A DNA stretch of 64,000 nucleotides from Rhodopila sp. (lineage in GTDB: Bacteria > Pseudomonadota > Alphaproteobacteria > Acetobacterales > Acetobacteraceae): NCBI GenBank assembly GCA_965200665.1, contig OZ241370.1, positions 2,075,709 to 2,139,708 on the forward strand, in the 5' to 3' direction. Below, piece after piece: positions 1 to 64,000 of this stretch. The number at the start of each line of letters is the position of its first letter. Within the stretch, counting starts at the first letter, position 1. The notes below the pieces were generated by a model. That model saw nothing but the letters and a program-made list of their open reading frames with translations. It was not told where the DNA came from and ran no database searches. The translations under genes and the position numbers were made by a program.

Positions 1-975
1 CGCGAACGGTTCGCGGACCGGGTGATGCAGGCACCCCCCGCAAGCCTGGTGAACGACGCCGGCGACAATCTGGACCCGGACCGGATCTGGGCCACGCTGA
101 TGAAGAACGAAAAGCCGGGCGGCCATGGCGAACGCTCTGTGGCGGTCGGCACGATCGACATGGCGGTGTGGGACGCGGTGGCGAAGATCGCCGGCAAGCC
201 GTTGTTCCGGCTGCTGCCTGAACGCCATGGGCGCGAAGCCAACCCGCGCGTCTTCGTCTATGCCGCGGGTGGCTACTACTATCCTGGCAAAGGTGTCGAG
301 CAGCTGCGGGCAGAAATGCGCAGCTACCTTGATCGCGGCTATAGCGTTGTCAAGATGAAGATCGGCAACGGCATCGCGGAGGATCGGCCGCGCATCGAAG
401 GCGTCCTGGCCGAGCTGGACGGCCGGGCACAGCTTGCGGTGGACGCGAACGGCCGGCTGTCGCTGGAAGATGCCATCGCCTATGCTAGGATGCTGCGAGA
501 CTATCCGTTGTTCTGGTATGAAGAAGCCGGTGACCCCCTGGACTTCGCGCTGCAGGCGGCACTGGCTGAATTCTATCCCGGCGCCATGGCGACTGGGGAA
601 AATCTGTTCAGCCACCAGGATGCGAGGAACCTGCTGCGTTACGGCGGGATGCGGCCGGACCGTGACTGGCTGCAGTTCGACTGCGCCCTGTCCTATGGGC
701 TGTGCGAATATCAGCGCACGCTCGCCGTGCTGCAGGTCGCCGGCTGGTCGCCGTCGCGCTGCATCCCCCACGGAGGCCACCAGATGTCACTCAACATCGC
801 CGCGGGGCTGGGCCTGGGCGGCAACGAAAGCTATCCCGATCTCTTCCAGCCCTATGGTGGCTTCCCGGATGGCGTACGGGTCGAGGACAGCCATATCATC
901 ATGCCGGACCTGCCTGGCATCGGCTTCGAGGGCAAGTCGGACCTGATCAAGGTCATGCGTGAACTGGCGGAATGA
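1..975 (+). CDS. tarD: D-tartrate dehydratase (mandelate racemase/enolase superfamily), 5' end outside the window
   Basis: Frame open from base 1 (RERFADRVMQ...). Motifs NEKPGGHGERSVAVGTIDMAVWD, KMKIG, DANG, WYEE, ATGEN and PHGGH match my recollection of the Bradyrhizobium D-tartrate dehydratase. Confidence 0.8.
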   Translation, partial: RERFADRVMQAPPASLVNDAGDNLDPDRIWATLMKNEKPGGHGERSVAVGTIDMAVWDAVAKIAGKPLFRLLPERHGREANPRVFVYAAGGYYYPGKGVEQLRAEMRSYLDRGYSVVKMKIGNGIAEDRPRIEGVLAELDGRAQLAVDANGRLSLEDAIAYARMLRDYPLFWYEEAGDPLDFALQAALAEFYPGAMATGENLFSHQDARNLLRYGGMRPDRDWLQFDCALSYGLCEYQRTLAVLQVAGWSPSRCIPHGGHQMSLNIAAGLGLGGNESYPDLFQPYGGFPDGVRVEDSHIIMPDLPGIGFEGKSDLIKVMRELAE

Positions 976-997
976 TGCAGACGAGCGGGAACCCGCG

Positions 998-1459
998 CTA
1001 CAGCGGGATCGCCAGCAACGTATCGATCCGCTGGCTGTCGCAGACGACGATGCGTTCCGCGTAGCGCATCGCGCCGGCAGCATCTCGGGCAAGGTGGTCG
1101 AGATAAACCCCGGCGGCGAACAACGACATCTGCCCGTCCCGCATCGTCCGCACCACCAGAAATGATGTTTCTACCGCGACACGTCCGTCCGTGGTCGTGC
1201 CAATCAGCGGCATGCCCAGGATGTGGCGATAGCGCTGGCGCTCATAGATATTGGCTTCGCGCAGCGCCATGATCCGGTCCACCAGCATCGCACGCGAATC
1301 GGCGTAGATCAGGCCGGCCGCATACCCGTTCTCATGGTTGTCGGCAGTGGTGACCTTGTACAGGCAGTTTTCGAGGAAGTGCCCCGGCCAATCCTCCAGC
1401 CGACCGGAGTCCAGGGCGCGGGCACAACTGGCATTCAGCGCCGCGATTTCCATCAGCAT
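998..1459 (-). CDS. Aromatic ring-hydroxylating dioxygenase beta subunit (TphA3/AndAd/NagH-like)
   Basis: ALREANIYERQRYRH and C-terminal VCDS...DTLLAIPL; starts 3 bp after the stop codon of the alpha subunit. Confidence 0.9.
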   Translation of the reverse strand: MLMEIAALNASCARALDSGRLEDWPGHFLENCLYKVTTADNHENGYAAGLIYADSRAMLVDRIMALREANIYERQRYRHILGMPLIGTTTDGRVAVETSFLVVRTMRDGQMSLFAAGVYLDHLARDAAGAMRYAERIVVCDSQRIDTLLAIPL

Positions 1460-1462
1460 CGA

Positions 1463-2698
1463 TCAGACCCCCATCTGGGTGCGCCAGGCTTTCCAGAAAC
1501 CGCGCACCGAAGCCTCGGTCGCGCGTGTCTCTGCGCCATCGGCCGACGCGCCGCCCATCTCCACCACCGCGGCTTCGTCGCTTGCCGCACCGATGCCGCG
1601 TTGCACGAAACCGCCGACCGCGCCGTCCTCCATCGACACGAAGCCAGCCGGACCCGCAAGGTTTCCCTGTTTCACGCGCATCGTCCGCAGTTCCGGCGTA
1701 TCATCGGCAAACCCAAGATAGGTCCAGTGCAGATCCATGCTGTTAACGCCGCGTGGAACGATCTGGCGGACCGCCAGTGCATTGTGGATCTGCTGCAGGA
1801 TGAACCCGGGAAACACTGACAGGATCTGCAGGTTGATGTTGTCGTTGAATTCCGCGACCGCATTCATGAACGACGGATCCTGTAGCTTCAGGTCCTGGTT
1901 GTCGGCGCGCATCCCGGCATAGCTGTCGTCCGGCGCTTTCGCGGCGGCCAAGGTGGTGCTGGCATGGGCGACGCCATTCTCGCTGACCATGACCCCGCCG
2001 CCCTGGCTGAGCCGGGTGATGCGGAAGGTTGTGAAGAAGGTGTGCAGCAGGCTGGCGTGATAGGTGTCGCGCACGTTCTCCATGTACAGTTTCCAGTTGC
2101 ACGGCAGTTGCTGGGTGAACCGGCCGATGACTTCAACTTTCATGTGCAATACACGCCGCAACCGGACCAGGACTTCCGAACCTATGGTGGTTTCGATATC
2201 CGGCCCGTCCTGCGACAATGTCCCGAATATCAGGCCGGACAGCACGGCGACCCGCAGCTTGCGCGGGCCGTGGGCGGCCAAGTCGAAATCGTCTGACATC
2301 CCGCCCATGCCGTTGACCCCGCGCCGAAACGCGACAGAGGCGAGGTTGCCGCGCAAATCATAACGCCAGGCGTGGTAGACGCACTGAAAATCCTTCACCT
2401 TGCCGCCATCTTCCAGGCAGATCAGCGCCCCGCGATGGGCACACCGGTTCTCAAAAGCAACGATATTGCCATCCTCGGCCCGGGCAACAACGATCGGCAT
2501 CAGGCCCATCATCGTGGTGCGGTATGATCCGATTTCGGGTACCTCAACGTCCAGGCAGAGATAGTGCCAGGAATCACCTTCAAAAATTCGGATCTGCTCG
2601 TCACGCGCAGTGGCTGGGTCCTGGTAGACCCAATAGGGAACGCGGGTCAGCCCGGGCGGCCATGCGCCGCTCCCGAGATCACGCACTGCCTGGTCCAT
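1463..2698 (-). CDS. Rieske aromatic ring-hydroxylating dioxygenase alpha subunit, terephthalate-1,2-dioxygenase (TphA2)-like
   Basis: Rieske ligands NRCAHRG...CVYHAW; mononuclear Fe motif NWKLYMENVRDTYHASLLH...EDG; GGGGAGGG RBS before the ATG. Confidence 0.9.
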   Translation of the reverse strand: MDQAVRDLGSGAWPPGLTRVPYWVYQDPATARDEQIRIFEGDSWHYLCLDVEVPEIGSYRTTMMGLMPIVVARAEDGNIVAFENRCAHRGALICLEDGGKVKDFQCVYHAWRYDLRGNLASVAFRRGVNGMGGMSDDFDLAAHGPRKLRVAVLSGLIFGTLSQDGPDIETTIGSEVLVRLRRVLHMKVEVIGRFTQQLPCNWKLYMENVRDTYHASLLHTFFTTFRITRLSQGGGVMVSENGVAHASTTLAAAKAPDDSYAGMRADNQDLKLQDPSFMNAVAEFNDNINLQILSVFPGFILQQIHNALAVRQIVPRGVNSMDLHWTYLGFADDTPELRTMRVKQGNLAGPAGFVSMEDGAVGGFVQRGIGAASDEAAVVEMGGASADGAETRATEASVRGFWKAWRTQMGV

Positions 2699-2739
2699 GT
2701 CGCCCTCCCCAAAGGCTGTGTTGGCGGCAGGTTACCCGG

Positions 2740-5001
2740 TTACGCCGACATTCGGCAATGTCGTCCGGCGCTTTGCGCGCCGGATACGATCTGCGATTCA
2801 AGGAAAGTTTCCAGTGCTCGCAGGTACGATGCGTCATCGAATGCGCGATGCTTGCCGGTGGCGACCATTCCCCGGATCTCGGCACGCCAGGCTGGGTCGC
2901 GTGCCAGCCGGACTGCAATTGCCACGTAGTCATTAAGTGATTTTGCAATCGTCGCCGTGCAGCCGATGCGCCGAAGGATCGCTGCGGTGTGCCTGCCCCG
3001 CATAAACCGTCCCGGCCAGGTAACGATCGCCGGATCGCACATAAGGCAGTCCAGCGTCGATTTGCCGCCGGACCATCCGGGCGTATCCAGGATCACATCC
3101 GCCGTGGCGACCGCGCCCAAATAGTCGGACTGCGACAACGGCGGCAGCATCACCATGTAACGGGCGGCATCCATGCCGGCGGCCGAAAACGCACCTGCCA
3201 GGCGGCGGTGGAACGCGTTCGTCACCGCTTCACTGCGGGCAAATCCGATGAACACGAACTGGCAGTGCCCAAGTTGCGTGGCAATACGCGGGAATATCGC
3301 GTCGTACTGCGGAAGATACTTGTACAGCGCCTGTCCGGACCAGAACACCGTTGCGGCCGGGTCCAGCCCCAGCGCGGCCCGATCCAGCGGCGATGGCGCG
3401 ATCGTATCCGGCCTGTAGCATGATCCCAGGTCCGGCAGCCGGACCAGCGGTTCAGCGTAATGCGAGTCCGCCCCAGGCGGCTCCATCATCGCACTCGACA
3501 GGAAAGCATCGATCGTCGGCAGGCCGGTGGTTTCAGGCTGGCCCCAGGTTACACACTGCATGGGCGCGAGGCGCTGTGCCGCCAGCCACCCCGCGATCGG
3601 ATCCATGCCGACTTCCGGATACAGCAGCACGTGCGGCATGGCGTCCCCAATTGCCTCGCGCCAGGACGCGTTGGTTGGAAGACCCTGCACGAACCGGTCG
3701 CACGCCGCGGCACAGCGCGCCGTGATGGCGTCGCTGGTCCGGCCGGTATGGAAACCGATGACCTCGAACCGCGTCCGGTCAAGCCGGGCCAACCATCCCT
3801 CCAGGAACAGCTTGAACAAGGTGTGGTCACAGAAAAAGCCACTGACGATGCCCAGGCGAATGCGCTCGCCATGTGCCGGTGGGGCTGCCAGGGGGCGGGC
3901 CGGCACCGCCAGCGCCCGGCACGCCAACCGGCCGTAGACGGCCTGCAGTGACCGGTCGTTCTGGCCTTGGTAGGGCAGGAAGAACGGCTGGGAACTGCCG
4001 ATGGCATCGCCTACCTCAGCCGCCTCCAGCGCCAGCAGGGCGTCGGCATAGCGCTGCCGACGAAGCGGAATTTCATCCTCCGAACCATACAGGATGGGCA
4101 ATTGCGCCATGCACGCAGCCAGCCGCGCCCTACCGAAGCTCGGATCGACGGCGACGGCGGCTTGATGACAGGCGACCGCAGCATCGGTGAAGCCGTCGCC
4201 GGACAGCGAGCATCCCAGGTTGTAATGCGCGTCGGCACGAGCCGGATCGAGCAGAAGCGCCTGGCGAAAACACGCCTCACTGTCCGGACGGCAAAGCTCC
4301 CGTCGCACCACCCCGAGGTTGTTCCAGTTAGCCGCCTGCGCCGGCAGCAAGCGGGTTGCCGCTTCAAGCTGCGCCTCCGCCTCCGCCCATCGTCCATAGG
4401 TCATCAGCCAGCAGCCGTAGTTGCCATGCGCCGGCGCGAAATCGGGCCGCAGCCGGATCGCGGTCTCATAGCACCCGCCTGCCCCGTCTGGCCCGCCTGC
4501 TCCATTTGGCCCGCCTGCTCCATTTGGCCCGTCTGCTCCATTTGGCCTGGTCTTCGCCAGCGCGTTTGCCAAGTTGTACCAGATATCGGCAATATTCGGC
4601 GAGGCGGCTGCGGCTGCGCGGTAGTGCCGGATGGCCTCTTGCCATTGACCCAGGTCGCATAACGCAGTCCCCAGGTTGTTAAGAACCTCCGCCGAACCGG
4701 GTTGCAGCGCCATGGCGTCGCGATAGGACCTCGCGGCGTCATCCAGTTTCCCAAGGCGACGATAGGCATAACCGAGGCTGTTATGGTGTGAGGCGCAAAT
4801 AGGGGAGAGCGACATGGCCTGGCGGATCAGCGCGATCCCGGTGGCCGGGTCGCCGGTCTCCGCCGTGATCAGGCCGAGCAGATGCAGGGCGTCGGCATGA
4901 TGGGGGTTGGCAAGAAGGATGCCGCGAGATCGGGCCGCGGCGTCATCGAGCCGTCCGGCCTCATGCAGCGCGACAGCCTCCGCGAATTCCGTGTCGCTCA
5001 T
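2740..5001 (-). CDS. TPR-repeat protein with C-terminal GT41 (O-GlcNAc transferase/SPINDLY-like) glycosyltransferase domain
   Basis: About 8 TPR-like units (HADALHLLG, AEVLNNLG, ADAHYNLG), then RIRLGIVSGFFCDH, RLAPMQCVTWGQPETTGLPTIDAFLS and DVILDTPGWSGG. Start placed at ATG 5001 because it overlaps the upstream stop (ATGA). Confidence 0.85.
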   Translation of the reverse strand: MSDTEFAEAVALHEAGRLDDAAARSRGILLANPHHADALHLLGLITAETGDPATGIALIRQAMSLSPICASHHNSLGYAYRRLGKLDDAARSYRDAMALQPGSAEVLNNLGTALCDLGQWQEAIRHYRAAAAASPNIADIWYNLANALAKTRPNGADGPNGAGGPNGAGGPDGAGGCYETAIRLRPDFAPAHGNYGCWLMTYGRWAEAEAQLEAATRLLPAQAANWNNLGVVRRELCRPDSEACFRQALLLDPARADAHYNLGCSLSGDGFTDAAVACHQAAVAVDPSFGRARLAACMAQLPILYGSEDEIPLRRQRYADALLALEAAEVGDAIGSSQPFFLPYQGQNDRSLQAVYGRLACRALAVPARPLAAPPAHGERIRLGIVSGFFCDHTLFKLFLEGWLARLDRTRFEVIGFHTGRTSDAITARCAAACDRFVQGLPTNASWREAIGDAMPHVLLYPEVGMDPIAGWLAAQRLAPMQCVTWGQPETTGLPTIDAFLSSAMMEPPGADSHYAEPLVRLPDLGSCYRPDTIAPSPLDRAALGLDPAATVFWSGQALYKYLPQYDAIFPRIATQLGHCQFVFIGFARSEAVTNAFHRRLAGAFSAAGMDAARYMVMLPPLSQSDYLGAVATADVILDTPGWSGGKSTLDCLMCDPAIVTWPGRFMRGRHTAAILRRIGCTATIAKSLNDYVAIAVRLARDPAWRAEIRGMVATGKHRAFDDASYLRALETFLESQIVSGAQSAGRHCRMSA
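4472..4547. repeat. In-frame 18-bp tandem repeat, about 4 copies (GGCCCGCCTGCTCCATTT)
   Basis: Read directly; encodes a PNGADGPNGAGGPNGAGGPDGAGG insert between TPR units. Confidence 0.95.
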
Positions 5002-6034
5002 GCCGTGCAGGTGGCGCGGCGCGCCAGCATCCGCGAGGCTGCCGCCAAGGCAGCGGCGATCGCCGGACGGCGATAATCCCACATCGGATCGGCATCGGGC
5101 GGGTTGATCACCATGGTGGCGTTCGCCTCGAACACCAGCAGCGAGCCGTCCTGAGCCAGGCCAAAGTCAATGCCGGCGTAGTCGAGGCCAAGCATGGCCT
5201 GGATGCGGGCCAGGGCGGCGATGGCGACCGGGCCCAGGGTTGCGGCCATGTCATCAAGAGCTCAGCCAACGGCATTGTGCGCGGCGTTACCACACCGGGA
5301 AGCCCGGCCAACCGGCGGGCGATACTTTGCCGACCGGTGGCGCGGATCCGATCCGGGTGATTGATCACCGGCGCCGACACGCGCGCCACGATCTGTGCAG
5401 CGCCGGCCAGTGCGCCGCGGCACAAATCGGCGTCGCCGATCGCGTTGACAATGAGGCTATGCGGCGGCAGCGGATCGGCAGGGTCGAAGAAATCGGCATA
5501 GATCGCAGTCACGGCGAAGACGCGGTCGTCGATCCAATGTCTGGTCGGCACGTTGCCGCCGATGGCTGAAACCAGCAGCAGCAGTGGCACGCCGTCACCG
5601 CGCCCCCGATAACGCTGGCGCACGACGGCATGACCAACAAACCCCTTCCGCCAGTGCTCACCCGCGTCCTGTCCCAACGCGTGCCGCGCTCGGGCAAGCC
5701 CTTGATGGGCGCGCGGCATCTCCGGGTCAGCCACCAGCGCCGCGCTGTATTGCACGCAAGCGGCGGCGGCATCGCCTGCCTCGTGCAGCAGATCGCCGTA
5801 GCCCACGCGGCCGATCGGGTCGCCGGGGTGGCAGTGCACCACTTGGTGGAATGCTGCCCGCGCAGCGGATATGAAGCCGCCGGCGTGGGCCAGGGCGCCC
5901 AACTCCGTCAGCGCGAGCCTGTGTTGCGGGTCGACCCGCAACGCCTCGAAGTAGGCCAGGCGTGCCGCCGCGTCCTCCCCCTCGGCCGCCAGCCAGCGAG
6001 CGCGGGAAAGCGCGGCGTCGATCATCTCAGGCAT
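4998..6034 (-). pseudogene. TPR + ATP-grasp-like protein, frameshifted near 5256-5262 with a probable internal deletion
   Basis: The N-terminal frame (TPRs, VINHPDRIRATGR...TPRT) runs into nonsense. The C-terminal ATP-grasp tail LDDMAATLG...LGLDYAGIDF...LLVFEANATM lies in another frame (ORF 4998-5249). Confidence 0.7.
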
Positions 6035-6224
6035 CGCCGGGGACCGCGGTTGGGCGCGGCGTCCGACAAGCGCAGCAAGGCGCCTGGCTTACACCCCAAA
6101 CGCGGAGCGGCATGATCCCATCCATCCTGACCACGAACCGTCCGAGCCGGGGTGACGATTCCCGCGATGTTCACGCCGGGCCTCCAGTCGATCGCACAAA
6201 AACGGCTACATCCTGACCGGTAAA

Positions 6225-6243
6225 GGTTAATCAATACTTAACC
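6225..6243. promoter_or_regulatory. Perfect CtrA-type box GGTTAA-N7-TTAACC
   Basis: GGTTAATCAATACTTAACC; TTAA-N7-TTAA is the established CtrA consensus. Lies about 190 bp upstream of the 6034 start. Confidence 0.6.
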
Positions 6244-6271
6244 AGCCAAGACGGTGGCGATGGGGTGGAAG

Positions 6272-6817
6272 CTAAGGGCGCGCCCGCAGCCGGTCCAACA
6301 CCGCCGCGACAAGCTCGTTGACCGGGGCGCGGGAATTTAGCCGCAACACCGGTGCCGGCTGGTCCGCCAACCAGGCTTCATGTGTCACCAGACCACGGCG
6401 TAGCGACCCGGCCGTGTCATATGCGGTCGCCCAGGTGATGAAGGAGGCGTTGATCGACGCCATATCGCCGCCTGGCTGGATGCGGCTGCCCCACCGCGCG
6501 GCTTCCCGCTGACGCAATCGGGCCATGCGGATGACCGGGTCGAGGTGCAGGAACACCACCAGGTCATAGAATGGCTCCAGCGCAGCCGCCCATTTGGTGG
6601 CCGCACCCGAAAACACCCAATGACCCGAAATCGGCAACCGCTGCTTCAGCAATGACTGGCGGTCCTCGGCTGACCGCGGCGTCGTGTAGGGAGGGTTGGT
6701 CGGCAACCAGTAGAAACTGTCGGAATCAGCGTGCGCCACGCTGAGCCGCTGGGCCAGCGCCAAACCCAGGGTAGACGTGCCGGAGCCGGATGCCCCGAGG
6801 ATGTGAATCCGCGCCAT
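6272..6817 (-). CDS. P-loop kinase (adenylate kinase/topology-modulation-like)
   Basis: RIHILGASGSGTSTLG Walker A variant, DSDSFYW, WVFSG. Start moved to the ATG just before the P-loop. Confidence 0.75.
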   Translation of the reverse strand: MARIHILGASGSGTSTLGLALAQRLSVAHADSDSFYWLPTNPPYTTPRSAEDRQSLLKQRLPISGHWVFSGAATKWAAALEPFYDLVVFLHLDPVIRMARLRQREAARWGSRIQPGGDMASINASFITWATAYDTAGSLRRGLVTHEAWLADQPAPVLRLNSRAPVNELVAAVLDRLRARP

Positions 6818-6989
6818 AAGCCGCGCGTTATACGCATCCGGTCGAAATTCGATACCCCGTCGCCCGGTTAACCCAGGCCGCCACGCAGGGGCAGATGCGA
6901 CTGGCCCGGATCCTTCGCCGTTCGTCTCACCCGCTGCAGCGCAAGGCGCAGCCTGCTTCATCACGGCACCGGCAATCCGACCGATGGCG

Positions 6990-7622
6990 TCAGTTCCACA
7001 GGCCGTCCGCCTTGCCCTTCAGGCTGCTGCTCAAGGCGGCCGGACCGCCCTGACGGATCTGTCGCCGGAAATCCGAGCGCTGAACTGCCACGCGGCTGAT
7101 CGCGCCGTCGGCCAGCACGTCCACAATGCGCCAACCAGCCGGGGTCTTGCGCATGACGTAACTTAACACATGCCCATCGCCCGCGGTGGGAATGATCCTG
7201 GTCTCGACCACTTCCTCGTTGCCGACGCTGCGGGTTTCAGGATTGATAACGAAGCGCTGGCCGTTGAAGCCGTTGAAACTGGAGACGTAGGACGAAACGG
7301 TGTATCGCCGGAATGCGTCCAGGAGCGCCTGTTGCTGATCCGGTGGGGTGGTGCTCCATGTCGCCGGTCCGACCGATTCACTCAGGATTGCCGCCAGGTC
7401 GAATGTCTCGTCGATCACCGGCGCCAGAACGTCATAACGGCTGGCGAATGGTGTGCCGGCGCTTCCGGCCTTCATGATCTGCAGCAGGCCGGCGATCAAT
7501 TGATGAGCGGGAACCAGCACCGGATCGTCGGCCGCCGCGGGCCGCGCGATGGCGATTACGCCAAGCGTGGCGCCACCGAGTATCAGCAGGCCGCGCCTGC
7601 GCATGACCAATGTTGTCATCAT
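6990..7622 (-). CDS. MlaC/Ttg2D/HpnM-family periplasmic lipid-binding protein
   Basis: Tat-like signal MRRRGLLILGG...A-A-A; C-terminal WRIVDVLADGAISRVAVQRSDFR. Exact start uncertain. Confidence 0.8.
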   Translation of the reverse strand: MMTTLVMRRRGLLILGGATLGVIAIARPAAADDPVLVPAHQLIAGLLQIMKAGSAGTPFASRYDVLAPVIDETFDLAAILSESVGPATWSTTPPDQQQALLDAFRRYTVSSYVSSFNGFNGQRFVINPETRSVGNEEVVETRIIPTAGDGHVLSYVMRKTPAGWRIVDVLADGAISRVAVQRSDFRRQIRQGGPAALSSSLKGKADGLWN

Positions 7623-7905
7623 GACGTCACCGACATCCTCATAAAATATATGCTCACGCTTTTCCCTACGCCCAACCCAATCCAAGCCAAGGCAACGGAC
7701 GATGCCGATTGGGTCATTTTGCTCGACCGCGGCGAGTGGGCAAGGCCTGCGTCAGCCTAAACTTTGTACCAGGCATCGAAGGTGCGTTCCTGCCGCCGGT
7801 CAGGAACCGGCAACCCTTGGGCATCAGAGCCAAACTCATACTAATCGGCGTTGCTACCTGAGCGCGTCTGAACCACACTGCGGCAAAAATACGGGGGGAA
7901 AATAA

Positions 7906-9099
7906 ATGGTCAGCTACAGGATGGGGCTTGGCGTCTTCGCGCTCGCGCTGGGTGTGTCGACCTTGTCAGCCGGGGCGGCAACGCCAGGTGTGACCGACAC
8001 GGAGATCAAGGTCGGCCAGAACGCCGCGTTCAGTGGACCCGCCAGCGTTTACGGCCAGATTTCGACCGCGGAGTCGCACTACTTCCAGATGATCAATGAC
8101 CAGGGCGGCATCAATGGCCGCAAGATCAGGCTGATCGCGCTCGATGATGCCTACAGCCCGCCCAAGGCGGTTGAGGTCATCCGCCGCCTGGTGGAGGACG
8201 AACAGGTGGCGATCCTGTTCCAGACGTTGGGCACGGCATCGAATATGGCGATACGCAAATACGTCAACCAGAAGAAGGTGCCGGATATCTGGATCGGCAC
8301 GGGGGCATCGGTATTTTCCGCCAGCTCGAAAGACTATCCGTGGACAATCCAGTTCCAACCGAGCTATCGGGTCGAAGGGCAGATGTATGCAAAGTATATT
8401 TTGCAGACCAGGCCAAGCGCGAAGATCGGTATTATCTACCAGAATGACGACCTTGGGCGCGACTATATTGCCGGTCTGAAGGACGGGCTTGGCGACAAGT
8501 TCGACAAGATGGTCGTCAAGAACATTTCCTACGAAATCACCGATCCCACCATCGATTCACAGATCCTGGACCTGAAAGGGTCCGGCGCGGACGTGGTGTA
8601 TGACGCCAGCACGCCAAAGTTCGCCGCCATGGCAATCCGCAAGATCGCCGATATCGACTGGCATCCCCTGCATATCATCGACTCCAATGGCGCGCTGGTG
8701 CGTCCGGCGCTGGAATCGGCGGGTTTCGACAAATCGGTGGGCGTGATCACGGCACAATACCTGAAGGACCCAACCGATCCGGGCTGGGCGGACGATCCTG
8801 GAATGAAGGAGTTCCTTGCCTGGAAGACGAAGTATGCGCCTGAAGCGGATATCGCCAATCCAGTCTGGTACTACGGCTACACCATGGCGCAGGCTTTGGT
8901 GGTGGTGCTGCAGCAGGCCGGCAACGACCTCTCCCGGGAGAACATCATGCGCGCTGCCACGCATTTGCCGGACACGACGACGTTGCCGCTGGTGCTGCCG
9001 GGTATCAAGATCAGCACCTCGCCAACCGACTACCAGGCGATGAAGGGCATGCGGTTGGTGCAGTTCGACGGCAAGATGTTCAAGCTGCTGCCCGAATAG
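7906..9099 (+). CDS. Branched-chain amino acid-type ABC substrate-binding protein
   Basis: Signal peptide, PGVTDTEIKVG, GGINGRKI, DDAYSPPK, LSRENIM. Confidence 0.9.
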   Translation: MVSYRMGLGVFALALGVSTLSAGAATPGVTDTEIKVGQNAAFSGPASVYGQISTAESHYFQMINDQGGINGRKIRLIALDDAYSPPKAVEVIRRLVEDEQVAILFQTLGTASNMAIRKYVNQKKVPDIWIGTGASVFSASSKDYPWTIQFQPSYRVEGQMYAKYILQTRPSAKIGIIYQNDDLGRDYIAGLKDGLGDKFDKMVVKNISYEITDPTIDSQILDLKGSGADVVYDASTPKFAAMAIRKIADIDWHPLHIIDSNGALVRPALESAGFDKSVGVITAQYLKDPTDPGWADDPGMKEFLAWKTKYAPEADIANPVWYYGYTMAQALVVVLQQAGNDLSRENIMRAATHLPDTTTLPLVLPGIKISTSPTDYQAMKGMRLVQFDGKMFKLLPE

Positions 9100-9166
9100 C
9101 CGTGGTCGTGCGGCTGGGCGACCTCGCTGAAAACCGGATACCCTTGCCGGGGGAGGCAACAAGAAC

Positions 9167-10351
9167 ATGAGCTACGATGCACCGTTTGCCGGGATCAAGG
9201 TGGTCGACCTGAGCCAGGGCATCGCCGCGCCTTACGCGGGGATGCTGCTGGCGCAGTATGGTGCCACCGTCATCAAGGTTGAAGTGCTGGACGGCGGGGA
9301 TTGGGTACGGATCAGCGCGCCGGCGCCAGGCGGCAACACGGCGCTTTCCGTGATGGGGAACCTCGGCAAGCACAGCATCGGGCTGGACCTGAAAACGCCG
9401 GCGGGCTGCGACGTGCTGTGGCGGCTGCTGGAAGGTGCTGATGTGTTCATGGAGGGATTCCGAACCAACGTGATCGGTCGGCTGGGGTTCGGCTACGAGG
9501 CGGTGTCGGCGCGGCATCCGCGCATCCTGTATCTGTCGATGTCGGGGTTTGGGCAAACCGGACCCTATGCGGAGCGGCCGGCGATGGACCCGGTGCTGCA
9601 GGCGTTCAGCGGCTTCATGGCCGAGAACCGGGACGTGAACGGCCGACCGATCAACATCGCCTCGATCCCGGTCGACATGATCACCGCGCTGTATGCCTTC
9701 CAGGCACTGTCGGCGGCCCTGTATGCGCGACGGGACGAACCACGCGGCCGCTACATCGAGGCGAGCCTGATGCAGGGGGCGGCTTGGTTGAATACCTACG
9801 CCATGCTGCAGCGCGTTATTTTCGATGGCGATCCGCCAGGTGCCCGCGCCCACCGCAGCGTGTATCCGACAGCGGATGGCTGGATCCTGGTGATCGTGGC
9901 CGGGCGGCGCGGATGGGAAGACTTCTGCCGTGCGTTGGAAGAACCTGATCTGGCGCATGACGTGCGCTTCAACACCGTCAAGGCCAGGGTGGTGCACTCT
10001 GCCGCCCTGGTGCCGATCCTGAGCGAAATCCTGTCGCAACGGCCAAACGCACATTGGCAATCCCGCTTCACCGATCACGGTGTGATGCACGCGGTGGTCA
10101 ACGAATCCCTGGACGCGCTGCGGGATCCGCATGTCCAGGCCACCGGGCTGTTCAGCTACCTTGCCCAACCCGGCCTGGCGGCGGCGATGCCGATCCCCAG
10201 CATTCCCGGCGCGCCGCCAATGGAGAGTGGAACCCGGCGGGCAACGTCACCGCTGGCAGGGGCCGATACCGATGCCATCCTGATGTCGCATGGCTACAGC
10301 GCGGGCCAGATAGCCGACCTGCGGGCACAAGGAGTTATTGCGAGCATCTAG
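9167..10351 (+). CDS. CaiB/BaiF family III CoA-transferase
   Basis: GIKVVDLSQGIAAPYAG, GKHSIGLDLK, ADVFMEGFR, SGFGQTGPY. Confidence 0.9.
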   Translation: MSYDAPFAGIKVVDLSQGIAAPYAGMLLAQYGATVIKVEVLDGGDWVRISAPAPGGNTALSVMGNLGKHSIGLDLKTPAGCDVLWRLLEGADVFMEGFRTNVIGRLGFGYEAVSARHPRILYLSMSGFGQTGPYAERPAMDPVLQAFSGFMAENRDVNGRPINIASIPVDMITALYAFQALSAALYARRDEPRGRYIEASLMQGAAWLNTYAMLQRVIFDGDPPGARAHRSVYPTADGWILVIVAGRRGWEDFCRALEEPDLAHDVRFNTVKARVVHSAALVPILSEILSQRPNAHWQSRFTDHGVMHAVVNESLDALRDPHVQATGLFSYLAQPGLAAAMPIPSIPGAPPMESGTRRATSPLAGADTDAILMSHGYSAGQIADLRAQGVIASI

Positions 10352-10513
10352 AGCAACATCACCGTGACCGGAATGGTCAGGGTGATAAAGTTGCTCGCTC
10401 AAACAACGAGATAAAGCGCGCCGATTGTTTACAGTCAGGCTGAAGGCGCCCTTATGGGTTGCGATCCCGGCCCGGGATTCGAGGGACCGTGAAAAACAGG
10501 CATGGCAAGTTGC

Positions 10514-11368
10514 TTACGGCAACCGAGCCAATGCTGACATTTTACTCATTAGCTCGATAGGAACAAAGTAGAATCCAAATATGTATGGATCCGACACTTC
10601 GAATGCCGCGGGGGAAGGTGACCCTTTCTGCATCGTCTCCACATCCAGCGTCTCGATCGGCCGCCAGTCGCCATAGAACTCGAAGAAACCGGCATATCCC
10701 AGCGGCCGCAGCAGGTCGGGGATCGCCTTTGTGCTGCCGGCACGGTGACGTTCCTCGATTTCAACCGACAGCACCGGCCGACAGCGACGCAGCAGGTCCA
10801 ACCCACCTCGCAAGACCTCCTCCTCGGCCCCTTCCACGTCGATCTTGATCGCAGTGACGGCGTCCAGTCCAAGCGAGTCCAACGTCACGGTCGGCACCAC
10901 CCAGCGGTCGACCGCATCCACCCGAACGTCGTCGCGCATGATGACGGCGTAATCCTTGACGATCGAACCCCATTGTTCCTGCGGCACCCCACCGACCCGC
11001 GGCACCGTCAAGGTCACGCTGCCGGCTTGGTCCGACAGCGCCTCCGGCCGCAGCGTCACGCGCGCGCCGCAGCCAGACACCATCTGTTGAAGCCGAACAA
11101 AAGCCGGCGGCAGCGGTTCGAACGCCAGCACGTCAGTGTCGGGCAAGGCAGCCAGCGCCAGGGTCAGCCGCCCCTCATGCGCGCCGGCGTCAACGATCAG
11201 CCCAGGCCGATGCATCGCACGGTGAAACTCGATCTCCTGCACTTCACACCTCGCGCGAACAATACCCCGGATGTTATCGACGATGACGTCGGCTGGTTCG
11301 CCGCGCAACCTGCCACCATGCCGCCGGTTCCGTCGCGGCCATGCGTGCCACGCTGCGCCGAAGGCCAC
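10514..11368 (-). CDS. FkbM-family methyltransferase
   Basis: IVDAGAHEG, AFEP, IKIDVEGAEEEVLRG. Start uncertain. Confidence 0.8.
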   Translation of the reverse strand: MAFGAAWHAWPRRNRRHGGRLRGEPADVIVDNIRGIVRARCEVQEIEFHRAMHRPGLIVDAGAHEGRLTLALAALPDTDVLAFEPLPPAFVRLQQMVSGCGARVTLRPEALSDQAGSVTLTVPRVGGVPQEQWGSIVKDYAVIMRDDVRVDAVDRWVVPTVTLDSLGLDAVTAIKIDVEGAEEEVLRGGLDLLRRCRPVLSVEIEERHRAGSTKAIPDLLRPLGYAGFFEFYGDWRPIETLDVETMQKGSPSPAAFEVSDPYIFGFYFVPIELMSKMSALARLP

Positions 11369-11467
11369 GGTGCCCCGGGCAACGCAGCACCTCAGGGACG
11401 GGCGCTCTTGCTTCAGCCCCGAAAAGCCGGCCCAATCGGCCTAACCTCACTGATCAAGGCTAAGCCC

Positions 11468-13246
11468 ATGAACGACTCTGCCCCCATCGTCCTGGAAAGA
11501 CCCCCGGCTGAAGCCGCACGCGGCGCCGTCGCAAACTGGCTAAACCGGTTCGAAGCCGCTCTCACCGCCGCCGATGCAACAGCCATCGCCACCCTGTTCG
11601 CCCCCGAGTGCCACTATCGCGACATGCTCGCCTTCTCCTGGACCATCCGTCCGGCGGCGGGCGCGGAAATGATCGCAAACGTCCTGGCTGACGCCCAACC
11701 TGGCATCCAGGCCCACGAATTCGCGCTCGCCCCAGGCCGCACGCCGCCCCGAACAGTCCGCCGCCTCGGCATCGAAGTCTACGAGGCCATCTTCCGCTTC
11801 GAAACCGCCACCGGCCGCGGCTTCGGCGTCGTCCGCCTGCCCACCGCCACGCCGACGCAGGCCTGGGTCCTGATGACCTCGCTCGACGAACTGAAGGGCC
11901 ATGAGGAACGTATCGGCCCCCGCCGCCCCAGCGGCGACGCCTATTCGCGCAATTTCGGCGGCCAGAACTGGCTGGACCAGCGCAATACGGCGAAAGCCTA
12001 TGCCAACCGCGACCCCCAGGTGCTGGTCGTGGGTGGAGGCCAGAACGGTCTGGCCGTAGCCGCCTGCCTCGGTCAACTCGATATCGATACGCTCGTTGTC
12101 GATAAATATCCCCGCATCGGCGACAACTGGCGGGTTCGCTACCACTCCCTGGCGCTGCACAACCAGATCCAGGTCAATCACCTGCCCTACATGCCGTTCC
12201 CGCCCACGTGGCCCAAATACATCCCCAAGGACATGCTGGGTAACTGGCTGGAGATGTACGCCGAAGCGATGCAGCTCAACACCTGGTCCAGCACCGAATT
12301 CCTCGGTGGCAGCTACGACGCGGCCACCGCCAGATGGACCGTCCGCCTGCGCCTCGCCGACGGCAGCGAGCGCGTCATGCATCCGCAGCACGTTATACTT
12401 TCAAACGGAACGAACGGCATTGCCCACATCCCCGACCTGCCCGGCCTGAAGGACTTCGCCGGCGACATGTTCCACTCCCACGGCTTCAAGTCAGGGGAAC
12501 CGTGGCGCGGCAAGAAGGCCCTCGTGCTCGGCACCGGCAACAGCGGCCATGACGTCGCCCAGGACCTGCACAGCCACGGCGTCGACACCACCATCATTCA
12601 GCGCGGCTCCACCACCGTCGTCAGCATCGAGCCCAGCGCCAAGCTGAACTACGCGCTGTATGAGGAAGGCCCGCCGCTGGAAGACTGTGACCTGATCGGA
12701 ACGGCAACGACCTATCCGCTGATGATCCGCGGCTACCAAGCCGGCGTAAAGCGGATGGTCGAGCTTGACCGCGAAATCATCGACGGCCTTATCTCGATCG
12801 GCTTCAAGTGGGACATCGGCGAGGACGAAACCGGCCACCAGATGAAATACCGCCGTCGTTGCGGCGGATACTATCTCGATGCCGGTTGTGCCCGGTTGAT
12901 GATCGATGGCGAGATCGGCCTGCTGCAATACGACAAGATCGAAAAATTCGTCGCCGAAGGCGCCCTGCTGAAAGACGGCACCACCCAGTCAGCCGACTTG
13001 TTGGTCCTTGCAACTGGCTACTACGACCAGCAGACGATGGTGCGCCGGCTGCTGGGCGACGAGATCGCAGATCGTGTCGGCCAGGTCTGGGGCATCGACG
13101 CGCAAGGGGAGATGTCGAACATGTTCAAGCGCACTGCCCAGCCCGGCCTGTGGTTCATGGGCGGCGGCCTGACCCAAAGCCGCATCTACTCGAAATATGT
13201 CGCCCTCCAGATCAAGGCCATCGAGCTCGGCATCATCTCACCCTGA
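11468..13246 (+). CDS. Flavin-containing monooxygenase with N-terminal SnoaL-like domain
   Basis: VLVVGGGQNG (FAD), GDNWRVRYHSL, FHSH, VLGTGNSGHD (NADPH), ATGY. Start set at MNDSAP. Confidence 0.85.
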   Translation: MNDSAPIVLERPPAEAARGAVANWLNRFEAALTAADATAIATLFAPECHYRDMLAFSWTIRPAAGAEMIANVLADAQPGIQAHEFALAPGRTPPRTVRRLGIEVYEAIFRFETATGRGFGVVRLPTATPTQAWVLMTSLDELKGHEERIGPRRPSGDAYSRNFGGQNWLDQRNTAKAYANRDPQVLVVGGGQNGLAVAACLGQLDIDTLVVDKYPRIGDNWRVRYHSLALHNQIQVNHLPYMPFPPTWPKYIPKDMLGNWLEMYAEAMQLNTWSSTEFLGGSYDAATARWTVRLRLADGSERVMHPQHVILSNGTNGIAHIPDLPGLKDFAGDMFHSHGFKSGEPWRGKKALVLGTGNSGHDVAQDLHSHGVDTTIIQRGSTTVVSIEPSAKLNYALYEEGPPLEDCDLIGTATTYPLMIRGYQAGVKRMVELDREIIDGLISIGFKWDIGEDETGHQMKYRRRCGGYYLDAGCARLMIDGEIGLLQYDKIEKFVAEGALLKDGTTQSADLLVLATGYYDQQTMVRRLLGDEIADRVGQVWGIDAQGEMSNMFKRTAQPGLWFMGGGLTQSRIYSKYVALQIKAIELGIISP

Positions 13247-13855
13247 CCCGGTCACCACCCAAAGCGGATCACCTGGAACCGGGGTCCATGCCTGATCGGT
13301 AACCGCCGTAAACCCCGCCGCTCGCATATATGCCCCGACCAGCCGAACCTGGTCGGGGCCGGCGAAAGCCTGCCAGATCGCGACCGCCTTGGTTGGAAAG
13401 CACCGGTTGGAGAATGAAATAGCCAATGGAGCCCCGGACCGCAGCACCCGCCGGACTTCCCGAAACACCTCCACCGGCCGCTGCAGGTACTGCACCGAGA
13501 CGCACAGGCAGGCAGCATCGAACGAAGCGTCTTCCAGCGGCAATATCGGCTCGACGTTCAGATCCTGCACAAACCAGCGCGACAAGCGGGGATTGGCCAC
13601 CAGTTCCTCGGCGTTCATCCCGTGACCGACAACTTCGCGATACGCCACGTCCGCGGGCAAATGGCTCACCCAGCTGCTCATCAGGTCCAGAACCGCCCCG
13701 CCAGCCGGTAACGCCGCGCGATAGGCCTGGGTGACCGCGGCGATGGCGCCGTCGTCGATATGGGTCACAAAACGCGGCAGATCATAGAATGCCGCATCCG
13801 GCGACATATCCTGCTTGGTGAACGCCGACACCGGCAGCCCGGCTAACTGTTCCAT
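13238..13855 (-). CDS. Class I SAM-dependent methyltransferase
   Basis: FYDLPRFVTHIDD, VLDLMSSWVSHLP, SVQYL, SFSNRCFPTKAV. Confidence 0.85.
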   Translation of the reverse strand: MEQLAGLPVSAFTKQDMSPDAAFYDLPRFVTHIDDGAIAAVTQAYRAALPAGGAVLDLMSSWVSHLPADVAYREVVGHGMNAEELVANPRLSRWFVQDLNVEPILPLEDASFDAACLCVSVQYLQRPVEVFREVRRVLRSGAPLAISFSNRCFPTKAVAIWQAFAGPDQVRLVGAYMRAAGFTAVTDQAWTPVPGDPLWVVTGSG

Positions 13856-13937
13856 GGCTCATCACCCGCAATGCCGCCCGATGATACCCACCGTCGGGCC
13901 CAGGTATTTGCTACCTGCACGACGCAGAGAGTCCCGA

Positions 13938-14852
13938 TTAAAGTGGGTCCCAGTTGAACAATGTCTCCGACGTGTCCAGCGGCATGAAGCCGTTCTGCAG
14001 CGCCGGCATCGCCACAGCGGCGATACTTTCGGGGGTCCATCCCTCCGCCTGGTGAATGATGCGCACGGGGCGCGGGGAGCTGAACAGGATCAACTCGTGC
14101 ATCCGTGTGCCAAACACCTGGCCGGTCACCCCCTTCGCCGCATCCGAACACAGAAACACCGCCAGCGGTGCGTTCTTGTCCGGCGTCATCCGCTGCAGCT
14201 TCTCGACCGCCGCGGCCTGCTCTGGAGTCGAGGTCGGGATCGAACTCGTCATCCGGCTCCATGCCCAGGGCGACAGGCAGTTGGACCGTACGTTGTAGCG
14301 TGCCATGTCCAGCGCGATCGATTTCGACAGCGCGGTGATGCCCAATTTGGCGGCAGCATAATTTGCCTGACCAACGTTGCCGATCAATCCGGAGGTCGAG
14401 GTGATGTGTACGAACGCCCCACTCTCCTGCTGGCGGTAATGCTCCGCCGCGGCGCGCGATACGAAGAATGATCCGTTCAGATGGACCGAGATCACCGACA
14501 GCCAGTCATCCTCGGTCATCTTGTGGAAAATGCCGTCGCGCAGGATGCCGGCGTTGTTCACCACGGCGTCGATGCGCCCGAAATGATCCAGCGCGGACTG
14601 CACGATCTTTCGCGCCGATCCCCATGTCGCCACCGACTCGGTGCAGATTTCGGCCGCACCGCCTTTCTGTTCGATCAGCGCCTTGGTCTGCTGTGCAGGT
14701 GATGCCGATCCACCCTCGCCGGACAGCGACGCGCCGATATCGGCAACAATGACCTTCGCACCGGCATCCGCCATCATGATGGCGATTTCCCGTCCGACAC
14801 CCCCGCCGGCCCCGGTGACCACCGCGACCTTTCCCTCCATCATGCCCGCCAC
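13938..14852 (-). CDS. Short-chain dehydrogenase/reductase
   Basis: VTGAGGGVG, NNAGILRD, YAAAK. Confidence 0.9.
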   Translation of the reverse strand: MAGMMEGKVAVVTGAGGGVGREIAIMMADAGAKVIVADIGASLSGEGGSASPAQQTKALIEQKGGAAEICTESVATWGSARKIVQSALDHFGRIDAVVNNAGILRDGIFHKMTEDDWLSVISVHLNGSFFVSRAAAEHYRQQESGAFVHITSTSGLIGNVGQANYAAAKLGITALSKSIALDMARYNVRSNCLSPWAWSRMTSSIPTSTPEQAAAVEKLQRMTPDKNAPLAVFLCSDAAKGVTGQVFGTRMHELILFSSPRPVRIIHQAEGWTPESIAAVAMPALQNGFMPLDTSETLFNWDPL

Positions 14853-14957
14853 GGATTACCCCTTGTTTATGCGACCAGATCCTCCGCCGTAGAATGGCGT
14901 GTGCTGGCGAATACGTCGAGTGTCGCAATCCGCCGTGTCGCCATCCAGGGGCCTCGA

Positions 14958-16688
14958 TCAGCGCAGAAGGTTGGTCCTGGCGACATCGATCAGTTCACTT
15001 CCCCGTCCGTTCATGACGGCCCTGAGTGCCCAAAGACCGAAGCCCTTCACCTGTTCAAACGCAATCGACGGCGGCATCGAAAGCTCCTGCGTGGCGGTCA
15101 CCACGTTCAGCAATGCAGGACCGTCATGCGACAAAACGTCCCGAATGGCTGCCTCCAGCTCCCCCGGATCGTCGACCTGCACTCCATGTATGCCAACCGC
15201 TCGGGCCATTGCCGCGAAATCCGGACTGCTGAGGTCAACCCCGGTCTCCAGCAATCCAGCCGCTTTCATTTCCATCGCTACGAAACCAAGCACCTTGTTC
15301 TGGAACACAACGATCTTGACCGGCAAATTCTGCTGCGAAAGCGTCAGCAGGTCGCCCATCATCATTGAGAATCCGCCGTCACCTGAAAGACTGATCACCT
15401 GCCGGCCCGGAAAGGCGGCCTGAGCACCGATCGCCTGCGGCATGGCATTTGCCATCGATCCGTGCAACAGCGAGCCGATCATCCGGCGGTGGCCGTTCAT
15501 CTTCAGATAACGTGCTGCCCAGACGGTTGGGGTGCCGACGTCGAAGGTGAAGACCGCGTCGTCGGCCGCATTGTCGCTGATCAACTTGGCCAGGTACTGC
15601 GGATGGATCGGTTTATGCCCCGGTCGGCCCGTCGCCAGTTCATCGAGCCCCTCCCGCGCCTTGCGGTAATGCGCGAGGCTGCGATCCAGATGCGCCCGGT
15701 CCTGCTTCACCTGAAGTCGCGGCAGCAAAGCGGATATGGTCGCACCGACGTCGCCCACCATCCCAAGGTCCAGCTTTGTCCGTCGCCCCAGATGCTCCGG
15801 CCGCAGGTCGACCTGGGCGACTTTCGCATCCGTTGGATAAAACTGCCGATAGGGAAAATCGGTCCCCAACATCAGCAGCGTGTCGCAATCAAGCATGGCG
15901 TGGTAGCCCGAACTGAAGCCGATCAAGCCGGTCATACCGACATCGAATGGATTGTCGTATTCGACATGCTCCTTGCCACCCAGCGCGTGGACGATGGGGG
16001 ATTTCAGGGTGTCGGCCAGCGTCAGGAGCAGGTCGTGGGTTCCTGCGCAACCGCGCCCACAAAGCAGGGTGGTTCGGTTGCTCGCATTGAGCATGTCGGC
16101 CAGCGCGTCGAGATCGCCGGCTTCCGGCACCACAACCGGCGGCCGTAGGGCGATCGATCGGCCAGCAGACGGAACCTTGTCGAGCTCACGCAGCGCCACA
16201 TCGCCGGGGATGACAATCACCGCCACGCCGCGATGGCCGATCGCACAGCGGATCGCTGTTTCCAGCACGCCCGGCAGTTGCTCGACATTCGAAACCAGTT
16301 CGCAATAATGGCTGCATTCCCGGAACAACTGTTCGGGGTGGGTCTCCTGGAAATAGCCCCGCCCGATCTCGGCGCTTGGAATATGCGCCGCAATGGCCAG
16401 CACCGGCACGCCGGAACGATGACAGTCGAACAGACCGTTGATCAGATGCAGGTTGCCAGGTCCGCAGCTTCCGGCGCAAACCGCCAGGCTTCCCGTCAGA
16501 TGCGCCTCGGCGCCCGCCGCAAATGCAGCAGCTTCCTCATGCCGCGTATGGATCCACTGAATGTCGTCGCATTTTCGCAACGATTCGGTGATGCCGTTCA
16601 GACTATCGCCTACAACCCCGTATATACGTTGTACGCCGACTGATCGCAGCACCTGGATCACGACGTCGGAAGCCTGCTGGTGTGCCAA
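14958..16688 (-). CDS. poxB: Pyruvate dehydrogenase (quinone), ThDP-dependent
   Basis: [40 protein letters not shown] ThDP motif, C-terminal ELSMPP..FEQVKGF. TTG start. Confidence 0.85.
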
Positions 16689-16745
16689 TTCACAATCTCC
16701 GTATTGATCAAACGGTCCGTCGCAGCGCTGCCCTTGCGATCGCGT

Positions 16746-18257
16746 TCAATCGTCGGCAATTCGCAATGTCAGCCATTTGATGCCCATCCTGTCGCCGGAC
16801 TTGGGCTGAACAAGAACCATCACAAATTCACGCTTGTCCGCCCGAACCGCGGTTAGGGCGTCGGCCATCTGGCTTGGCTCTGCGATAAGCCGGTCCTGCA
16901 CCCGCACAATGATGTCGCCGGTGGACAGGCCCCGGTCGGCGGCATCGCTGCCAGGCGTCACTGCGGCTACCAGAACGCCATTCCGCGCAACCTCAGGGCC
17001 GAATTTCACGCGGGTCGCGTCGTCCAGCGGCCCCACGGTGATCCCAAGATCCGGCGGAACATGGTGATGCGGCGCCTGCATCGAAACCGGCGCATCCAGC
17101 ACTTCCCACTGATCGCGCGGCCATTCCCTCACCGGAACGTCCAGGTTTTGCCGCTTGCCATCACGCCACAGGCCAAAGCTCAGCTTTCCCCCGATCGGCG
17201 AGGTTGCAATCGTGCGCAGCAACGCGCGCTCGTCCCGCGGCGTCGTGTTGCCCAGTTGCATGATTACATCGCCGGGCCGAAGTCCCGCTTCGGCGGCTGG
17301 TCCGTCTGGCGTGACGGCCGCAATGATCGACCCGTCGGCCTGCTTCATGCCCAACGCCAATGCCATTTCGGGCGTTACTTCTTGGATCTTCATGCCAACC
17401 CAGCCCGGTCGCAACCAGCCGTAGTTCATCAGGCGATCGATAACGACCTGTGCATTGCGCGCGGGGATTGCGAAACCCAACCCACTCCATCCGCTGGTAG
17501 CCGACAACAGCGCAGTATTGATCCCGACCACGTCACCGTTCTTGTTGAACAGCGGCCCACCTGAATTGCCATGATTAATCGCCGCGTCGGTCTGGATATA
17601 GTCGTCATACGGACTGTCCATGATGTTGCGGTTCAGGCCGCTGACGAGGCCGCCGCTGACCGAAATTCCAACCCCAAGCGCGTTGCCGATCACGAACACA
17701 GGATCGCCGATCTGCAGCGTGTCGCTGTCACCCCAATGCAGCGCAGGCAGTGGATGCCCGACATCCACCTTGATCGTCGCGACGTCGATCAGCCGGGTCG
17801 CTTTCAGAAGATGCGCAGGTACGCGCGTGCCATCGGTAAATGTAACATCGATCTGCCAGGCATCCTGGACGACGTGGGAATTGGTGGCAATAACGCCGCT
17901 CGGATCAATGACGAACCCGGTTCCGAAGGAGTGTTGGGTCCCGCCGGTCGTTCCCGCCGCACTCACGGGCGATTGGGATCGCGGCGTATCCTTGACGACG
18001 TTGATGGAAACCACCGATGGCAGCAGCTTCCCGAAGAAGGCGCTTTCGCTCGGCATCATCATCTGCGTGCCAAGCTTCATTGTCGGCATCTGTGGGCTCG
18101 GCGCCTCCTGCCTCGACGCCTCCTGGCTCGACGCCTCCGGGCTCGGCGCCGGCTGGGCGCTGGCCGAACCGAACGGGAGCGGCAATACGGCGACGGTCAG
18201 GATGCCGGCGAAGGCCAGGATGATCGACCAAGACACGCCCATGTATCGATGCTGCAT
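16746..18257 (-). CDS. DegP/DegQ (HtrA) serine protease with two PDZ domains
   Basis: Catalytic triad TNSHVV / IDVA / GNSGGPL; AGGAG RBS before ATG 18257. Confidence 0.9.
   Translation of the reverse strand: MQHRYMGVSWSIILAFAGILTVAVLPLPFGSASAQPAPSPEASSQEASRQEAPSPQMPTMKLGTQMMMPSESAFFGKLLPSVVSINVVKDTPRSQSPVSAAGTTGGTQHSFGTGFVIDPSGVIATNSHVVQDAWQIDVTFTDGTRVPAHLLKATRLIDVATIKVDVGHPLPALHWGDSDTLQIGDPVFVIGNALGVGISVSGGLVSGLNRNIMDSPYDDYIQTDAAINHGNSGGPLFNKNGDVVGINTALLSATSGWSGLGFAIPARNAQVVIDRLMNYGWLRPGWVGMKIQEVTPEMALALGMKQADGSIIAAVTPDGPAAEAGLRPGDVIMQLGNTTPRDERALLRTIATSPIGGKLSFGLWRDGKRQNLDVPVREWPRDQWEVLDAPVSMQAPHHHVPPDLGITVGPLDDATRVKFGPEVARNGVLVAAVTPGSDAADRGLSTGDIIVRVQDRLIAEPSQMADALTAVRADKREFVMVLVQPKSGDRMGIKWLTLRIADD
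18096..18150. repeat. In-frame 15-bp tandem repeat, about 3.7 copies
   Basis: GCTCGGCGCCTCCTG/CCTCGACGCCTCCTG/GCTCGACGCCTCCGG; encodes PSPEASSQEASRQEAPSP. Confidence 0.9.
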
Positions 18258-18584
18258 GACCACTCCTGGTTCTGAACGCCTCGGCCGCATGCCGGCAAAA
18301 CCGAGCCGACGATCAATCTAATATAATTTTTGCGTAAGCACCATGATCGGATGCCAAACGACCTGAAGCGGGATGACAAGGTCTTCTTCGTCATTCAGAT
18401 GAACCGGAAGCAGACCAATCAATAGATCAGTCGCCTTGATGTATTTGCCGGGCCGTCGCTCACGGTCGATCTGTCTGTGCAGGACGCCAGGTTTCCGTTC
18501 CAGGATCTTGAAACCTGCCGCAGGATAAAGCCCGATCGATCGGCACACCGGCTCTGACCCCGCTTGAATACAGGAGGCTCGACA

Positions 18585-19148
18585 ATGGACACGAACATCA
18601 CCCGCTTCACGCAGCTCGCCGAATTGCCCCAGCGACTGCACCACCAGGCGTTCTGCGTGCGCGACCAGGAACGCAACCGCCAGTTCATCGAGGACGTGCT
18701 GGGCATCCCGCTGACTGCCACCTGGTGCGAGCGGGTGTTCCGCCCCGAGGTGGGGCGTGAGGTCGATTACTGCCACACCTTCTACCAACTTGCCGATGGC
18801 GGGGCCCTGGCGTTCTTCCAGTTCGCCGACGACGAAGCCTATCAGAAAAACCGCGCGATCATGCAGGACGTGGGCGGCTCTCTGCACACCGCGTTCAAGG
18901 TGTCACAGGCAACATTCGATGAAATCAGCGCTCGCTGCGAGGCTGCGCAAGTCACCGTTCGCGTCGTCGATCACGGCTACTGCACCTCGATCTACCTGAA
19001 GTCGCCGGACGACATGAAGCTGGAGTTCACCGTGGACGCCCCGAACGCCGAAGCCATCGCGGACATGCGGCGCAAGGACGCCCATTCAGAACTCGCGCGC
19101 TGGCTGGCAGGCGACCGCCGCACCAACAACGGCGACCGCCCGCACTGA
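18585..19148 (+). CDS. VOC/glyoxalase family protein
   Basis: LHHQAF...RQFIEDVLG, DHGYCTSIYLKSPD..KLEF; GGAGG RBS. Confidence 0.85.
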   Translation: MDTNITRFTQLAELPQRLHHQAFCVRDQERNRQFIEDVLGIPLTATWCERVFRPEVGREVDYCHTFYQLADGGALAFFQFADDEAYQKNRAIMQDVGGSLHTAFKVSQATFDEISARCEAAQVTVRVVDHGYCTSIYLKSPDDMKLEFTVDAPNAEAIADMRRKDAHSELARWLAGDRRTNNGDRPH

Positions 19149-19195
19149 TCTCCGCGGTGCCGGGCTGACTGCAGGCCGAAGAGCCTGCGGCAATG

Positions 19196-20266
19196 TTACC
19201 GCGCGGCCACCAGCTCGGCGATCGCTGTCCCGACATCCGCGGTGCCCGCCTGGCCCCCCATGTCGCGGGTCTTCGGGCCGCTGTCGCGCAGCAACGTCTC
19301 GATCGCGTCCACGATGGCCTTGCCGGCGTCGGCCTCACCCAGGTGCTCCAGCATCAGCGCCGCCGACCAGATCTGCCCGATCGGATTGCAGATGAACTTG
19401 CCGGCGATATCCGGGGCTGAGCCATGCACCGGCTCGAACATCGACGGGAATTTGCGCTCCGGGTTGATGTTGGCACTTGCCGCGATGCCGATCGACCCGG
19501 CAACCGCCGGCCCCAGGTCTGACAGGATATCGCCGAACAGGTTCGACCCGACGACGACGTCGAACCAGTCCGGGTGCTGGACGAAGTGCGCGCACAGTAT
19601 GTCGATATGGTACTGGTCGGTGCGGATCCCGGGATACTGCGCCGCCATCTCGGCAAACCGCTCGTCCCAGTACGGCATCGTGTGGATGATGCCGTTTGAC
19701 TTGGTCGCCGACGTCACATGCTTCTTCGGCCGGGTCATGCCGAGCTCGAATGCGTATTTCAGGATCCGATCCACGCCGACGCGGCTGAACACGCTCTGCT
19801 GCGATACGAACTCGCGATCGGTATCCGGGAACATCCGTCCACCGACGGAGGAATACTCGCCCTCGGTGTTTTCCCGCACCACGTAGAAATCGATATCCGC
19901 TTCGGTTCGTCCGGCGAGTGGGGTGCGCACGCCCGGCAGCAGCTTGCATGGCCGCACATTGGCATACTGGTCGAAGCCGCGACGGATCGGGATCAACAGG
20001 CCCCACAAGGACACATGGTCAGGCACACCCGGCCATCCGACGGCACCCAGCAGGATGGAATCCGACTTGCCCAACTGGTCCAGCCCGTTCTCCGGCATCA
20101 TCAGGCCGGTGTCCTTGTAAGTCTCGCACGACCAGTCGTAATGCGTGAGGTTCAGGTCGAAGCCGAACCGCCGGGCGGCGGCATCGAGCACCTTGAGGGA
20201 TTCCGGCACGGTCTCCTTGCCGATCCCATCGCCGGGCAGAACCGCGATGTTGTGTGTGCGTGCCAT
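19196..20266 (-). CDS. ttuC: Tartrate dehydrogenase / D-malate dehydrogenase (decarboxylating)
   Basis: IAVLPGDGIGKE, GAVGWPGVPDHVSLWGLLIPIRR, RENTEGEYS, TKSNG, FEPVHGSAPDI. Confidence 0.85.
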   Translation of the reverse strand: MARTHNIAVLPGDGIGKETVPESLKVLDAAARRFGFDLNLTHYDWSCETYKDTGLMMPENGLDQLGKSDSILLGAVGWPGVPDHVSLWGLLIPIRRGFDQYANVRPCKLLPGVRTPLAGRTEADIDFYVVRENTEGEYSSVGGRMFPDTDREFVSQQSVFSRVGVDRILKYAFELGMTRPKKHVTSATKSNGIIHTMPYWDERFAEMAAQYPGIRTDQYHIDILCAHFVQHPDWFDVVVGSNLFGDILSDLGPAVAGSIGIAASANINPERKFPSMFEPVHGSAPDIAGKFICNPIGQIWSAALMLEHLGEADAGKAIVDAIETLLRDSGPKTRDMGGQAGTADVGTAIAELVAAR

Positions 20267-20365
20267 ATGACCGGTCCCTCAATGCTGTTGCCGCAGGGAT
20301 ACCGGACCGCCGCGCCGCGGCCAAGGGGCGTAGCGTTCTGACCCAAGCGCGCCTATTTGTATGGG

Positions 20366-21796
20366 ATGCACATCGCCACGTCGCCCGCCTTCAAGGAAAA
20401 CGCCCACGCTGCGTTGGCCAGCCCAGGCCTGCAGAAGGCCCTCGCCCGCAGCGGGCCCAGTTTCATCGCCCGACGCGCCGCCGCGGTGGCGGCGCTGCCG
20501 GAGTTCGAGCGCCTTCGCGACACCGCCCGCGATATCAAGAACCACACCCTCGCCAACCTCGACTTCTACCTGGAATCCTATGAGGCCAAGGTGCTGGAAG
20601 CCGGCGGCAAGGTGCATTGGTGCGCCGACGCCGGCGAAGCGCGTGACGCTGTGCTGGCAATCTGCCAGGCAGCCGGCGCCCGCACCGTCACGAAGGGCAA
20701 GTCCATGATCGGCGAGGAAATCGCCATCAACGACCACCTGGAACGGCACGGAATTACCCCTGTCGAAACCGACCTTGGGGAATACATCATCCAGTTGCGC
20801 CACGAATTGCCCAGCCACATCATCGCGCCGGCGTTCCACCTGAACATGGAAGACTGGGAGGCTGCGTTTCGGAAGGCCCATACCGACCTGCCCGCCGATC
20901 GCACCTTCAACGAACGCCGCGATGTGCTGATCGAAGCACGAACCAAGTTGCGCTCGTCGTTTCTGGCCGCCGACGTCGGCATTACCGGCGCCAACTTCCT
21001 GATCGCGGAAACCGGCAGCAGCGTCATCGTCACCAACGAGGGCAATGGCGACCTCACCCAGACTCTGCCCCGCGTCCACATTGTCTTGGCAAGTATCGAA
21101 AAATGCGTGCCGACGCTGGAAGATTGCACCTCGCTGCTGCGCGTCCTGGCCCGTTCCGCCACCGGCCAGGATTTCTCCGTCTACACGACCTTTTCCACCG
21201 GCGCACGCAGGGCAGGGGACCTCGACGGACCCGAAGAATACCATGTTGTGCTGATCGACAACGGCCGGTCTGCGATGATGGGCACCGACTTCCAGGAAAT
21301 GCTGCGCTGCATTCGCTGCGCCGCCTGCATGAACCATTGTCCGGTGTATGGCGCCGTCGGCGGCCACGCCTATGGCTGGGTCTATCCCGGCCCAATGGGA
21401 TCCGTCCTTACCCCCAGCCTGATCGGGGTCGATAAGGCGGGCCATCTGCCGAATGCCTCCACCTTCTGCGGCAAGTGCGAAAGCGTCTGCCCGGTGCGTA
21501 TTCCCCTGCCCAAGCTGATGCGCCATTGGCGTGAACGTGAGTTCGAGCGTCACCTGACCCCCTCTGCCGCTCGTTATGGCCTCGGCGTCTGGGGCTTTGT
21601 CGCCCGCCGGCCGGCGCTCTACCGTTTCACCACCCGCGCCGCAGCTATCGGCCTTGGCCTGTTCGGCCGTGGCAAGGGGCGGTTCGGCAGGATGCCCCTG
21701 GCTTCGGGCTGGACCGCGGGCCGGGATCTGCCGGCACCCGAAGGCGACACCTTCTTCGCCCGCTACGCCCGTGCCCAGCGGGCCGGTCAGGTCTGA
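20366..21796 (+). CDS. lutB: Lactate utilization Fe-S protein LutB/LldF
   Basis: ETDLGEYIIQL, PSHIIAPA, NEGN, CIRCAACMNHCP and CGKCESVCP ferredoxin motifs. Confidence 0.9.
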   Translation: MHIATSPAFKENAHAALASPGLQKALARSGPSFIARRAAAVAALPEFERLRDTARDIKNHTLANLDFYLESYEAKVLEAGGKVHWCADAGEARDAVLAICQAAGARTVTKGKSMIGEEIAINDHLERHGITPVETDLGEYIIQLRHELPSHIIAPAFHLNMEDWEAAFRKAHTDLPADRTFNERRDVLIEARTKLRSSFLAADVGITGANFLIAETGSSVIVTNEGNGDLTQTLPRVHIVLASIEKCVPTLEDCTSLLRVLARSATGQDFSVYTTFSTGARRAGDLDGPEEYHVVLIDNGRSAMMGTDFQEMLRCIRCAACMNHCPVYGAVGGHAYGWVYPGPMGSVLTPSLIGVDKAGHLPNASTFCGKCESVCPVRIPLPKLMRHWREREFERHLTPSAARYGLGVWGFVARRPALYRFTTRAAAIGLGLFGRGKGRFGRMPLASGWTAGRDLPAPEGDTFFARYARAQRAGQV

Positions 21797-22479
21797 TGTC
21801 CAAGCAATCGATCCTGACGGCGATCCGTCGTGGACTGAAACGCGGGCCGCTGCCGTCCGACCAGCAGACCATGCTGCGTGGGCGCCTGGCGACGCATCCT
21901 CGCCACCTGATCCCGCAGCGCTCCCGATTGCCGCATGAGGAGCAGATCCTGCTGTTCATCCGTAACGTCGAGAAGGAATTCGGGACAGTGACGCGGGTTG
22001 CCGACCTGGATGCGGTGCCGGACGTCGTCGCCGACTACCTCGCCGCCCAGAACCTGCCGGGGCACATGGTCATGGCGCCGCATCCCGAACTGCAGGCGAT
22101 ACCCTGGTCGACGCGCCCATTGCTGGAAATCCGCCAGGGACGCGCCGAAGGATCCGATGTGGTCAGCGTGCAACACGGCTTTGCCGGCATCGCCGAGACC
22201 GGCACCCTGATGCTGCCTTCCGCCCCGGAACGCCCGGTGACCCTGAATGTGCTGGCGGACACCGAAATCGTGGTCCTTCAGGCCGCCTCCATCGTCGGCG
22301 CCTATGAGGAGGCGTGGGACCGTCTGCGCACCGAAATCGGCGGCATGCCGCGAAACGTCATGCTGGTGACCGGCCCGTCCCGGTCCGCGGATATCGAACA
22401 GACGCTCGAACTCGGCGCCCACGGCCCGCGCCGCCTGCACGTCGTGGTTGTCGGCGAATTGGCCGCCGCCCCCGACTGA
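21796..22479 (+). CDS. lutC: Lactate utilization protein LutC/LldG
   Basis: AETGTL, TGPSRSADIEQTLELGAHGP; start overlaps the lutB stop. Confidence 0.9.
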   Translation: MSKQSILTAIRRGLKRGPLPSDQQTMLRGRLATHPRHLIPQRSRLPHEEQILLFIRNVEKEFGTVTRVADLDAVPDVVADYLAAQNLPGHMVMAPHPELQAIPWSTRPLLEIRQGRAEGSDVVSVQHGFAGIAETGTLMLPSAPERPVTLNVLADTEIVVLQAASIVGAYEEAWDRLRTEIGGMPRNVMLVTGPSRSADIEQTLELGAHGPRRLHVVVVGELAAAPD

Positions 22480-22575
22480 TCGCCCAACGTCATCAAGGCT
22501 GCCATCGGGGCTGTCGCCTGCCTGCCCGATCCTGTATCAAATGGGGTCATCAACCCGGCACAGGAACGCCCCACG

Positions 22576-23319
22576 ATGGCCAAGCCCGCCCACCTTTCCT
22601 CCTCCGGCACCGAGTGGGATCGCGACGCCGCACTGACCGCGGCCCGCATCCTGCTGGAGATCAAGGCGGTCAATTTCCGCCCGGAGGAGGCCTACACCTT
22701 CACCTCCGGCTGGAAATCCCCGGTCTACATAGACTGCCGCCGGATCATCTACTTTCCCCGCGCTCGGGCAAAAATCTCCGACCTGGCGGTCGAAAAGATC
22801 GACCGGCACATAGGCTATGAGGTGATCGAGACCGTCGCCGGCGGCGAAACGGCAGGCATCCCGTTCGCTGCCTGGATCGCGGACCGGATGGCCGTCCCGA
22901 TGTCCTATGTGCGCAAGAAGCCAAAGGGTTTCGGCCAGAATGCCTTGATTGAGGGCGACGTCCCGGTCGGCAAACGCACGCTGCTGGTCGAGGACCTGAC
23001 AACAGACGGTCAATCCAAGATCCGGTTTGCCAACGCGCTCCGCGATGCCGGTGCGATCGTGAACCATGCCTTCGTGGTGTTCTTCTACGGCGTATTCCCG
23101 GGCGCGTTCCAAACGCTCGCCAACATGGACATCACTCTGCACAGCCTGTGCACCTGGTGGGATGTCCTGGAAGCCTGCAAGGACCGGCCATACTTCTCCG
23201 ACTCAGCCTTGTCGGAGGTGCGCCGCTTCCTGGAGAACCCGGTCGCCTGGTCAGCCGCACATGGCGGTATCGCCTCGGCCGAAGAAGCGCTCGCACGAAA
23301 AGCCGCGGCCGAAGCCTAG
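22576..23319 (+). CDS. pyrE: Orotate phosphoribosyltransferase
   Basis: FTSGWKSPVYIDCR, GGETAGIP, YVRKKPKGFG, LLVEDLTTDG. Confidence 0.95.
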   Translation: MAKPAHLSSSGTEWDRDAALTAARILLEIKAVNFRPEEAYTFTSGWKSPVYIDCRRIIYFPRARAKISDLAVEKIDRHIGYEVIETVAGGETAGIPFAAWIADRMAVPMSYVRKKPKGFGQNALIEGDVPVGKRTLLVEDLTTDGQSKIRFANALRDAGAIVNHAFVVFFYGVFPGAFQTLANMDITLHSLCTWWDVLEACKDRPYFSDSALSEVRRFLENPVAWSAAHGGIASAEEALARKAAAEA

Positions 23320-23339
23320 CTCGATCAAAGCCTAGCTCG
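23312..23339. repeat. 12-bp direct repeat (AAGCCTAGCTCG) with 16-bp period, duplicating the pyrE stop
   Basis: Copies at 23312-23323 and 23328-23339. Confidence 0.85.
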
Positions 23340-23396
23340 CTCGCTGAACCCCTGCGCCACGCATCCAGGCTCCAGGATGCGTGGCCGCCAACAAGC

Positions 23397-23639
23397 CTAC
23401 CGGCGGCTCGGTGCCGGCGCCGCCCGCATAGCCGGCAAATCTTCTTCCAGCACGGTCAGATGGATGGAATACGACGTCTCGCCGTCGTCGACGTCCTTGT
23501 GCACCGTGCCGATCGTCTCGTCGTTGATTGCCAGCTCGATCGACAACCCGCGTCGCGGCGGCGGCACGATGCGGATTCGCTCGCTGCCGAATAATTTGCG
23601 CAGGTAGGTCTGAAGGCGGTCGATTTCCGGCGGCGTCAT
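23397..23639 (-). CDS. DUF3126-family small protein
   Basis: LQTYLRKLFG...EVAIN-like segment, IGTVHKDVDDGETSYS..LTVLEEDL. Confidence 0.75.
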   Translation of the reverse strand: MTPPEIDRLQTYLRKLFGSERIRIVPPPRRGLSIELAINDETIGTVHKDVDDGETSYSIHLTVLEEDLPAMRAAPAPSRR

Positions 23640-23729
23640 ATTGATCTCATAGGTAAGGACCTCAGCCGTTTACCGTTCAGGATCGGCTTTGGCCAGCATG
23701 TTGAATGGCCTCACCTGCCTGTAACGCTT

Positions 23730-24854
23730 TCAATCCAGCATGTGGCCGAACCGCGCCGCCTTGGTCGCGAGGTATTCATCGTTCACCCCATTCGGCGCGA
23801 ATAAATGAGGCTCCCGATCTGTGACCTCAATGCCACAAGCCCGCATCCCCTCCAGCTTGTCCGGGTTGTTCGTCAGCAAGCGCACGCGGGTGATGCCCAT
23901 CAGCCGCAGCATCGTCGCCCCGACCAGGAAGTTTCGCTCATCGGCCCCCCAACCCAACACCCGGTTGGCATCCATCGTATCCAGGCCTCGATCCTGCAAA
24001 CCATAGGCGCGCAGCTTGTTGACCAGGCCGATCCCGCGACCCTCCTGCGCCAGGTACAGCAGCACACCGGCACCATCCTCCGCCATGCGACGGATCGCCC
24101 CCCGCAACTGCTCGCCGCAGTCGCAGCGCATGCTGCCCAGCAGGTCGCCGGTGAAGCACTCCGAGTGGATTCGGACCAGCGGCGCATCGCGTGTCTCCGG
24201 CCGACCGATCACGATCGCGAGATGCTCCAGCGCCGATCCCTCGCTGCGAAACGCAACGACCCGGCTGTCCGGGGCATCGCTCAACGGCACGTCGGCCGAC
24301 ACGATCTGCCTGAGCCCGGCCACCTCGTGCTCTGCATAATCCAGGATATCGGACGCTGGCACCGCAACCAGACCCCGTGGATCTTGCCCCCGTGGATCGG
24401 CTCCCTGTGGATCGGCGCCTTGCGGAAGCGGCACCGCCAGTAGCGCCGGCAATAACCGCCCGATCTTGGCCAGCGCGATTGCCGCATCCGCCAGCGCCGG
24501 AGCCGGCTCGCTGCGCAGCGTCTCCCGCACCGCCGGTTGCCGCGCCGTCGGGTCTGCGAGCGCCTGGTAAACTTCTATGTTGTAGAGCGAATCCGGCAAC
24601 GTAACCGCAATGGCCGCGCCATCCGCTGCCATCGGCGCACGCAGGATTGCCGCAGCGCGGGCCGGCGCCAGGATCAGGATCGGGCGTGCGCCGGAAAGCG
24701 CCTCCATTTCCGCCAGGGCATCGCGACCGGCCGTCTCGGCCGCCACAATCAGTAACGGTGCGGCCCCGCCGAGGATGACCGGTACCCCACGCCGAAGCTC
24801 CGATGCTCCGCGATGGATCTGACGCAGTCGATTCCGCGCCGCTTCAGTGCGCAT
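23730..24854 (-). CDS. ribA: GTP cyclohydrolase II with degenerate N-terminal DHBP-synthase-like domain
   Basis: LVRIHSECFTGDLLGSMRCDCGEQL, QEGRGIGLVNKLRAY, LLTNNPDK. Confidence 0.95.
   Translation of the reverse strand: MRTEAARNRLRQIHRGASELRRGVPVILGGAAPLLIVAAETAGRDALAEMEALSGARPILILAPARAAAILRAPMAADGAAIAVTLPDSLYNIEVYQALADPTARQPAVRETLRSEPAPALADAAIALAKIGRLLPALLAVPLPQGADPQGADPRGQDPRGLVAVPASDILDYAEHEVAGLRQIVSADVPLSDAPDSRVVAFRSEGSALEHLAIVIGRPETRDAPLVRIHSECFTGDLLGSMRCDCGEQLRGAIRRMAEDGAGVLLYLAQEGRGIGLVNKLRAYGLQDRGLDTMDANRVLGWGADERNFLVGATMLRLMGITRVRLLTNNPDKLEGMRACGIEVTDREPHLFAPNGVNDEYLATKAARFGHMLD
24373..24425. repeat. In-frame 15-bp tandem repeat, about 3.5 copies, inside ribA
   Basis: CCCCGTGGATCTTGC/CCCCGTGGATCGGCT/CCCTGTGGATCGGCG; encodes PQGADPQGADPRGQDPRG. 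Confidence 0.9.
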
Positions 24855-25185
24855 CGAACTCTCGCTGGATGACTTTGTTGATAATTTCGGCACAATAGGA
24901 ACTCAATTTTGTCACGATCGACCTTCATGCCATGAATCATCTCCGCGGCAGATGACTCCCCGGCACATTGAACCATATAGGCTATACATGGGGCGCGGCG
25001 GCGCTTTTGAACCTACTGGCAGGTCACGCGGCGCGCAATGTTGTGATAGGATTGCACGATCGAGCCTTACCGAACCGATGTTGTACGCTTTCGGGAACAG
25101 ATATGGTGTATCGATCTGCTATCGACCACTTCGGCGGCGGCGTCGGTAACCAGCCACGTCAAACACTGCAAGAGGAACATTAAGA

Positions 25186-25923
25186 ATGTCGGCAGAACGC
25201 CCCGTCCTGATCGTCGATGACGACGACGCCCTGCGTGAGACACTGGTTGATCAGCTGGCCGTCGACGGTGAATTCGTTGCTACGGAGGCAAGCTCTGTCC
25301 AAGCAGCCGAAGCCGCACTGACGTCCAAGGATGCGCGCTTTGATGCCATCATCCTTGATGTTGGCCTGCCCGACGGGGACGGCCGCGACCTTTGCTCCAC
25401 GTTGCGCCGACAAGGCCATCGCATGCCGATCATCATGCTCACCGGCCTCGACAGTGAGCACGACGTGGTTCGCGGGCTTGATTGCGGCGCTAACGATTAC
25501 ATCGCCAAGCCATTCAAGCTTGCTGTCCTGCTGGCCCGTTTGCGCGCCCAGCTGCGCATTTTCGAAAACAGCGAGGACGCCGTCTTTACAATCGGGCCAT
25601 ACACCTTCCGCCCCGCCGCCAAACTGCTCCAGGAACCCGCCAAGAACCGCCGCATCCGTCTGACCGAGAAGGAAGCCGCCATCCTGAAGTTCCTCTACCG
25701 CGCCGGCACCCGTTCGGTTGCCCGCCAGGTGCTGCTGAACGAAGTGTGGGGCTACAACGCGGCGGTCACCACACACACGCTGGAAACCCACATCTATCGG
25801 CTGCGCCAGAAAATTGAGCCTGATCCCGCCAATGCCAGGCTGTTGGTGACCGAAGGCGGTGGCTACCGGCTCGATCCCGAAGGTATTCCCGTTGCGCGCA
25901 TGCCCGCGGCCGCGAGCGCCTGA
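25186..25923 (+). CDS. OmpR-family response regulator
   Basis: LIVDDD, ILDVGLPD, ANDYIAKPF, winged helix LTEKE...VWGY...THTLETHIYRLRQKIE. Confidence 0.95.
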   Translation: MSAERPVLIVDDDDALRETLVDQLAVDGEFVATEASSVQAAEAALTSKDARFDAIILDVGLPDGDGRDLCSTLRRQGHRMPIIMLTGLDSEHDVVRGLDCGANDYIAKPFKLAVLLARLRAQLRIFENSEDAVFTIGPYTFRPAAKLLQEPAKNRRIRLTEKEAAILKFLYRAGTRSVARQVLLNEVWGYNAAVTTHTLETHIYRLRQKIEPDPANARLLVTEGGGYRLDPEGIPVARMPAAASA

Positions 25924-25981
25924 TCCCGATACGGCCGGGCAAGACCCGGCCGTGGCTCACATAACGCCCGCGTCAAACGCG

Positions 25982-26060
25982 GATCACTGCCCGGTGCGAT
26001 CACTGCCCGGTGCGATCACTGCCCGGTGCGATCACTGCCCGGTGCGATCACTGCCCGGTA
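25982..26060. repeat. 16-bp tandem repeat x5 (GATCACTGCCCGGTGC)
   Basis: Four exact units plus a 15-bp unit; the last unit contains the stop codon of the 26048-26911 gene. Confidence 0.97.
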
Positions 26061-26911
26061 ATGAACGGCTTGGCTGCGGCGTCGTAGTCCGGGTAACCCA
26101 GCGTGGCTCGCAGCTCTGCCGGCGGCAACGCGCTGCTGGCTTCCGCATCGCCCACGGCCAGAGCCGCCAACCCGGCCTTGATGCCCGCGGTAGCCGGCGA
26201 CAGCATTCCCGTCGGATAGGTACCGATCTTGAACCCAAGTTCTGCCGCCTCCGTGCGGGATGGTGTTGCGCGCGGGGCGCCAGGTGACAGCACCGCGAAC
26301 GAGGGCCGTCCCGCTGCCGCGGCGACCGCCCGCCTGATTTCCGCATCGTCATGCGGCGAATCCAGGAACAGGATATCGGCCCCTTCTTTCACATACATCT
26401 CGATGCGTGCCACCGCCTCATCGATCCCCTGCGTCGGCCGGCAGTCGGTCCGCGCCAGGATCAGAATGCCCGACTCCTTCGCCGCCTCGACCGCAGCCCT
26501 GATCTTCATCCGCGCTTCCTCGCGCGGCAGGCATGGCTTGCCTGCCGCCGTCAGCGCCCGTGGGGTGATCTTGTCCTCGATCAGGATCGCCGCCGCGCCC
26601 GCCCGTCCATAGGCCCGCACCGTGCGCTGCACGTTCATCGCGTTGCCGTAGCCATGATCGCCATCCGCCAGCACCAGCGTGTCCGGCGCGGCGCCACGAA
26701 TCATGTTGAACGAATCGAACATCTCTCCGAACGAGATCAGGTCGAGGTCAGGTCCGCCCAGTCGGCTGGCCGCGACACACGAACCCGACATGAAGGCGGT
26801 CTTGAACCCAGCGGCGGCGGAAAGTTTGGCGCTCAATCCGTCCCACACCGCCGGCATCACGACGAAACCGGGTTCGGCCAGCAAGGCACGTAGTCGTTCA
26901 GGGGCGGTCAT
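26048..26911 (-). CDS. Isocitrate lyase/PEP mutase family enzyme
   Basis: WDGLSAKL, GPDLDL, LADGDHGYGN, IEDK, ARTD. Confidence 0.9.
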   Translation of the reverse strand: MTAPERLRALLAEPGFVVMPAVWDGLSAKLSAAAGFKTAFMSGSCVAASRLGGPDLDLISFGEMFDSFNMIRGAAPDTLVLADGDHGYGNAMNVQRTVRAYGRAGAAAILIEDKITPRALTAAGKPCLPREEARMKIRAAVEAAKESGILILARTDCRPTQGIDEAVARIEMYVKEGADILFLDSPHDDAEIRRAVAAAAGRPSFAVLSPGAPRATPSRTEAAELGFKIGTYPTGMLSPATAGIKAGLAALAVGDAEASSALPPAELRATLGYPDYDAAAKPFITGQ

Positions 26912-27034
26912 GGCGTTTCCTTCACCGAGAAATTTATGCCGCGGACGATAGGCGGCTTCGCGTCACCCACCAAGTCCCCGCCAACCCCTGCGCTCCAACC
27001 CCAAATCGGGCGGGCCTCACTGAACAGACGCGCC

Positions 27035-28621
27035 TCACTCGAGGTATAGTTCAGCCGTGATTTGCTGCAGATCCAGCTCACGCTCCAGCTCCGAAAGAAC
27101 ATGGTCGTGGATTTCACCCGCGCGATGCATTCTCAAAATCTCGGTGCGTCCGGCCTGGATCGCTCGGATAACCACATCGAAATGTTCGTTTTTCAGCGGC
27201 TGGTGAGACTCCTTGTTCTCCGCATACGCGATGCCGACACGGGACCGGTAGGCGTAATGATCGAGCAGTCGCGGATGCCGTTCACTGCCATCAGGCTGTC
27301 GCGACGCAACGACAACCGCCGCAAGCTGTGCATCGGCCATGCGCGACCACGCGACATCCTCGTTGACCTGACCGGGGGCCAGCAACTCGCCGCTGGTAAC
27401 TCGAAGCAGCTTGATCAGGGGGCCCAGGGTGCTGCCTTGCACCAGCACCGTAATAAGAATCACTGAAAAAGTTGCGGCCAGTACAAAGTCGCGCCCGGGT
27501 ACAGCCTCTGGCAGTGACAGTGCGGCAGCCAGGCTGACCACCCCACGCATGCCCGCCCAACTCATCACCGTGGCAATCGGGAAAGACGGTGCCGGTCCGC
27601 CCCGCGGCAAGATGCCGCGCGCGAAACGGCGTCCCAGGTCCGAACTGAAAACCCAGGCGAACCGCGCCAGAATGACGGCAGCGGTCACCGCAAGGATTGG
27701 CAGCAGCAATGTCTGCATTGTGTCGGATGCGCCGTCCAGCCGCGCCAGCACACCGCGCAAAGACAGGCCGATCAGGATGAAAACCAGGGATTCCAGCAGG
27801 AACACCAGGACTTCCCACACAGCATTCGCACGCAGCCGCGTGCCAGCGGAAAAGGTGGTATGCTGATACCGGCCCAGGATTAGCCCGGTGGTGACAGTTG
27901 CAAGCACGCCGGAAGCATGCAGACGCTCCCCGCCGATATAGGCGGCCCACGGCAGCAGCAGCGTGACGGTGATGGCGAGTTGACTATCCTGCAAACGCCG
28001 CAGCCCATACATGCCGGCGAACCCAACGGCGGCCCCCACCAGAACGCCCCCAACCGTCAGAACACCGAAGGCCGCTGTCGCCTCGCCGAGATTGAAGGCA
28101 CCGGTCAGAGACGCGGCGACAGCGAAACGAAATAGCACGAGGCCGGCCGCGTCGTTCAACAGACTCTCGCCCTGCAACAGCGCCGACATGCGGCGCGGCA
28201 GGCTTAGCCGTTCCAGGACCGCCTCGGCGGCCACGGCGTCCGGCGGCGAAACAATGGCGCCAAGCGCGAAGCAGACCGCCCATGGCAGGCTTGGGACCAT
28301 CCAGTGGGCGATCAACCCAACGATCAAGGTCGTAAAGGCAACAGCACCGATCGCCAGAAGCAGGATGCCAAGCAAATTCTGCCGGAATTCTCGCCACACG
28401 GTGGAATACGCGCCGGCCATCAGCAAAGGCGGGAGAAACAGAACGATGACGAGGTCGGGGTCCAGCACGATCTCCGGAACCCCAGGCGTCAGCGCCAGCA
28501 CGATGCCACCGACGATGAAAGCCGCGGCGGGCGGAAGACGGAGCCTGCGTGAAGCAAGTTCGAGCACCACAACTGCCAGCAACAGGCAGAGAATGATTTC
28601 GAATTGCGCGACTGGCGACAT
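27035..28621 (-). CDS. CPA1-family Na+/H+ antiporter
   Basis: LFLPPLL, GAIVSPPDAVA, GESLLNDA, WAGMRGVVSLAAAL; GAGGAG RBS. Confidence 0.9.
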   Translation of the reverse strand: MSPVAQFEIILCLLLAVVVLELASRRLRLPPAAAFIVGGIVLALTPGVPEIVLDPDLVIVLFLPPLLMAGAYSTVWREFRQNLLGILLLAIGAVAFTTLIVGLIAHWMVPSLPWAVCFALGAIVSPPDAVAAEAVLERLSLPRRMSALLQGESLLNDAAGLVLFRFAVAASLTGAFNLGEATAAFGVLTVGGVLVGAAVGFAGMYGLRRLQDSQLAITVTLLLPWAAYIGGERLHASGVLATVTTGLILGRYQHTTFSAGTRLRANAVWEVLVFLLESLVFILIGLSLRGVLARLDGASDTMQTLLLPILAVTAAVILARFAWVFSSDLGRRFARGILPRGGPAPSFPIATVMSWAGMRGVVSLAAALSLPEAVPGRDFVLAATFSVILITVLVQGSTLGPLIKLLRVTSGELLAPGQVNEDVAWSRMADAQLAAVVVASRQPDGSERHPRLLDHYAYRSRVGIAYAENKESHQPLKNEHFDVVIRAIQAGRTEILRMHRAGEIHDHVLSELERELDLQQITAELYLE

Positions 28622-28736
28622 ACAGGTCTCCTCAACGAAAGCACGCGACGGGCGATTGGTTCGGCCCAATGCCGACTACCGGTAACCGACTACAGATATC
28701 GGCCCGGCCGCAATCGTCCGGGCTCGCAATGCTTGT

Positions 28737-28772
28737 TCTGAAATGGCGGACGGGTCTGAGATGGCGGACGGG
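28737..28772. repeat. 18-bp tandem duplication containing the last 11 nt of tRNA-Ser
   Basis: TCTGAAATGGCGGACGGG / TCTGAGATGGCGGACGGG, one mismatch. Confidence 0.9.
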
Positions 28773-28851
28773 GTGAGATTCGAACTCACGGTACGCTTGC
28801 ACGCACGGCGGTTTTCAAGACCGCTGCCTTAAACCGCTCGGCCACCCGTCC
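28762..28851 (-). tRNA. tRNA-Ser(UGA)
   Basis: GGACGGG...CCCGTCC-GCCA acceptor stem, anticodon loop CTTGAAA, long variable arm, GTTCGAAT T-loop, encoded CCA; 90 nt. Confidence 0.97.
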
Positions 28852-28964
28852 AGGCGGCGGCGAACCTAGCCTGCTCCCAAGAGCATCTCAAGTGTTGACG
28901 AAGCATGATGTTCACCGGCATGTCTCTGTTTCGCTGCGTTTCTCCTGTTCAAAGTGCTCGCTTC

Positions 28965-29957
28965 ATGAACCTTCGGACTATGACGGCCCTGACCGCCCTC
29001 TTCCTGCTGCCTGGAATTGCGGCGAAGGCACAGCCTGCCCCCGACCCTCAAAGCATCTGGACCCTGCAGGACGAGAACGCGTCGATCTCGGCCAACAAGT
29101 TGACCGATCGATTCTACGTCAACGGCCTGCGCCTGGGATGGACCTCGCCTACCGGCTATGTGCCGAATTTTCTGGTCGACCTGGGTCACAGCCTGTGGGG
29201 CGGTGGCCAGCAGCGGATCGCCTTTGACCTCGCGCAACAGATCTACACGCCGTCGAACACCACGCTGTTCCAGCCGGACCCGCACGACCGCCCGTACGCC
29301 GGCGTTCTGCTCGCCAATTTTTCGTTGATGAGCGATACCGAGGACAGCCGCAGCGTCCTGACCTTCAGCGCCGGCGTCGTCGGCCCTGCCTCCGGGGCCG
29401 AGAACCTGCAGAACGGCTTTCACAATCTGATCGGCCAGAACCAGACCAACGGCTGGGGCGGCCAGATCCAGAATGTTCCAGCATTCGAAGTTCTGCACGA
29501 GCGCACCTGGCGCTTGCCGATGGGCACCCTGGCCGGAATGGAAACCGACGCCCTGCCGTCGCTTACCATCGGCCTTGGCGACCTGCGCGACTACATCCAG
29601 ACCGGCGTGACCTTCCGCATCGGACAGGGCCTCGATTCGGATTTTGGCGTGCCGCGCGTTCGCCCCGGCCTCAGCGGCGGCGATGCATTCAAGCAGACCC
29701 GCCCCTTCGCCTGGTATGTCTTTGCCGGCGCCGACGGCCAAGCGGTGGGTTACGACCTGCTGCTTCAGTCCAACCCGTTCCGCGGCGGCCCGCATGTGTC
29801 CACCGTGTGGGACGTAGCCGAAATGCAGGGCGGTTTCGCCGTCATGGCCTACGGTATGCGACTGACCTTCGCCTACGTCGCCCAGACGCAGGAATTCAAC
29901 GGCCAGGCCGGCGGCCTGCACCAGTTCGGCTCGGCCTCGCTGTCCTTCCACTTCTGA
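28965..29957 (+). CDS. Lipid A deacylase LpxR-family outer-membrane protein
   Basis: ENASI...DRFYVNG, QQIYTP, DRPYAG, C-terminal aromatic residue (SLSFHF). Start could be 28905. Confidence 0.8.
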   Translation: MNLRTMTALTALFLLPGIAAKAQPAPDPQSIWTLQDENASISANKLTDRFYVNGLRLGWTSPTGYVPNFLVDLGHSLWGGGQQRIAFDLAQQIYTPSNTTLFQPDPHDRPYAGVLLANFSLMSDTEDSRSVLTFSAGVVGPASGAENLQNGFHNLIGQNQTNGWGGQIQNVPAFEVLHERTWRLPMGTLAGMETDALPSLTIGLGDLRDYIQTGVTFRIGQGLDSDFGVPRVRPGLSGGDAFKQTRPFAWYVFAGADGQAVGYDLLLQSNPFRGGPHVSTVWDVAEMQGGFAVMAYGMRLTFAYVAQTQEFNGQAGGLHQFGSASLSFHF

Positions 29958-30007
29958 TTTCGTTTGGTTTTGCTCAGATCGTCCTGAACAACCCGGCTTC
30001 TTGAAAC

Positions 30008-30044
30008 GACCGGGCCGCCGCTCCGACGGCCCGGTCCGGTTTTT
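30008..30044 (+). terminator. Rho-independent terminator
   Basis: GACCGGGCCG/CGGCCCGGTC 10-bp stem followed by a T5 tract, between convergent genes. Confidence 0.7.
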
Positions 30045-30054
30045 GCTGCGGCTG

Positions 30055-31451
30055 CTACTCCCCGGTCATCTGGGCCGGCATTAGCGGCGCAGCCAGCCGC
30101 ATCAGTTTGGATATGTCCGCCGCCTCATCGATCGCCAGCACAGCGCTCGCCAGGGCCGCCGCCCGGTCGGCTCCCAGCACGCTATCGGTCAGCCCTGCAA
30201 ACTTCGCGCGCAGCTCATGCTCCAACAGAAAGTTGCCGGGCTCGCCCTTCGGCACCACCACCTTCTGCTCGAAACGCTGCCCACGCGCCTGGATGGTCAG
30301 CTTGCCGGACATATTGGTAGGAACTCAGCCTCGATCTCCGGATCGAATGCACATTCCACCTTCGGCAACAGGCCCCGCACGGTGTCATCGTTCAGCAAGC
30401 CATAGCTGTCCCATCCCATCGCCCCGGTCGCCAGCGCGGCGGCGATCACGAACGGCCCGCTGAACTGGCCGTCCACCACATTCTCCGGATTGGCCTTCTT
30501 GTCCGCCGGCGCACCGATCAGCAGCATGCCGGCACGCGGCAATCCCAGCCGCACCGTCTCGATCTCCGAGGGCTTCAGGTCATTTGCCGCACGCAGCGCC
30601 AGCGCCGCGTCGATGCCCGCATGGCCGTAGCGGCACGACGGATAGGGCTTTACCGCCGTGTTCATCAGCTCCCACACCACGCCCAGATCCTGCACCGCCC
30701 GATCCGGGGTCGGGTTCGGTGCATAGGCGCGCATGAACCCATGTTTGCCTTCCAGCGCCTCGGCCGCCCCCTTGAGCCCCTCTCGCACCAGCGTCGCCGC
30801 CATCAACCCGTTGTTCGCTGCCCAGCCGACCTGGAAGCGCTTGGTCCATGCCCCGTTGGCCAGGAACTGCAGGCTGCCCGCTGCCTGCGACAACACCGTG
30901 CCAAGCGCACCGGCCACCCCGTCGGCATCCAGCCCAAACACACGGGCAGCCGCCGCTGCCGCGCCAAACGCGCCGCAGGTCGCGGTCGGATGGTAGCCAC
31001 GGTCGTAGTGCTCGCCCGCCGGCAGTGCCAGCGCCACCCGGCACGTCACCTCATACCCGGCAATGATCGCTGCCAGCACTTCCGCCCCGCAGGCGCCAAC
31101 CATTTCCCCGGCAGCCAGCGCGGCTGGAATCACCGGCGCCCCGGGGTGCAGTGACCCCGCTGCGTGCGTGTCATCGAAATCCAGTGAGTGTGCCAGCGCA
31201 CCGTTCAGGAAAGCCGCCCCCGCCGGGGTATAACGGGCCGCATCACCGAACACGCCGGAGTTGCCGCTCGCCAGCCCCATCGCTCGGGCCGCTGCCAGGA
31301 ACGTCGCCGTGCTCTCCGCGTCATGCCGAGCCCGAACGATGTTGCCGACCAGATCCAGCACCAGGAACCGCGCGCGCCTCACTACATCCGGCGGCAGCGC
31401 GTCCAGCCGGATATCGGCGGCAAATGCGGACAGGGTTGCGGTAACGCCCAT
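30055..31451 (-). pseudogene. MmgE/PrpD-family protein with a 1-nt frameshift near 30320
   Basis: DFDDTH, HPGAPVIPA, HPTATCG, KPYPSCRYGH. The frame ends at EAEF-LPICPAS*, and the family tail (P)TNMSGKLTI...PKGEP continues in ORF 30055-30312. Confidence 0.75.
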
Positions 31452-31565
31452 GGCTCGTTTCCCTTCTGACCTTGAACCATATAGTGCTTGAGATCATCCC
31501 ACCGGCCAAGCAGCCAGCCGGCGGCGCCCTTGATCAAAAGCGCCGATGGGGCGTTCAAAGGCTCG

Positions 31566-33341
31566 TTAAACCTCAAGCAACCCCGCCGCCTGCTGAGAGA
31601 ACAGTGCCCGATAGGGGCCTGCCATCTGCATCAGCGTTGCGTGGCTACCCTCTTCCACCACCAGCCCGCGGTCGAACACCAGGATCCGGTCCAGCGCCCG
31701 CACCGTCGACAGCCGATGTGCGATCACGATGCAGGTCCGCCCCTGCATCAACCGTTGCATCGCCTCCTGGATCAGCCCTTCCGAGTGACTGTCCAGGCTT
31801 GATGTCGCCTCGTCCAGGATCAGCACCGGCGCATCTGCCAGAAACGCCCGCGCCAGCGCGACACGCTGCCGTTCGCCACCGGACAGCTTCACCCCGCGCT
31901 CGCCGACCAGCGTGGCATAGCCCTTCGGCAGCCTAACGATGAAGTCGTGCGCGTTCGCCAGCCGCGCCGCCCGTTCGATCTCCACCTGGCCGGCCCCCGG
32001 GTTGGCATAGGCAATGTTCTCCGCCAGCGTGCGGTGGAACAGCACCGGCTCCTGCGCCACGACGGCGATCTGCCGGCGCAGGCTGGCCTGCGACACCTGC
32101 GCGATGTCCTGGCCGTCGATGCTGATCCGACCATCTGTGATGTCGTACAGACGCTGGATCAGCTTGACGAAGGTCGACTTGCCCGATCCCGAGTGCCCCA
32201 CCAGCCCGACCCGCTCGCCTGCCCGAATGGTCAGCGTCAGATTACGGTACAGTGGTGTGGCGTGCCCGCCATATCGAAAGGTGACATCTGCAAATTCGAT
32301 CCGCCCGGCCCCGATCACCAGCTCCCGCGCGCCCGGGGGATCGGCGATGCCCAAAGGCTCTTCATGCAGCGCCACCATTTCCTCCATATCGTTGACGCAA
32401 CGCTGCAGATTGCTGATGTGGTAGCCCAGGTCGCGCAGATACCCGTGCACCAAAAAGTAGGCCGTCAGCACATATGTGACGTCGCCCGGCGTCGCTCGCC
32501 CCTGCCACCAGAACAGCAGCGCCGTGCTGACGACCGTAATCCGCAACGTCAGCAGTGTCAGGAACTGGGCGCTGTTGCTGTAGGTGCCGCGGATCCAGGT
32601 GCGCCGCACCCGCCGCTGCCACTTGTCCAGCACGCTGGCAACAAGCACGTCCTCCCGGCCTTCCGCCGCAAACCCCTTGACTACGGCGTTGCATCCGACG
32701 GCATCCGCCAGTGCCCCGCCGATCCGCGTGTCCCAGCGATTCGACAGCCGAGCCGCCGGCGCGACAAAGCCCAGCGTCATGCCGACACAAACCATCAGGT
32801 AGACACTGGCGCCAACCAGTACGACCGCTCCCATTGCCGGCCACCGCCAACCCAGCATCGCGGCGGATCCGAACAGCACCAGCGTGGCCGGTACAAGCGC
32901 CAGAACCACGGTGTCGTTCAGCAGATCCAGCGCCCACATCCCGCGGGTGATCCGCCGCACCACCGACCCGGCGAAGCTGTTGGCATGCCAGTCGGTGGCG
33001 AAGCGTTGGATCCGCCAGAATGCCTCCTGCACCACCTGCTTCATCATCCGGGTGGTAACGTGGATGATGCCCAGGAACGCCAGATGCCGCCCGGCGATCT
33101 GCGTCGCCCCAAGCGCCGCCATCGCCAGGATGGCCAAGATTCCGTCGACACGGCCAACCTCACGGTCAGCCGCCCCGATTGCATCGATCAGCCGTCCGGC
33201 GAAGATTGGCACCGTCAGATCAGCGAGCGTGGCGATCAGGATGGCGCCGATGGTGGCTGACACCATGCCGGGCTGGCGCCGCCAATGCGCAAACGTGTAG
33301 CCAAGAACGGCCTGGAAAGACCTTCCTGAAGACTGGACCAC
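31566..33341 (-). CDS. ABCB-type exporter (fused TMD + NBD)
   Basis: Six TM helices, GHSGSGKST, LSGGERQR, LILDEATSSLD, IAHRLST. Confidence 0.93.
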   Translation of the reverse strand: MVQSSGRSFQAVLGYTFAHWRRQPGMVSATIGAILIATLADLTVPIFAGRLIDAIGAADREVGRVDGILAILAMAALGATQIAGRHLAFLGIIHVTTRMMKQVVQEAFWRIQRFATDWHANSFAGSVVRRITRGMWALDLLNDTVVLALVPATLVLFGSAAMLGWRWPAMGAVVLVGASVYLMVCVGMTLGFVAPAARLSNRWDTRIGGALADAVGCNAVVKGFAAEGREDVLVASVLDKWQRRVRRTWIRGTYSNSAQFLTLLTLRITVVSTALLFWWQGRATPGDVTYVLTAYFLVHGYLRDLGYHISNLQRCVNDMEEMVALHEEPLGIADPPGARELVIGAGRIEFADVTFRYGGHATPLYRNLTLTIRAGERVGLVGHSGSGKSTFVKLIQRLYDITDGRISIDGQDIAQVSQASLRRQIAVVAQEPVLFHRTLAENIAYANPGAGQVEIERAARLANAHDFIVRLPKGYATLVGERGVKLSGGERQRVALARAFLADAPVLILDEATSSLDSHSEGLIQEAMQRLMQGRTCIVIAHRLSTVRALDRILVFDRGLVVEEGSHATLMQMAGPYRALFSQQAAGLLEV

Positions 33342-33473
33342 AACTGTAGCGACCGCCGTTGCCGGTCGGCCGACCTCTAAGTCGCCGCGATCAGGCGGCG
33401 GAATGGAAACTTTGGGAAAGAAGGCGCGCCTGGCGCCGACGACTTCAACGCAGCTTCAAAAACACAAGCCGAG

Positions 33474-33524
33474 TCATCGGGAAGTCGGGACCTCTGCCGG
33501 GGACGCAAGTACACTCGTCATCAT
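33474..33524 (-). CDS. Candidate 16-aa leader peptide (MMTSVLASPAEVPTSR) upstream of the ABC exporter
   Basis: GGAG RBS 6 nt before tandem ATGs, in a leader with no other coding signal. Confidence 0.35.
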   Translation of the reverse strand: MMTSVLASPAEVPTSR

Positions 33525-33832
33525 TCACGTCTCCCTTGGTTTGAGGTGACCATCCCCAAGGTGCCACGACCGCCAGCGAAACAGCAAGAAGATTTTCGTG
33601 CTGTTTGGGCGTATAGCGAAGTCTTCACATGCAACGCCCATGCCCGCGCGGCTTCGACCAACCTTGGGGTCAGCGGCCGGCTGGCGCGAGCTCGATCCTC
33701 CTGCGGGTCGATGCACTGCAAGTAAAACGCGTAGGCCACCAATCCCGGGATCGCCGCTCAACGGGTCAATCATCCCAAGCGCCACACCATCCTGCTATTC
33801 CTCCCTCACCCCCATCCCAGTATACTCCCCTC

Positions 33833-35500
33833 ATGACCCAGACATTCCCCAATCGTCAGGCTGGTTTCGCGCATCTCCGCACCCTGGCCGACCGGCCAGA
33901 CGGCCGCCGGATCACGCCGCTGTTCGCCGCTGATCCCGGTCGCGCCACCCGCTTCACCGCATCCTTCGACGACCTGTCGCTGGATTTCTCCAAATCGTCG
34001 ATCGACGACACCGCGCTTGACGCCCTGTTCGCGCTCGCCCGCACCGCCGATCTCGACGGCTTCCGTCAGCGCCTGTTCGCCGGCCAGCCGGTCAACCAGA
34101 CCGAACATCGTGCCGCCATGCACATGGCCCTCCGCGCACCCGCCAATTCAGGTTTGAAGGCGATCATGCCGGGCGGCACGCAGGACGCGGCCGCCATGTC
34201 CGCCGCCGAACGCGACAAGATGCAGGCCTTCGTCACCGCCATCCACAGCGGCGATCTCAGGGGCGCCACCGGCCAGACCTTCACCGACGTGCTGACCATT
34301 GGCATCGGTGGCTCCGACCTCGGCCCCAAGGTGGCCACCGAGGCGCTGACCATCGGCCGGACCGACGCCAAGATGACCGCCACGTTCCTGTCCAACGTCG
34401 ACGGCCACGCCTTCCTGGAATGCACCAGGCACCTCGACCCCGCCCGCACCCTGGTTCTGGTCGCCTCGAAGACCTTCACCACGCTGGAAACCTCGATGAA
34501 CGCCGCGGCCGCCCGCGCCTGGATCGTCGGCGCCCTGGGCGAACAGGCCGTGGCGTCACACTTCGCTGCCCTGTCCACCAACCTGAAGGCCGTCGCCGCC
34601 TTCGGCATGAACCCCGACCGCGTCTTCGCCTTTCAGGATTGGGTCGGCGGCCGCTATTCGCTGTGGTCACCCGTCGGCCTGGTGATCCCGCTCGCCGCCG
34701 GCTGGGACAAGTTCCAGCAGATGCTGGATGGCGCCTGGGCAATGGACTGCCACTTCCGCGACGCACCTTGGACCGGCAACCTGCCCATCCTACTCGGCCT
34801 CGCCGGCATCTGGAACACCAACGCCCTCGGCTGCGCCACCCAATGCATCCTGGCGTATGACGACCGCCTCCGCCGCCTGCCCGCCCACTTCCAGCAACTG
34901 GAAATGGAATCCAACGGCAAGCACGTCCAGTTGTCCGGCGAGCCCACAGGCTGGGACACCTGCCCGATCCTGTTCGGTGAGCCAGGCACCAACGCTCAGC
35001 ACAGCTTCATGCAGCTTGTGCATCAGGGCACCCGCCCTGTCCCGGTCGACTTCATCCTTGCCGCCAACGCCGACCACAACCGCCCCGACGCCCATCGTGC
35101 CCTGGCCGCCAATGCCTTCGCCCAGGCCGAGGCACTGATGCGCGGCCGCCCGGAAGCCGAGATCCGCGCCGAGATGAAAGCCCACAACGCCAGCCAGGCC
35201 GACATCGATGCCGTCGCCCCGCATCGCGTCGCGGTCGGCGAACGACCGTCCAATACCATCATCTTCAACCGGCTCGACCCGTTCAGCGTCGGCCGCCTGA
35301 TTGCTCTCTACGAACACAAGGTTGCCGTCCAAGGCTGCCTCTGGGGCATCGACAGCTTCGACCAGTGGGGCGTGGAGCTCGGCAAGCAGCTCGCCAGCGG
35401 CATCCTCCCCGAACTCACGCCGGGCTCAGAAAAGCATCGACACGACTCCTCCACCTCCGCTTTGATTCAACGCTTTCTCACCCTGCGCGGAGAAGCCTGA
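33833..35500 (+). CDS. pgi: Glucose-6-phosphate isomerase
   Basis: GIGGSDLGP, SKTFTTLET, DWVGGRYSLWS, QQLEMESNGK, SFDQWGVELGK. Confidence 0.97.
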   Translation: MTQTFPNRQAGFAHLRTLADRPDGRRITPLFAADPGRATRFTASFDDLSLDFSKSSIDDTALDALFALARTADLDGFRQRLFAGQPVNQTEHRAAMHMALRAPANSGLKAIMPGGTQDAAAMSAAERDKMQAFVTAIHSGDLRGATGQTFTDVLTIGIGGSDLGPKVATEALTIGRTDAKMTATFLSNVDGHAFLECTRHLDPARTLVLVASKTFTTLETSMNAAAARAWIVGALGEQAVASHFAALSTNLKAVAAFGMNPDRVFAFQDWVGGRYSLWSPVGLVIPLAAGWDKFQQMLDGAWAMDCHFRDAPWTGNLPILLGLAGIWNTNALGCATQCILAYDDRLRRLPAHFQQLEMESNGKHVQLSGEPTGWDTCPILFGEPGTNAQHSFMQLVHQGTRPVPVDFILAANADHNRPDAHRALAANAFAQAEALMRGRPEAEIRAEMKAHNASQADIDAVAPHRVAVGERPSNTIIFNRLDPFSVGRLIALYEHKVAVQGCLWGIDSFDQWGVELGKQLASGILPELTPGSEKHRHDSSTSALIQRFLTLRGEA

Positions 35501-35501
35501 C

Positions 35502-37310
35502 CTGTCGCGTATCCGTCTGCTTTCAGAATCCACGGTTAACCGCATAGCCGCCGGCGAGGTCATCGAGCGCCCCGCCGCGGCCACCAAGGAACTTGTCGAA
35601 AACGCGCTTGATGCCGGCGCCACCCGCATCACCGTCAGCCTCGACGGCGGTGGCATCGACCGGCTGGAAGTCACCGACAACGGCATCGGCATGTCGGCCA
35701 ATGAGCTGGCGCTGTGCATCCAGCGCCACGCCACGTCCAAGCTCACTGACGACAATCTGGTCCGCATCACCACCCTCGGCTTCCGCGGCGAGGCCCTGCC
35801 GTCGATCGGCGCCGCCGCCCGGCTGCAGATCATCTCCCGCCCGCAATCGGCCGACCCAAGGGGGGATCATGCCAGCGTCATCACCGTCGAAGGCGGCCAC
35901 GTTACCGCTGTCGCCCCCACATCCGGCGCCCCCGGCACGCGTGTCGTGGTCCGCGACCTGTTCTTCGCCACCCCCGCCCGGCGGAAATTCCTGAAATCAC
36001 CGCGGATCGAAGCCGAACACGCCGAGGCTGTCGTCCGCCGCCTTGCGCTCTCCGCCCCACAGGTCGCCTTTCGCCTTGACCTCGACGGCCGCACGATCTT
36101 CGAAGCCCCCGTCCAATCGCGCATCGATCGGGTCGCCGCCCTGCTCGGCAGCGAGGCCGCCCAGGTCATGCTGCCGGTCAATGAGGAACGCACCACGCAG
36201 GGCATCGTGCTGCGGATCGGCGGCTACGTCTGCTCGCCCGCCGTCACCCGCGCCACCCCCATTGCCCAAACCCTGATCGTAAACAATCGCCCGGTGGCAG
36301 ACCCGGTCCTGCGCACTGCCGTCAAGGTCGCCTATCGCGACGTTATCGCCGCCGGCCGGCACGCCATCGCGGCCCTGTATCTGGATGTTCCGCCCGACGA
36401 GCTGGACGTGAACGTCCATCCTGCGAAAACCGAACTCCGCTTCCGCGACGCCGGCGCCGTCCGATCCCTGGTGATCGGCTCGATCCGCCGCACTCTCGGC
36501 GTCGGAACCGGCCAGGTGGTCCCGATGCCCGGCCTGAATCCCGCTGCAGCGACCTATGCGTGGGGGCAGTCGCCGCGACCCCGCTACCCCATCGCGCCAC
36601 GGCCGCCGCCAATGGCGCTGTCGCCGGGCGCCGCCGCGCCTGCCTACCGCGGCATGGCCGAGGCCCAGCTTCCCCTGCTCGGCGCCCCCGCCGCGAGGCG
36701 GATCGCAGCGCTTGACCCGGACCCCGGCCATCCGTTGGGTGCCCCGGTCGCTCAAGTACTGGACACCTACATCATCGCGGTCGCCGCCGATGGGTCGCTG
36801 GTGCTGGTCGATCAGCACGCCGCGCATGAACGCCTGACCCATGAAGCCATCCGCGAGCAGCTGGTCGGCGGCGGGGTTCGCAGCCAGCCCATGCTGATGC
36901 CGGCGGTTATCGACCTTCCGTCAACCGACGTGGCGAGACTGGTCGCCCGCGGCGAAGATCTCGCCCGGCTGGGCCTGGAACTGGAAGAATTCGGCCCTGG
37001 CGCCATCCTTGTCCGCGCCCTGCCCGCCGTCCTCGGTGCCACTGAGGTCGCCCCGCTGCTGCGTGACCTTGCCGACGAATTCGCCGACATGGATGAGCAG
37101 ACGGTGCTGTCCGCCCGCCTCGACGCCGTTATCGCCCGCATGGCCTGCCACGGCAGCATCCGCGCCGGCCGCAAACTAGGGGAAGCCGAAATGAGCGCCC
37201 TGCTGCGCCGCATGGAGGATACGCCGCGCGCGGCCACCTGCAGCCACGGACGCCCGACAGTCCTGAAACTTTCGAAGCCCGACATTGAGAAGATGTTCGG
37301 CAGGCGCTGA
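35502..37310 (+). CDS. mutL: DNA mismatch repair protein MutL, apparent CTG start
   Basis: The conserved N-terminus IRLLSESTVNRIAAGEVIERPA...KELVENALDA...DNGIG is in frame upstream of the first ATG (35691). Also DQHAAHER, ACHGSIRAG, CSHGRP. Confidence 0.93.
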   Translation: MSRIRLLSESTVNRIAAGEVIERPAAATKELVENALDAGATRITVSLDGGGIDRLEVTDNGIGMSANELALCIQRHATSKLTDDNLVRITTLGFRGEALPSIGAAARLQIISRPQSADPRGDHASVITVEGGHVTAVAPTSGAPGTRVVVRDLFFATPARRKFLKSPRIEAEHAEAVVRRLALSAPQVAFRLDLDGRTIFEAPVQSRIDRVAALLGSEAAQVMLPVNEERTTQGIVLRIGGYVCSPAVTRATPIAQTLIVNNRPVADPVLRTAVKVAYRDVIAAGRHAIAALYLDVPPDELDVNVHPAKTELRFRDAGAVRSLVIGSIRRTLGVGTGQVVPMPGLNPAAATYAWGQSPRPRYPIAPRPPPMALSPGAAAPAYRGMAEAQLPLLGAPAARRIAALDPDPGHPLGAPVAQVLDTYIIAVAADGSLVLVDQHAAHERLTHEAIREQLVGGGVRSQPMLMPAVIDLPSTDVARLVARGEDLARLGLELEEFGPGAILVRALPAVLGATEVAPLLRDLADEFADMDEQTVLSARLDAVIARMACHGSIRAGRKLGEAEMSALLRRMEDTPRAATCSHGRPTVLKLSKPDIEKMFGRR

Positions 37311-37426
37311 TCCGGCTGAAGCTGGAGTTTCGGGGACAGAAGTGTCCGGGGCAAGGGTGTCCGGCGCATGCCGGTGGCGCAGAATGACTGCGCCACCTTC
37401 AACCTGTCGCTCAGGCCCGCAGATGA

Positions 37427-37876
37427 TCAGGCACCAAGGCGGCCGTTGGCCCGAAGCCGCAACCGATCGCTCAGCACCGCGATCATCGCGGCCTCCTGTG
37501 GCCACAGCACCCCGTCCGCCATCGCCACGCTCTGCGCCGCCCGAAGCGCAAGCACCGCGCCGGGCCGGTCCGCAAGCACCGACATCGCGCTCAAGGCATC
37601 GTTCATATGCTCAAGCTCGAAATCCGCGGCCGCTTCGACCGTCCGGTCAAATGTGCCGACCGTCTTTCTGCGCCCGGACCGCGCCAGAATACCCTGCTCG
37701 CGCAGGAACCTCAGCAACGCCCGGCGCTCCTCCGACGTCGCCCGCCCATCGGCGCAGGCAACAAGTGAGGCAGCGGTGACAATCGCGGTGATCGTGTCGT
37801 CACCGTAGTGATGAACAACATCGGGATCGCTTCGCTCCGAGCGGGGCTGGGCAGGCAGACGATTGGGGTACGGCAT
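37427..37876 (-). CDS. TerB-like (tellurite-resistance/co-chaperone fold) protein
   Basis: AASLVACADGRATSEER...VAMADGVLWPQE; AAGGAG RBS before ATG 37876. Confidence 0.75.
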   Translation of the reverse strand: MPYPNRLPAQPRSERSDPDVVHHYGDDTITAIVTAASLVACADGRATSEERRALLRFLREQGILARSGRRKTVGTFDRTVEAAADFELEHMNDALSAMSVLADRPGAVLALRAAQSVAMADGVLWPQEAAMIAVLSDRLRLRANGRLGA

Positions 37877-37959
37877 ACAACACTCCTTCAATGACGAAAG
37901 GCGTGCGCAGCTTCGGTTAAAACGGGAGCACCAATGCGGGCCACGGATCAACCGGCGCT

Positions 37960-38030
37960 TGATGCGCACGGTGATCCGACATCGCAAGGTTGGCTCAACC
38001 AAGTGTTCGGTTGGCGTCCTGCCAGAGGGG
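37960..38030 (-). ncRNA. Candidate structured cis-regulatory leader RNA upstream of the TerB-like gene
   Basis: CCAACC...GGTTG...CCAACC arrangement allows two alternative hairpins; no family match established. Confidence 0.3.
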
Positions 38031-38162
38031 CCCGGATCGTCTTGAAGATTACTGTGGTGTTGCTGAACCGCGATTCCAAGCCCGGCCCCGCTAATTTTCG
38101 TGTGCGCGCCGGGCAGGTTGCCATCCGGCAGCCCACCACGGACACGCAAAGCCGGGTTGAAC

Positions 38163-38960
38163 CTACGCAGCAGCGACCCGCGGCCGCCGGGCATAGCGCG
38201 TCAGCGCATCCGCATCCGTTGGCAGGATCGGCGCGAAATCCGTGTGCGCAATCCACTCCGCCCGCGTCGGCTTGCGGATGTAGTTGGAAACCGCATTCAG
38301 CGTCAGGTAAACGATCTTTCGCGGATACGGCGTGATGTTCCCGGCTGATCCATGCACCAGGTTGCCATGGAACAGCAGCAACCCGCCGGGCTTCCCCGTC
38401 GGCGCCACAATCCCACCGGCCTCAACCAGTTCCGTCACCGTCTTCTCGTCCAGCGTCCACAGCGGGTACGATGTGGTGGTTACGTCATGGCCCGCCGCCA
38501 GAACGCCGTGCGTATGGCTCCGAGGCACCAGCATCAGCGGTCCGTTGATCGGCATCACCTCGTCCAGGAACACCGCGATGTTCATCGCCCGTGGCTCCGG
38601 CATCCCGTCGTCACGCGCCCAGGTGCCGTAATCCTGGTGCCACTGCCAGACATCACCAGTAAACGACGCTTTCGCGTTGATCTTGTACTGGTGCATATAC
38701 ACTTGTTCGCCAAATAACTGCTCAACCGGCCCGATCATCTCCGGATGGCGCGCCAGCAACCCATGCGCCTCATTATATAAATGCGCGGCGAACGCCGTCC
38801 GCGGCGCACCCGATTTCTCGCGCCAAACCTCCGGCCGTTCCTGGCGATAGATCTCGATCGCCTCGGATTTCAGGCTATCGACCTCTTCCTGAGAGAACGT
38901 CTCCGGCAGGAACAGATAACCTTCTTCGTGGAATTGACGCACTTGTTCTTCGGTCAACAT
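38163..38960 (-). CDS. PhyH/EctD-like Fe(II)/2-oxoglutarate dioxygenase
   Basis: WQWHQDYGTW (HxD) ... FHGNLVHGS (distal His), then PR. The EctD signature HSDFETWH is not present. Confidence 0.85.
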   Translation of the reverse strand: MLTEEQVRQFHEEGYLFLPETFSQEEVDSLKSEAIEIYRQERPEVWREKSGAPRTAFAAHLYNEAHGLLARHPEMIGPVEQLFGEQVYMHQYKINAKASFTGDVWQWHQDYGTWARDDGMPEPRAMNIAVFLDEVMPINGPLMLVPRSHTHGVLAAGHDVTTTSYPLWTLDEKTVTELVEAGGIVAPTGKPGGLLLFHGNLVHGSAGNITPYPRKIVYLTLNAVSNYIRKPTRAEWIAHTDFAPILPTDADALTRYARRPRVAAA

Positions 38961-38974
38961 GCCGGGTTCCTCCT

Positions 38975-39646
38975 TCAGGCAGCTTTCAAATCTAATTCCG
39001 CGGCAGTCAGCCGCGCGGCCACAGCGGCATGATCCCGCGCCGCGGCCTCGGCCGCAGCCGGATTCCCATCGAGCACACAGCGCAGGATCGCGGTGTGCTC
39101 GATCCGCCAGACCGTGGCGGCATAGTCCGGGGCACGCAGCACCATCGCCATCGACCGCATCAGATGCGGCCACAGCGGACCCGTCATCTCCTCGATCGCC
39201 GGATTCCCCGACAACCTGTACAAACCGCGATGAAACTCCGTATCCGCTCGCACCAGGACCGGGATCGGCGTTCCTGCGTCAAATTCCGCGCCCGCCTGCA
39301 GCAGCCGTTGCAACCCGTCGACGACGGCGGCATCACGGGGATGCGAAGCCGCCAGCCGAGCCGCAAGCCCGTCGACGACCTCGCGCACCTGGTACAACTG
39401 CATCACGCGTTTCGGGTCCAAGGGCACCACCCGCAGACCCTTGCGGCCAACATCCTCCACCAGCCCCTGGCGCTTCAGCAGATGCAGCGCGTGACTGACC
39501 GGCTGGCGCGATATCCCAAGCGTTTCAGCCAGCTCGGCCTGTCGGATCCTCTGGCCCGGCAACAACGTCCCGTCGGCGATCGCAGCCAGCATCTGCTGGT
39601 AGGTCCGCTCGATCAGGTTCGGAGTTGCCGCCAACACATCCAACAT
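38975..39646 (-). CDS. GntR (FCD) family regulator
   Basis: LLPGQRIRQAELAETLGISRQPVSHAL..L..QGLV; DTEFH; EHTAIL. Confidence 0.9.
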   Translation of the reverse strand: MLDVLAATPNLIERTYQQMLAAIADGTLLPGQRIRQAELAETLGISRQPVSHALHLLKRQGLVEDVGRKGLRVVPLDPKRVMQLYQVREVVDGLAARLAASHPRDAAVVDGLQRLLQAGAEFDAGTPIPVLVRADTEFHRGLYRLSGNPAIEEMTGPLWPHLMRSMAMVLRAPDYAATVWRIEHTAILRCVLDGNPAAAEAAARDHAAVAARLTAAELDLKAA

Positions 39647-39662
39647 GGAATTCCGAATTCCA
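39646..39662. promoter_or_regulatory. Perfect 17-bp palindrome TGGAATTC-C-GAATTCCA, probable GntR operator
   Basis: Overlaps the first base of the GntR start codon. Confidence 0.6.
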
Positions 39663-40377
39663 AAACTACAAACGTTGAGCTACGCCCTGTCGGCCGCGCC
39701 GTCAAGCGCGTTCAAGCCTAGTTCATGTCCCGGAACATCATCTACGCCATGCTTACAAGGTTGGTCAGCCGACCATGCCAACCATCATACCCGAACCGCT
39801 GCCCGAACCTGCGGCCGGGAATCATCGACAGACTTCGATCATCCGCAACCAAACCGTCTGCCGGGCGCCTGTTGTCAGGCAAGCTTTGGATGTAGCGCGG
39901 GACCGGGATGAAGATAGTTGGCCTCCGGACCACAAAACGGCGACGTCCTGAGGCATCCTTGCACAGCGCAACGACTTCCGCATTGGCTGCCACCCGGAAA
40001 GATGTCGGGTCGTAAATTTATAACGATCTGACATAATCCGTTATGCCGCCTCATCTTTTTCGTGAACTGGTGCTCAAAATCCATAAATTGACATTGCCGG
40101 AAGAAGACCCGGCCAATCAAAAATTACTGCAGCGGCGTAAAATGTGCGCGGCGGCCCCTACAGTATAAAATTATTGAGCACCGGGTTGATCGCCATCTTT
40201 TTTGAACCGGTAGCACAACTATATTGCCAGTTCCCAACTCTGGTTTCGATCGGTAGCATTTCGTGGCAAACGACCGAGAACAGATCTCAAAGTGAACCAG
40301 CCCCAATATAGTTTCCTTGCTGCACATCGATTGGCAGCTTCGCCACTGGAGACAGGTGAAGTGAGGGAGCTGATACA

Positions 40378-42096
40378 ATGATGAGTATTATTGGCTTTCT
40401 GACCGACCCGCCCGGGCTGACGCCGCATGGGTTTTGTCTGCTGTGGGAACCCGGGTTGATCTGGCTGTTCGCCATTGCCGATATCGCAACCGGCATCAGC
40501 TATTTTTCGATCCCGCTCGTCCTCGCAAAAGTCGCGCGACGCCGTCACGACCTCATTTTCAAGCCTGTGTTCTGGATGTTCGCCGCGTTTATCTTGCTCT
40601 GCGGCACCGGCCACTGGATCGACCTGCTGACACTTTGGGTGCCGACATATACACTGCAGGCCGTCGTCAAGATGGCAACGGCGATCGCTTCCGTGGTAAC
40701 CGCGGTCGCGCTCTGGCCCCTGCTTCCCCGCATATTGGCACTGCCCTCACCTTCGGAAATGCGCAAGGCTCACGACGCAATAACCAACCTTGCCAATGAA
40801 CGCGGGCAATCGCTTGAAGCGTTGCGGCGGATGAACGAAACCCTGGAAATCCGCGTGGCTGAACGAACCACCACACTGACGCAACTTGTCGACGGTTTGC
40901 GCAGGGAGGCGCGGGATCGCGAAAGAGTCGAAGAGGCGCTGCGGCAAAGCCAGAAAATGGAGGCTGTCGGCCAGCTCACCGGTGGCATAGCACACGACTT
41001 CAACAATATGCTGGCCGGCATATCGGGCAGCCTGGAATTGATTCGAAGCCGTACAGCCCAGGGTCGCACGAACGAACTGGAACGCTATATTGAAGCCGCA
41101 CTGACCTCAACCGCTCGGGCCGCCGCTTTGACCCAACGGTTGCTGGCTTTTTCCCGGCGCCAGACGCTTGATCCGAAGCCCGCGGACATGAACCGGATGG
41201 TTCTCAGTATGGAAGAATTATTCAAGAATACAGTCGGCCCTGCCATTCACATCGAAACGAACCTGGCCGGCGGCTTGTGGCCGACCCTGTGCGATACGAA
41301 CCAGCTGGAAAATGCCTTGCTCAACCTGGTCATCAATGCACGCGATGCCATGCCTATCGGCGGATCGCTGGTGATCGAGACTGCGAATGCCGCTGTCCAG
41401 TCGCAAAGCAACCAGCCTGGTAACCAGCCATCCGAACTCGCGCCCGGCGACTACGTCAAACTGATGGTGGCCGACACCGGCGTCGGCATGACAAAGACCG
41501 TACTCGCACGCGCCTTCGATCCCTTCTTTACTACCAAACCGCTGGGTCAGGGCACCGGCCTCGGCCTCTCCATGGTCTACGGATTTGTTCAGCAATCGGG
41601 CGGCCGCGTCTTTCTGCGAAGCACGGAGGGGCAGGGAACCTCAGTTGCAATCTATCTTCCGCGCCATAGCCAGTTGCCAGCGGTCGAGTCACAGCTTGGC
41701 GCGGCGCTCGTCGCGCAGACCGGGCGGTCGAACGCGGTGGTACTGGTCGTTGAGGACGAACCGGATGTTCGTATGGTCGTCGTCGACACGCTCGAGGACA
41801 TCGGCCTGACCGTGCTGGAAGCCGTTGACGGTCCGTCCGGAATGAAGATCGTCGACTCCAAGGTCCGGATCGACCTTCTGGTCAGCGATGTCGGGTTGCC
41901 GGGTGGCATGAATGGCCGCCAGCTCGCCGATGCCGCACGGCAGCGTCAATGCGGATTAAAGGTATTGTTCATAACGGGCTACTCGGAAGGCTTCCTGTTC
42001 GGCAGCGGCCTGGCGGACGAGGGCATGCAGGTCCTGACGAAGCCATTTTCAATGAGCACGTTCGCAAAGAAAGTACAGGCCATCATCAATGCTTGA
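40378..42096 (+). CDS. Hybrid sensor kinase: ETR1-type ethylene-binding TM domain + HisKA + HATPase + REC
   Basis: DIATGISYFSIP and FILLCGTGH in the TM domain; GGIAHDFNNML (H-box), TTKPLGQGTGLGLS, REC with DVGLP and KPF. Confidence 0.9.
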   Translation: MMSIIGFLTDPPGLTPHGFCLLWEPGLIWLFAIADIATGISYFSIPLVLAKVARRRHDLIFKPVFWMFAAFILLCGTGHWIDLLTLWVPTYTLQAVVKMATAIASVVTAVALWPLLPRILALPSPSEMRKAHDAITNLANERGQSLEALRRMNETLEIRVAERTTTLTQLVDGLRREARDRERVEEALRQSQKMEAVGQLTGGIAHDFNNMLAGISGSLELIRSRTAQGRTNELERYIEAALTSTARAAALTQRLLAFSRRQTLDPKPADMNRMVLSMEELFKNTVGPAIHIETNLAGGLWPTLCDTNQLENALLNLVINARDAMPIGGSLVIETANAAVQSQSNQPGNQPSELAPGDYVKLMVADTGVGMTKTVLARAFDPFFTTKPLGQGTGLGLSMVYGFVQQSGGRVFLRSTEGQGTSVAIYLPRHSQLPAVESQLGAALVAQTGRSNAVVLVVEDEPDVRMVVVDTLEDIGLTVLEAVDGPSGMKIVDSKVRIDLLVSDVGLPGGMNGRQLADAARQRQCGLKVLFITGYSEGFLFGSGLADEGMQVLTKPFSMSTFAKKVQAIINA

Positions 42097-42214
42097 ACTG
42101 CTGACCCAACACGAGCGGTCGGTACTGGACCTATATGAAGTGACCAAATTCAATCCAACGTGATTTCTGCGGCATCTGGTTGGCAAGCGCGAAAACGCAG
42201 GTCAGTGTTCGCAG

Positions 42215-43438
42215 ATGAAACGTATCCTCATACTGGGTGCCGGGTTTGCCGGATTATGGGCCGCAGCCGGGGCCGCACGTGCGCGCCATGCGTTTGGCGC
42301 CGAGAGCGGGCAAATCGAGATCCTGGTGCTCGACAAGCAGTCATACCATTCCATCCGGGTCAGGAACTATGAGGTCGAACTGTCCGACACGCTGATTGCA
42401 CTGAGGACGGTCTTCGACCCGATCAACGTCCGCTACGCTCAGGCTGACATCACCGGCATCGACGTCGCAGCCAGGACCATCGGGTTTACCGCAAACGGCA
42501 CACATGAAACCGTCAACTACGACCGGTTGATCTGCGCGCTGGGCAGCGAGCTTGTCCGGCCACCCATCCCGGGCCTTGCCGATTACGGTTTTGATGTCGA
42601 CACATTCTCCGCCGCAGAGCGGCTCGGTCGGCACATCGCCTCGCTACCCCTCCGGACACCGATCGGCGGCCAGCATACGGTCCTGGTGGTGGGCGCCGGG
42701 CTGACAGGAATCGAGGTCGCTGCCGAAATGCCAGCCCGACTTCGCACGGTCTTCGGTCAAGCCTCCGGCGCCCCAGATACGCGGGTCATCCTGGTTGACC
42801 GCGGTCCGTCGATCGCATCCGCGATGGGCGGCGCACAGCCGGTCATCCGGCAGGCGCTGGAATCACTCGGGGTCGAAACCATCGCAGGCGTGTCGCTGGC
42901 CAGCATGAACGAGTCCGGTGCCACATTGACGACAGGTCAGCATATACCGGCCACAACCGTAATCTGGTGCGCCGGCATGCGGGCCCCGCCGCTCGCCGCG
43001 CAGATCTCCAAGGATGTGGATAAAACCGGTCGCCTGCCGGTCGACACTTTCTTGCAGGTCAAAGGCGTTCCCGCCGTCTTCGCCGCCGGCGATGTTGCCA
43101 ACCTGGCAGTGGATGACAGCCATAGCTCCGTCATGTCGTGTCAGCATAGCCGGCCAATGGGCCGCTTCGCCGGCCACAACGCTGTCTGCGACCTGCTGGG
43201 CAAGCCGATGCTCCCGCTCCAGATCCCCTGGTACACGACGATTCTCGATCTTGGGGCATGGGGCGCAGTCTATACCGAGGGCTGGGATCGCCATCTGGTC
43301 GCCAAAGGGGCGGACGCCAAACGTACCAAGGAAATCATCAACCGCCAGCGTATCTATCCACCTGTGTCCGGTGATCGACAGGCAATCTTCGATGCCGCCG
43401 CCCCCGTGGTTCAGGCACCCCCGCAACGCTTTACCTGA
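42215..43438 (+). CDS. NAD(P)/FAD-dependent oxidoreductase (type II NADH dehydrogenase-like)
   Basis: ILILGAGFAG, VVGAGLTGIEVAAE, FAAGD. Confidence 0.85.
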   Translation: MKRILILGAGFAGLWAAAGAARARHAFGAESGQIEILVLDKQSYHSIRVRNYEVELSDTLIALRTVFDPINVRYAQADITGIDVAARTIGFTANGTHETVNYDRLICALGSELVRPPIPGLADYGFDVDTFSAAERLGRHIASLPLRTPIGGQHTVLVVGAGLTGIEVAAEMPARLRTVFGQASGAPDTRVILVDRGPSIASAMGGAQPVIRQALESLGVETIAGVSLASMNESGATLTTGQHIPATTVIWCAGMRAPPLAAQISKDVDKTGRLPVDTFLQVKGVPAVFAAGDVANLAVDDSHSSVMSCQHSRPMGRFAGHNAVCDLLGKPMLPLQIPWYTTILDLGAWGAVYTEGWDRHLVAKGADAKRTKEIINRQRIYPPVSGDRQAIFDAAAPVVQAPPQRFT

Positions 43439-43487
43439 CCGTCACGTCCGCCAGACGCCGGCATCCATCTAGAAGAAAGGCCTTTTG

Positions 43488-44144
43488 ATGACCCTGAAGA
43501 TTTACGGCGTCCTGCGCTCCCGCGCGACCCGGCCAATCTGGATGGCGAAGGAACTGGGTATCCCGTTTGAGCACGTGCCGGTCATTCAGCACCACCGGCT
43601 GCCTGACCCCGCCGCCGCCGATGCGCCGCTGAACACCCGCTCCCCACAATTTCGCGCGGTGAACCCCGGTGGTCTGGTGCCTACCATCGACGATGATGGC
43701 TTCGTGCTTCATGAGTCGCTCGCCATTACGCTTTACTTGGCGCGCAGGCATGGCGGCCCGTTGGCGCCTCGCGACGTGCGGGAGGAAGCCTTGATGACGA
43801 TGTGGACGTTGTGGGCTGCCACGGAGTGCGAAGCCCCGGCGCTGCGCGCCATGCAGAATGCGACCGCCGTCAAGACACGGGATGCGGCGGTTTACCAGGA
43901 AAGCGTCACCGCCCTCCGGTCCAAATTCGCAGTTCTGGACAAGGCGTTGGGCCAAGGTGGCGGGTTCCTGGTTGGCCGGCGCTTCACTGTAGCCGATCTG
44001 AATGTCGCTGAGATCGTCCGCTATGCCCAAGCTGCGTCTGAACTGTTCGCCGATACACCGAACGTGCAGGGCTGGATTCGTGCGTGCCAATCGCGACCGG
44101 CCTTCACAGCCATGATGACCGAGCGCGATGCCGAGCCGCTGTAG
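43488..44144 (+). CDS. Glutathione S-transferase family protein
   Basis: SRATRPIW, NPGGLVPTI, ESLAI, FTVADL. Confidence 0.9.
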   Translation: MTLKIYGVLRSRATRPIWMAKELGIPFEHVPVIQHHRLPDPAAADAPLNTRSPQFRAVNPGGLVPTIDDDGFVLHESLAITLYLARRHGGPLAPRDVREEALMTMWTLWAATECEAPALRAMQNATAVKTRDAAVYQESVTALRSKFAVLDKALGQGGGFLVGRRFTVADLNVAEIVRYAQAASELFADTPNVQGWIRACQSRPAFTAMMTERDAEPL

Positions 44145-44257
44145 GATTCGTTGCTCGGCCGTTTTGCCAACGCCAAGCATCCAAGAAATAAATCTTGCGC
44201 ATCAAGGAAAAATAGCCTAAAACGCTCAGACGTGAACCCCCACACCCGAGGCGTCCA

Positions 44258-44833
44258 ATGCTCTCGTCCGCCCTGCCACAAACCTTGTTGGATACCATCC
44301 TGAGCCGCCTCGGCATCCTCTTTCTCGAGGCCGCCATGGGCAGCGAGACCGCCGCGCGTCAGGCCGCGGCCGCCGCTCTCGCCGATTATGGCCCGGAAAC
44401 CGGAACCGAGCTTCGTCTCGCGGCCAATATCATCAGCTTCAGCCTGCATGCGCTGGAGGCACTCGGGCAGGCGGCCCACCCGGATCTGTCGCTGGCAAAG
44501 ACACTACGCCTTCGTGGCAGCGCCGTCAGCCTCAGTCGCGAGTCCCATAAAGCCGAACGTCGGTTGCTCGACCGTCAGCAGGCTCGCCGCGCCGGCCAAT
44601 CGGGGGCGGAACCGGAACCGGAAGCGGAACCCGCACCGAAACCCGAACAAGCCGAACCCGTACCGGCGATAGCCGAAAAAGCCGTTGCGTTAATTGAAGC
44701 CACCAGGCAGCAGGCCCAGTCTGTCCCGATCTGGTCCAAGTCATACCAGCAGCGCGAGGCTGCGCGCCGCATCACCGAAAACCTCAAGAAAAACGCAGCC
44801 ACCTACGCTGCTGCCCAGCCCTCGGCCGCCTGA
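44258..44833 (+). CDS. Hypothetical helical protein with Pro/Glu-rich linker
   Basis: Clean 191-aa ORF with genome-typical codon use, convergent with der. Confidence 0.65.
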   Translation: MLSSALPQTLLDTILSRLGILFLEAAMGSETAARQAAAAALADYGPETGTELRLAANIISFSLHALEALGQAAHPDLSLAKTLRLRGSAVSLSRESHKAERRLLDRQQARRAGQSGAEPEPEAEPAPKPEQAEPVPAIAEKAVALIEATRQQAQSVPIWSKSYQQREAARRITENLKKNAATYAAAQPSAA

Positions 44834-44853
44834 CCTGCCGCTCCCGGGTTTCT

Positions 44854-46194
44854 TCAACCATCATCCGCAAAGGGATTTTTCGTCCCGCGGAACTGCAGCC
44901 GGATCGGCGTGCCCGGCAGCTTGAACGTGTCCCGCAGGCCGTTCACCAGATAGCGGGAGTAATCCTCCGGCGTCTGCTCCGCGCGAGTACCGAACACCAC
45001 AAAAGTCGGCGGCCTGGCCTTCGCCTGTGTCACATAGCGCAGCTTTAGCCGCCGCCCGCTGACCAGCGGCGCCTGATGGGCCTCCAGCGCGTGCTCGAAC
45101 CACCGGTTCAGCTCCCCCGTGGGCACTCGCTTGTTCCAGACCTCATGCGCTGCCCGCACTGCCGGCAGCAGCCGCTCTACCCCGGCGCCGGTCAGTGCCG
45201 ACAGGGTTACCACCGGGATGCCCTTCATCTGCGCCAGGCTGTCCTCCAGCCGCTCCATGATCGCCTTGCGCGTGCCATTCCGGTCGGGGACCGCGTCCCA
45301 TTTGTTCAAGGCGACGATGCAGGCCCGCCCTTCACGTTCGACCAGCCGCGCGATCTGCAGGTCCTGGTCATGGATGCCCTCAACGGCATCAAGGCACAGC
45401 ACCACGACCTCGGCCATCTTCAGCGCTTCAATCGCGGAGCTGACGGACATTTTCTCCAGCGGCGCCTCGATCCGCGCCCGCCGCCGCAGCCCGGCGGTAT
45501 CGACGATTTCCACCGCCCGCCCCTGATCGTCGTTCAGCACGACGGCAATCGCATCCCGGGTCAGGCCGGGTTCCGGCCCCGTAATCTGCCGATCCTCACC
45601 CAGCAGCCGGTTCAGCAGCGTCGACTTTCCGGCGTTGGGCCGGCCGACGATCGCCAGCTTCAGGGGGCGATCCTCAAGCGACGGGTCCGCCAACTCGGCC
45701 GCGGGCAGCCGGTCGGCGATCTCCGACATCAGGTCGGCCACGCCCTCGCCGTGTTCGGCGGACACGCCCACCGGATCGCCCAGACCAAGGCCATAGGCAT
45801 CCAGAATGGACGACGTCGCCGTTCGGCCTTCCGCCTTGTTCGCCACCAGCAGCACTGGTTTGCCCTGCCGCCGCAGCCACTGGGCAAAATGTTCGTCGGC
45901 CGGCGTCACCCCGGCACGGGCATCCAGCACGAACAGCACCAGGTCGGCCATCGAAACGGCGCTAGCCGACCCCGCGCGCATTCGCCCGGCCAGCGTATCG
46001 GGTGCGGCTTCCTCCAGCCCTGCTGTATCGATCAATCGGACCATCCGCCCGCGCAACTGCGCCTCGGCTTCCTTGCGGTCGCGGGTCACCCCCGGCGTGT
46101 CGGCCACCAGCGCGATCCGCCGCCCCGCCAGCCGGTTGAACAACGTGGATTTGCCAACATTCGGCCGCCCGGCGATGACGACGATTGGCAACAT
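44854..46194 (-). CDS. der: Ribosome biogenesis GTPase Der/EngA
   Basis: Two G domains: GRPNVGKS/DTAG/NKAE and GRPNAGKS/DTAG/NKWD; KH-like tail. Confidence 0.97.
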   Translation of the reverse strand: MLPIVVIAGRPNVGKSTLFNRLAGRRIALVADTPGVTRDRKEAEAQLRGRMVRLIDTAGLEEAAPDTLAGRMRAGSASAVSMADLVLFVLDARAGVTPADEHFAQWLRRQGKPVLLVANKAEGRTATSSILDAYGLGLGDPVGVSAEHGEGVADLMSEIADRLPAAELADPSLEDRPLKLAIVGRPNAGKSTLLNRLLGEDRQITGPEPGLTRDAIAVVLNDDQGRAVEIVDTAGLRRRARIEAPLEKMSVSSAIEALKMAEVVVLCLDAVEGIHDQDLQIARLVEREGRACIVALNKWDAVPDRNGTRKAIMERLEDSLAQMKGIPVVTLSALTGAGVERLLPAVRAAHEVWNKRVPTGELNRWFEHALEAHQAPLVSGRRLKLRYVTQAKARPPTFVVFGTRAEQTPEDYSRYLVNGLRDTFKLPGTPIRLQFRGTKNPFADDG

Positions 46195-46200
46195 TTCAAA

Positions 46201-47577
46201 CTACCTCAGCGCCATCAGGCGCCCATCATTGGTAACGATCAGGACAGTGCCGGCCGCCACCACCGGAGAGGTCGGCGCGGCAGCCTCGGACAGCGAGATA
46301 TGGCCCAGGATTTCGCCCGTATAAGGGCTGATCGACAGCGCGTCTTCGCTGAGGCCGGTGACGATCAGCCGGTCACTGACGAGCAGCGGCCCATACCAGG
46401 TCAGCGTGTTCTTGCGCTTGTTCGGGTCCGACCAGCGCGGCAGCTGGGTGATCCAGGAGATCCGCCCGTCGCCGATGTTGATGGCGGCGATCTGCTGTTC
46501 AGCCGAGATGATGAACATCCAGTCGCCGGCAATATAGGGCGTGTCCTCGCCGGCCACCTGGCGTTCCCACACGCGCCGACCGGTCGGCACGTCGTTGCAC
46601 ACCAGCAGGCCACCCATGCTGATCGCATACACCAGTCCGTTGACGATAACCGGCAGGCCGCGGATCGACAGGAAATCCGCGATCGACGCCCGTCCCTCCG
46701 ACGCACCCAGTCCGTCGGTCCAGACCACGCTGCCGCTGTCGGCGCGCAGGCAGGCCAGCTCCCCCGATCCGAAACCCGCGACCACCAATCCCCGCCAGTA
46801 GGCCGCGGCCGGCTGTCCAAGCATCGAGGTAACCGGTTCGGCGGCCTGGTGAGTCCACAGCAGCCGGCCGTCCGCGGCGGTAAACGCCAGCAGATGATTT
46901 TGGATCGTTGTGACGAACACCCGCCCATCGGCTATCATTGGCGCCGACCGGGCTGGAGCCCCCAGGTCCGTCCGCCACTTCTCCTTGCCGGACGCGGCAT
47001 CCATCGCCACCAGCGAGAACAACCCATTGACGGCATACACCGTGGTGCCATCCGTGCCGATCCCGGCGCCCACATTGGTGCTGTCGTCCATGTCCTTGGG
47101 CTTGGTATCCTCCCGCCACAGCCGCTTCCCATCGGCCATCGAGAACGCCGACGCCACCGCGTTGGAGTCCATCGTGTAGACCATGCCATCCTGCACCACG
47201 GGCTGCGCCATGATCACCTGGCGATAGCCGCCACCCGCGCCGATGTTCGACTTCCAGACTTCGGTCAGCTTGTCGTTCGCCTCCAGGTGCCCCATCAGGT
47301 GGGCCGGATTGCCGCCGGCCTGCGGCCAGTTGGCGTTACGAACCGCCGGCGGCAACACCACCTTCGGCGCACCGTCGTCCACGACCAGGCCACGCCGGTC
47401 CGCGAACACATTCTCCCGCTTGCCCGGCAGCGCGGCTTTCTTGTCGCCGAACCAGTCGTCGAACAACGAGCAGCCGCTCAGCGCGAGCGGCGCCAGCAAC
47501 GCGGTCCGACGGGCCAGCTTGGTCTTCGAAACAGCATCCAGACTCACGCCAAGGCTTCCCCGTGGGTTGGTGGTCAT
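46201..47577 (-). CDS. bamB: BamB-like PQQ-repeat beta-propeller lipoprotein
   Basis: Lipobox LSGC, repeated G...W propeller blades, conserved yfgM-bamB-der order, ATGA overlap. Confidence 0.8.
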   Translation of the reverse strand: MTTNPRGSLGVSLDAVSKTKLARRTALLAPLALSGCSLFDDWFGDKKAALPGKRENVFADRRGLVVDDGAPKVVLPPAVRNANWPQAGGNPAHLMGHLEANDKLTEVWKSNIGAGGGYRQVIMAQPVVQDGMVYTMDSNAVASAFSMADGKRLWREDTKPKDMDDSTNVGAGIGTDGTTVYAVNGLFSLVAMDAASGKEKWRTDLGAPARSAPMIADGRVFVTTIQNHLLAFTAADGRLLWTHQAAEPVTSMLGQPAAAYWRGLVVAGFGSGELACLRADSGSVVWTDGLGASEGRASIADFLSIRGLPVIVNGLVYAISMGGLLVCNDVPTGRRVWERQVAGEDTPYIAGDWMFIISAEQQIAAINIGDGRISWITQLPRWSDPNKRKNTLTWYGPLLVSDRLIVTGLSEDALSISPYTGEILGHISLSEAAAPTSPVVAAGTVLIVTNDGRLMALR

Positions 47578-48212
47578 TTTGCGTCCTGGCCGCCAAGTCC
47601 GGCCAACAGTGCCGATGCCCTGGCCCGCAGGCCGGAGGGTGCGTCGATGTCGATCGACAATGCCTGCAGCGCCTTGCGCGCGGCCTCGGTCCGGCCTTGC
47701 CGCAAGTCCAGCATCGCCAATTGTTCCCGCGCCAGGCTGGACCATGCATTGGTCGGTTCCGCCAGCGGCTTCAGCCGAGCCTCAAGCTGGGCGGGATCGC
47801 CGCGATCCAGATCGCGACCGGTTGCCATCAGGCTGGCGAAATCGCGCAGCAGCGAATCCGCACCGGAGTCCGAGGCCACGGCATTCCACAGCGCCTCCGC
47901 CCCCTGCAGATCGCCGGCATTCGCCTTCAACGTGGCCGCGCGCAGCCGCGCGAGGGTTCGGTACCCGTCCGGACCGGACGCGGCCAACTGGTCCAGCATC
48001 GGCAGCGCCGCGTCGGTATCCTGCGCCGCAACAAACCGGGCTGCGGCGGAGGCATCCTGTTGCCGCTGATGGCGGGACCAGTATTGCCAGCCGGCCGCCG
48101 CCGCCACCACCGCCAACACCATGGCAATGAGCAGCCCCGCATATTTCTTCAGCAGCCTCTCGGCGCGCTCTGCTCTAAGGTCCTCCTCGACCTCGTCGAA
48201 AATATCAACCAC
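47574..48212 (-). CDS. YfgM-like TPR membrane protein
   Basis: DIFDEVEEDLRAER...W/KKY, single TM helix, helical repeats; GTG start. Confidence 0.8.
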   Translation of the reverse strand: MVDIFDEVEEDLRAERAERLLKKYAGLLIAMVLAVVAAAAGWQYWSRHQRQQDASAAARFVAAQDTDAALPMLDQLAASGPDGYRTLARLRAATLKANAGDLQGAEALWNAVASDSGADSLLRDFASLMATGRDLDRGDPAQLEARLKPLAEPTNAWSSLAREQLAMLDLRQGRTEAARKALQALSIDIDAPSGLRARASALLAGLGGQDAK

Positions 48213-48346
48213 GCGGATTCTCTCGCCTGCCTGCTTCTGCCACGGCACCGGACGCCGGAGGCGGCGGACCATAGCGGCGTCGGGGTGTGGCGGCAAACCG
48301 GCGGCTCGGCAAGAGTTCATTTACTTTTAGGGTGTAGGAGGGTGGG

Positions 48347-48727
48347 ATGAAGGCACCCATCCTGGCTTGCGTCCTGGCCTTTGCCCTGCCTTTGGCTGGC
48401 TGCGGCATAACCGACAACCTGGGCGCGGCCATCGGCACCGGCGCAGTGGTGGCCAGCGTTGCCACGATCCACCGGACGCCGGTGGACGCGCTGTACTCGC
48501 TGGTGACCGGACGGGATTGCTCGATGGTGCGGCTGGATCAGGGCAAGACCTACTGTCGGCCCATCGAACCGGAGCCCGAGGAGCCAGCGTATTGCACCCG
48601 CAGCCTGGCCTCAGTGAACTGCTGGAAGGACCCCGATACCGTACCTGGTCATCCGCGCGGCGTGGCCGACGGTCCATCGCATCTGACAGCGGAGCAGGAG
48701 GCCGACCGGCTGCGAACCTGGCCGTGA
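48347..48727 (+). CDS. Hypothetical lipoprotein
   Basis: Lipobox LAGC; DCS...YCR...YCTRSLASVNCW. Confidence 0.7.
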   Translation: MKAPILACVLAFALPLAGCGITDNLGAAIGTGAVVASVATIHRTPVDALYSLVTGRDCSMVRLDQGKTYCRPIEPEPEEPAYCTRSLASVNCWKDPDTVPGHPRGVADGPSHLTAEQEADRLRTWP

Positions 48728-48779
48728 TGAAAGCCAACGGTTGAGCTTTGCCTGGAATGCCGGTATAGCACGGTTTGTT

Positions 48780-48856
48780 GGACCCGTAGCTCAGCTGGAT
48801 AGAGCGTCGCCCTCCGAAGGCGAAGGTCGCACGTTCGAATCGTGTCGGGTCCGCCA
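48780..48856 (+). tRNA. tRNA-Arg(CCG)
   Basis: GGACCCG/CGGGTCC acceptor stem, TCGCC-CTCCGAA-GGCGA anticodon arm, GTTCGAAT T-loop, CCA; 77 nt. Confidence 0.97.
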
Positions 48857-49280
48857 ATCAAATCAATATGTTGATCTAATTTTGTCCACACTGGAAGAGA
48901 CGGTAGCTACCGCATAGCTACCGGAAGCTGCCAAACCTAAAGGGGAAACCGCTTCCGGCGCCCCCAGTTTTGGACCAGCGTCTAGCGCGAACGATGGCGG
49001 ATGGCTCGAATCTGGTATGAAGCTGCATGCTTCCGTTATCGTCCCTGAACGACATTGCGCCACAGGGCGGCATTACCCTGTTAGGGCTCCGTGAAACGAC
49101 TACGGCCCGGATTGCATGGCATATCGAGCCGCGGAGGCCGATAACCGTCCTTTGGTCATCGGCAGGAGCGTCCACGGCGCTCAACCCATTCTCTCCGCCG
49201 CTGACGAGCCCACGGTTCGCGGCTAAGAATGGGTTTATCTTATCTTTCGTGGGCCCAGTCTGTCTCTCGTAGCCGAATCG

Positions 49281-49898
49281 TCAGTCCTGGAAATTGGCCT
49301 TAAGTTGCTCGGTCAGCAGATGGGTGATCCACGCCTCAAGGGGGGCCATAGCCTGGTCGACATTGTTTGATTGAGCATAGATAGTGTCAGCCTGCCGGAG
49401 TGCCTGTTGATATTGCTGCTTGTTTTGCACAATTTGTTGCACGACGGTGTTCTTCGCCGGAAGCAGTTCTCCGTGCCGAGCGCACATCACCAAATAAGAA
49501 ACGGCTCGGGAAGTTCTCCCATTTCCGTTGCGGAACGGGTGTATCCAGTTGATCCGCCAAAGGCAGTATGCCGACAAGTGTATCAGATCTCGCTTCTGCC
49601 AGTTATTATTCACATATCCGCACATAGTTCCCATAAAAGCGGGGACATCGGTCCAGTGTGCCGGCTTATGCGGTGAATTGGTCAACGTCACATCTGAAAC
49701 CCGATAATCACCCGCTTCCATTAAGAGCTTGGCCATTCCGATCCGATGCAAACGCCTTATCAGTTCCTCCGTCAAAACGAAATGAGCGCCACTTTTGGTG
49801 ACGCTCATCACTATCCTGTCTACCTCGGCCTGCTGATGGTAGAGATTTTGGAGCTTCTGTAAGAAGCTCGCTGCATCCTCGTTACCATCAGGATCCAT
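49281..49898 (-). CDS. Fic-domain protein
   Basis: WIHPFRNGNGRTSR motif; 205 aa. Confidence 0.9.
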   Translation of the reverse strand: MDPDGNEDAASFLQKLQNLYHQQAEVDRIVMSVTKSGAHFVLTEELIRRLHRIGMAKLLMEAGDYRVSDVTLTNSPHKPAHWTDVPAFMGTMCGYVNNNWQKRDLIHLSAYCLWRINWIHPFRNGNGRTSRAVSYLVMCARHGELLPAKNTVVQQIVQNKQQYQQALRQADTIYAQSNNVDQAMAPLEAWITHLLTEQLKANFQD

Positions 49899-49901
49899 TG
49901 A

Positions 49902-50090
49902 TTACCCGTCCTTGGGTTTCCGTGCGGCCTCCTCAACGGTACGGGCCGCCTTCATCGCATCAACAGTCACACGACTGTCAGAAAGATAGCCGTTCGCAAC
50001 GGCCAACGCAATACGATGCTCCTCGAGCTGCTCGTTGGTCATGCTTAGCCCCCGCGCACGCTCAAGCAATGCGGTTAGTTCGTGTTCCAT
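49902..50090 (-). CDS. Small helical protein upstream of Fic, putative antitoxin
   Basis: 62 aa, ends 3 bp before the Fic ATG; GAGAGG RBS-like sequence. Confidence 0.65.
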   Translation of the reverse strand: MEHELTALLERARGLSMTNEQLEEHRIALAVANGYLSDSRVTVDAMKAARTVEEAARKPKDG

Positions 50091-50673
50091 ATTATCGGCC
50101 CCTCTCCAACCGACTCTTGTATAGCGATGATTCGGCCGAACAAGCCATCACTTTTTCGTAATTTGACAGATTAGCTCTTGCTCAGAGGACGCGTCTTAGT
50201 ACAGGCGATCTACCGAGTCGTTGGATGAGAAGCGAAGCGAAAGCAATAAGTTACGATGGATAAGTCCTGTTCACTTGATGTTCCTGTCCTCGGTCCTTAT
50301 CGACTAACCGGTTGTCTGTTTTCTCAGCCTTTACCCCAACCCCGCCCCGTTGGCCGCGCCGTCGCTCACTCGACCGCCCGCCACGTATGCCCCACCGGCG
50401 CTGCCGGCAGTGGATGCCCGTGGCTCATGTCGACCCGGACACCATTCGGCCGGCCGAAGATGTTGATTTGCTCGTAGGCCCCCGCGGCCGGTACAGGATC
50501 GCCGGGAAAATGTTCTGGCCGCTGTGACACAGGCACCTCGTTTGCGGGGGACCGCCAGTATTGGTCAGTTTCGGGCCCGCCGCCATCGGCCCTCTGGATC
50601 CGCCTAACCATCTGCCTTGAACAAAGCCGCGCAACCCGTAGCCTTCCAGTTTGTTTCTGCCGGAAGGAGACTG

Positions 50674-50931
50674 ATGAACAATTCGCGCAACCTCCGCCAA
50701 CGAGCCGCACGCTATCGACGGATGCGGAGGCACATCACTGATCCTGCTGCCGATCGCGCCGCCTCGGATTTGGCCGATGAGATGGAACGGACAGCAGAAG
50801 AGATGGAGAGGCGGCTGCATATCCGCGAGCTCGCCCATGCCCTCTGGGTGTCGCACGGTCGTCCCCAGGGTCGCGACGAGGAGTTCTGGCTGGCCGCTGA
50901 ACGTGAGGTGGACATCCAGCGCAGCGGGTGA
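50674..50931 (+). CDS. DUF2934-containing small protein
   Basis: IRELAHALWVSHGRPQGRDEEFWLAAERE; AAGGAG RBS. Confidence 0.8.
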   Translation: MNNSRNLRQRAARYRRMRRHITDPAADRAASDLADEMERTAEEMERRLHIRELAHALWVSHGRPQGRDEEFWLAAEREVDIQRSG

Positions 50932-50933
50932 CC

Positions 50934-51311
50934 TCAGACCGGCTTCATGCGCGATGCGGCCAGCGACCCACGCACTGTCGCTATCAGCACAGCAAGATCG
51001 ACTGGCTTCAGCAATACTGGTCCGATTGCCGGGTCGGGATGCTTTGCCATTTCTGGGAAGCCCGTCACAAAGATGATTGGCAGCCCTGGACGGCGGTGCC
51101 TTGCCATCAATGCCACGGCCAGACCCTGCGGCGTCCCAGGTGGTAATTGGAGGTCGACAACCAAAAGCGCGCCGGCGCCATTGTCCAACTGAGGCGCCGC
51201 AGCAAAATAGCTGCCAAATCCAGCCGTCTGGTATCCTCCGTGATCGAGGGCTTGTTGGTAGGCGTAGCGGGTGGCCTCGTCATCCTCGATGATAAATATT
51301 CGGTTGGGCAT
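50934..51311 (-). CDS. Single-domain response regulator (REC)
   Basis: IFIIEDD, VVDLQLP, FVTG, LLKPVD; AAGGAG RBS. Confidence 0.85.
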   Translation of the reverse strand: MPNRIFIIEDDEATRYAYQQALDHGGYQTAGFGSYFAAAPQLDNGAGALLVVDLQLPPGTPQGLAVALMARHRRPGLPIIFVTGFPEMAKHPDPAIGPVLLKPVDLAVLIATVRGSLAASRMKPV

Positions 51312-51504
51312 CGTGATTGCTCCTTCGTTACAGGACCTCCTCACCGTCTAAGCCGTTCTCGGGGTCACCGGCCCGGCGTTGCAACTCTTGGATCAACTCC
51401 CGAATTGCGTTCAGCGCTCCGCGGTCAGTAGTGCCATAGGCAATTTGGCGCAGCCGCCGGATCTCGGCGCGAAGTGCCGCTACGTCTCGCATTGAAATGC
51501 CTCC

Positions 51505-51714
51505 CTATTGGGAGGGGAGCTGCAGCAGCGGATCTCGAGTTACGCCTTGATCCTGTAACACTCCGGCCTGGTCTTCCTCGGCCAGGGCACGCCACCTCGA
51601 TGCCACATAGAGCATGATCTCGTGGGTCTCCGGCAACACGTCACCGGCGGCCACTTTTTCACACTCTTTGGCGCGACTCAGGTAGTAACCTAGGAAATTA
51701 TGGCTGATGGCCAT
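51505..51714 (-). CDS. Small hypothetical helical-hairpin protein
   Basis: YLSRAKECEKVA...VASRWRALAEE; GAGAGG RBS. Confidence 0.6.
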   Translation of the reverse strand: MAISHNFLGYYLSRAKECEKVAAGDVLPETHEIMLYVASRWRALAEEDQAGVLQDQGVTRDPLLQLPSQ

Positions 51715-52204
51715 GCAACACCCCTCTCATCCGAGCGGGAGCGCTGGAGCGTCTCTCTGCCGCCGACGCTCAAAGATCGAGCCAGCGATATTTCTTAGGT
51801 AGGCTTTAAGAAGAGCAGTGGCAAGGAAGTTCTCGCAGCCGCCTCCGTCGGGTATATGGCATATATTACGGTCAACCAACAACTTACCGCAACTTGATGG
51901 TCGGCGAAAGGCTGTTAGCCGCCCAGGTGGAGATGCGCCGCCAGCCCCTGGCAATCGTCTCTCGCAGTCGGGACGCGATAGCCGATGGCCTGGCGCTACT
52001 GGAGCGGCTGCGGGTCAAACAAGAAGCTGAAGATGGAAGTCGGGCGTGGTTAATCGACGGCCGTTAAGTAATCTTCGCGTGGGGGGCGTCGAGGGCCACC
52101 GGCGACAGCTAACGCCCCGATGCGGCGCGATCTCAATAGCGGTAGCGTGCTCACCGATCGACCCGTAGCTGGACTTACGCCTATTACACGTCATAGTCGT
52201 GAGA

Positions 52205-52375
52205 ATGGCGTTATGTGTTCAAGAAATCCGAGCAAGGGCCTCGCAGTTTCGGGAGATGGCAGGGACTGGCACCGACATCAGGCTGCGGCAAGCTCTACTT
52301 TTGGTTGCGGAAGAATTCGAACAGGAAGCTAACCAATTGGAGCGTGATGCGAACCAGGATGATCAGCTGCCGTAG
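52205..52375 (+). CDS. 56-aa helical-hairpin protein (absent from the ORF track)
   Basis: MALCVQEIRARASQFREMAGTGTDIRLRQALLLVAEEFEQEANQLERDANQDDQLP, translated by hand. Confidence 0.55.
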   Translation: MALCVQEIRARASQFREMAGTGTDIRLRQALLLVAEEFEQEANQLERDANQDDQLP

Positions 52376-52559
52376 CCACCACTGCAGCCCGCGTAGCAAC
52401 GAGCCGCGCGCCCTCCCAGATCTCTACCGCATTCGCACCTTTCATATGTGCTTCTGGAGCGTGTTCCAGCGCCTCGAAATCGCTCTGGCGATCGACCTCG
52501 CTGGCCGGCCCCATGATCTTTCCATCAGGATCGATTGGGTAAATTCGATAGTGGCTCAT
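52329..52559 (-). CDS. Small hypothetical protein
   Basis: MSHYRIYPIDPDGKI...D..AL...AVEIWEGARLV, a recognisable alphaproteobacterial small-protein pattern. Confidence 0.65.
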   Translation of the reverse strand: MSHYRIYPIDPDGKIMGPASEVDRQSDFEALEHAPEAHMKGANAVEIWEGARLVATRAAVVATAADHPGSHHAPIG

Positions 52560-53336
52560 GGCTCCGGGCATGTAGGGTGGTTATCACGGAAGTGCGAATG
52601 TTTTTATGTTAATTCGAGATGCCCTCATCAGGGGCGACGCCAGATGGTTGAACCCATTCTGCATTTTAGCTCAGACCGAATGGCACCGCACCCGCTCTAC
52701 GACCGACCGATCCTTCTGCTCCGCTGCGGCGCAAAAGCCCGCCGGGTAGACCGTCGCTGCCGAGCCGGTGCACTCAACCAGCCGCCGCGGTGCAGGGCAC
52801 GCACCGGTCAGGCCAAAACCTGATGCCAGGTCACCGCCTGGCCGGCGGTATCGACGCAAAACTGCGCTCAATGAAATCAACGTTCTGCGCACCATGCCCG
52901 ATCGTAACGAAGGGTGCGCGAACTGAGCGGACCCCTGATAGCGCGCCACGGTGGCGCGCTTTCTGCGGGGCCGTAGCGATCGAGTTTTTTCCCAATCGGG
53001 AACAAACCCACTGCACCGCGATCGGCCGGAGGTTTCGCGGTAGCGCGCCGCAAAACTGCCGAATGCCTCACGCGGGCCAGTTTCTGCCTCGGTGGCAATA
53101 ACTCCGGACTGACGGGCGATACTGCCCGGCATACCCGCTCCCCAAATCGGGGAATCAACCCGGGATCGGTTTTCAGGACGACATCGCCGATGCGACGGTG
53201 GACTATCTGATAACCGTTATCAGACAGATGCGGCCAGGCGCGCACGGTGCGCGGCTGCTGAGCGGGCGGTCATCTGGGGATATTCCCCAGACACGGCTGT
53301 AGCCTGACCCTCCCCACCGTAGGGAGAGCCGCCGCC

Positions 53337-53365
53337 AAAGAAAAAGGCCGCCCTGTCGAGCGGCC
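53337..53365 (-). terminator. Rho-independent terminator on the minus strand
   Basis: GGCCGC-TCGACAGG-GCGGCC followed by TTTTTCTTT, downstream of the 54576-53525 operon. Confidence 0.7.
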
Positions 53366-53524
53366 GAGGGTTGGGGAAACATTACTCTGCTCAGGAGTTG
53401 CATTGAGCTACACTGGAACAACCGGAGCGGCCGATGGTTCCCTCGTTGGTTTCGCACCCACGCTCAAGACCGGCTCGTCGGCCGCCCCGAAGGACGGCCT
53501 GTGTTCAGCATAGGGGTGGGCGAT

Positions 53525-53839
53525 TCACCCACCCGGTTTCGCTCTATCCCACGCCTGGGCGACCCGATCCAAGAAGCCGGTAATCTCCGCATCGGTCAGA
53601 TCAGGCCGTACAGAGCGGACGAACGTGAGCGCGGGATCGTCGGTGCGCGGTCGGCTGACGGCCGGAGCGGCTTTGCTGCGAAAGGGAAGGACGCCGGCGG
53701 TCCTGCTGCGGCGCTCCCGGTCGGCACGCCACAGGACGCGCGTCTCGTTGATGATCTTGGTCAGGTCGCTTTCACCGTCTGCCGCACTGCCGCCGGCAAG
53801 CTCGCTCCGCTGGGAGAAGGAGAGAACCTTGGCGCTCAT
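53525..53839 (-). CDS. Hypothetical phage-like protein
   Basis: ATGA overlap with the upstream gene; 104 aa. Confidence 0.65.
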   Translation of the reverse strand: MSAKVLSFSQRSELAGGSAADGESDLTKIINETRVLWRADRERRSRTAGVLPFRSKAAPAVSRPRTDDPALTFVRSVRPDLTDAEITGFLDRVAQAWDRAKPGG

Positions 53840-54576
53840 ACCAGCCCCCGGCGCGCCATCTCGCCGGCCAACTCGGCATGCATTTGGTCGGACACGGCCT
53901 TGAACTTCCGCGTCGACTGCACTCGCCTCCGCAACTCGTCATCTGTCAGGAGGTGAGGTGTATCGAGGCGGTCACGCTCGGCTTGCTCGGCCGCCTTCTC
54001 CGCTGCGATCTTCGCCTCGATCGGAGCCCATCGGGCCTTGCTGGCCGCAAGATGCGCATCGACATCGGCTGCGGACATCGGTGGCGCCCAGTGCGCCGTT
54101 GAGCAGCTGCCGGCCCGGGGAGGCCAGACGAAGTCAGGTGCCAAGCCCTGAGCGAGCAGGACCATCATATCCTCGCCGCGGTCGTCGCACTTAATGCCCC
54201 CATCGAGATTGAGCTCGACCCAGATCAACGCCGCACGGGCCACAGCAGCGTGGCCAGCCGGCCCGGTTGCGGGTGCGCAATCCTCGATCAAGTCAGCGAG
54301 GCGATCGACCTCGTCGCCCAGCCATTCATATCGGGCGTTGTTGGGGCCGAAGTCTGGCGCGTAGTCGTCGTGGTCGAGCAGTAGATATCGCTCGGTCTCG
54401 GTCGCCACCATCTGATCGCACAGGCTGATCAGGGCGGCGTTGGGATCAGGGGCCCGCACAACTCGCGGACCCTTTGCCAGCACTGGCGCCGTCAGCCCAG
54501 CGACGATCGCCGCGGCGCTGAAGCTGAGTGCGGATCGGCGGGTCGGTGTGGTATTGGTTTGGGTAGCCGTGGGCAT
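53836..54576 (-). CDS. Hypothetical phage-like protein with twin-arginine-like N-terminus
   Basis: TRRSALSFSAAAIVAG...PDPNAALISLC; GGGAG RBS; divergent from the XRE gene. Confidence 0.7.
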   Translation of the reverse strand: MPTATQTNTTPTRRSALSFSAAAIVAGLTAPVLAKGPRVVRAPDPNAALISLCDQMVATETERYLLLDHDDYAPDFGPNNARYEWLGDEVDRLADLIEDCAPATGPAGHAAVARAALIWVELNLDGGIKCDDRGEDMMVLLAQGLAPDFVWPPRAGSCSTAHWAPPMSAADVDAHLAASKARWAPIEAKIAAEKAAEQAERDRLDTPHLLTDDELRRRVQSTRKFKAVSDQMHAELAGEMARRGLV

Positions 54577-54730
54577 GGATAACTCCCGTGCTTTTGGTTA
54601 GGCCGGTCGGGGTGTTTGCGGCACCTCGGTCGGTCGCAACCGGATCCGGTTGGGCTTTCGCCTTGCGAAGTTGGCAGAATTTCTGTAGCATCACCTTATT
54701 CCTGGCGCAACAGGAATTCTGTGAGGTTAC

Positions 54731-55267
54731 ATGATGTCAGTTATCTCAGCGTCACTTTGTCGAGCGGCGCGAGGCTTGCTAGGGTGGTCACAGGGGGATT
54801 TGTCCCGCTCGTCCGGCGTCTCGGAAAAATCGATCGCTGACTTCGAACGGCAGGCGAGAGTGCCATATGAGCGAACCGTCCGGGACCTGGAGGAGGCTTT
54901 CGCAGCGGCGGGCGTGAAATTCACCAACGGTGGATCGCCCGGCATGAGGCTAACCGAAAGCCGATCTCCTAAAACGCATGGGCAGTTCGTCGGCGTCCTA
55001 AGAAGCTATGAGCAGCGGAAGCTGCCGGCCCTCGGTGTTCAACTAACGCGCCGCGGACCAACGTTCGGCTTTAAGTTCGAATTCTTCGAGGACGCCACCG
55101 TTATCTTGACTTTGAATGGAATAGAGTTGGGGCAAGCACGTTGGATAGATGGCCGTTGTGAGTTTGACCCTTCACTGTCAGCCACCCCTCCCCAAGCGAC
55201 TGACGAGGATCTTCAGAACTGGGTGACGCTCGCCTACAACCGCAGCATCACCACCGGCCATCAATGA
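54731..55267 (+). CDS. XRE-family HTH regulator with about 100-aa C-terminal extension
   Basis: CRAARGLLGWSQGDLSRSSGVSEKSIADFE...AFAAAGVKF. Confidence 0.85.
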   Translation: MMSVISASLCRAARGLLGWSQGDLSRSSGVSEKSIADFERQARVPYERTVRDLEEAFAAAGVKFTNGGSPGMRLTESRSPKTHGQFVGVLRSYEQRKLPALGVQLTRRGPTFGFKFEFFEDATVILTLNGIELGQARWIDGRCEFDPSLSATPPQATDEDLQNWVTLAYNRSITTGHQ

Positions 55268-55354
55268 CTTCGACGCCGGGCGTCGAGTTCACCTCCACGA
55301 AGGGCGGGTTCCAGTCTTCTGGAAATCCGATGCGCAACGCTATTATATGAAGCC

Positions 55355-55513
55355 ATGATCACACCCAACGACAAGCACATCACAGACGCAGTAGACCATC
55401 TTGCGTCTGCCGAAACTGACCTTCGGGCAGCTGGATTACCCGATATCGCGGAGGAAGTGGCGCGGATTAGGCGGAGTCTGGAAGATGGCCTAGAGACGGC
55501 GCCTGTTTCTTAG
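55355..55513 (+). CDS. 52-aa hypothetical protein (absent from the ORF track)
   Basis: MITPNDKHITDAVDHLASAETDLRAAGLPDIAEEVARIRRSLEDGLETAPVS, translated by hand. Confidence 0.4.
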   Translation: MITPNDKHITDAVDHLASAETDLRAAGLPDIAEEVARIRRSLEDGLETAPVS

Positions 55514-55539
55514 CCTGTGAGTTTCTGGCCGGTTCGCTC

Positions 55540-55632
55540 CTGGCCGCCACGCAGCTCGCCTTCAAAGCGGCCGGGGTCGAGTTCATCCCGGAGAACGGTG
55601 GTGGCGCTGGGGTAAGACTGCGGAAGGGGTGA
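55540..55632 (+). pseudogene. Remnant: C-terminal tail of an XRE regulator
   Basis: LAATQLAFKAAGVEFIPENGGGAGVRLRKG*, with no HTH or start upstream. Confidence 0.7.
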
Positions 55633-55851
55633 TGGACCGGTCAAGGTCGCAGACCGAAACATCCCGTAGCTTGTAATAAATCCGCGCTTGCGCAACTGTT
55701 TCGATGTAAGCTTTATATCGGCGCAAAATATCCACTTACGGGGCATGTATACGCACCTCAACGAACGTCATTGCAGGGATGTTTGTGCTCGCGCTGGCCG
55801 CGTGCGCCCAACCGGGAGCAGAGTCTGCGTCGAATGCCTCTTGGAGAGGGC

Positions 55852-57240
55852 ATGAGAATTAATCGCGAGGATCCGTCGTGGACAGCGCCCCACTCGGTCC
55901 CCGAGCCGCGCGATGACATCGTGTTGCTGGCGACCGCATGGCTCTCTGAGTTTGCTGATGCGAAAACGTGGAGGCAGCGATTAGCGTCGACCAGAGACCA
56001 TTTTCAGGCCGCGAAGTCGCGATGGATGAATGGAGAAATGGCGCCCCTGTATGACCCAACCGACAGAGCCGCCTGGTATGTCTTTCAGGGCAATGCCTAC
56101 GCCAATGACCGTATGAATTGGGTCCCGGAGGAGGCGGTCCGTATTGTGCCTATCCTCACCAGAATTGGCACAGAACAAGAGAGGCTCATTGCCATTCCTG
56201 GTTCAGAGGCTCGGACATCCCGATTGATGAACGCGGATCGCAGTCAGCCCGATGGGGGCTTGTTCGAGTTGCTTGTGGCTATTGCGTATAGCCGCAACGG
56301 CTGGGATACCGAGTTTGCCCGCGAGCGTCCGGGGGTTGGACGGATGCATGACATCAACGTCAAAAAGGGCCGTCGGTCGTGGGCTGTCGAGTGCAAGCGA
56401 ATGGACCGCTCAGGTTATGAGGCGCGCGAGAGGGTCCGTGGCGAAAATCTTGCCAGGCCCGTCCATGACCTAGCCTTGGACGCCAGCAGATCGATCTTTA
56501 TGCAGGTTGCGTTTGACGCCGAGCTCGACGCGCTGCCAGACGACTATCTCTCCCGCCGTGCTTTTGCCTATCTTCGAGGCTCCGGGTCGGACTACTGGTC
56601 GGACGGGGAGGGCATGGGCATTATTCGCGAGATCGACTGGTCACTGACCCACAAGGTTCTTGCCGTGGACGACGTTTATTATGGATCCAGCCGCATGATT
56701 GAACTCCTGGTCGGCTACTACAATCACGAATTTGCTCACACGATGGCTGCCAAATGGAGACCGGCTCATAAAAGACCATTTTGGGCGGAAGCAGTTTATC
56801 AGGCTAGTGTGGTCAGTTGGCGCAATCGGTCTATGACCGCCATACAGAAGAAGGCACGGCATTTTCGCTCTGTGGTGGCTAAGGCGGCAGCTCAACTCCC
56901 AAAGAACCGCCCGGGAGTAGTCCACGTCGGCGTTGAGTCTTGGGGCGGCGGGGCCGTGGATGCTGCTCGACATGTATTCAACCTGCTTGAGGCGACAGAT
57001 TTCGATCCAGGCGACAGTCGACTGCGATGGGTGTACGGCACTTACTTCGCGCCAGAGCTCACTACTCGTTCGGACGAGACTTGGGCCGTTGAGGAAACCA
57101 CCATTTCTTATCGCGTTAGCCGTCACCAGACGCCCGAACCATTACCCCATCATATGCTGTTGACTCCTGAGGCGAAGATAAATGAAGGGGTTCATTGGGA
57201 TCCTGACAGCCAGAGGCCTTTGATCCGGCAGTCCTTCTGA
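55852..57240 (+). CDS. Uncharacterised protein with PD-(D/E)XK nuclease-like motif
   Basis: LFELLVA...GRMHDINVKKGRRSWAVECKR; GGAGAGG RBS; atypical codon use. Confidence 0.7.
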   Translation: MRINREDPSWTAPHSVPEPRDDIVLLATAWLSEFADAKTWRQRLASTRDHFQAAKSRWMNGEMAPLYDPTDRAAWYVFQGNAYANDRMNWVPEEAVRIVPILTRIGTEQERLIAIPGSEARTSRLMNADRSQPDGGLFELLVAIAYSRNGWDTEFARERPGVGRMHDINVKKGRRSWAVECKRMDRSGYEARERVRGENLARPVHDLALDASRSIFMQVAFDAELDALPDDYLSRRAFAYLRGSGSDYWSDGEGMGIIREIDWSLTHKVLAVDDVYYGSSRMIELLVGYYNHEFAHTMAAKWRPAHKRPFWAEAVYQASVVSWRNRSMTAIQKKARHFRSVVAKAAAQLPKNRPGVVHVGVESWGGGAVDAARHVFNLLEATDFDPGDSRLRWVYGTYFAPELTTRSDETWAVEETTISYRVSRHQTPEPLPHHMLLTPEAKINEGVHWDPDSQRPLIRQSF

Positions 57241-57466
57241 CAAGCGCACGTCGGCTGTGATCCGCTCACGGGCATTCACGACACGGAGCAGGAGCGGCTT
57301 GGAGTGTCGTCGCGCCTGTTCGCCTCGGGCACGCTGGGCCTCGGGGCGGTCCATTCACGAACCGGGCGGGGCGACCGGACCGAAAGGGCGATGGGTCCAT
57401 CGCCGAGCGAGAGCTTGCGGTCAGCCGTCCGGAAATCCAGAAACCGCGGCGGAAGGCGCGTTGAGC

Positions 57467-57541
57467 GTCCAGCCCGCCCTCGAAGCCGACGCCGGCGAGT
57501 TCATCCCCGAGACCGGTGACGCCCGGTGCCTACGGTTAAGG
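57467..57541 (+). pseudogene. Second, more decayed XRE-tail remnant
   Basis: VQPALEADAGEFIPETGDARCLRLR. DNA GAGTTCATCCCCGAGACCGGTG versus GAGTTCATCCCGGAGAACGGTG in the 55540-55632 remnant. Confidence 0.55.
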
Positions 57542-57656
57542 GTATTTGGCCGCCTTTCTGGCTGAACAACAAATCTTAGTCGTATCGCTCTGAGTAAAGG
57601 GCTATCTGAAGTGACGCTGCCTGCTATGCATGTGGCGAAATTTGGGAGTGAAGCTG

Positions 57657-58706
57657 ATGGAAGCCTACGCGATCTGGAACAACAAGGGCGGAACTGGGAA
57701 GAGCACAATCACCTTCCACATAGCGTCGCGGTTTGCACAAAAAAACCCGGATCGTAACGTCCTGGTGGTAGACCTCTGTCCCCAGGCGAATGCTTCTATG
57801 CTGTTGCTTGGTGGCGGCATCGCCGGCGAGAACCGCGTTCTTGAGCTGTGTTCCAAAGCGACACCGCAGAGTGTTGTGGGTTATATCAGCGACGCAATCC
57901 TCAACCGCAAGACACCGGATCTGGCCAGCTACAGCATTGCTGTTCAGAAATCAAACGATCAGATGCCGGCTAATCTTCACCTTCTGAGCGGTGATGGTAA
58001 CCTGGAGCTGCTGGCCGGTGCACTGAATGATGAGGCAAACAGAACGCCGTTTCCGGGCTTGCCTGACCCATGGAGGTGGGTCCACGAAATCTTTACCCGA
58101 CTCACAGATGACCTCGCCGACAAGCCGTGGACGGTGTTTTTTGATACGAACCCTTCTTTTTCAGTATATACGGAATTAGCAATTTGTGGCGCAACGAGGT
58201 TACTCGTCCCGGTCAACGCTGATGATTCTTCTCGCGTAGCCGTTAAGGCCCTCTTTGCATTACTATATGGCACAGTTCCTGCCCATCCCTTCTTCGGCGG
58301 ATATACCTTCGCCGCGAAGGTGCATTCTCGGACTATGAATATTCCGAAAGTACATTTGGCCATCGGTAACAGATTTACTCAATACAAGGGGGCTGCCGCC
58401 GCGTTTGCCGCATTTAGTGAAGCGACTGCGGATCAGCTATGGGGTGAGTATTCAGCAAATCCTTTGCGCTTTGCGCCGCGAGCGAGCAAGCCAACCGATC
58501 GAGCATCGTTTCTCCAAGATTACGTTGGTGAGTTGCGTGACTTCAATACAGCGGGAGTGGTAGCCGCCCATCATGGATCGCCGCTATCCAAGATGCGGCA
58601 GGATTACTACTCTGTTCATAACGACCCAGAGGTCAAGGTCAATCGACAACAGATCAACGCAGGGCTCGATGCGATCGACAAGGTCGTTGCACGACTTGAT
58701 CCGTGA
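57657..58706 (+). CDS. ParA/AAA_31-family ATPase (orphan)
   Basis: NNKGGTGKST deviant Walker A, VDLCPQANAS, FFDTNPS; GGAG RBS. Confidence 0.85.
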   Translation: MEAYAIWNNKGGTGKSTITFHIASRFAQKNPDRNVLVVDLCPQANASMLLLGGGIAGENRVLELCSKATPQSVVGYISDAILNRKTPDLASYSIAVQKSNDQMPANLHLLSGDGNLELLAGALNDEANRTPFPGLPDPWRWVHEIFTRLTDDLADKPWTVFFDTNPSFSVYTELAICGATRLLVPVNADDSSRVAVKALFALLYGTVPAHPFFGGYTFAAKVHSRTMNIPKVHLAIGNRFTQYKGAAAAFAAFSEATADQLWGEYSANPLRFAPRASKPTDRASFLQDYVGELRDFNTAGVVAAHHGSPLSKMRQDYYSVHNDPEVKVNRQQINAGLDAIDKVVARLDP

Positions 58707-58892
58707 CTTTCCACAGCGAGCCTCCGGAGCGACACTACGCTCTGTGCCTGCCCTCTGACGGTCGGGTTCGGTATGGGATATTGATGCCCCGTCGCAGACT
58801 GCTGCGTTGATGCCGCTACCGCTCCAGCACGTTCTCAACCAGGAAAGCCATTCGAGAGGAAGTGCACAATCAATCGCCAAAAGGATGGAATT

Positions 58893-59270
58893 ATGCCGAC
58901 CAAGATGGAGCTTAATTCGGTACTGTCAGATGACAGGAACTCGGTTACGATGACGCTGGTAATGGATGGGCTGCCGCTGGGGCACATCATCTTGGAAATA
59001 CCAGATGTGGAGGACCTCATCCATCGTATGGCCACTGTTCGGGCCGCTATGATCGAACCAGTGCCTTCAGAGATTGAACCGGCGGCGCGGATTATTGCCG
59101 CAGATAACCCGGCGTGGCGGGTGAAGATTCCAACCTCATCACCGACTCCAGGGATTTTGCTGGCCCTGCGCCACCCCGGGCTCGGATGGCTGATAAATCT
59201 GTTGCCGCGGGAAGAGGCTCATAACTTAGGTCAATCGTTGTTAGGCCTATCGAAAGAACTTGAGCGATAA
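58893..59270 (+). CDS. Hypothetical protein
   Basis: 125-aa ORF with AAGGA RBS. Confidence 0.6.
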   Translation: MPTKMELNSVLSDDRNSVTMTLVMDGLPLGHIILEIPDVEDLIHRMATVRAAMIEPVPSEIEPAARIIAADNPAWRVKIPTSSPTPGILLALRHPGLGWLINLLPREEAHNLGQSLLGLSKELER

Positions 59271-59370
59271 AACACATATACACACTTGCTCCACTTGCAG
59301 TTGATAAGGACATGTCAATTCGCTATAGGCAACGGCGTCTCGATCCGAGCGGACGCGACGGGGTCGTTAG

Positions 59371-61026
59371 CCCGCATTTCTCACAGCGTGCGCCGATCGC
59401 AAGTCGTTCGTTCTGACACGATATCAACATCGCGGACTTGGAGCTCTGTCCGGGTCCGCCGGAGGACTTCCAGGCACGATTCTCCGGACGCGGTGTCTGA
59501 ACCGCGTCGGTGAGGCGTTATGGCGGCTTGCGGTGTCTGCTTCGTGCCGGCTCAGGCGGCCGCTCGTCGCAGCATCGCATGTGCCAGGGCAAACTCATGC
59601 TGCCAAGGGCACGCCGATGCCATGGCGATGGTGACCCGGCGCATGCTGACCCTGACCAGGGCGCCGATCTTCAGCAGTTTCAGCCGGATCGTGCCGCAGG
59701 TCGCAGTGGCGAACTGCGTGTGCGCCAGGCCGATCCGGCGCAGCCCACACAGCAGCACGTAAGCCAACGACGCGAACCACAGCCGCAACTGGTTGGCCTG
59801 CATCGTCGCCGCAGAGGTGCGATCAGCGAACAGGTCAAGCTGGCATTCCTTGATCCGGTTCTCCATCTCGCCCCGAGCGCAATAGATTGTTTCGTATAGC
59901 GACGGCGCAGCGACCTCGGCCGTCGGCAGCGAAGTGACGATGAAGCGAGGGTTGGCTTCGCCCTGCGTCCATTCAGCCTTGCCGATGACACGTCGGGTTC
60001 GGCTCCAACTTTCCAGTGTAGACCAGCGGAAATCCTTGAACCGGCGGGCCGGTTTTCCGGTCGCTTCGGCCTCGGTGCGCGCAGTTGCCATCTCCGTCTT
60101 GATCTCCGCCGCCAGCCGGTCGTTACGTGCCAGGCCGAACACGTAGTCCACCCGGTTGGCCTCGCACCATGCCATCAACGCCTCGCGGCAGAAGCCGCTG
60201 TCGGCCCGCAGCAGAATGCGCACGCGGGGCCAGCGCGCCCGGATTTGGCTGATGATGCGGGTCATCTCCTCGACCGAACCGGCCGCGGCGTCGATATTGG
60301 AGCGCCGCAGCTTCGCGGCCAGCAGATGCCGTCCGCAGAACACGTAAAGCGGCAAATAGCAGTAGGTGTCGTAATAGCCATGGAAGAAGCGGCCCTCCTG
60401 GTGACCGTGCAACGGATCATCCGTGGCATCCAGATCGAGCGTGATCTGGCGCGGTGGCCTGGCGTGCGCGTCGAGGAACAGATCGACCAGCAGCGCCTCA
60501 ATGGCGCCTGTGTCGGCGGCGATTTTGGCGTAACGAGTGGGTTCGGCCCGGCTGAGCTCCAGGCGGTTGAGCGTGCTCTTGCCGGCCAGCGGCGCGCAAT
60601 CGCCGCGGCTGGCCTGTAGCTTGCCGGCCAGCACTGCCATCACCGGGTCGTGGCGCAGTTCGTCATGATCGATCAGGTCCTCGTAACCAAGGGCGATGCC
60701 AACGATCCGTTGCGTCACCAGCGTCTGCACGCTGTGTTCGACGAAGTCGCTGTTGCGGCTGTCCTTGAAGCAGGCAGCAAAGCGGCGGGTCAGTCCGATG
60801 ACGCGATCAGCCGCTCCCAGCAGCAACGCGCCGGCGTCGCTGGTGATGCGCCCACCGTCAAATGAGGCGACGACCGCACGGTTTTCGACAGGTGCAAATT
60901 CGAACAACGTTGGGCTACAGTCTGTCGGCATCGGGGAACTCCTCTGCTCAGCGGTAAGGCTTTGTTGCAGAAGAACTTTCGCTCAATCAGAGCCCCGATG
61001 CACCTGATTCGTGTGAGAAATGCGGG
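59371..61026 (-). mobile_element. IS1380-family insertion sequence, 1656 bp
   Basis: Perfect 15-bp TIRs CCCGCATTTCTCACA (59371-59385, 61012-61026) and flanking TTAG duplication (59367-59370, 61027-61030). Confidence 0.95.
59552..60931 (-). CDS. tnp: IS1380-family DDE transposase
   Basis: FDGGRITSDAG, LDLDATDD...HGHQE, LRADSGF, YCARGEMENRIKE. Confidence 0.95.
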   Translation of the reverse strand: MPTDCSPTLFEFAPVENRAVVASFDGGRITSDAGALLLGAADRVIGLTRRFAACFKDSRNSDFVEHSVQTLVTQRIVGIALGYEDLIDHDELRHDPVMAVLAGKLQASRGDCAPLAGKSTLNRLELSRAEPTRYAKIAADTGAIEALLVDLFLDAHARPPRQITLDLDATDDPLHGHQEGRFFHGYYDTYCYLPLYVFCGRHLLAAKLRRSNIDAAAGSVEEMTRIISQIRARWPRVRILLRADSGFCREALMAWCEANRVDYVFGLARNDRLAAEIKTEMATARTEAEATGKPARRFKDFRWSTLESWSRTRRVIGKAEWTQGEANPRFIVTSLPTAEVAAPSLYETIYCARGEMENRIKECQLDLFADRTSAATMQANQLRLWFASLAYVLLCGLRRIGLAHTQFATATCGTIRLKLLKIGALVRVSMRRVTIAMASACPWQHEFALAHAMLRRAAA

Positions 61027-61357
61027 TTAGCACCGTCGATAATCATGTCCCCGCTCCGAAACCACAACGCCGCCGGCGACCCCGGATCGGCCGGCGGCGG
61101 CAGCGTCATCCTGAACAGTGCCACGTCATCGGCCTGGTCGAGGCGGGTGAAGGCAATGCCTGGCGCGGCCGGGTAGCAGTCGCCCTCGTCCATGAGCCTG
61201 TTCATCCGAGCCGGATCGATGGACCAATCGAACGTCAACAGCTCACGCAGCACAGCGCAAACCCGGCAGCCGATTACGTCCCGCTTGCCGGCCACGACCC
61301 GGTAGACCGGAGCAGCGGCCTCCGCGGGCACCGGCGATGTTGATTGCAGTAGTCGGC

Positions 61358-63256
61358 TCACAGCGGCATTGCTTGGTGAACCCGAACCGTCGCCGGGCCC
61401 GTGCCGGTCGTGGTGGTGATGGTCTGCGTCCCGGGCGCAGCCTGAACCTTGATCGTGACCTCGTGCTTGGTATCGCCGCTCGTCGGAGCCGGCCGGTTCG
61501 CATCGCCTGCCTCTCGGCGGATGATCTGGTCGAGCCGATCGCGCGTCGCGCTGTCATCGTCGGCGCCGAGGCCTGCCCACCGCTCAGCGCCCATCCCGCG
61601 GATCGTGTTTTCGCCCGGGATATCGGCCGGCCGCTCATACTGCGAGTTGACCACGTACGCCGATGTCGCAGCATTCGGTGCGGTCTTCAGGAGATCGCCG
61701 GCGCCCTTTTCGCTGTGGCTCAGTTCCCACTGGACGAAGCGCATCTGCTCATCGAGCGTCGAGCCGCGGATGTCGTGGCCGGCCCATTTTGCGAAGGCAG
61801 CCTGCCGATCCGGATGCCATTGCGCGAGGCCGTAAGCCTTGCCGTTGTCATCGGTCCGGCCGGGGTCGAAAGCGCTCTCACGTTCGAGATTTGCCGTAAT
61901 GCCGGCTGCCTGGTCGTGCGTCCATCCCTGACCCTCGAAGAACTGCATCATCCGCTGGCCGGTGGCGGGATCGCCGGTCGCCGTGCTGGAAGAGCTGCCA
62001 CCGCCGAACAGGCCTCGAACCCAGGTCTCCAGCGTGCCGTGCTGGCCAAAGAAGCCAGGGCTGGTCGCCGGTTTGTTGAGCAACGGGTTGGATGGCGTAT
62101 CGCCAGAGAGCAACAGTGGCGCGGCCAGGCTTGCGACAGCCCCGCCGGAGAGGCCAACCGCCGCTCCAAGCCAGGACGGGATCTGGATCGCCGCGAGACG
62201 GAGCAGCGCGTTCTCTAGCCTGGCGATCGGCGGGATCATCCGCGATACGGCCAGCGGAACGCCGACCTCCAGCGCCGTGTTCCAGCCGACGGTTGATGTG
62301 ACTGCCTTGTCGACCACACCGCCGAGGGCGCCAAACGCCTTGCCGTAGTCGTCGCCCCATTTCTTGACATCCAGGGCGAGAAGTTCCCGGTTCTTCCCGA
62401 TGTAGTCGGCGGTGATCACCATCAGTCGCGACAACGCGGGGCTGACTGCCACGGAAACCGAGTTTCCGAGCCCGCGGAACGCCATCTCCAGTTGGGTCTG
62501 CGATTCGCTGAAAGTGCGGGCAGCGCGGGCGCCGGCCTCAGTATTGACCCCATACTTCACGGCCAACGCCGCATACCGCTCCATCCCGGCCGAGCCCTGT
62601 CGCAGCCACGGCAGCAAGTCTTCTGCCGCTCCGCCAAAGAAGACGGTAGCGGCGCGGGCCTGGAGCGATGGGTCTGGGATTTTGGCAATCGCATCGGCCA
62701 GCTTCGGCAGGACCGCCGTCGCACGCAGCGCGTGGCCCCGACTGTCTTCGAACGCAACGCCTAGGCTGCGGAAATAGGTCAGCGCCTCCATGTTCCGGCC
62801 GCCGACCGTGTCGGTCATTGTGTCCTGCAGGGTGCGGATGCCGCTCGCGGCCGCTTGCGCCGATGATCCCGCAAGTTGAGCGGACCCTTCAAGGGCCGAG
62901 AGCCGCTCCACGGTCGCCCCGACACGCGTCGCGTCGAAACTGAGCGCCTGCGTCGCTCGGGCCCAGTCCGACGTCATCTTGGCAACGCCGGCAACGCTCA
63001 ATGCCGATGTCAAGGCGGTGAAAGGAGTAAGCGAACCAGCCAAATGGTCACCGGTGCGGATGGCAGTCGCACCGAGGGCGGCCATGGCCTTGTTCAGCTT
63101 CGTAACGCCGGAGGCGTCGGACAGCCTCGCAAGTGACTTGGTGACCTTCGTCGCAGGCGCGGTGATTCCAGCGAGACGCTTCGCCACCGCGTCAATCGCG
63201 GCACTGGTCGCATCGACCGCGCTGATCCGGACGACAAGGTTATTGGCAGCGGCCAT
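61358..63256 (-). CDS. Short tape-measure-like protein with phage-tail-lysozyme domain
   Basis: N-terminal VRISAVDATS, Ala-rich helical body, then GWTHDQAAGITANLERES...YGLAQWHPDRQ...EQMRFVQWEL...YERP. Confidence 0.8.
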   Translation of the reverse strand: MAAANNLVVRISAVDATSAAIDAVAKRLAGITAPATKVTKSLARLSDASGVTKLNKAMAALGATAIRTGDHLAGSLTPFTALTSALSVAGVAKMTSDWARATQALSFDATRVGATVERLSALEGSAQLAGSSAQAAASGIRTLQDTMTDTVGGRNMEALTYFRSLGVAFEDSRGHALRATAVLPKLADAIAKIPDPSLQARAATVFFGGAAEDLLPWLRQGSAGMERYAALAVKYGVNTEAGARAARTFSESQTQLEMAFRGLGNSVSVAVSPALSRLMVITADYIGKNRELLALDVKKWGDDYGKAFGALGGVVDKAVTSTVGWNTALEVGVPLAVSRMIPPIARLENALLRLAAIQIPSWLGAAVGLSGGAVASLAAPLLLSGDTPSNPLLNKPATSPGFFGQHGTLETWVRGLFGGGSSSSTATGDPATGQRMMQFFEGQGWTHDQAAGITANLERESAFDPGRTDDNGKAYGLAQWHPDRQAAFAKWAGHDIRGSTLDEQMRFVQWELSHSEKGAGDLLKTAPNAATSAYVVNSQYERPADIPGENTIRGMGAERWAGLGADDDSATRDRLDQIIRREAGDANRPAPTSGDTKHEVTIKVQAAPGTQTITTTTGTGPATVRVHQAMPL

Positions 63257-63508
63257 TTAGCCGATCCCCGCCCGCTTGAACGCGGCCCTCCATCTGGATG
63301 CGATTTCTCGGGAGGGGAAAGGACTTTCAGCGTTGCTCGACGGTGCCTGCGCGCGTTCGAATGCCGCGGTCCACCTCGCGGCAATTGCTGCCTGACGGAT
63401 CACCGGAGCAGCCGGCGGTGCGGCCACTTTCGGATGGGCGGGTGATGGCGCTGGTGCGGCAGCATGGCGGTTGACGATTACCAGCGGCATCGCTGACGAG
63501 GCGCTCAT
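63257..63508 (-). CDS. Small Pro/Ala-rich protein with duplicated IA(A/S)RWxAAFxRA motif
   Basis: ATGA overlap upstream and TAA-ATG junction with the tape-measure gene. Confidence 0.65.
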   Translation of the reverse strand: MSASSAMPLVIVNRHAAAPAPSPAHPKVAAPPAAPVIRQAAIAARWTAAFERAQAPSSNAESPFPSREIASRWRAAFKRAGIG

Positions 63509-64000
63509 GCCGCGCCTCCCAGCTCGGCCACCGCCCGATCCGCTACGCCGGCGGCCGGGTTGATGTCGACCCGCTGCGGCTGCGAGTGGTCGCCGATCCG
63601 GGAAACTTGCGGATTGAACGTTCCCGCCGGCGGCTTCCATGGGCCTTCGCGCGCGTCGATTTCGGCGTTGTGAAGTGCCGCGGTCCGATTTGCCGGGGAA
63701 GTTTCGTATGGCTTTGCGGCCGGTCGGGGAGGGACAAAGGTCGCGTGCTGGGCCGCCCGACGACGGAGGTCAGCGAGCGGTTTCAGCAGATCGGCCAGCG
63801 CAGTGGCTGACGGATCATCCCGCCATGTGGCAGCGAGGTCGATGCGCGTGCCGTCAGCCAGGTCCGCGCGGCCCGTACCGATGATGGCCTGCTGTCCGGG
63901 AGCGGGGGAGGGGATCGTCGTTGCGCCGAGGAAGCCCGTGCCCTGGCTCAGTGTTCCCAGGGACGACGCAACGGCGTGGCTGCGCATCAAGACCTTAACC
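63505..64000 (-). CDS. Hypothetical phage-like protein, possibly 5'-truncated by the window edge
   Basis: Frame stays open to the window end; coupled to the next gene by ATGA. Confidence 0.55.
   Translation of the reverse strand, partial: VKVLMRSHAVASSLGTLSQGTGFLGATTIPSPAPGQQAIIGTGRADLADGTRIDLAATWRDDPSATALADLLKPLADLRRRAAQHATFVPPRPAAKPYETSPANRTAALHNAEIDAREGPWKPPAGTFNPQVSRIGDHSQPQRVDINPAAGVADRAVAELGGAA

Follow-up and report, generated by a model that had tools for sequence, protein, structure and literature searches.

The window, a stretch of 64,000 nucleotides, carries on its forward strand the gene for a 572-residue hybrid histidine kinase. The protein combines an N-terminal membrane domain of the ethylene-receptor (ETR1_N) type, hereafter the ethylene-binding domain (EBD), with a helical linker, a transmitter and a receiver (Table 1). 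Upstream of the ATG the same frame stays open for six codons only (ORF 40378-42096). An earlier note on this DNA, made from the letters alone, described a 730-bp AT-richer gap before the gene; the gap is real and measures 731 bp, with a GC content of 0.525 as compared to 0.58-0.60 in the kinase gene and 0.63-0.68 in its neighbours. Positions 39638-40394 are covered without differences by a contig of an independent lichen metagenome (100% identity across 39647..40377), and the other pieces of the locus found in that metagenome, at low depth and with gaps, are identical where matched. The gap presumably harbours the promoter or a regulatory region. A site scan of this segment revealed no sigma-70-like site and no convincing promoter or terminator, an Rfam search of it returned no family, and no repeat of it was found elsewhere in the 5.6-Mb genome. 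The idea that the gap is a mobile-element remnant was rejected. The claim that the gene stands alone holds in part only: a Pyr_redox_2 gene follows after 118 bp on the same strand, with no terminator-like site in between. Three host polyA RNA-seq runs, a library type not expected to capture bacterial mRNA, yielded zero reads on 37000-46500.

Table 1. Features of the kinase gene and its upstream region (nucleotide positions are those of the window).
Feature	Residues	Position	Strand	Basis or remark
AT-richer intergenic region (731 bp) 5' of the gene		39647..40377	.	GC 0.525; single copy in genome
Ribosome-binding site GGGAG, 8 nt 5' of ATG		40365..40369	+	sequence reading
Whole gene, hybrid histidine kinase (EBD, helical linker with presumed S-helix, HisKA, HATPase_c, REC)	572 aa	40378..42096	+	ORF, Pfam, AlphaFold2 model
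Motif G13-L-T-P-H17-G-F-C20-L-L-W23-E-P25, just before TM1		40414..40452	+	predicted periplasm-facing; outside Pfam model
ETR1_N ethylene-binding domain	27-122	40456..40743	+	Pfam PF25487, E 9.1e-33
TM1 (carries D35, Y42, I45, P46)	25-55			AlphaFold2
TM2 (carries I72, C75, H79)	62-85			AlphaFold2
TM3 (carries K98)	91-120			AlphaFold2
Mosaic junction between EBD part and transmitter common to HAMP-type kinases	~126-147	40753..40818	+	protein and DNA similarity
Cytoplasmic helical linker, signalling-helix-like motif (L148-RRMNETLEIRVAERTTTL), continuing into DHp helix 1		40819..40968	+	P0121 likeness, AlphaFold2
HisKA (DHp), phospho-acceptor H206 in AHDFNN	198-262	40969..41163	+	Pfam E 1.3e-9
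HATPase_c	306-429	41293..41664	+	Pfam E 4e-18
C-terminal receiver (REC)	455-566	41740..42075	+	Pfam Response_reg E 1.4e-16

The genes neighbouring the kinase encode GntR/FCD, PhyH, Pyr_redox_2 and GST proteins and one unassigned ORF. The earlier note had left the phosphorelay partner unassigned, rightly so, as there is no response-regulator or Hpt gene among these neighbours. Hpt domains occur in the genome solely inside proteins of 835-1004 residues, encoded far from the window. A tblastn comparison of all window neighbours with about 95 related loci uncovered no conserved partner, and clustering of 1,962 neighbouring ORFs gave no family present in more than 11 of 76 related loci. The gntR-der interval is not syntenic in relatives. 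What is conserved there is der with the genes beyond it and, separately, the phyH-gntR pair, each at different places, and no orthologous locus could be defined among relatives. The kinase gene, an orphan, belongs to the accessory genome and lies in a variable region without synteny.

A profile search with the ETR1 N-terminal domain, proposed as a check in the earlier note, matched PF25487 at model positions 2-97 of 97 with 112.8 bits, the gathering cut-off being 27. At the genome level the ETR1_N profile scored 117 bits and identified a single copy, against none in 14 control genomes. The three transmembrane helices are predicted with a pLDDT of about 90 (mean of the whole AlphaFold2 model, 84). 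No solved relative of the sensor domain exists in the PDB sequence set even at E<=10, and the matches of a fold search were confined to the kinase core. All seven residues used by ETR1 to bind ethylene (D25, Y32, I35, P36, I62, C65 and H69) have counterparts in the window protein (D35, Y42, I45, P46, I72, C75 and H79), each displaced by +10. This spacing, already read in the earlier note, is borne out by the translation, and the full-length domain match places it far beyond chance. The counterparts of the ETR1 Cu(I) ligand pair C65/H69, C75 and H79, are one helical turn apart on TM2. D35 and K98, in turn, correspond to the signalling pair formed by Asp in TM1 and Lys in TM3 of ETR1 (D25-K91).

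Further support comes from Azospirillum brasilense Sp7, whose AzoEtr1 is a proven ethylene receptor (PLoS Genet 2025, PMC11819568); its sequence was recovered as L106:2974-4551 on plasmid ABSP7_p1 (p1) of that strain. Residues 10-145 of the two proteins align with 44% identity and zero gaps (BLASTP). AzoEtr1 keeps all seven ETR1 ethylene-binding residues, and its C75, D35, H79 and K98 correspond to ETR1 C65, D25, H69 and K91 (PMC11819568). Because the alignment is free of gaps, D35, C75, H79 and K98 of the window protein are the published equivalents of ETR1 D25, C65, H69 and K91. K98, previously described as lying near K91, is thus the K91 equivalent outright. The AzoEtr1[1-130] fragment shows saturable 14C-ethylene binding, and D35A and C75A mutants of AzoEtr1 fail to complement (PMC11819568). 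In ETR1, D25 is critical for both copper and ethylene binding, its replacement by Asn lowers affinity about 100-fold, and a polar D25-K91 bridge has been proposed (PMC10266040). Among the 120 closest homologues of the window protein, Y42, I45, P46, I72, C75 and H79 are 100% conserved and K98 is kept in 93%; position 35 is Asp in 86% and Asn in the remaining 14%. All the available sequence-level tests support a domain of the Cu(I)-type ethylene-receptor kind on an intact hybrid kinase, ligand binding being suggested by homology.

Just ahead of TM1 the protein carries a PHGxCLLWxP motif. H17, G18, F19, C20, L21, W23 and P25 do not vary among the 120 closest homologues. AzoEtr1 has the version P16-H-G-V-C-L-F-W-R-P25, and divergent copies within the genus read PHG[FIV]CLLW.

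On the cytoplasmic side, the linker is almost identical in sequence to the post-HAMP helix of P0121, 'LRRMNETLEVRVAERTATL', and contains a motif that we take to be an S-helix. In the AlphaFold2 model, the transmembrane helices are followed by this helical linker (helices 125-153 and 164-227, interrupted at 154-163 by a low-confidence break) and then by the DHp, CA and REC folds. The absence of GAF or PAS between sensor and HisKA, asserted in the earlier note, stands up: the Pfam matches are ETR1_N, HisKA, HATPase_c and REC, with no PAS, GAF or HAMP anywhere in the 572 residues even at E<=1, and only helices are predicted for residues 125-259. The ATPase boxes are intact (N316/N320 in the N box, D366-x-G-x-G370 in G1, F380-F384 in the F box and G392-x-G-x-G396 in G2). 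So are the receiver residues: acidic pocket E459/D460, phospho-acceptor D504, T533 and K555. The best solved relative of the kinase core is the CckA DHp-CA structure 5idj (fold search E 2e-17), and the receiver matches PDB entry 28tm_A at E 2e-30. Identity with CckA was considered and rejected, the CckA profiles giving 332 and 275 bits where 1000 are required, as was membership in the NCBIfam PRK13557 subfamily (383 bits, cut-off 631). With scores so far under the curated cut-offs, the window protein is not CckA and shares with it the transmitter type alone.

The two halves of the protein have different relatives. Sensors attached to other outputs match that of the window protein at 68-73% identity. 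The transmitter (residues 140-572) is 70-73% identical to HAMP-HisKA-HATPase-REC proteins, at 628 bits, and ETR1_N is carried by none of its 119 best matches; the best transmitter from any EBD-bearing protein reaches merely 51-54% identity and 395 bits. Protein likeness to the HAMP-type kinases begins at residues 126-141 and DNA likeness at about nt 40819 (codon 148). Within the genus, HAMP-type hybrid kinases (e.g., P0121, of 738 residues, G013:C84 and G060:C6) are 65-73% identical to the window protein over S-helix, HisKA, HATPase_c and REC and have 'LRRMNETLE(I/V)RVAERT' in common with it, but carry a two-TM periplasmic sensor plus HAMP where the window protein has its ethylene-binding domain. 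Judged by these protein and DNA comparisons, the gene is shown to be a mosaic, in which an EBD module takes the place of the periplasmic-sensor-plus-HAMP module of a transmitter cassette common in the genus. Public MAG records list this genus as Rhodopila. Where the HAMP-type donor family is encoded, an adjacent regulator or Hpt gene is likewise missing. The junction is evolutionarily recent and, for this reason, efficient coupling between sensor and transmitter is an assumption only. The gene has no close ortholog: the best full-length relative is 63% identical, and a similar EBD-S-helix-kinase occurs in one congener and in P0004.

The earlier note implied that such a protein is rare. The evidence does not bear this out: Pfam curates the ETR1_N-type domain as a family, over 1,400 protein clusters are homologous to it, and its direct fusion to a HisKA-REC transmitter, found in 44 of the 120 closest homologues, is one of the two main architectures of the alphaproteobacterial clade. 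Direct EBD-HisKA-HATPase-REC kinases of about 525-545 residues are encoded in Methylocystis, Methylosinus, Methylocapsa, Lichenicoccus, Rhodopila and many soil MAGs. They share with the window protein domain order, PHGFCLLW, AHDFNN, the lack of PAS or GAF and, mostly, the orphan gene setting. They differ in that their H-box lies around residue 160 rather than at H206, the window protein having an extra helix of about 45 residues with the S-helix motif, seen in just 2 of the 120 homologues; identity between the transmitters is the 51-54% given above. This is not a new kind of system; bacterial receptors of this type are common, and two are proven.

AzoEtr1 (525 residues), also an alphaproteobacterial histidine kinase with a three-helix N-terminal EBD, matches the window protein in residue and number at H17, C20, D35, Y42, I45, P46, I72, C75, H79 and K98. 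Closest though it is among the proven receptors, it has a PAS domain between sensor and kinase, an AHEMSQ H-box and no receiver, and the gene for its cognate response regulator (AzoRR) overlaps its 3' end. The window protein has instead a plain helical linker, a CckA-like AHDFNN transmitter and a fused receiver, and its gene has no regulator adjacent. ETR1 and ERS1 of Arabidopsis share with it the Pfam ETR1_N domain, the seven binding residues and the Asp-Lys pair, and ETR1 also the order of sensor, histidine kinase and receiver. However, a GAF domain separates sensor from kinase in ETR1, whose signalling runs chiefly through CTR1 and does not depend on phosphotransfer, and which has N-terminal Cys4/Cys6 disulfides where the window protein has the PHGxCLLWxP motif; the TM2-TM3 loop is three residues shorter in the latter (19 residues from H79 to K98, as against 22 from H69 to K91). 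SynEtr1 (slr1212) of Synechocystis sp. PCC 6803, likewise a bacterial EBD histidine kinase, signals by phosphotransfer (PMC11819568). Its phytochrome-like (GAF) photoreceptor domain, partner regulator slr1213 and sRNA output are all absent from the window protein.

Taken together, the data lead us to favour, with reasonable confidence, the view that the product is a membrane-bound hybrid histidine kinase sensing ethylene or a very similar small alkene. The three N-terminal helices constitute an ETR1-type ethylene-binding domain, the N-terminus being predicted outside the cell and the loop with K51 and R54-R56 inside. By analogy with ETR1 and AzoEtr1, C75 and H79 would hold Cu(I), to which ethylene would bind, and D35 in TM1 would orient or complete the copper site and bridge to K98 in TM3. 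The signal would then travel from TM3 along the continuous cytoplasmic linker (residues 123-197) into the DHp helices and alter autophosphorylation of H206. Ethylene probably lowers kinase activity, as it does in ETR1 and is predicted to do in AzoEtr1 and SynEtr1. The phosphoryl group would pass to D504 of the protein's own receiver and on to an Hpt protein or response regulator encoded elsewhere; alternatively, the receiver might act only as an internal regulator or sink.

The Cys/His metal site is the sole chemically certain feature of the sensor, and PHGFC, just outside TM1, supplies a further invariant pair of His and Cys. One might thus imagine a sensor of copper or redox status rather than of a gas, in which the kinase is switched when C75/H79 gain Cu(I), perhaps by handover from H17/C20, or lose it. 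The good representation of the family in copper-dependent methanotrophs (Methylocystis, Methylosinus and Methylocapsa) would fit this scheme. We regard it as unlikely: Y42, I45, P46 and I72, needed for ethylene binding yet not for copper ligation, are invariant as well, AzoEtr1 binds ethylene saturably with the same PHGxC motif, and no copper-homeostasis gene adjoins the kinase.

The chemistry of Cu(I) with olefins is not confined to ethylene; ETR1, for one, gives weak responses to other olefins and to CO. The site could therefore serve another small pi-ligand (propylene, isoprene, an alkyne, CO or an isocyanide), with ethylene at most a weak agonist. The sensor is just 44% identical to that of AzoEtr1, and the low-affinity Asn35 (affinity: PMC10266040) found in 14% of close homologues suggests that ligand kinetics are tuned within the family. 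The window protein, however, has the high-affinity Asp35/Lys98 pair with all seven ETR1 ethylene-binding residues, and both bacterial receptors assayed to date, AzoEtr1 and SynEtr1, bind ethylene (PMC11819568), making this alternative as improbable as the preceding one. Least likely of all is that the gene is a recent recombination product and not (yet) a working receptor, poorly coupled or not expressed, as its mosaic junction at residues ~126-147, its orphan position, in a region of lower GC and no synteny, after a long AT-rich gap lacking a recognisable promoter, its want of a close ortholog and the zero reads in polyA libraries (not of a type expected to capture bacterial mRNA) might suggest; against this, the frame runs unbroken through 572 codons and all catalytic and ligand-site motifs are kept, the matching pieces in the independent lichen metagenome (low depth, with gaps) are identical, the junction falls within an unbroken helical linker, a place at which natural swaps of sensors are as a rule tolerated, and a similar EBD-S-helix-kinase exists in the congener and in P0004.

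If the protein is an ethylene receptor, its habitat may indicate the source of the signal. The strain is found in lichen metagenomes too, which contain the gene sequence, and the genome encodes a true ACC deaminase (553 bits, cut-off 392). Lichen partners give off ethylene and ACC, more so upon rehydration (PMC10952756). Since lichens emit ethylene and the bacterium has ACC deaminase, host-derived ethylene is the likely cue; the tie between lichen habitat, ACC deaminase and receptor is circumstantial, and the test of co-occurrence between ACC deaminase and EBD leaves phylogeny and genome size uncorrected.

The window protein leaves the general picture of bacterial ethylene receptors unchanged. 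What is new is its mosaic make-up, its orphan accessory setting, the lichen and ACC deaminase context and the invariant PHGxCLLWxP motif. As bacterial ethylene perception has been experimentally shown in two species only, each well-defined candidate widens the field. The protein combines the complete high-affinity set (Asp35/Lys98) with a minimal architecture free of PAS and GAF and so offers a simple construct for studying how a Cu(I)/ethylene site couples to a kinase through a plain helical linker. Being a natural sensor swap, it comes with ready-made controls for coupling studies in the HAMP-driven, 70-73% identical transmitters of its congeners. Its origin in a lichen-associated bacterium with ACC deaminase also suggests that ethylene may serve as a signal linking lichen partners to their bacteria, a question with hardly any molecular data. 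More tentatively, and with real doubt, one may picture a lichen-dwelling member of the Acetobacteraceae that has recently built its own receptor and reads the ethylene bursts of the lichen on rehydration or stress, its ACC deaminase acting on the same host hormone axis and its PHGxCLLWxP motif being functional. If true, an ETR1-type sensor would have been grafted onto a kinase cassette already resident in the bacterium and driven in its relatives by HAMP or GAF sensors, and the periplasm-side motif would be a working part of bacterial receptors, in copper acquisition or covalent dimerisation.

The sensor region of the window protein belongs to the ETR1_N family (Pfam PF25487, the ethylene-binding domain or EBD) and carries the complete set of ligand-site residues. 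A profile search with the ETR1 N-terminal domain gave 112.8 bits (gathering score 27, E 9.1e-33), residues 27-122 matching model positions 2-97 of 97. Residues D35, Y42, I45, P46, I72, C75, H79 and K98 were all read in the translation as listed in an earlier note on this DNA. The gene for AzoEtr1, the proven ethylene receptor of Azospirillum brasilense, was recovered by tblastn against a plasmid collection (Azospirillum genes) as a 525-aa ORF on plasmid p1 of strain Sp7 (L106:2974-4551), whose end is overlapped by a response-regulator ORF, in agreement with the published AzoEtr1 and AzoRR (PMC11819568). BLASTP aligns residues 10-145 of the window protein with residues 10-145 of AzoEtr1 at 44% identity and with zero gaps. 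In AzoEtr1, all seven ethylene-binding residues are kept, C75, D35, H79 and K98 correspond to ETR1 C65, D25, H69 and K91, the fragment AzoEtr1[1-130] binds 14C-ethylene saturably, and the D35A and C75A variants do not complement (PMC11819568). The window protein has these residues under the same numbers; thus K98, described earlier as lying near K91, is the equivalent of this lysine. The TM2-TM3 loop is three residues shorter than in ETR1. In the plant protein, the binding of copper and of ethylene depends critically on Asp25, a natural Asn variant at this position cuts affinity about 100-fold, and an Asp25-Lys91 polar bridge has been proposed to relay the signal to helix III (PMC10266040). 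The window protein carries the high-affinity Asp/Lys combination (D35, K98); among its 120 closest homologues, position 35 is Asp in 86% and Asn in 14%, and position 98 is Lys in 93%.

The motif PHG(F/I/V)CLLWxP preceding TM1 falls outside the Pfam ETR1_N model; across the 120 closest homologues it varies no more than the copper ligands do. It also occurs in AzoEtr1 (L106:2974-4551, aa 16-25), and divergent copies keep it as PHG[FIV]CLLW. The positive-inside loop K51/R54-R56 suggests that the N-terminus lies outside the cell, so that the H17/C20 pair would face the periplasm, on the same membrane side as the predicted copper site. ETR1 uses Cys4/Cys6 for disulfide dimerisation; by analogy, one may speculate that the pair has such a role or, equally speculatively, that it takes part in copper acquisition or hand-over.

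Three TM helices are joined to an intact hybrid kinase by a purely helical connection. After ETR1_N, Pfam identifies HisKA (198-262), HATPase_c (306-429) and Response_reg (455-566); at E<=1 it finds no other domain, neither HAMP nor, as the earlier note had stated, any PAS or GAF between sensor and HisKA. An AlphaFold2 model built on 115 homologues (mean pLDDT 84.3, pTM 0.51) has three confident helices (25-55, 62-85 and 91-120), two more after TM3 (125-153 and 164-227) separated by a low-confidence break at 154-163, DHp helix 2 at 231-259, then the CA domain and the receiver. A fold search of the PDB with this model matched the DHp-CA domain of CckA (5idj, E 2e-17) and other kinase cores and gave no match for the membrane domain; the PDB sequence set contains no ETR1_N-type sensor. 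The kinase motifs (H206 in AHDFNN, N316/N320, D366-x-G-x-G370, the F box, G392-x-G-x-G396) and receiver motifs (E459/D460, D504, T533, K555) are intact. The transmitter is CckA-like; the protein fails the curated cut-offs for the CckA and PRK13557 families.

The kinase gene is of mosaic ancestry. Its sensor (aa 1-135) shares 68-73% identity with those on PAS-kinases, on GGDEF/EAL proteins and on the EBD-bearing homologue P0004, the best match within the genus reaching only 58-62%. With HAMP-HisKA-HATPase-REC proteins of 730-780 aa, the transmitter (aa 140-572) shares 70-73% identity (628 bits); same-genus relatives among them include G013:C84, G060:C6 and G008:C45. ETR1_N occurs in none of the transmitter's 119 best database matches, and even the best transmitter from an EBD-bearing protein reaches only 51-54% (395 bits). 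DNA similarity to the HAMP-kinase genes extends from about nt 40819 (codon 148) to the stop codon. The peptide starting at codon 148, LRRMNETLEIRVAERTTTL, which we take to be a signalling-helix-type motif, is nearly the same as the helix that follows HAMP in P0121, a 738-aa HAMP-type hybrid kinase of the same genus. Only 2 of the 120 closest sensor homologues, the window protein and P0004, have such a long linker. Taken together, the identities of sensor and transmitter, the DNA junction and the linker distribution indicate that an EBD module took the place of the sensor-plus-HAMP module in a kinase cassette coupled to several different sensors in the genus. The nearest full-length relative found is a 425-aa EBD-S-helix-kinase that lacks a receiver, from a Rhodopila sp. 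MAG (L116:656-1933, on G061:C45, the contig that also carries locus L038). It is 63% identical over 438 aa; Ser stands in the place of P46, which is among the seven residues for binding in ETR1, and the TM1-TM2 loop is one residue shorter. The HAMP-type kinases (P0121 and those of G008:C45 and G013:C84, loci L107 and L109) begin with a periplasmic sensor of about 215 aa with two TM helices, which is common in the genus and matches no Pfam family. Alignment of the G008 copy is split between two frames, a sign of a frameshift or an assembly error.

The earlier reading of the protein as an ethylene-type gas sensor finds support in homology, and on this basis we regard it as probably an ethylene receptor. 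As judged from ETR1, AzoEtr1 and the Synechocystis receptor SynEtr1, Cu(I) would be held at C75/H79 with D35, and the sensor would bind ethylene; the signal would reach H206 by way of the D35-K98 bridge, then TM3, then the S-helix, ethylene inhibiting the kinase, and phosphotransfer would be to D504. It seems improbable that a sensor with this predicted copper site reads copper or redox state, and just as improbable that it reads another pi-ligand. Slightly less credible still is that the gene, mosaic but with all kinase and receiver motifs in place, is a non-functional recent chimera.

Features of the kinase locus and the ACC deaminase gene
Feature	Position	Strand	Description
Kinase ORF	40378-42096	+	572 aa
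Motif G-L-T-P-H17-G-F-C20-L-L-W23-x-P25	40414-40452 (aa 13-25)	+	Invariant, directly before TM1
191-aa ORF	44258-44833	+	Ala/Glu/Pro-rich, between GST gene and der
terC RNA motif (Rfam RF03067)	37967-38043	-	43.9 bits, gathering score 39.9
TerB-domain ORF	about 37430-37849	-	
Block from kinase gene to 191-aa ORF	39650-44860		Missing from the equivalent site in congeners
ACC deaminase gene (L114)	G000:C1:4113979-4114980	-	Own genome, outside the window

The kinase start is secure, since a GGGAG site lies 8 nt 5′ of the ATG and the frame extends open only six codons further upstream. The AT-richer upstream gap, put at 730 bp in the earlier note, measures 731 bp and has a GC content of 0.525 versus 0.58-0.60 in the kinase gene and 0.63-0.68 in flanking genes. 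The statement that the gene stands alone holds only in part: a same-strand Pyr_redox_2 gene comes 118 bp after it, with no terminator-like site found in between. Contigs of one lichen metagenome match at 99-100% identity over the gap, the start of the gene and further parts; the locus is therefore no assembly artefact. The neighbours (GntR/FCD, PhyH, a TerB-like gene, Pyr_redox_2, GST and the unassigned 191-aa ORF) include none common to related loci, and the only Hpt domains of the genome are parts of large proteins away from the window; the kinase gene is in this sense an orphan. In congeners, conservation is limited to der and the genes beyond (80-82% DNA identity) and to phyH-gntR (about 78%); the two lie on different contigs or far apart, and the segment at 39.65-44.86 kb is non-syntenic. 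This unlinked arrangement, together with the absence of the block, indicates a variable chromosome region and marks the kinase gene as accessory. The 191-aa ORF matches no Pfam family and has no counterpart in the related loci examined. The terC RNA motif lies about 120 nt 5′ of the TerB-domain ORF, not of a terC gene.

The architecture, which had appeared striking, proved ordinary for the clade. A search with residues 1-140 alone matched 1,411 protein clusters at E<=0.001. The best 120 of these all have PF25487. In 44 of them the sensor runs straight into a kinase of the AHDFNN type, with its H-box before residue 170; 52 contain further domains, mostly PAS, and 22 differ in output (GGDEF/EAL, other kinase types). 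Relatives are encoded at 419 loci of species-representative genomes, of which the best 80 belong to Acetobacteraceae (Belnapia, Rhodopila, Lichenicoccus, Humitalea, Roseomonas) and to Methylocystis, Methylosinus and Methylocapsa, with many soil, bog and moss MAGs. About half of 76 parsed loci encode direct EBD-HK-REC proteins of 525-545 aa, and 12 of 24 species of the window's own genus have at least one ETR1_N gene. Across the three methanotroph genera, direct EBD-HisKA-REC kinases occur widely (L032, L033, L043, L058, L061, L067, L069, L073 and L074). These methanotrophs need copper, and their methane monooxygenases oxidise ethylene too; a literature search found no paper discussing EBD kinases in copper-dependent methanotrophs.

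The exact sequence occurs in sequencing runs of an organism for which polyA RNA-seq also exists, a sign of a eukaryotic host; of the sampled words, 58% and 41% recur in runs labelled "lichen metagenome". The mycobionts and photobionts of lichens give off ethylene and ACC, and ethylene release from thalli rises on hydration and under metal stress (PMC10952756). The organism's own ACC deaminase is a bona fide member of TIGR01274 (553 bits, cut-off 392); control genomes gave none above cut-off. Across 61 species of the genus, 10 have both ACC deaminase and EBD genes, 3 ACC deaminase only, 17 EBD only and 31 neither, a co-occurrence above expectation (odds ratio 6.1, Fisher p = 0.011) in a test that ignores phylogeny and genome size, EBD-positive genomes being about 0.9 Mb larger; the link is suggestive only. 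The lichen context of the gene is interesting but circumstantial. To a family already catalogued and partly characterised, the window protein adds one member, with the minor peculiarity of an S-helix linker and a swapped transmitter.

Follow-up and report, generated by a model that had tools for sequence, protein, structure and literature searches.

Gene content of the locus

We analysed a window of 64,000 nt of the Rhodopila sp. genome (the whole stretch of DNA under study; positions below refer to it), at whose right end lie four translationally coupled genes, all on the minus strand:

63505-64458 (in the window up to 64000; 5-958 of L001), minus strand: p317, ORF of 317 aa, a core gene of the element family
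63257-63508, minus strand: RW-repeat protein, ORF of 83 aa, with homologues in related loci
61358-63256, minus strand: tape measure protein (TMP), 632 aa, with Pfam and PHROG matches
60987-61361, minus strand: p124, a small CxxC protein with no Pfam, PHROG, PADLOC or PDB match

A preliminary description of this DNA had read the junctions as ATGA, TAA-ATG and ATGA. The first (p317 and the 83-aa ORF) and the second (this ORF and the TMP gene) are indeed so, while the third is GTGA, with the GTG start of p124 overlapping the TMP stop; at the homologous TMP/p124 junction of the related locus L015 the start is ATG and the overlap 4 nt. The same description held that the neighbours of the TMP do not resemble tail proteins and, in fact, neither p124 nor the 83-aa ORF nor p317 had a Pfam or PHROG match.

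The four genes belong to an island of 23.9 kb, delimited by a perfect 52-bp direct repeat of the 3′ end of a tRNA-Arg(CCG), with the following features:

48780-48858, plus strand: tRNA-Arg(CCG) and attL (ARAGORN and Rfam tRNA matches; exact 52-bp direct repeat)
48807-48858: 52-bp core of attL, repeated exactly in attR
48859-59365, unstranded: accessory cargo half, with lower GC (0.57-0.60), delimited by composition, Pfam and PADLOC scans
49281-49898: Fic/DOC protein, in the cargo half
54731-55267: XRE-type HTH protein, in the cargo half
57630-58706: ParA-like ATPase, in the cargo half
59372-61025, minus strand: IS element, with a DDE_Tnp_1_4 transposase at 59552-60931 (Pfam E 1.5e-156)
72764-72815 (window-equivalent; 9264-9315 of L001): attR, exact copy of the 52-bp core

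The cargo half also encodes a response-regulator receiver, a DUF2934 protein, a 489-aa protein and others, and no virion genes were found in it by the Pfam and PADLOC scans. Past the end of the window we found p142, p75, a Nu1-like small terminase gene (terS), genes for a primase-helicase (PriCT_2/DUF5906) and for a tyrosine integrase, and then attR; there were no capsid genes in this part either, nor the tail cluster that would have spoken against the reading of the preliminary description. On one strand the order is hence integrase, small proteins, primase-helicase, terS, p142, p75, p317, RW, TMP-lysozyme and p124, and this putative satellite operon is followed by unrelated cargo genes spanning about 10 kb and by a recently inserted IS.

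The integrase gene is intact (Pfam E 3e-20; phrog_1 E 1e-54) and the PriCT_2 and DUF5906 domains of the primase-helicase are accompanied by a phrog_1156 match (E 2e-63). Together with the perfect att repeats at the tRNA-Arg, these genes represent the element's own integration and replication functions. The small terminase (285 aa) was assigned by the PHROG profile alone (phrog_57, terminase small subunit, E 3e-17), with no match in the Pfam scan or by tblastn against phage genomes.

Pfam and PHROG scans of the region between the att repeats returned no capsid, portal, large terminase (TerL), tube, sheath, baseplate or lysis genes, and no island protein matched the sid, psu and delta families in either collection. 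Phage_AlpA was not detected in the island copy even at E 0.1, and the Rfam scan of the element gave no match besides the tRNA.

Tape measure protein

In the preliminary description the 632-aa product was called a tape-measure-like protein with a lysozyme domain, with which our searches agree. Precisely, residues 434-561 match Pfam Phage_lysozyme2 (E 1.3e-28), and the protein matches the PHROG tape-measure families 9570 (E 1.6e-69) and 2276 (E 1.9e-40); the Pfam PhageMin_Tail match is weak and below the cut-off. The N-part (residues 1-290) is conserved and helical, the middle is variable with a hydrophobic segment at about 363-385, and the C-terminal end is common to myophage TMPs.

The island TMP is homologous to phage TMPs of similar length in its helical N-part and its Phage_lysozyme2 domain, with 35-38% identity to those of the isolated phages phiAP1 (Acetobacter) and phiKM1 (Komagataeibacter). 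Apart from the TMPs of the related loci, those nearest to it (44-56% identity) belong to complete metagenomic Mu-like contractile-tail clusters (L008, L012-L014, L018). In all these phages the TMP gene lies between a TAC_7 chaperone gene and genes for DNA_circ_N, gpP, gp45, gp46, J and gp48, whereas the island has none of these, and tblastn on the whole genome found no pseudogene remnant of any of them. There is no second TMP homologue in the genome, and the genomes of four relatives with islands at the same tRNA-Arg contain no TMP homologue.

The island TMP is a mosaic: its lysozyme domain (74% identity) and its C-terminal end (68%) are nearest to a phage TMP, and its N-part is nearest to the TMP of another putative satellite (74%). 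Judging from these segment identities, the mosaic indicates that exchange with the presumed group of helpers goes on.

RW protein, p317 and p124

The 83-aa RW protein contains the repeats reported for it, IAARWTAAFERA and IASRWRAAFKRA, and is a deletion variant of a family of 124-162 aa that is present in every related locus extending to that position. The longer members match phrog_6382 (E 3.8e-7) and align to the protein in scaffold position of phiAP1 (hhalign E 2.8e-5, probability 74%), and precisely the segment that aligns is deleted in the island copy; tblastn with the RW protein against phage genomes gave no match. The scaffold likeness first suggested for this ORF is therefore weakly supported.

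The core gene product p317, whose family comprises 90 cluster representatives (E<=1e-3), is predicted to be a long helical hairpin, with AlphaFold helices at 18-71 and 75-168 (pLDDT around 90-96). A Foldseek search against BFVD gave unspecific coiled-coil matches, none at E<=0.001. The Sid protein of P4 is likewise helical, yet no homology between the two was found. For p124 the AlphaFold model had a pLDDT of 40, too low to be used, and PDB profile searches with the p317 and p124 families found no match. Overall, profile and structure searches assigned no known fold, family or function to p142, p75, p317, RW or p124.

IS element in p124

The IS element has the inverted repeats CCGCATTTCTCACA at its ends and a target duplication GTTAGC. 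Its insertion replaced the native last 16 codons of p124, whose ORF now ends with 39 nt of IS sequence; the IS-free p124 has 128 aa and ends in ...ARIETPLPIAN. In the public runs X2 and X3 the contigs pass directly from 59365 to 61026, with no IS between, and in run X1 the depth is about 5x. The IS is a recent, strain-specific insertion. Since p124 is clipped by the IS and the RW protein is internally deleted, this copy of the island is possibly disabled in part.

Related loci

All the relatives of the island were found solely via protein-cluster look-ups; pattern scans of genome, metagenome and viral contigs, with the TMP and the p124 and p317 families as queries, added none. Seven metagenomic loci have the backbone p142-p63-p317-RW in common with the island, as far as their contigs extend. 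The slot after this backbone is occupied by TMP and p124 in the island and in five loci (L006, L007, L015, L019, L036), by a Mu gpP-like baseplate protein in one (L037), and is empty in one; neither L037 nor L038 has a TMP behind this backbone. Accordingly, p124 was present in 6/6 loci with a TMP and in 0/2 loci without. Two of the TMP loci additionally encode a tail-completion protein.

The tail-less gene order is maintained in five other loci, with intact, translationally coupled ORFs and protein identities of 34-74%; between L015 and the island these were 66% for p317, 50% for TMP and 68% for p124. The genes in the slot are close homologues of genes from the Mu-like contractile-tail clusters of temperate myophages, and the gpP-like protein of L037 is 70% identical to its homologue in the phage contig L008, where it is part of a complete Mu-like tail cluster.

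Three members have a terS of the phrog_57 type, with E 1e-19 in L006, which also encodes its own GpA-type TerL; the protein in terS position of L015 matches phrog_57 and 141, with Phage_Nu1 below the cut-off. Furthermore, L038 carries AlpA (PF05930), L036 an AbiGi protein and L015 an HD-domain protein.

Interpretation of the island as a probable phage satellite

In our view the four genes probably lie at the distal end of a morphogenesis operon belonging to a phage satellite that has integrated here, and the island, from its sequence, is most likely a satellite that places its own TMP into the borrowed tail of a helper phage. This was one of the readings proposed in the preliminary description, and it is supported by the recurrence of the module in related loci, by the missing virion genes and by the precedent of PLE11, a satellite of Vibrio cholerae that swaps the TMP, TAC and baseplate hub of the myophage ICP1 for its own (PMC12987554). 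As it does not have all the genes needed for virions and lysis, the satellite would depend on a helper.

According to the proposed mechanism, the satellite would excise while a phiAP1-like helper, with a lambda-type head, a GpA terminase and a Mu-type contractile tail, is replicating, and would itself replicate via its own primase. The satellite TerS would steer the helper TerL onto satellite DNA, and the satellite TMP would replace that of the helper, giving chimeric tails; their length would not change, since the island TMP is about as long as helper-type TMPs (561-645 aa). The lysozyme domain and the membrane-active middle of the TMP would then help satellite DNA to enter the next cell. In addition, p317 and the RW protein, the latter as kin of a scaffold-position protein, may act on head assembly, and p124 would partner specifically with the TMP, as a chaperone or by inhibiting the helper TMP.

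The genome has two prophages, neither of them a matching helper. One is a siphophage with a GpA terminase and a 1380-aa ORF in tape-measure position, and the other is a myophage whose terminase and tail proteins belong to different families; we discarded both as helpers, as their TMP type does not match. We also discarded a sheath gene at 4.666 Mb, whose surrounding gene sizes look like those of a contractile-injection-system cluster.

No sign of excision or induction was found in the public DNA runs, and the poly-A RNA run X10 had no usable reads across the operon. The depth steps at attL, with the island at about 0.63x of the left flank (runs X1 and X2), which we did not take as excision, since the right flank is equally low, and this points to a strain mixture. 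An artificial attB searched in 60 genomes of the genus gave no empty site, and the right flank is not conserved there.

Alternatively, the island could be a defence or interference island, in which TMP-lysozyme and p124 act as a dominant-negative decoy that poisons the assembly of myophages with Mu-like tails and protects the population, rather than serving the transfer of the island. The Fic/DOC protein of the cargo, the AbiGi and HD-domain proteins of the relatives and the lack of a resident helper are in line with this, and satellite interference with helper tails is documented (Rta of PLE11; Tai systems, PMC11364771). However, the TMP is full length, its lysozyme domain is intact and its C-terminal end resembles that of phage TMPs, which suggests a functional component more than a decoy; the conserved terS, the TerL of L006 and the tail-completion and gpP-like proteins of sister loci suggest particle production. 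The two roles are also compatible, as in PLE11. As a substitute for the satellite reading, we regard such an island as distinctly unlikely.

Less probable still, with a slim chance in our judgement, is that the island is the cryptic remnant of a decayed prophage, in which the TMP alone outlasted the deletion of a tail cluster. The IS that adjoins the operon and clips p124, the internal deletion of the RW protein and the unrelated cargo that makes up half of the island would fit with decay. Against it, the tail-less order is kept with intact coupled ORFs in five other loci, no remnant of a tail pseudogene was detected by tblastn, and the TMP is not placed among tail chaperone, tube and baseplate genes, its neighbours differing from those in phages. 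Moreover, the att repeats are perfect, the integrase is intact and the IS is missing from other samples.

A non-tailed particle, which the preliminary description had offered as an alternative, found no support: an autonomous minimal virus with p317, p142 and others as unrecognised capsid or vertex proteins, and TMP-lysozyme as an internal ejection and peptidoglycan-piercing protein, could invoke the five conserved proteins without known fold or family and the TerL of L006, but it is highly improbable given that there is no portal or HK97-fold candidate, that p317 is a predicted helical hairpin and not a capsid fold, that the tail-completion and gpP-like proteins of sister loci are sensible only with a contractile tail, and that the island itself has no TerL.

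Comparison with known satellites

Among known satellites, the reading of the island as a satellite with its own TMP has its closest counterpart in the Vibrio PLEs, which have no tube, sheath or fibre genes and build chimeric tails from helper parts with their own TMP, just as the island has its own TMP and no tube or sheath. Their TMP was identified in virions by virion proteomics or western blots (PMC12987554, Mathur, Boyd et al., Nature 2026). PLEs also replace the tail assembly chaperone and baseplate hub, and the sister locus L037 has a gpP-like baseplate protein in the TMP slot. The likeness is one of strategy only. The host here is a lichen-associated alphaproteobacterium instead of Vibrio, and the presumed helper, instead of ICP1, would be a temperate phage whose head is lambda-like and whose tail is Mu-like. 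Unlike in the PLE case, the island TMP has a lysozyme domain, and there is no recognisable TAC or Rta.

EPIP satellites likewise encode a TMP (PMC12822802). In these non-Vibrio satellites the TMP gene is found together with terS, as in the island, but they also encode capsid, scaffold and head-tail adaptor, whereas the island family has no recognisable capsid gene; further, EPIPs have a serine integrase and longer tails and the island has a tyrosine integrase.

With Gram-negative PICIs and P4-like satellites the island shares the integrase at one end, the unidirectional layout, an SF3-type primase-helicase and terS, besides an att site in a tRNA gene, a backbone some 12 kb long, variable cargo and the absence of structural and lysis genes. 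Gram-negative PICIs are marked by an alpA regulator beside int; an AlpA gene occurs in the sister locus L038 and was not detected in the island copy. The terS of the island is a packaging-redirection gene of the kind used as a criterion for PICIs. On the other hand, the island has no match to the sid, psu, delta, cpm, ppi and rpp families, and the PICI and P4 gene sets described are without the TMP and the p142, p63/p75, p317, RW and p124 genes of the island family.

Meaning for the family

TMP-bearing satellites are already known (PLE11, EPIPs), and what we read as undescribed is the lineage with the backbone p142-p63-p317-RW. From the comparative analysis we read the family as satellites that would replace individual components of the tail of a phiAP1-like helper, in the way PLE11 does with its own helper. 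A more specific version, which we advance tentatively and consider rather unlikely as a whole, is that this lineage of Alphaproteobacteria has a plug-in slot for single parts of Mu-like tails (TMP with p124, a gpP-like baseplate protein or a tail-completion protein), with p124 as an Rta-like blocker of the helper TMP, which would let only tails with the satellite TMP reach completion, and with p317 and RW remodelling the lambda-type head. If this were true, both ends of the virion would be reprogrammed by the satellite, through proteins whose fold is unknown.

For annotation, an orphan tape measure gene beside integrase and primase genes should not be called a broken prophage. The genes p317, RW, p124 and p142 are candidates for new assembly-hijacking functions. 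Experimental proof that satellites manipulate tail assembly came only in 2026, for the Vibrio PLEs, and the strategy was suggested to be widespread (PMC12987554). The island and its seven relatives, from Alphaproteobacteria of lichens and soil, would form an independent family in another phylum-level setting. Here the borrowed part differs among members (tape measure, baseplate gpP, tail-completion protein) and the satellite copies appear to recombine with genes of helper-type phages. This variety of the borrowed part, together with the recombination, would support the swapping of single tail parts as a general strategy of satellites.

The tape measure operon and its island

The preliminary description had read a tight four-gene operon around a 632-aa tape measure protein (TMP), and this observation was confirmed. 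The window (C1:2075709-2139708) is part of a single 5.6-Mb contig; features beyond it are given in window-equivalent coordinates, from which the position on L001, the stretch beyond the window, is obtained by subtracting 63500.

Features of the island (p124, p317 and similar names give protein length in aa)
48807-48858, last 52 bp of tRNA-Arg(CCG)
48.9-59.4 kb, unrelated cargo: Fic/DOC, receiver domain, DUF2934, XRE-type HTH, ParA-like ATPase, unknowns
49281-49898, minus, the Fic/DOC cargo gene (PADLOC: SoFic and PDC-S04)
59372-61025, 1654-bp insertion sequence (IS): DDE_Tnp_1_4 transposase, inverted repeats CCGCATTTCTCACA, target duplication GTTAGC
60987-61361, minus, p124 ORF
61358-63256, minus, 632-aa TMP ORF
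63257-63508, minus, 83-aa repeat (RW) ORF, longest reading 127 aa
63505-64458, minus, p317, exits the window; 317 aa in the full genome
64632-64859, minus, p75, upstream of p317
64895-65323, minus, p142, upstream of p75
65320-66177, minus, 285-aa putative terminase small subunit (terS; phrog_57, E 3e-17)
minus, p104, between the 285-aa protein and the primase-helicase
67034-69676, minus, 880-aa PriCT_2/DUF5906 primase-helicase (phrog_1156, E 2e-63)
minus, three small proteins between primase-helicase and integrase
71333-72625, minus, 430-aa tyrosine integrase
72764-72815, exact repeat of the 52 bp

Of the junctions described as ATGA, TAA-ATG and ATGA, the first two were found as such, whereas the third reads GTGA, with a GTG start. 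The tape-measure-like character and lysozyme domain of the 632-aa protein were borne out by a Pfam match to Phage_lysozyme2 (residues 434-561, E 1.3e-28) and by PHROG tape-measure families matching almost its full length. Both IA(A/S)RWxAAFxRA repeats are present in the 83-aa ORF, and no TMP neighbour had any Pfam or PHROGs match, in agreement with their reported lack of tail resemblance.

The exact 52-bp att repeats bound a 23.9-kb island to which the four genes belong; the second repeat copy sits 139 bp past the integrase start, and the left 10.4 kb of the island (48.9-59.4 kb) are lower in GC. No ORF between the att sites matched capsid, portal, large terminase, tube, sheath, baseplate or lysis families, and tblastn with the whole Mu-like tail cluster of contig L018 (TAC_7, DNA_circ_N, gpP, gp45, gp46, J, gp48) found only the TMP within the island; hence an adjoining tail cluster just past the window, which would have spoken against a satellite, is absent.

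A second, incomplete copy of the tRNA 3' end, 8-17 kb away from tRNA-Arg(CCG), is common among genomes of the genus (for example G417:C169, G401:C2, G416:C42 and G410:C27), and this site is a general island hotspot; four islands at it in relatives contain no homologue of this TMP. Within a 109-aa ORF between integrase and primase (L001 6931-6978, window-equivalent 70431-70478), full-depth contigs of the public runs X1 and X2 have CTGGAAA in place of 46 assembly bp, a 39-bp in-frame difference due either to misassembly or to a variant. An Rfam terC RNA motif at 37967-38043 (minus strand; 43.9 bits, gathering score 39.9) is unrelated to the operon.

p124 has lost its last 16 codons to the IS; in its IS-free form it has 128 aa and ends in ...ARIETPLPIAN, matching homologue P0065. 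The IS is polymorphic: the assembly has it and X1 shows it at about 5x depth, but it is missing here in X2 (same organism label) and X3 (a lichen metagenome). Contigs of these two runs join 59365 straight to 61026, which marks the insertion as recent and strain-specific. A 60-nt end probe located a second copy at about C1:2299869.

Related loci and the variable slot

Five other TMP homologues share the tail-less context of this locus, and two further loci, L038 and L037, have the same backbone with no TMP.

Gene order in related loci (sizes in aa)
L015 (NCBI metagenome contig): Nu1-like terS, 147, 115, 64, 314, 148, TMP 637, truncated p124, HD-domain protein (cargo, 6121-7503)
L006/L007 (ENA): primase-like 1046, terS, GpA-type TerL, 114, 158, 63, 299, uncalled 158-aa RW ORF, 203, TMP 575, 131
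L019 (Logan): end of RW, 202, TMP 589, 126
L036 (JGI): 303, 129, TMP 561, 131, then AbiGi (4498-6186) and HTH cargo
L038: AlpA (PF05930), 197, primase-like 1042, 191, 165, 63, 319, RW, where the operon stops
L037: ...228, 162, 63, 53, 318, RW-162, 398-aa Mu gpP-like baseplate protein, 115-aa ORF

Identity to this locus is 66% (L015), 52% (L036) and 34% (L006) for p317, and among relatives 47-68% for p124 and 41-53% for p142. The shared gene order identifies p142-p63-p317-RW as a conserved core behind a replication gene and terS, and the slot after it receives one or two tail parts. The 203-aa protein of L006/L007 matches phrog_1924 (minor tail)/phrog_27 (tail completion), and the gpP-like protein of L037 is 70% identical to gpP of phage contig L008, which also bears TMP P0005. 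Because p124 accompanies the TMP at each of the six loci that have one and is absent from both TMP-less loci, it is a TMP-specific partner.

At E<=1e-3 the p317 family numbers 90 cluster representatives. Sampling 400 genomes of the same order turned up p317 homologues in small recombinase islands of three other genomes, one behind a DUF927 primase adjoining a resolvase and two adjoining an integrase and near a phrog_1924 tail-completion-like gene; none of the three has a TMP nearby. As regards p317 itself, confident prediction is limited to a long hairpin of antiparallel helices (residues 18-168, pLDDT around 90-96); fold and PDB searches gave no significant match, and the predicted fold is not that of a tube, hub or baseplate protein.

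The proposed resemblance of the 83-aa ORF to scaffold proteins found weak support in its longer homologues and none in this copy. The central segment of the former, RRWAxVxxSxAFxxxPxxAAHLLA, aligns with a 200-aa protein of Acetobacter phage phiAP1 (BLASTP E 0.002; hhalign E 2.8e-5, probability 74%) encoded between the protease-like and decoration proteins, the lambda scaffold gene position; they also match phrog_6382. The window's copy retains the N-terminus and two C-terminal RW repeats only.

Behind the morphogenesis operon each member has different cargo, and the region resembles a defence-gene hotspot as in P4 and PICI satellites.

TMP relatives and the probable helper

Among isolated phages, phiAP1 and the Komagataeibacter phage phiKM1 give the best TMP matches, at 35-38% identity; there the gene lies within a contractile-tail cluster of Mu-like type (sheath, tube, chaperone, TMP, DNA-circularisation protein, gpP, gp25-like and J-like genes), which in phiAP1 comes after a lambda-like head module (large terminase, portal, protease-like protein, D, E). 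Metagenomic homologues P0003, P0005, P0006, P0009 and P0012 (44-56%) lie in the same cluster type.

Closest relatives of the TMP by segment
1-290, N-part: satellite L015, 74% identity
291-400, middle: satellite P0002, 55%, and phage P0012, 51%
433-565, lysozyme domain: phage P0003, 74%
566-632, C-terminal end: phage P0003, 68%

In its lysozyme part the L015 TMP is only 41% identical to this TMP but 84% to phage P0009. These identities indicate that satellite TMPs do not form one diverged clade and go on swapping segments with their counterparts in Mu-like-tail phages, as a need to fit into those tails would predict. Satellite TMPs (561-639 aa) are as long as the phage versions, so a change in tail length is not the point.

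The source genome (G000) holds no second homologue of the island TMP. We considered three of its loci as a resident helper and ruled them out, because a GpA-type head and a Mu-like tail occur together in none of them: a lambda-like siphophage prophage (C1:3700000-3746000; GpA terminase, a 1380-aa ORF in tape-measure position, other ORFs of 536, 701 and 1173 aa, GC around 0.52 versus 0.64 in the host); the myophage prophage L035 (C1:2636000-2660100, separated from the island by about 490 kb), with TerL (phrog_38), portal, major head protein, sheath (phrog_23) and baseplate wedge, whose terminase and sheath are of other families and whose tail genes are unrelated to the island TMP; and a sheath and tube cluster of host GC (C1:4646000-4668000; ORFs of 1622, 829 and 872 aa) whose gene sizes suggest an extracellular contractile injection system and not a phage. 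An external temperate myophage of the phiAP1 kind is the probable helper.

The public runs gave no evidence of island excision. Relative to the left flank, island depth is about 0.63x in both X1 and X2; as the right flank is just as low, the step points to a mixture of strains.

Interpretation

The island layout and the lack of a tail cluster beyond the window support the earlier reading of a satellite that brings its own TMP to a hijacked tail, and we regard a phage satellite as the likely identity of the island. Gram-negative PICIs and P4-like satellites have the same layout (integrase, primase, terS, tRNA att site, cargo, no structural genes), but their capsid-redirection genes are all missing here, and AlpA was seen only in the sister element L038. 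A defence or interference island, to which the Fic/DOC gene and the hotspot-like cargo region would be relevant, is unlikely beside the conserved terS and the full-length TMP; a decayed prophage, set against a core conserved across loci, is more doubtful again, and an autonomous minimal virus, with no capsid match between the att sites, is very improbable.

For the phage-satellite reading there are precedents. A satellite-encoded TMP was shown by experiment in 2026 for PLE11 of Vibrio cholerae, which swaps the TMP, chaperone and baseplate hub of ICP1 for its own versions and thereby evades Rta, the inhibitor that it directs against the helper TMP; putative tmp genes are listed in PLE-like elements and some cf-PICIs (PMC12987554), and a TMP is likewise found in EPIP satellites of Mycolicibacterium (PMC12822802). 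The island is thus a new, unrelated lineage using a known principle, not a new principle; the lineage is marked by unknown proteins of its own and by a slot whose tail parts vary between members.
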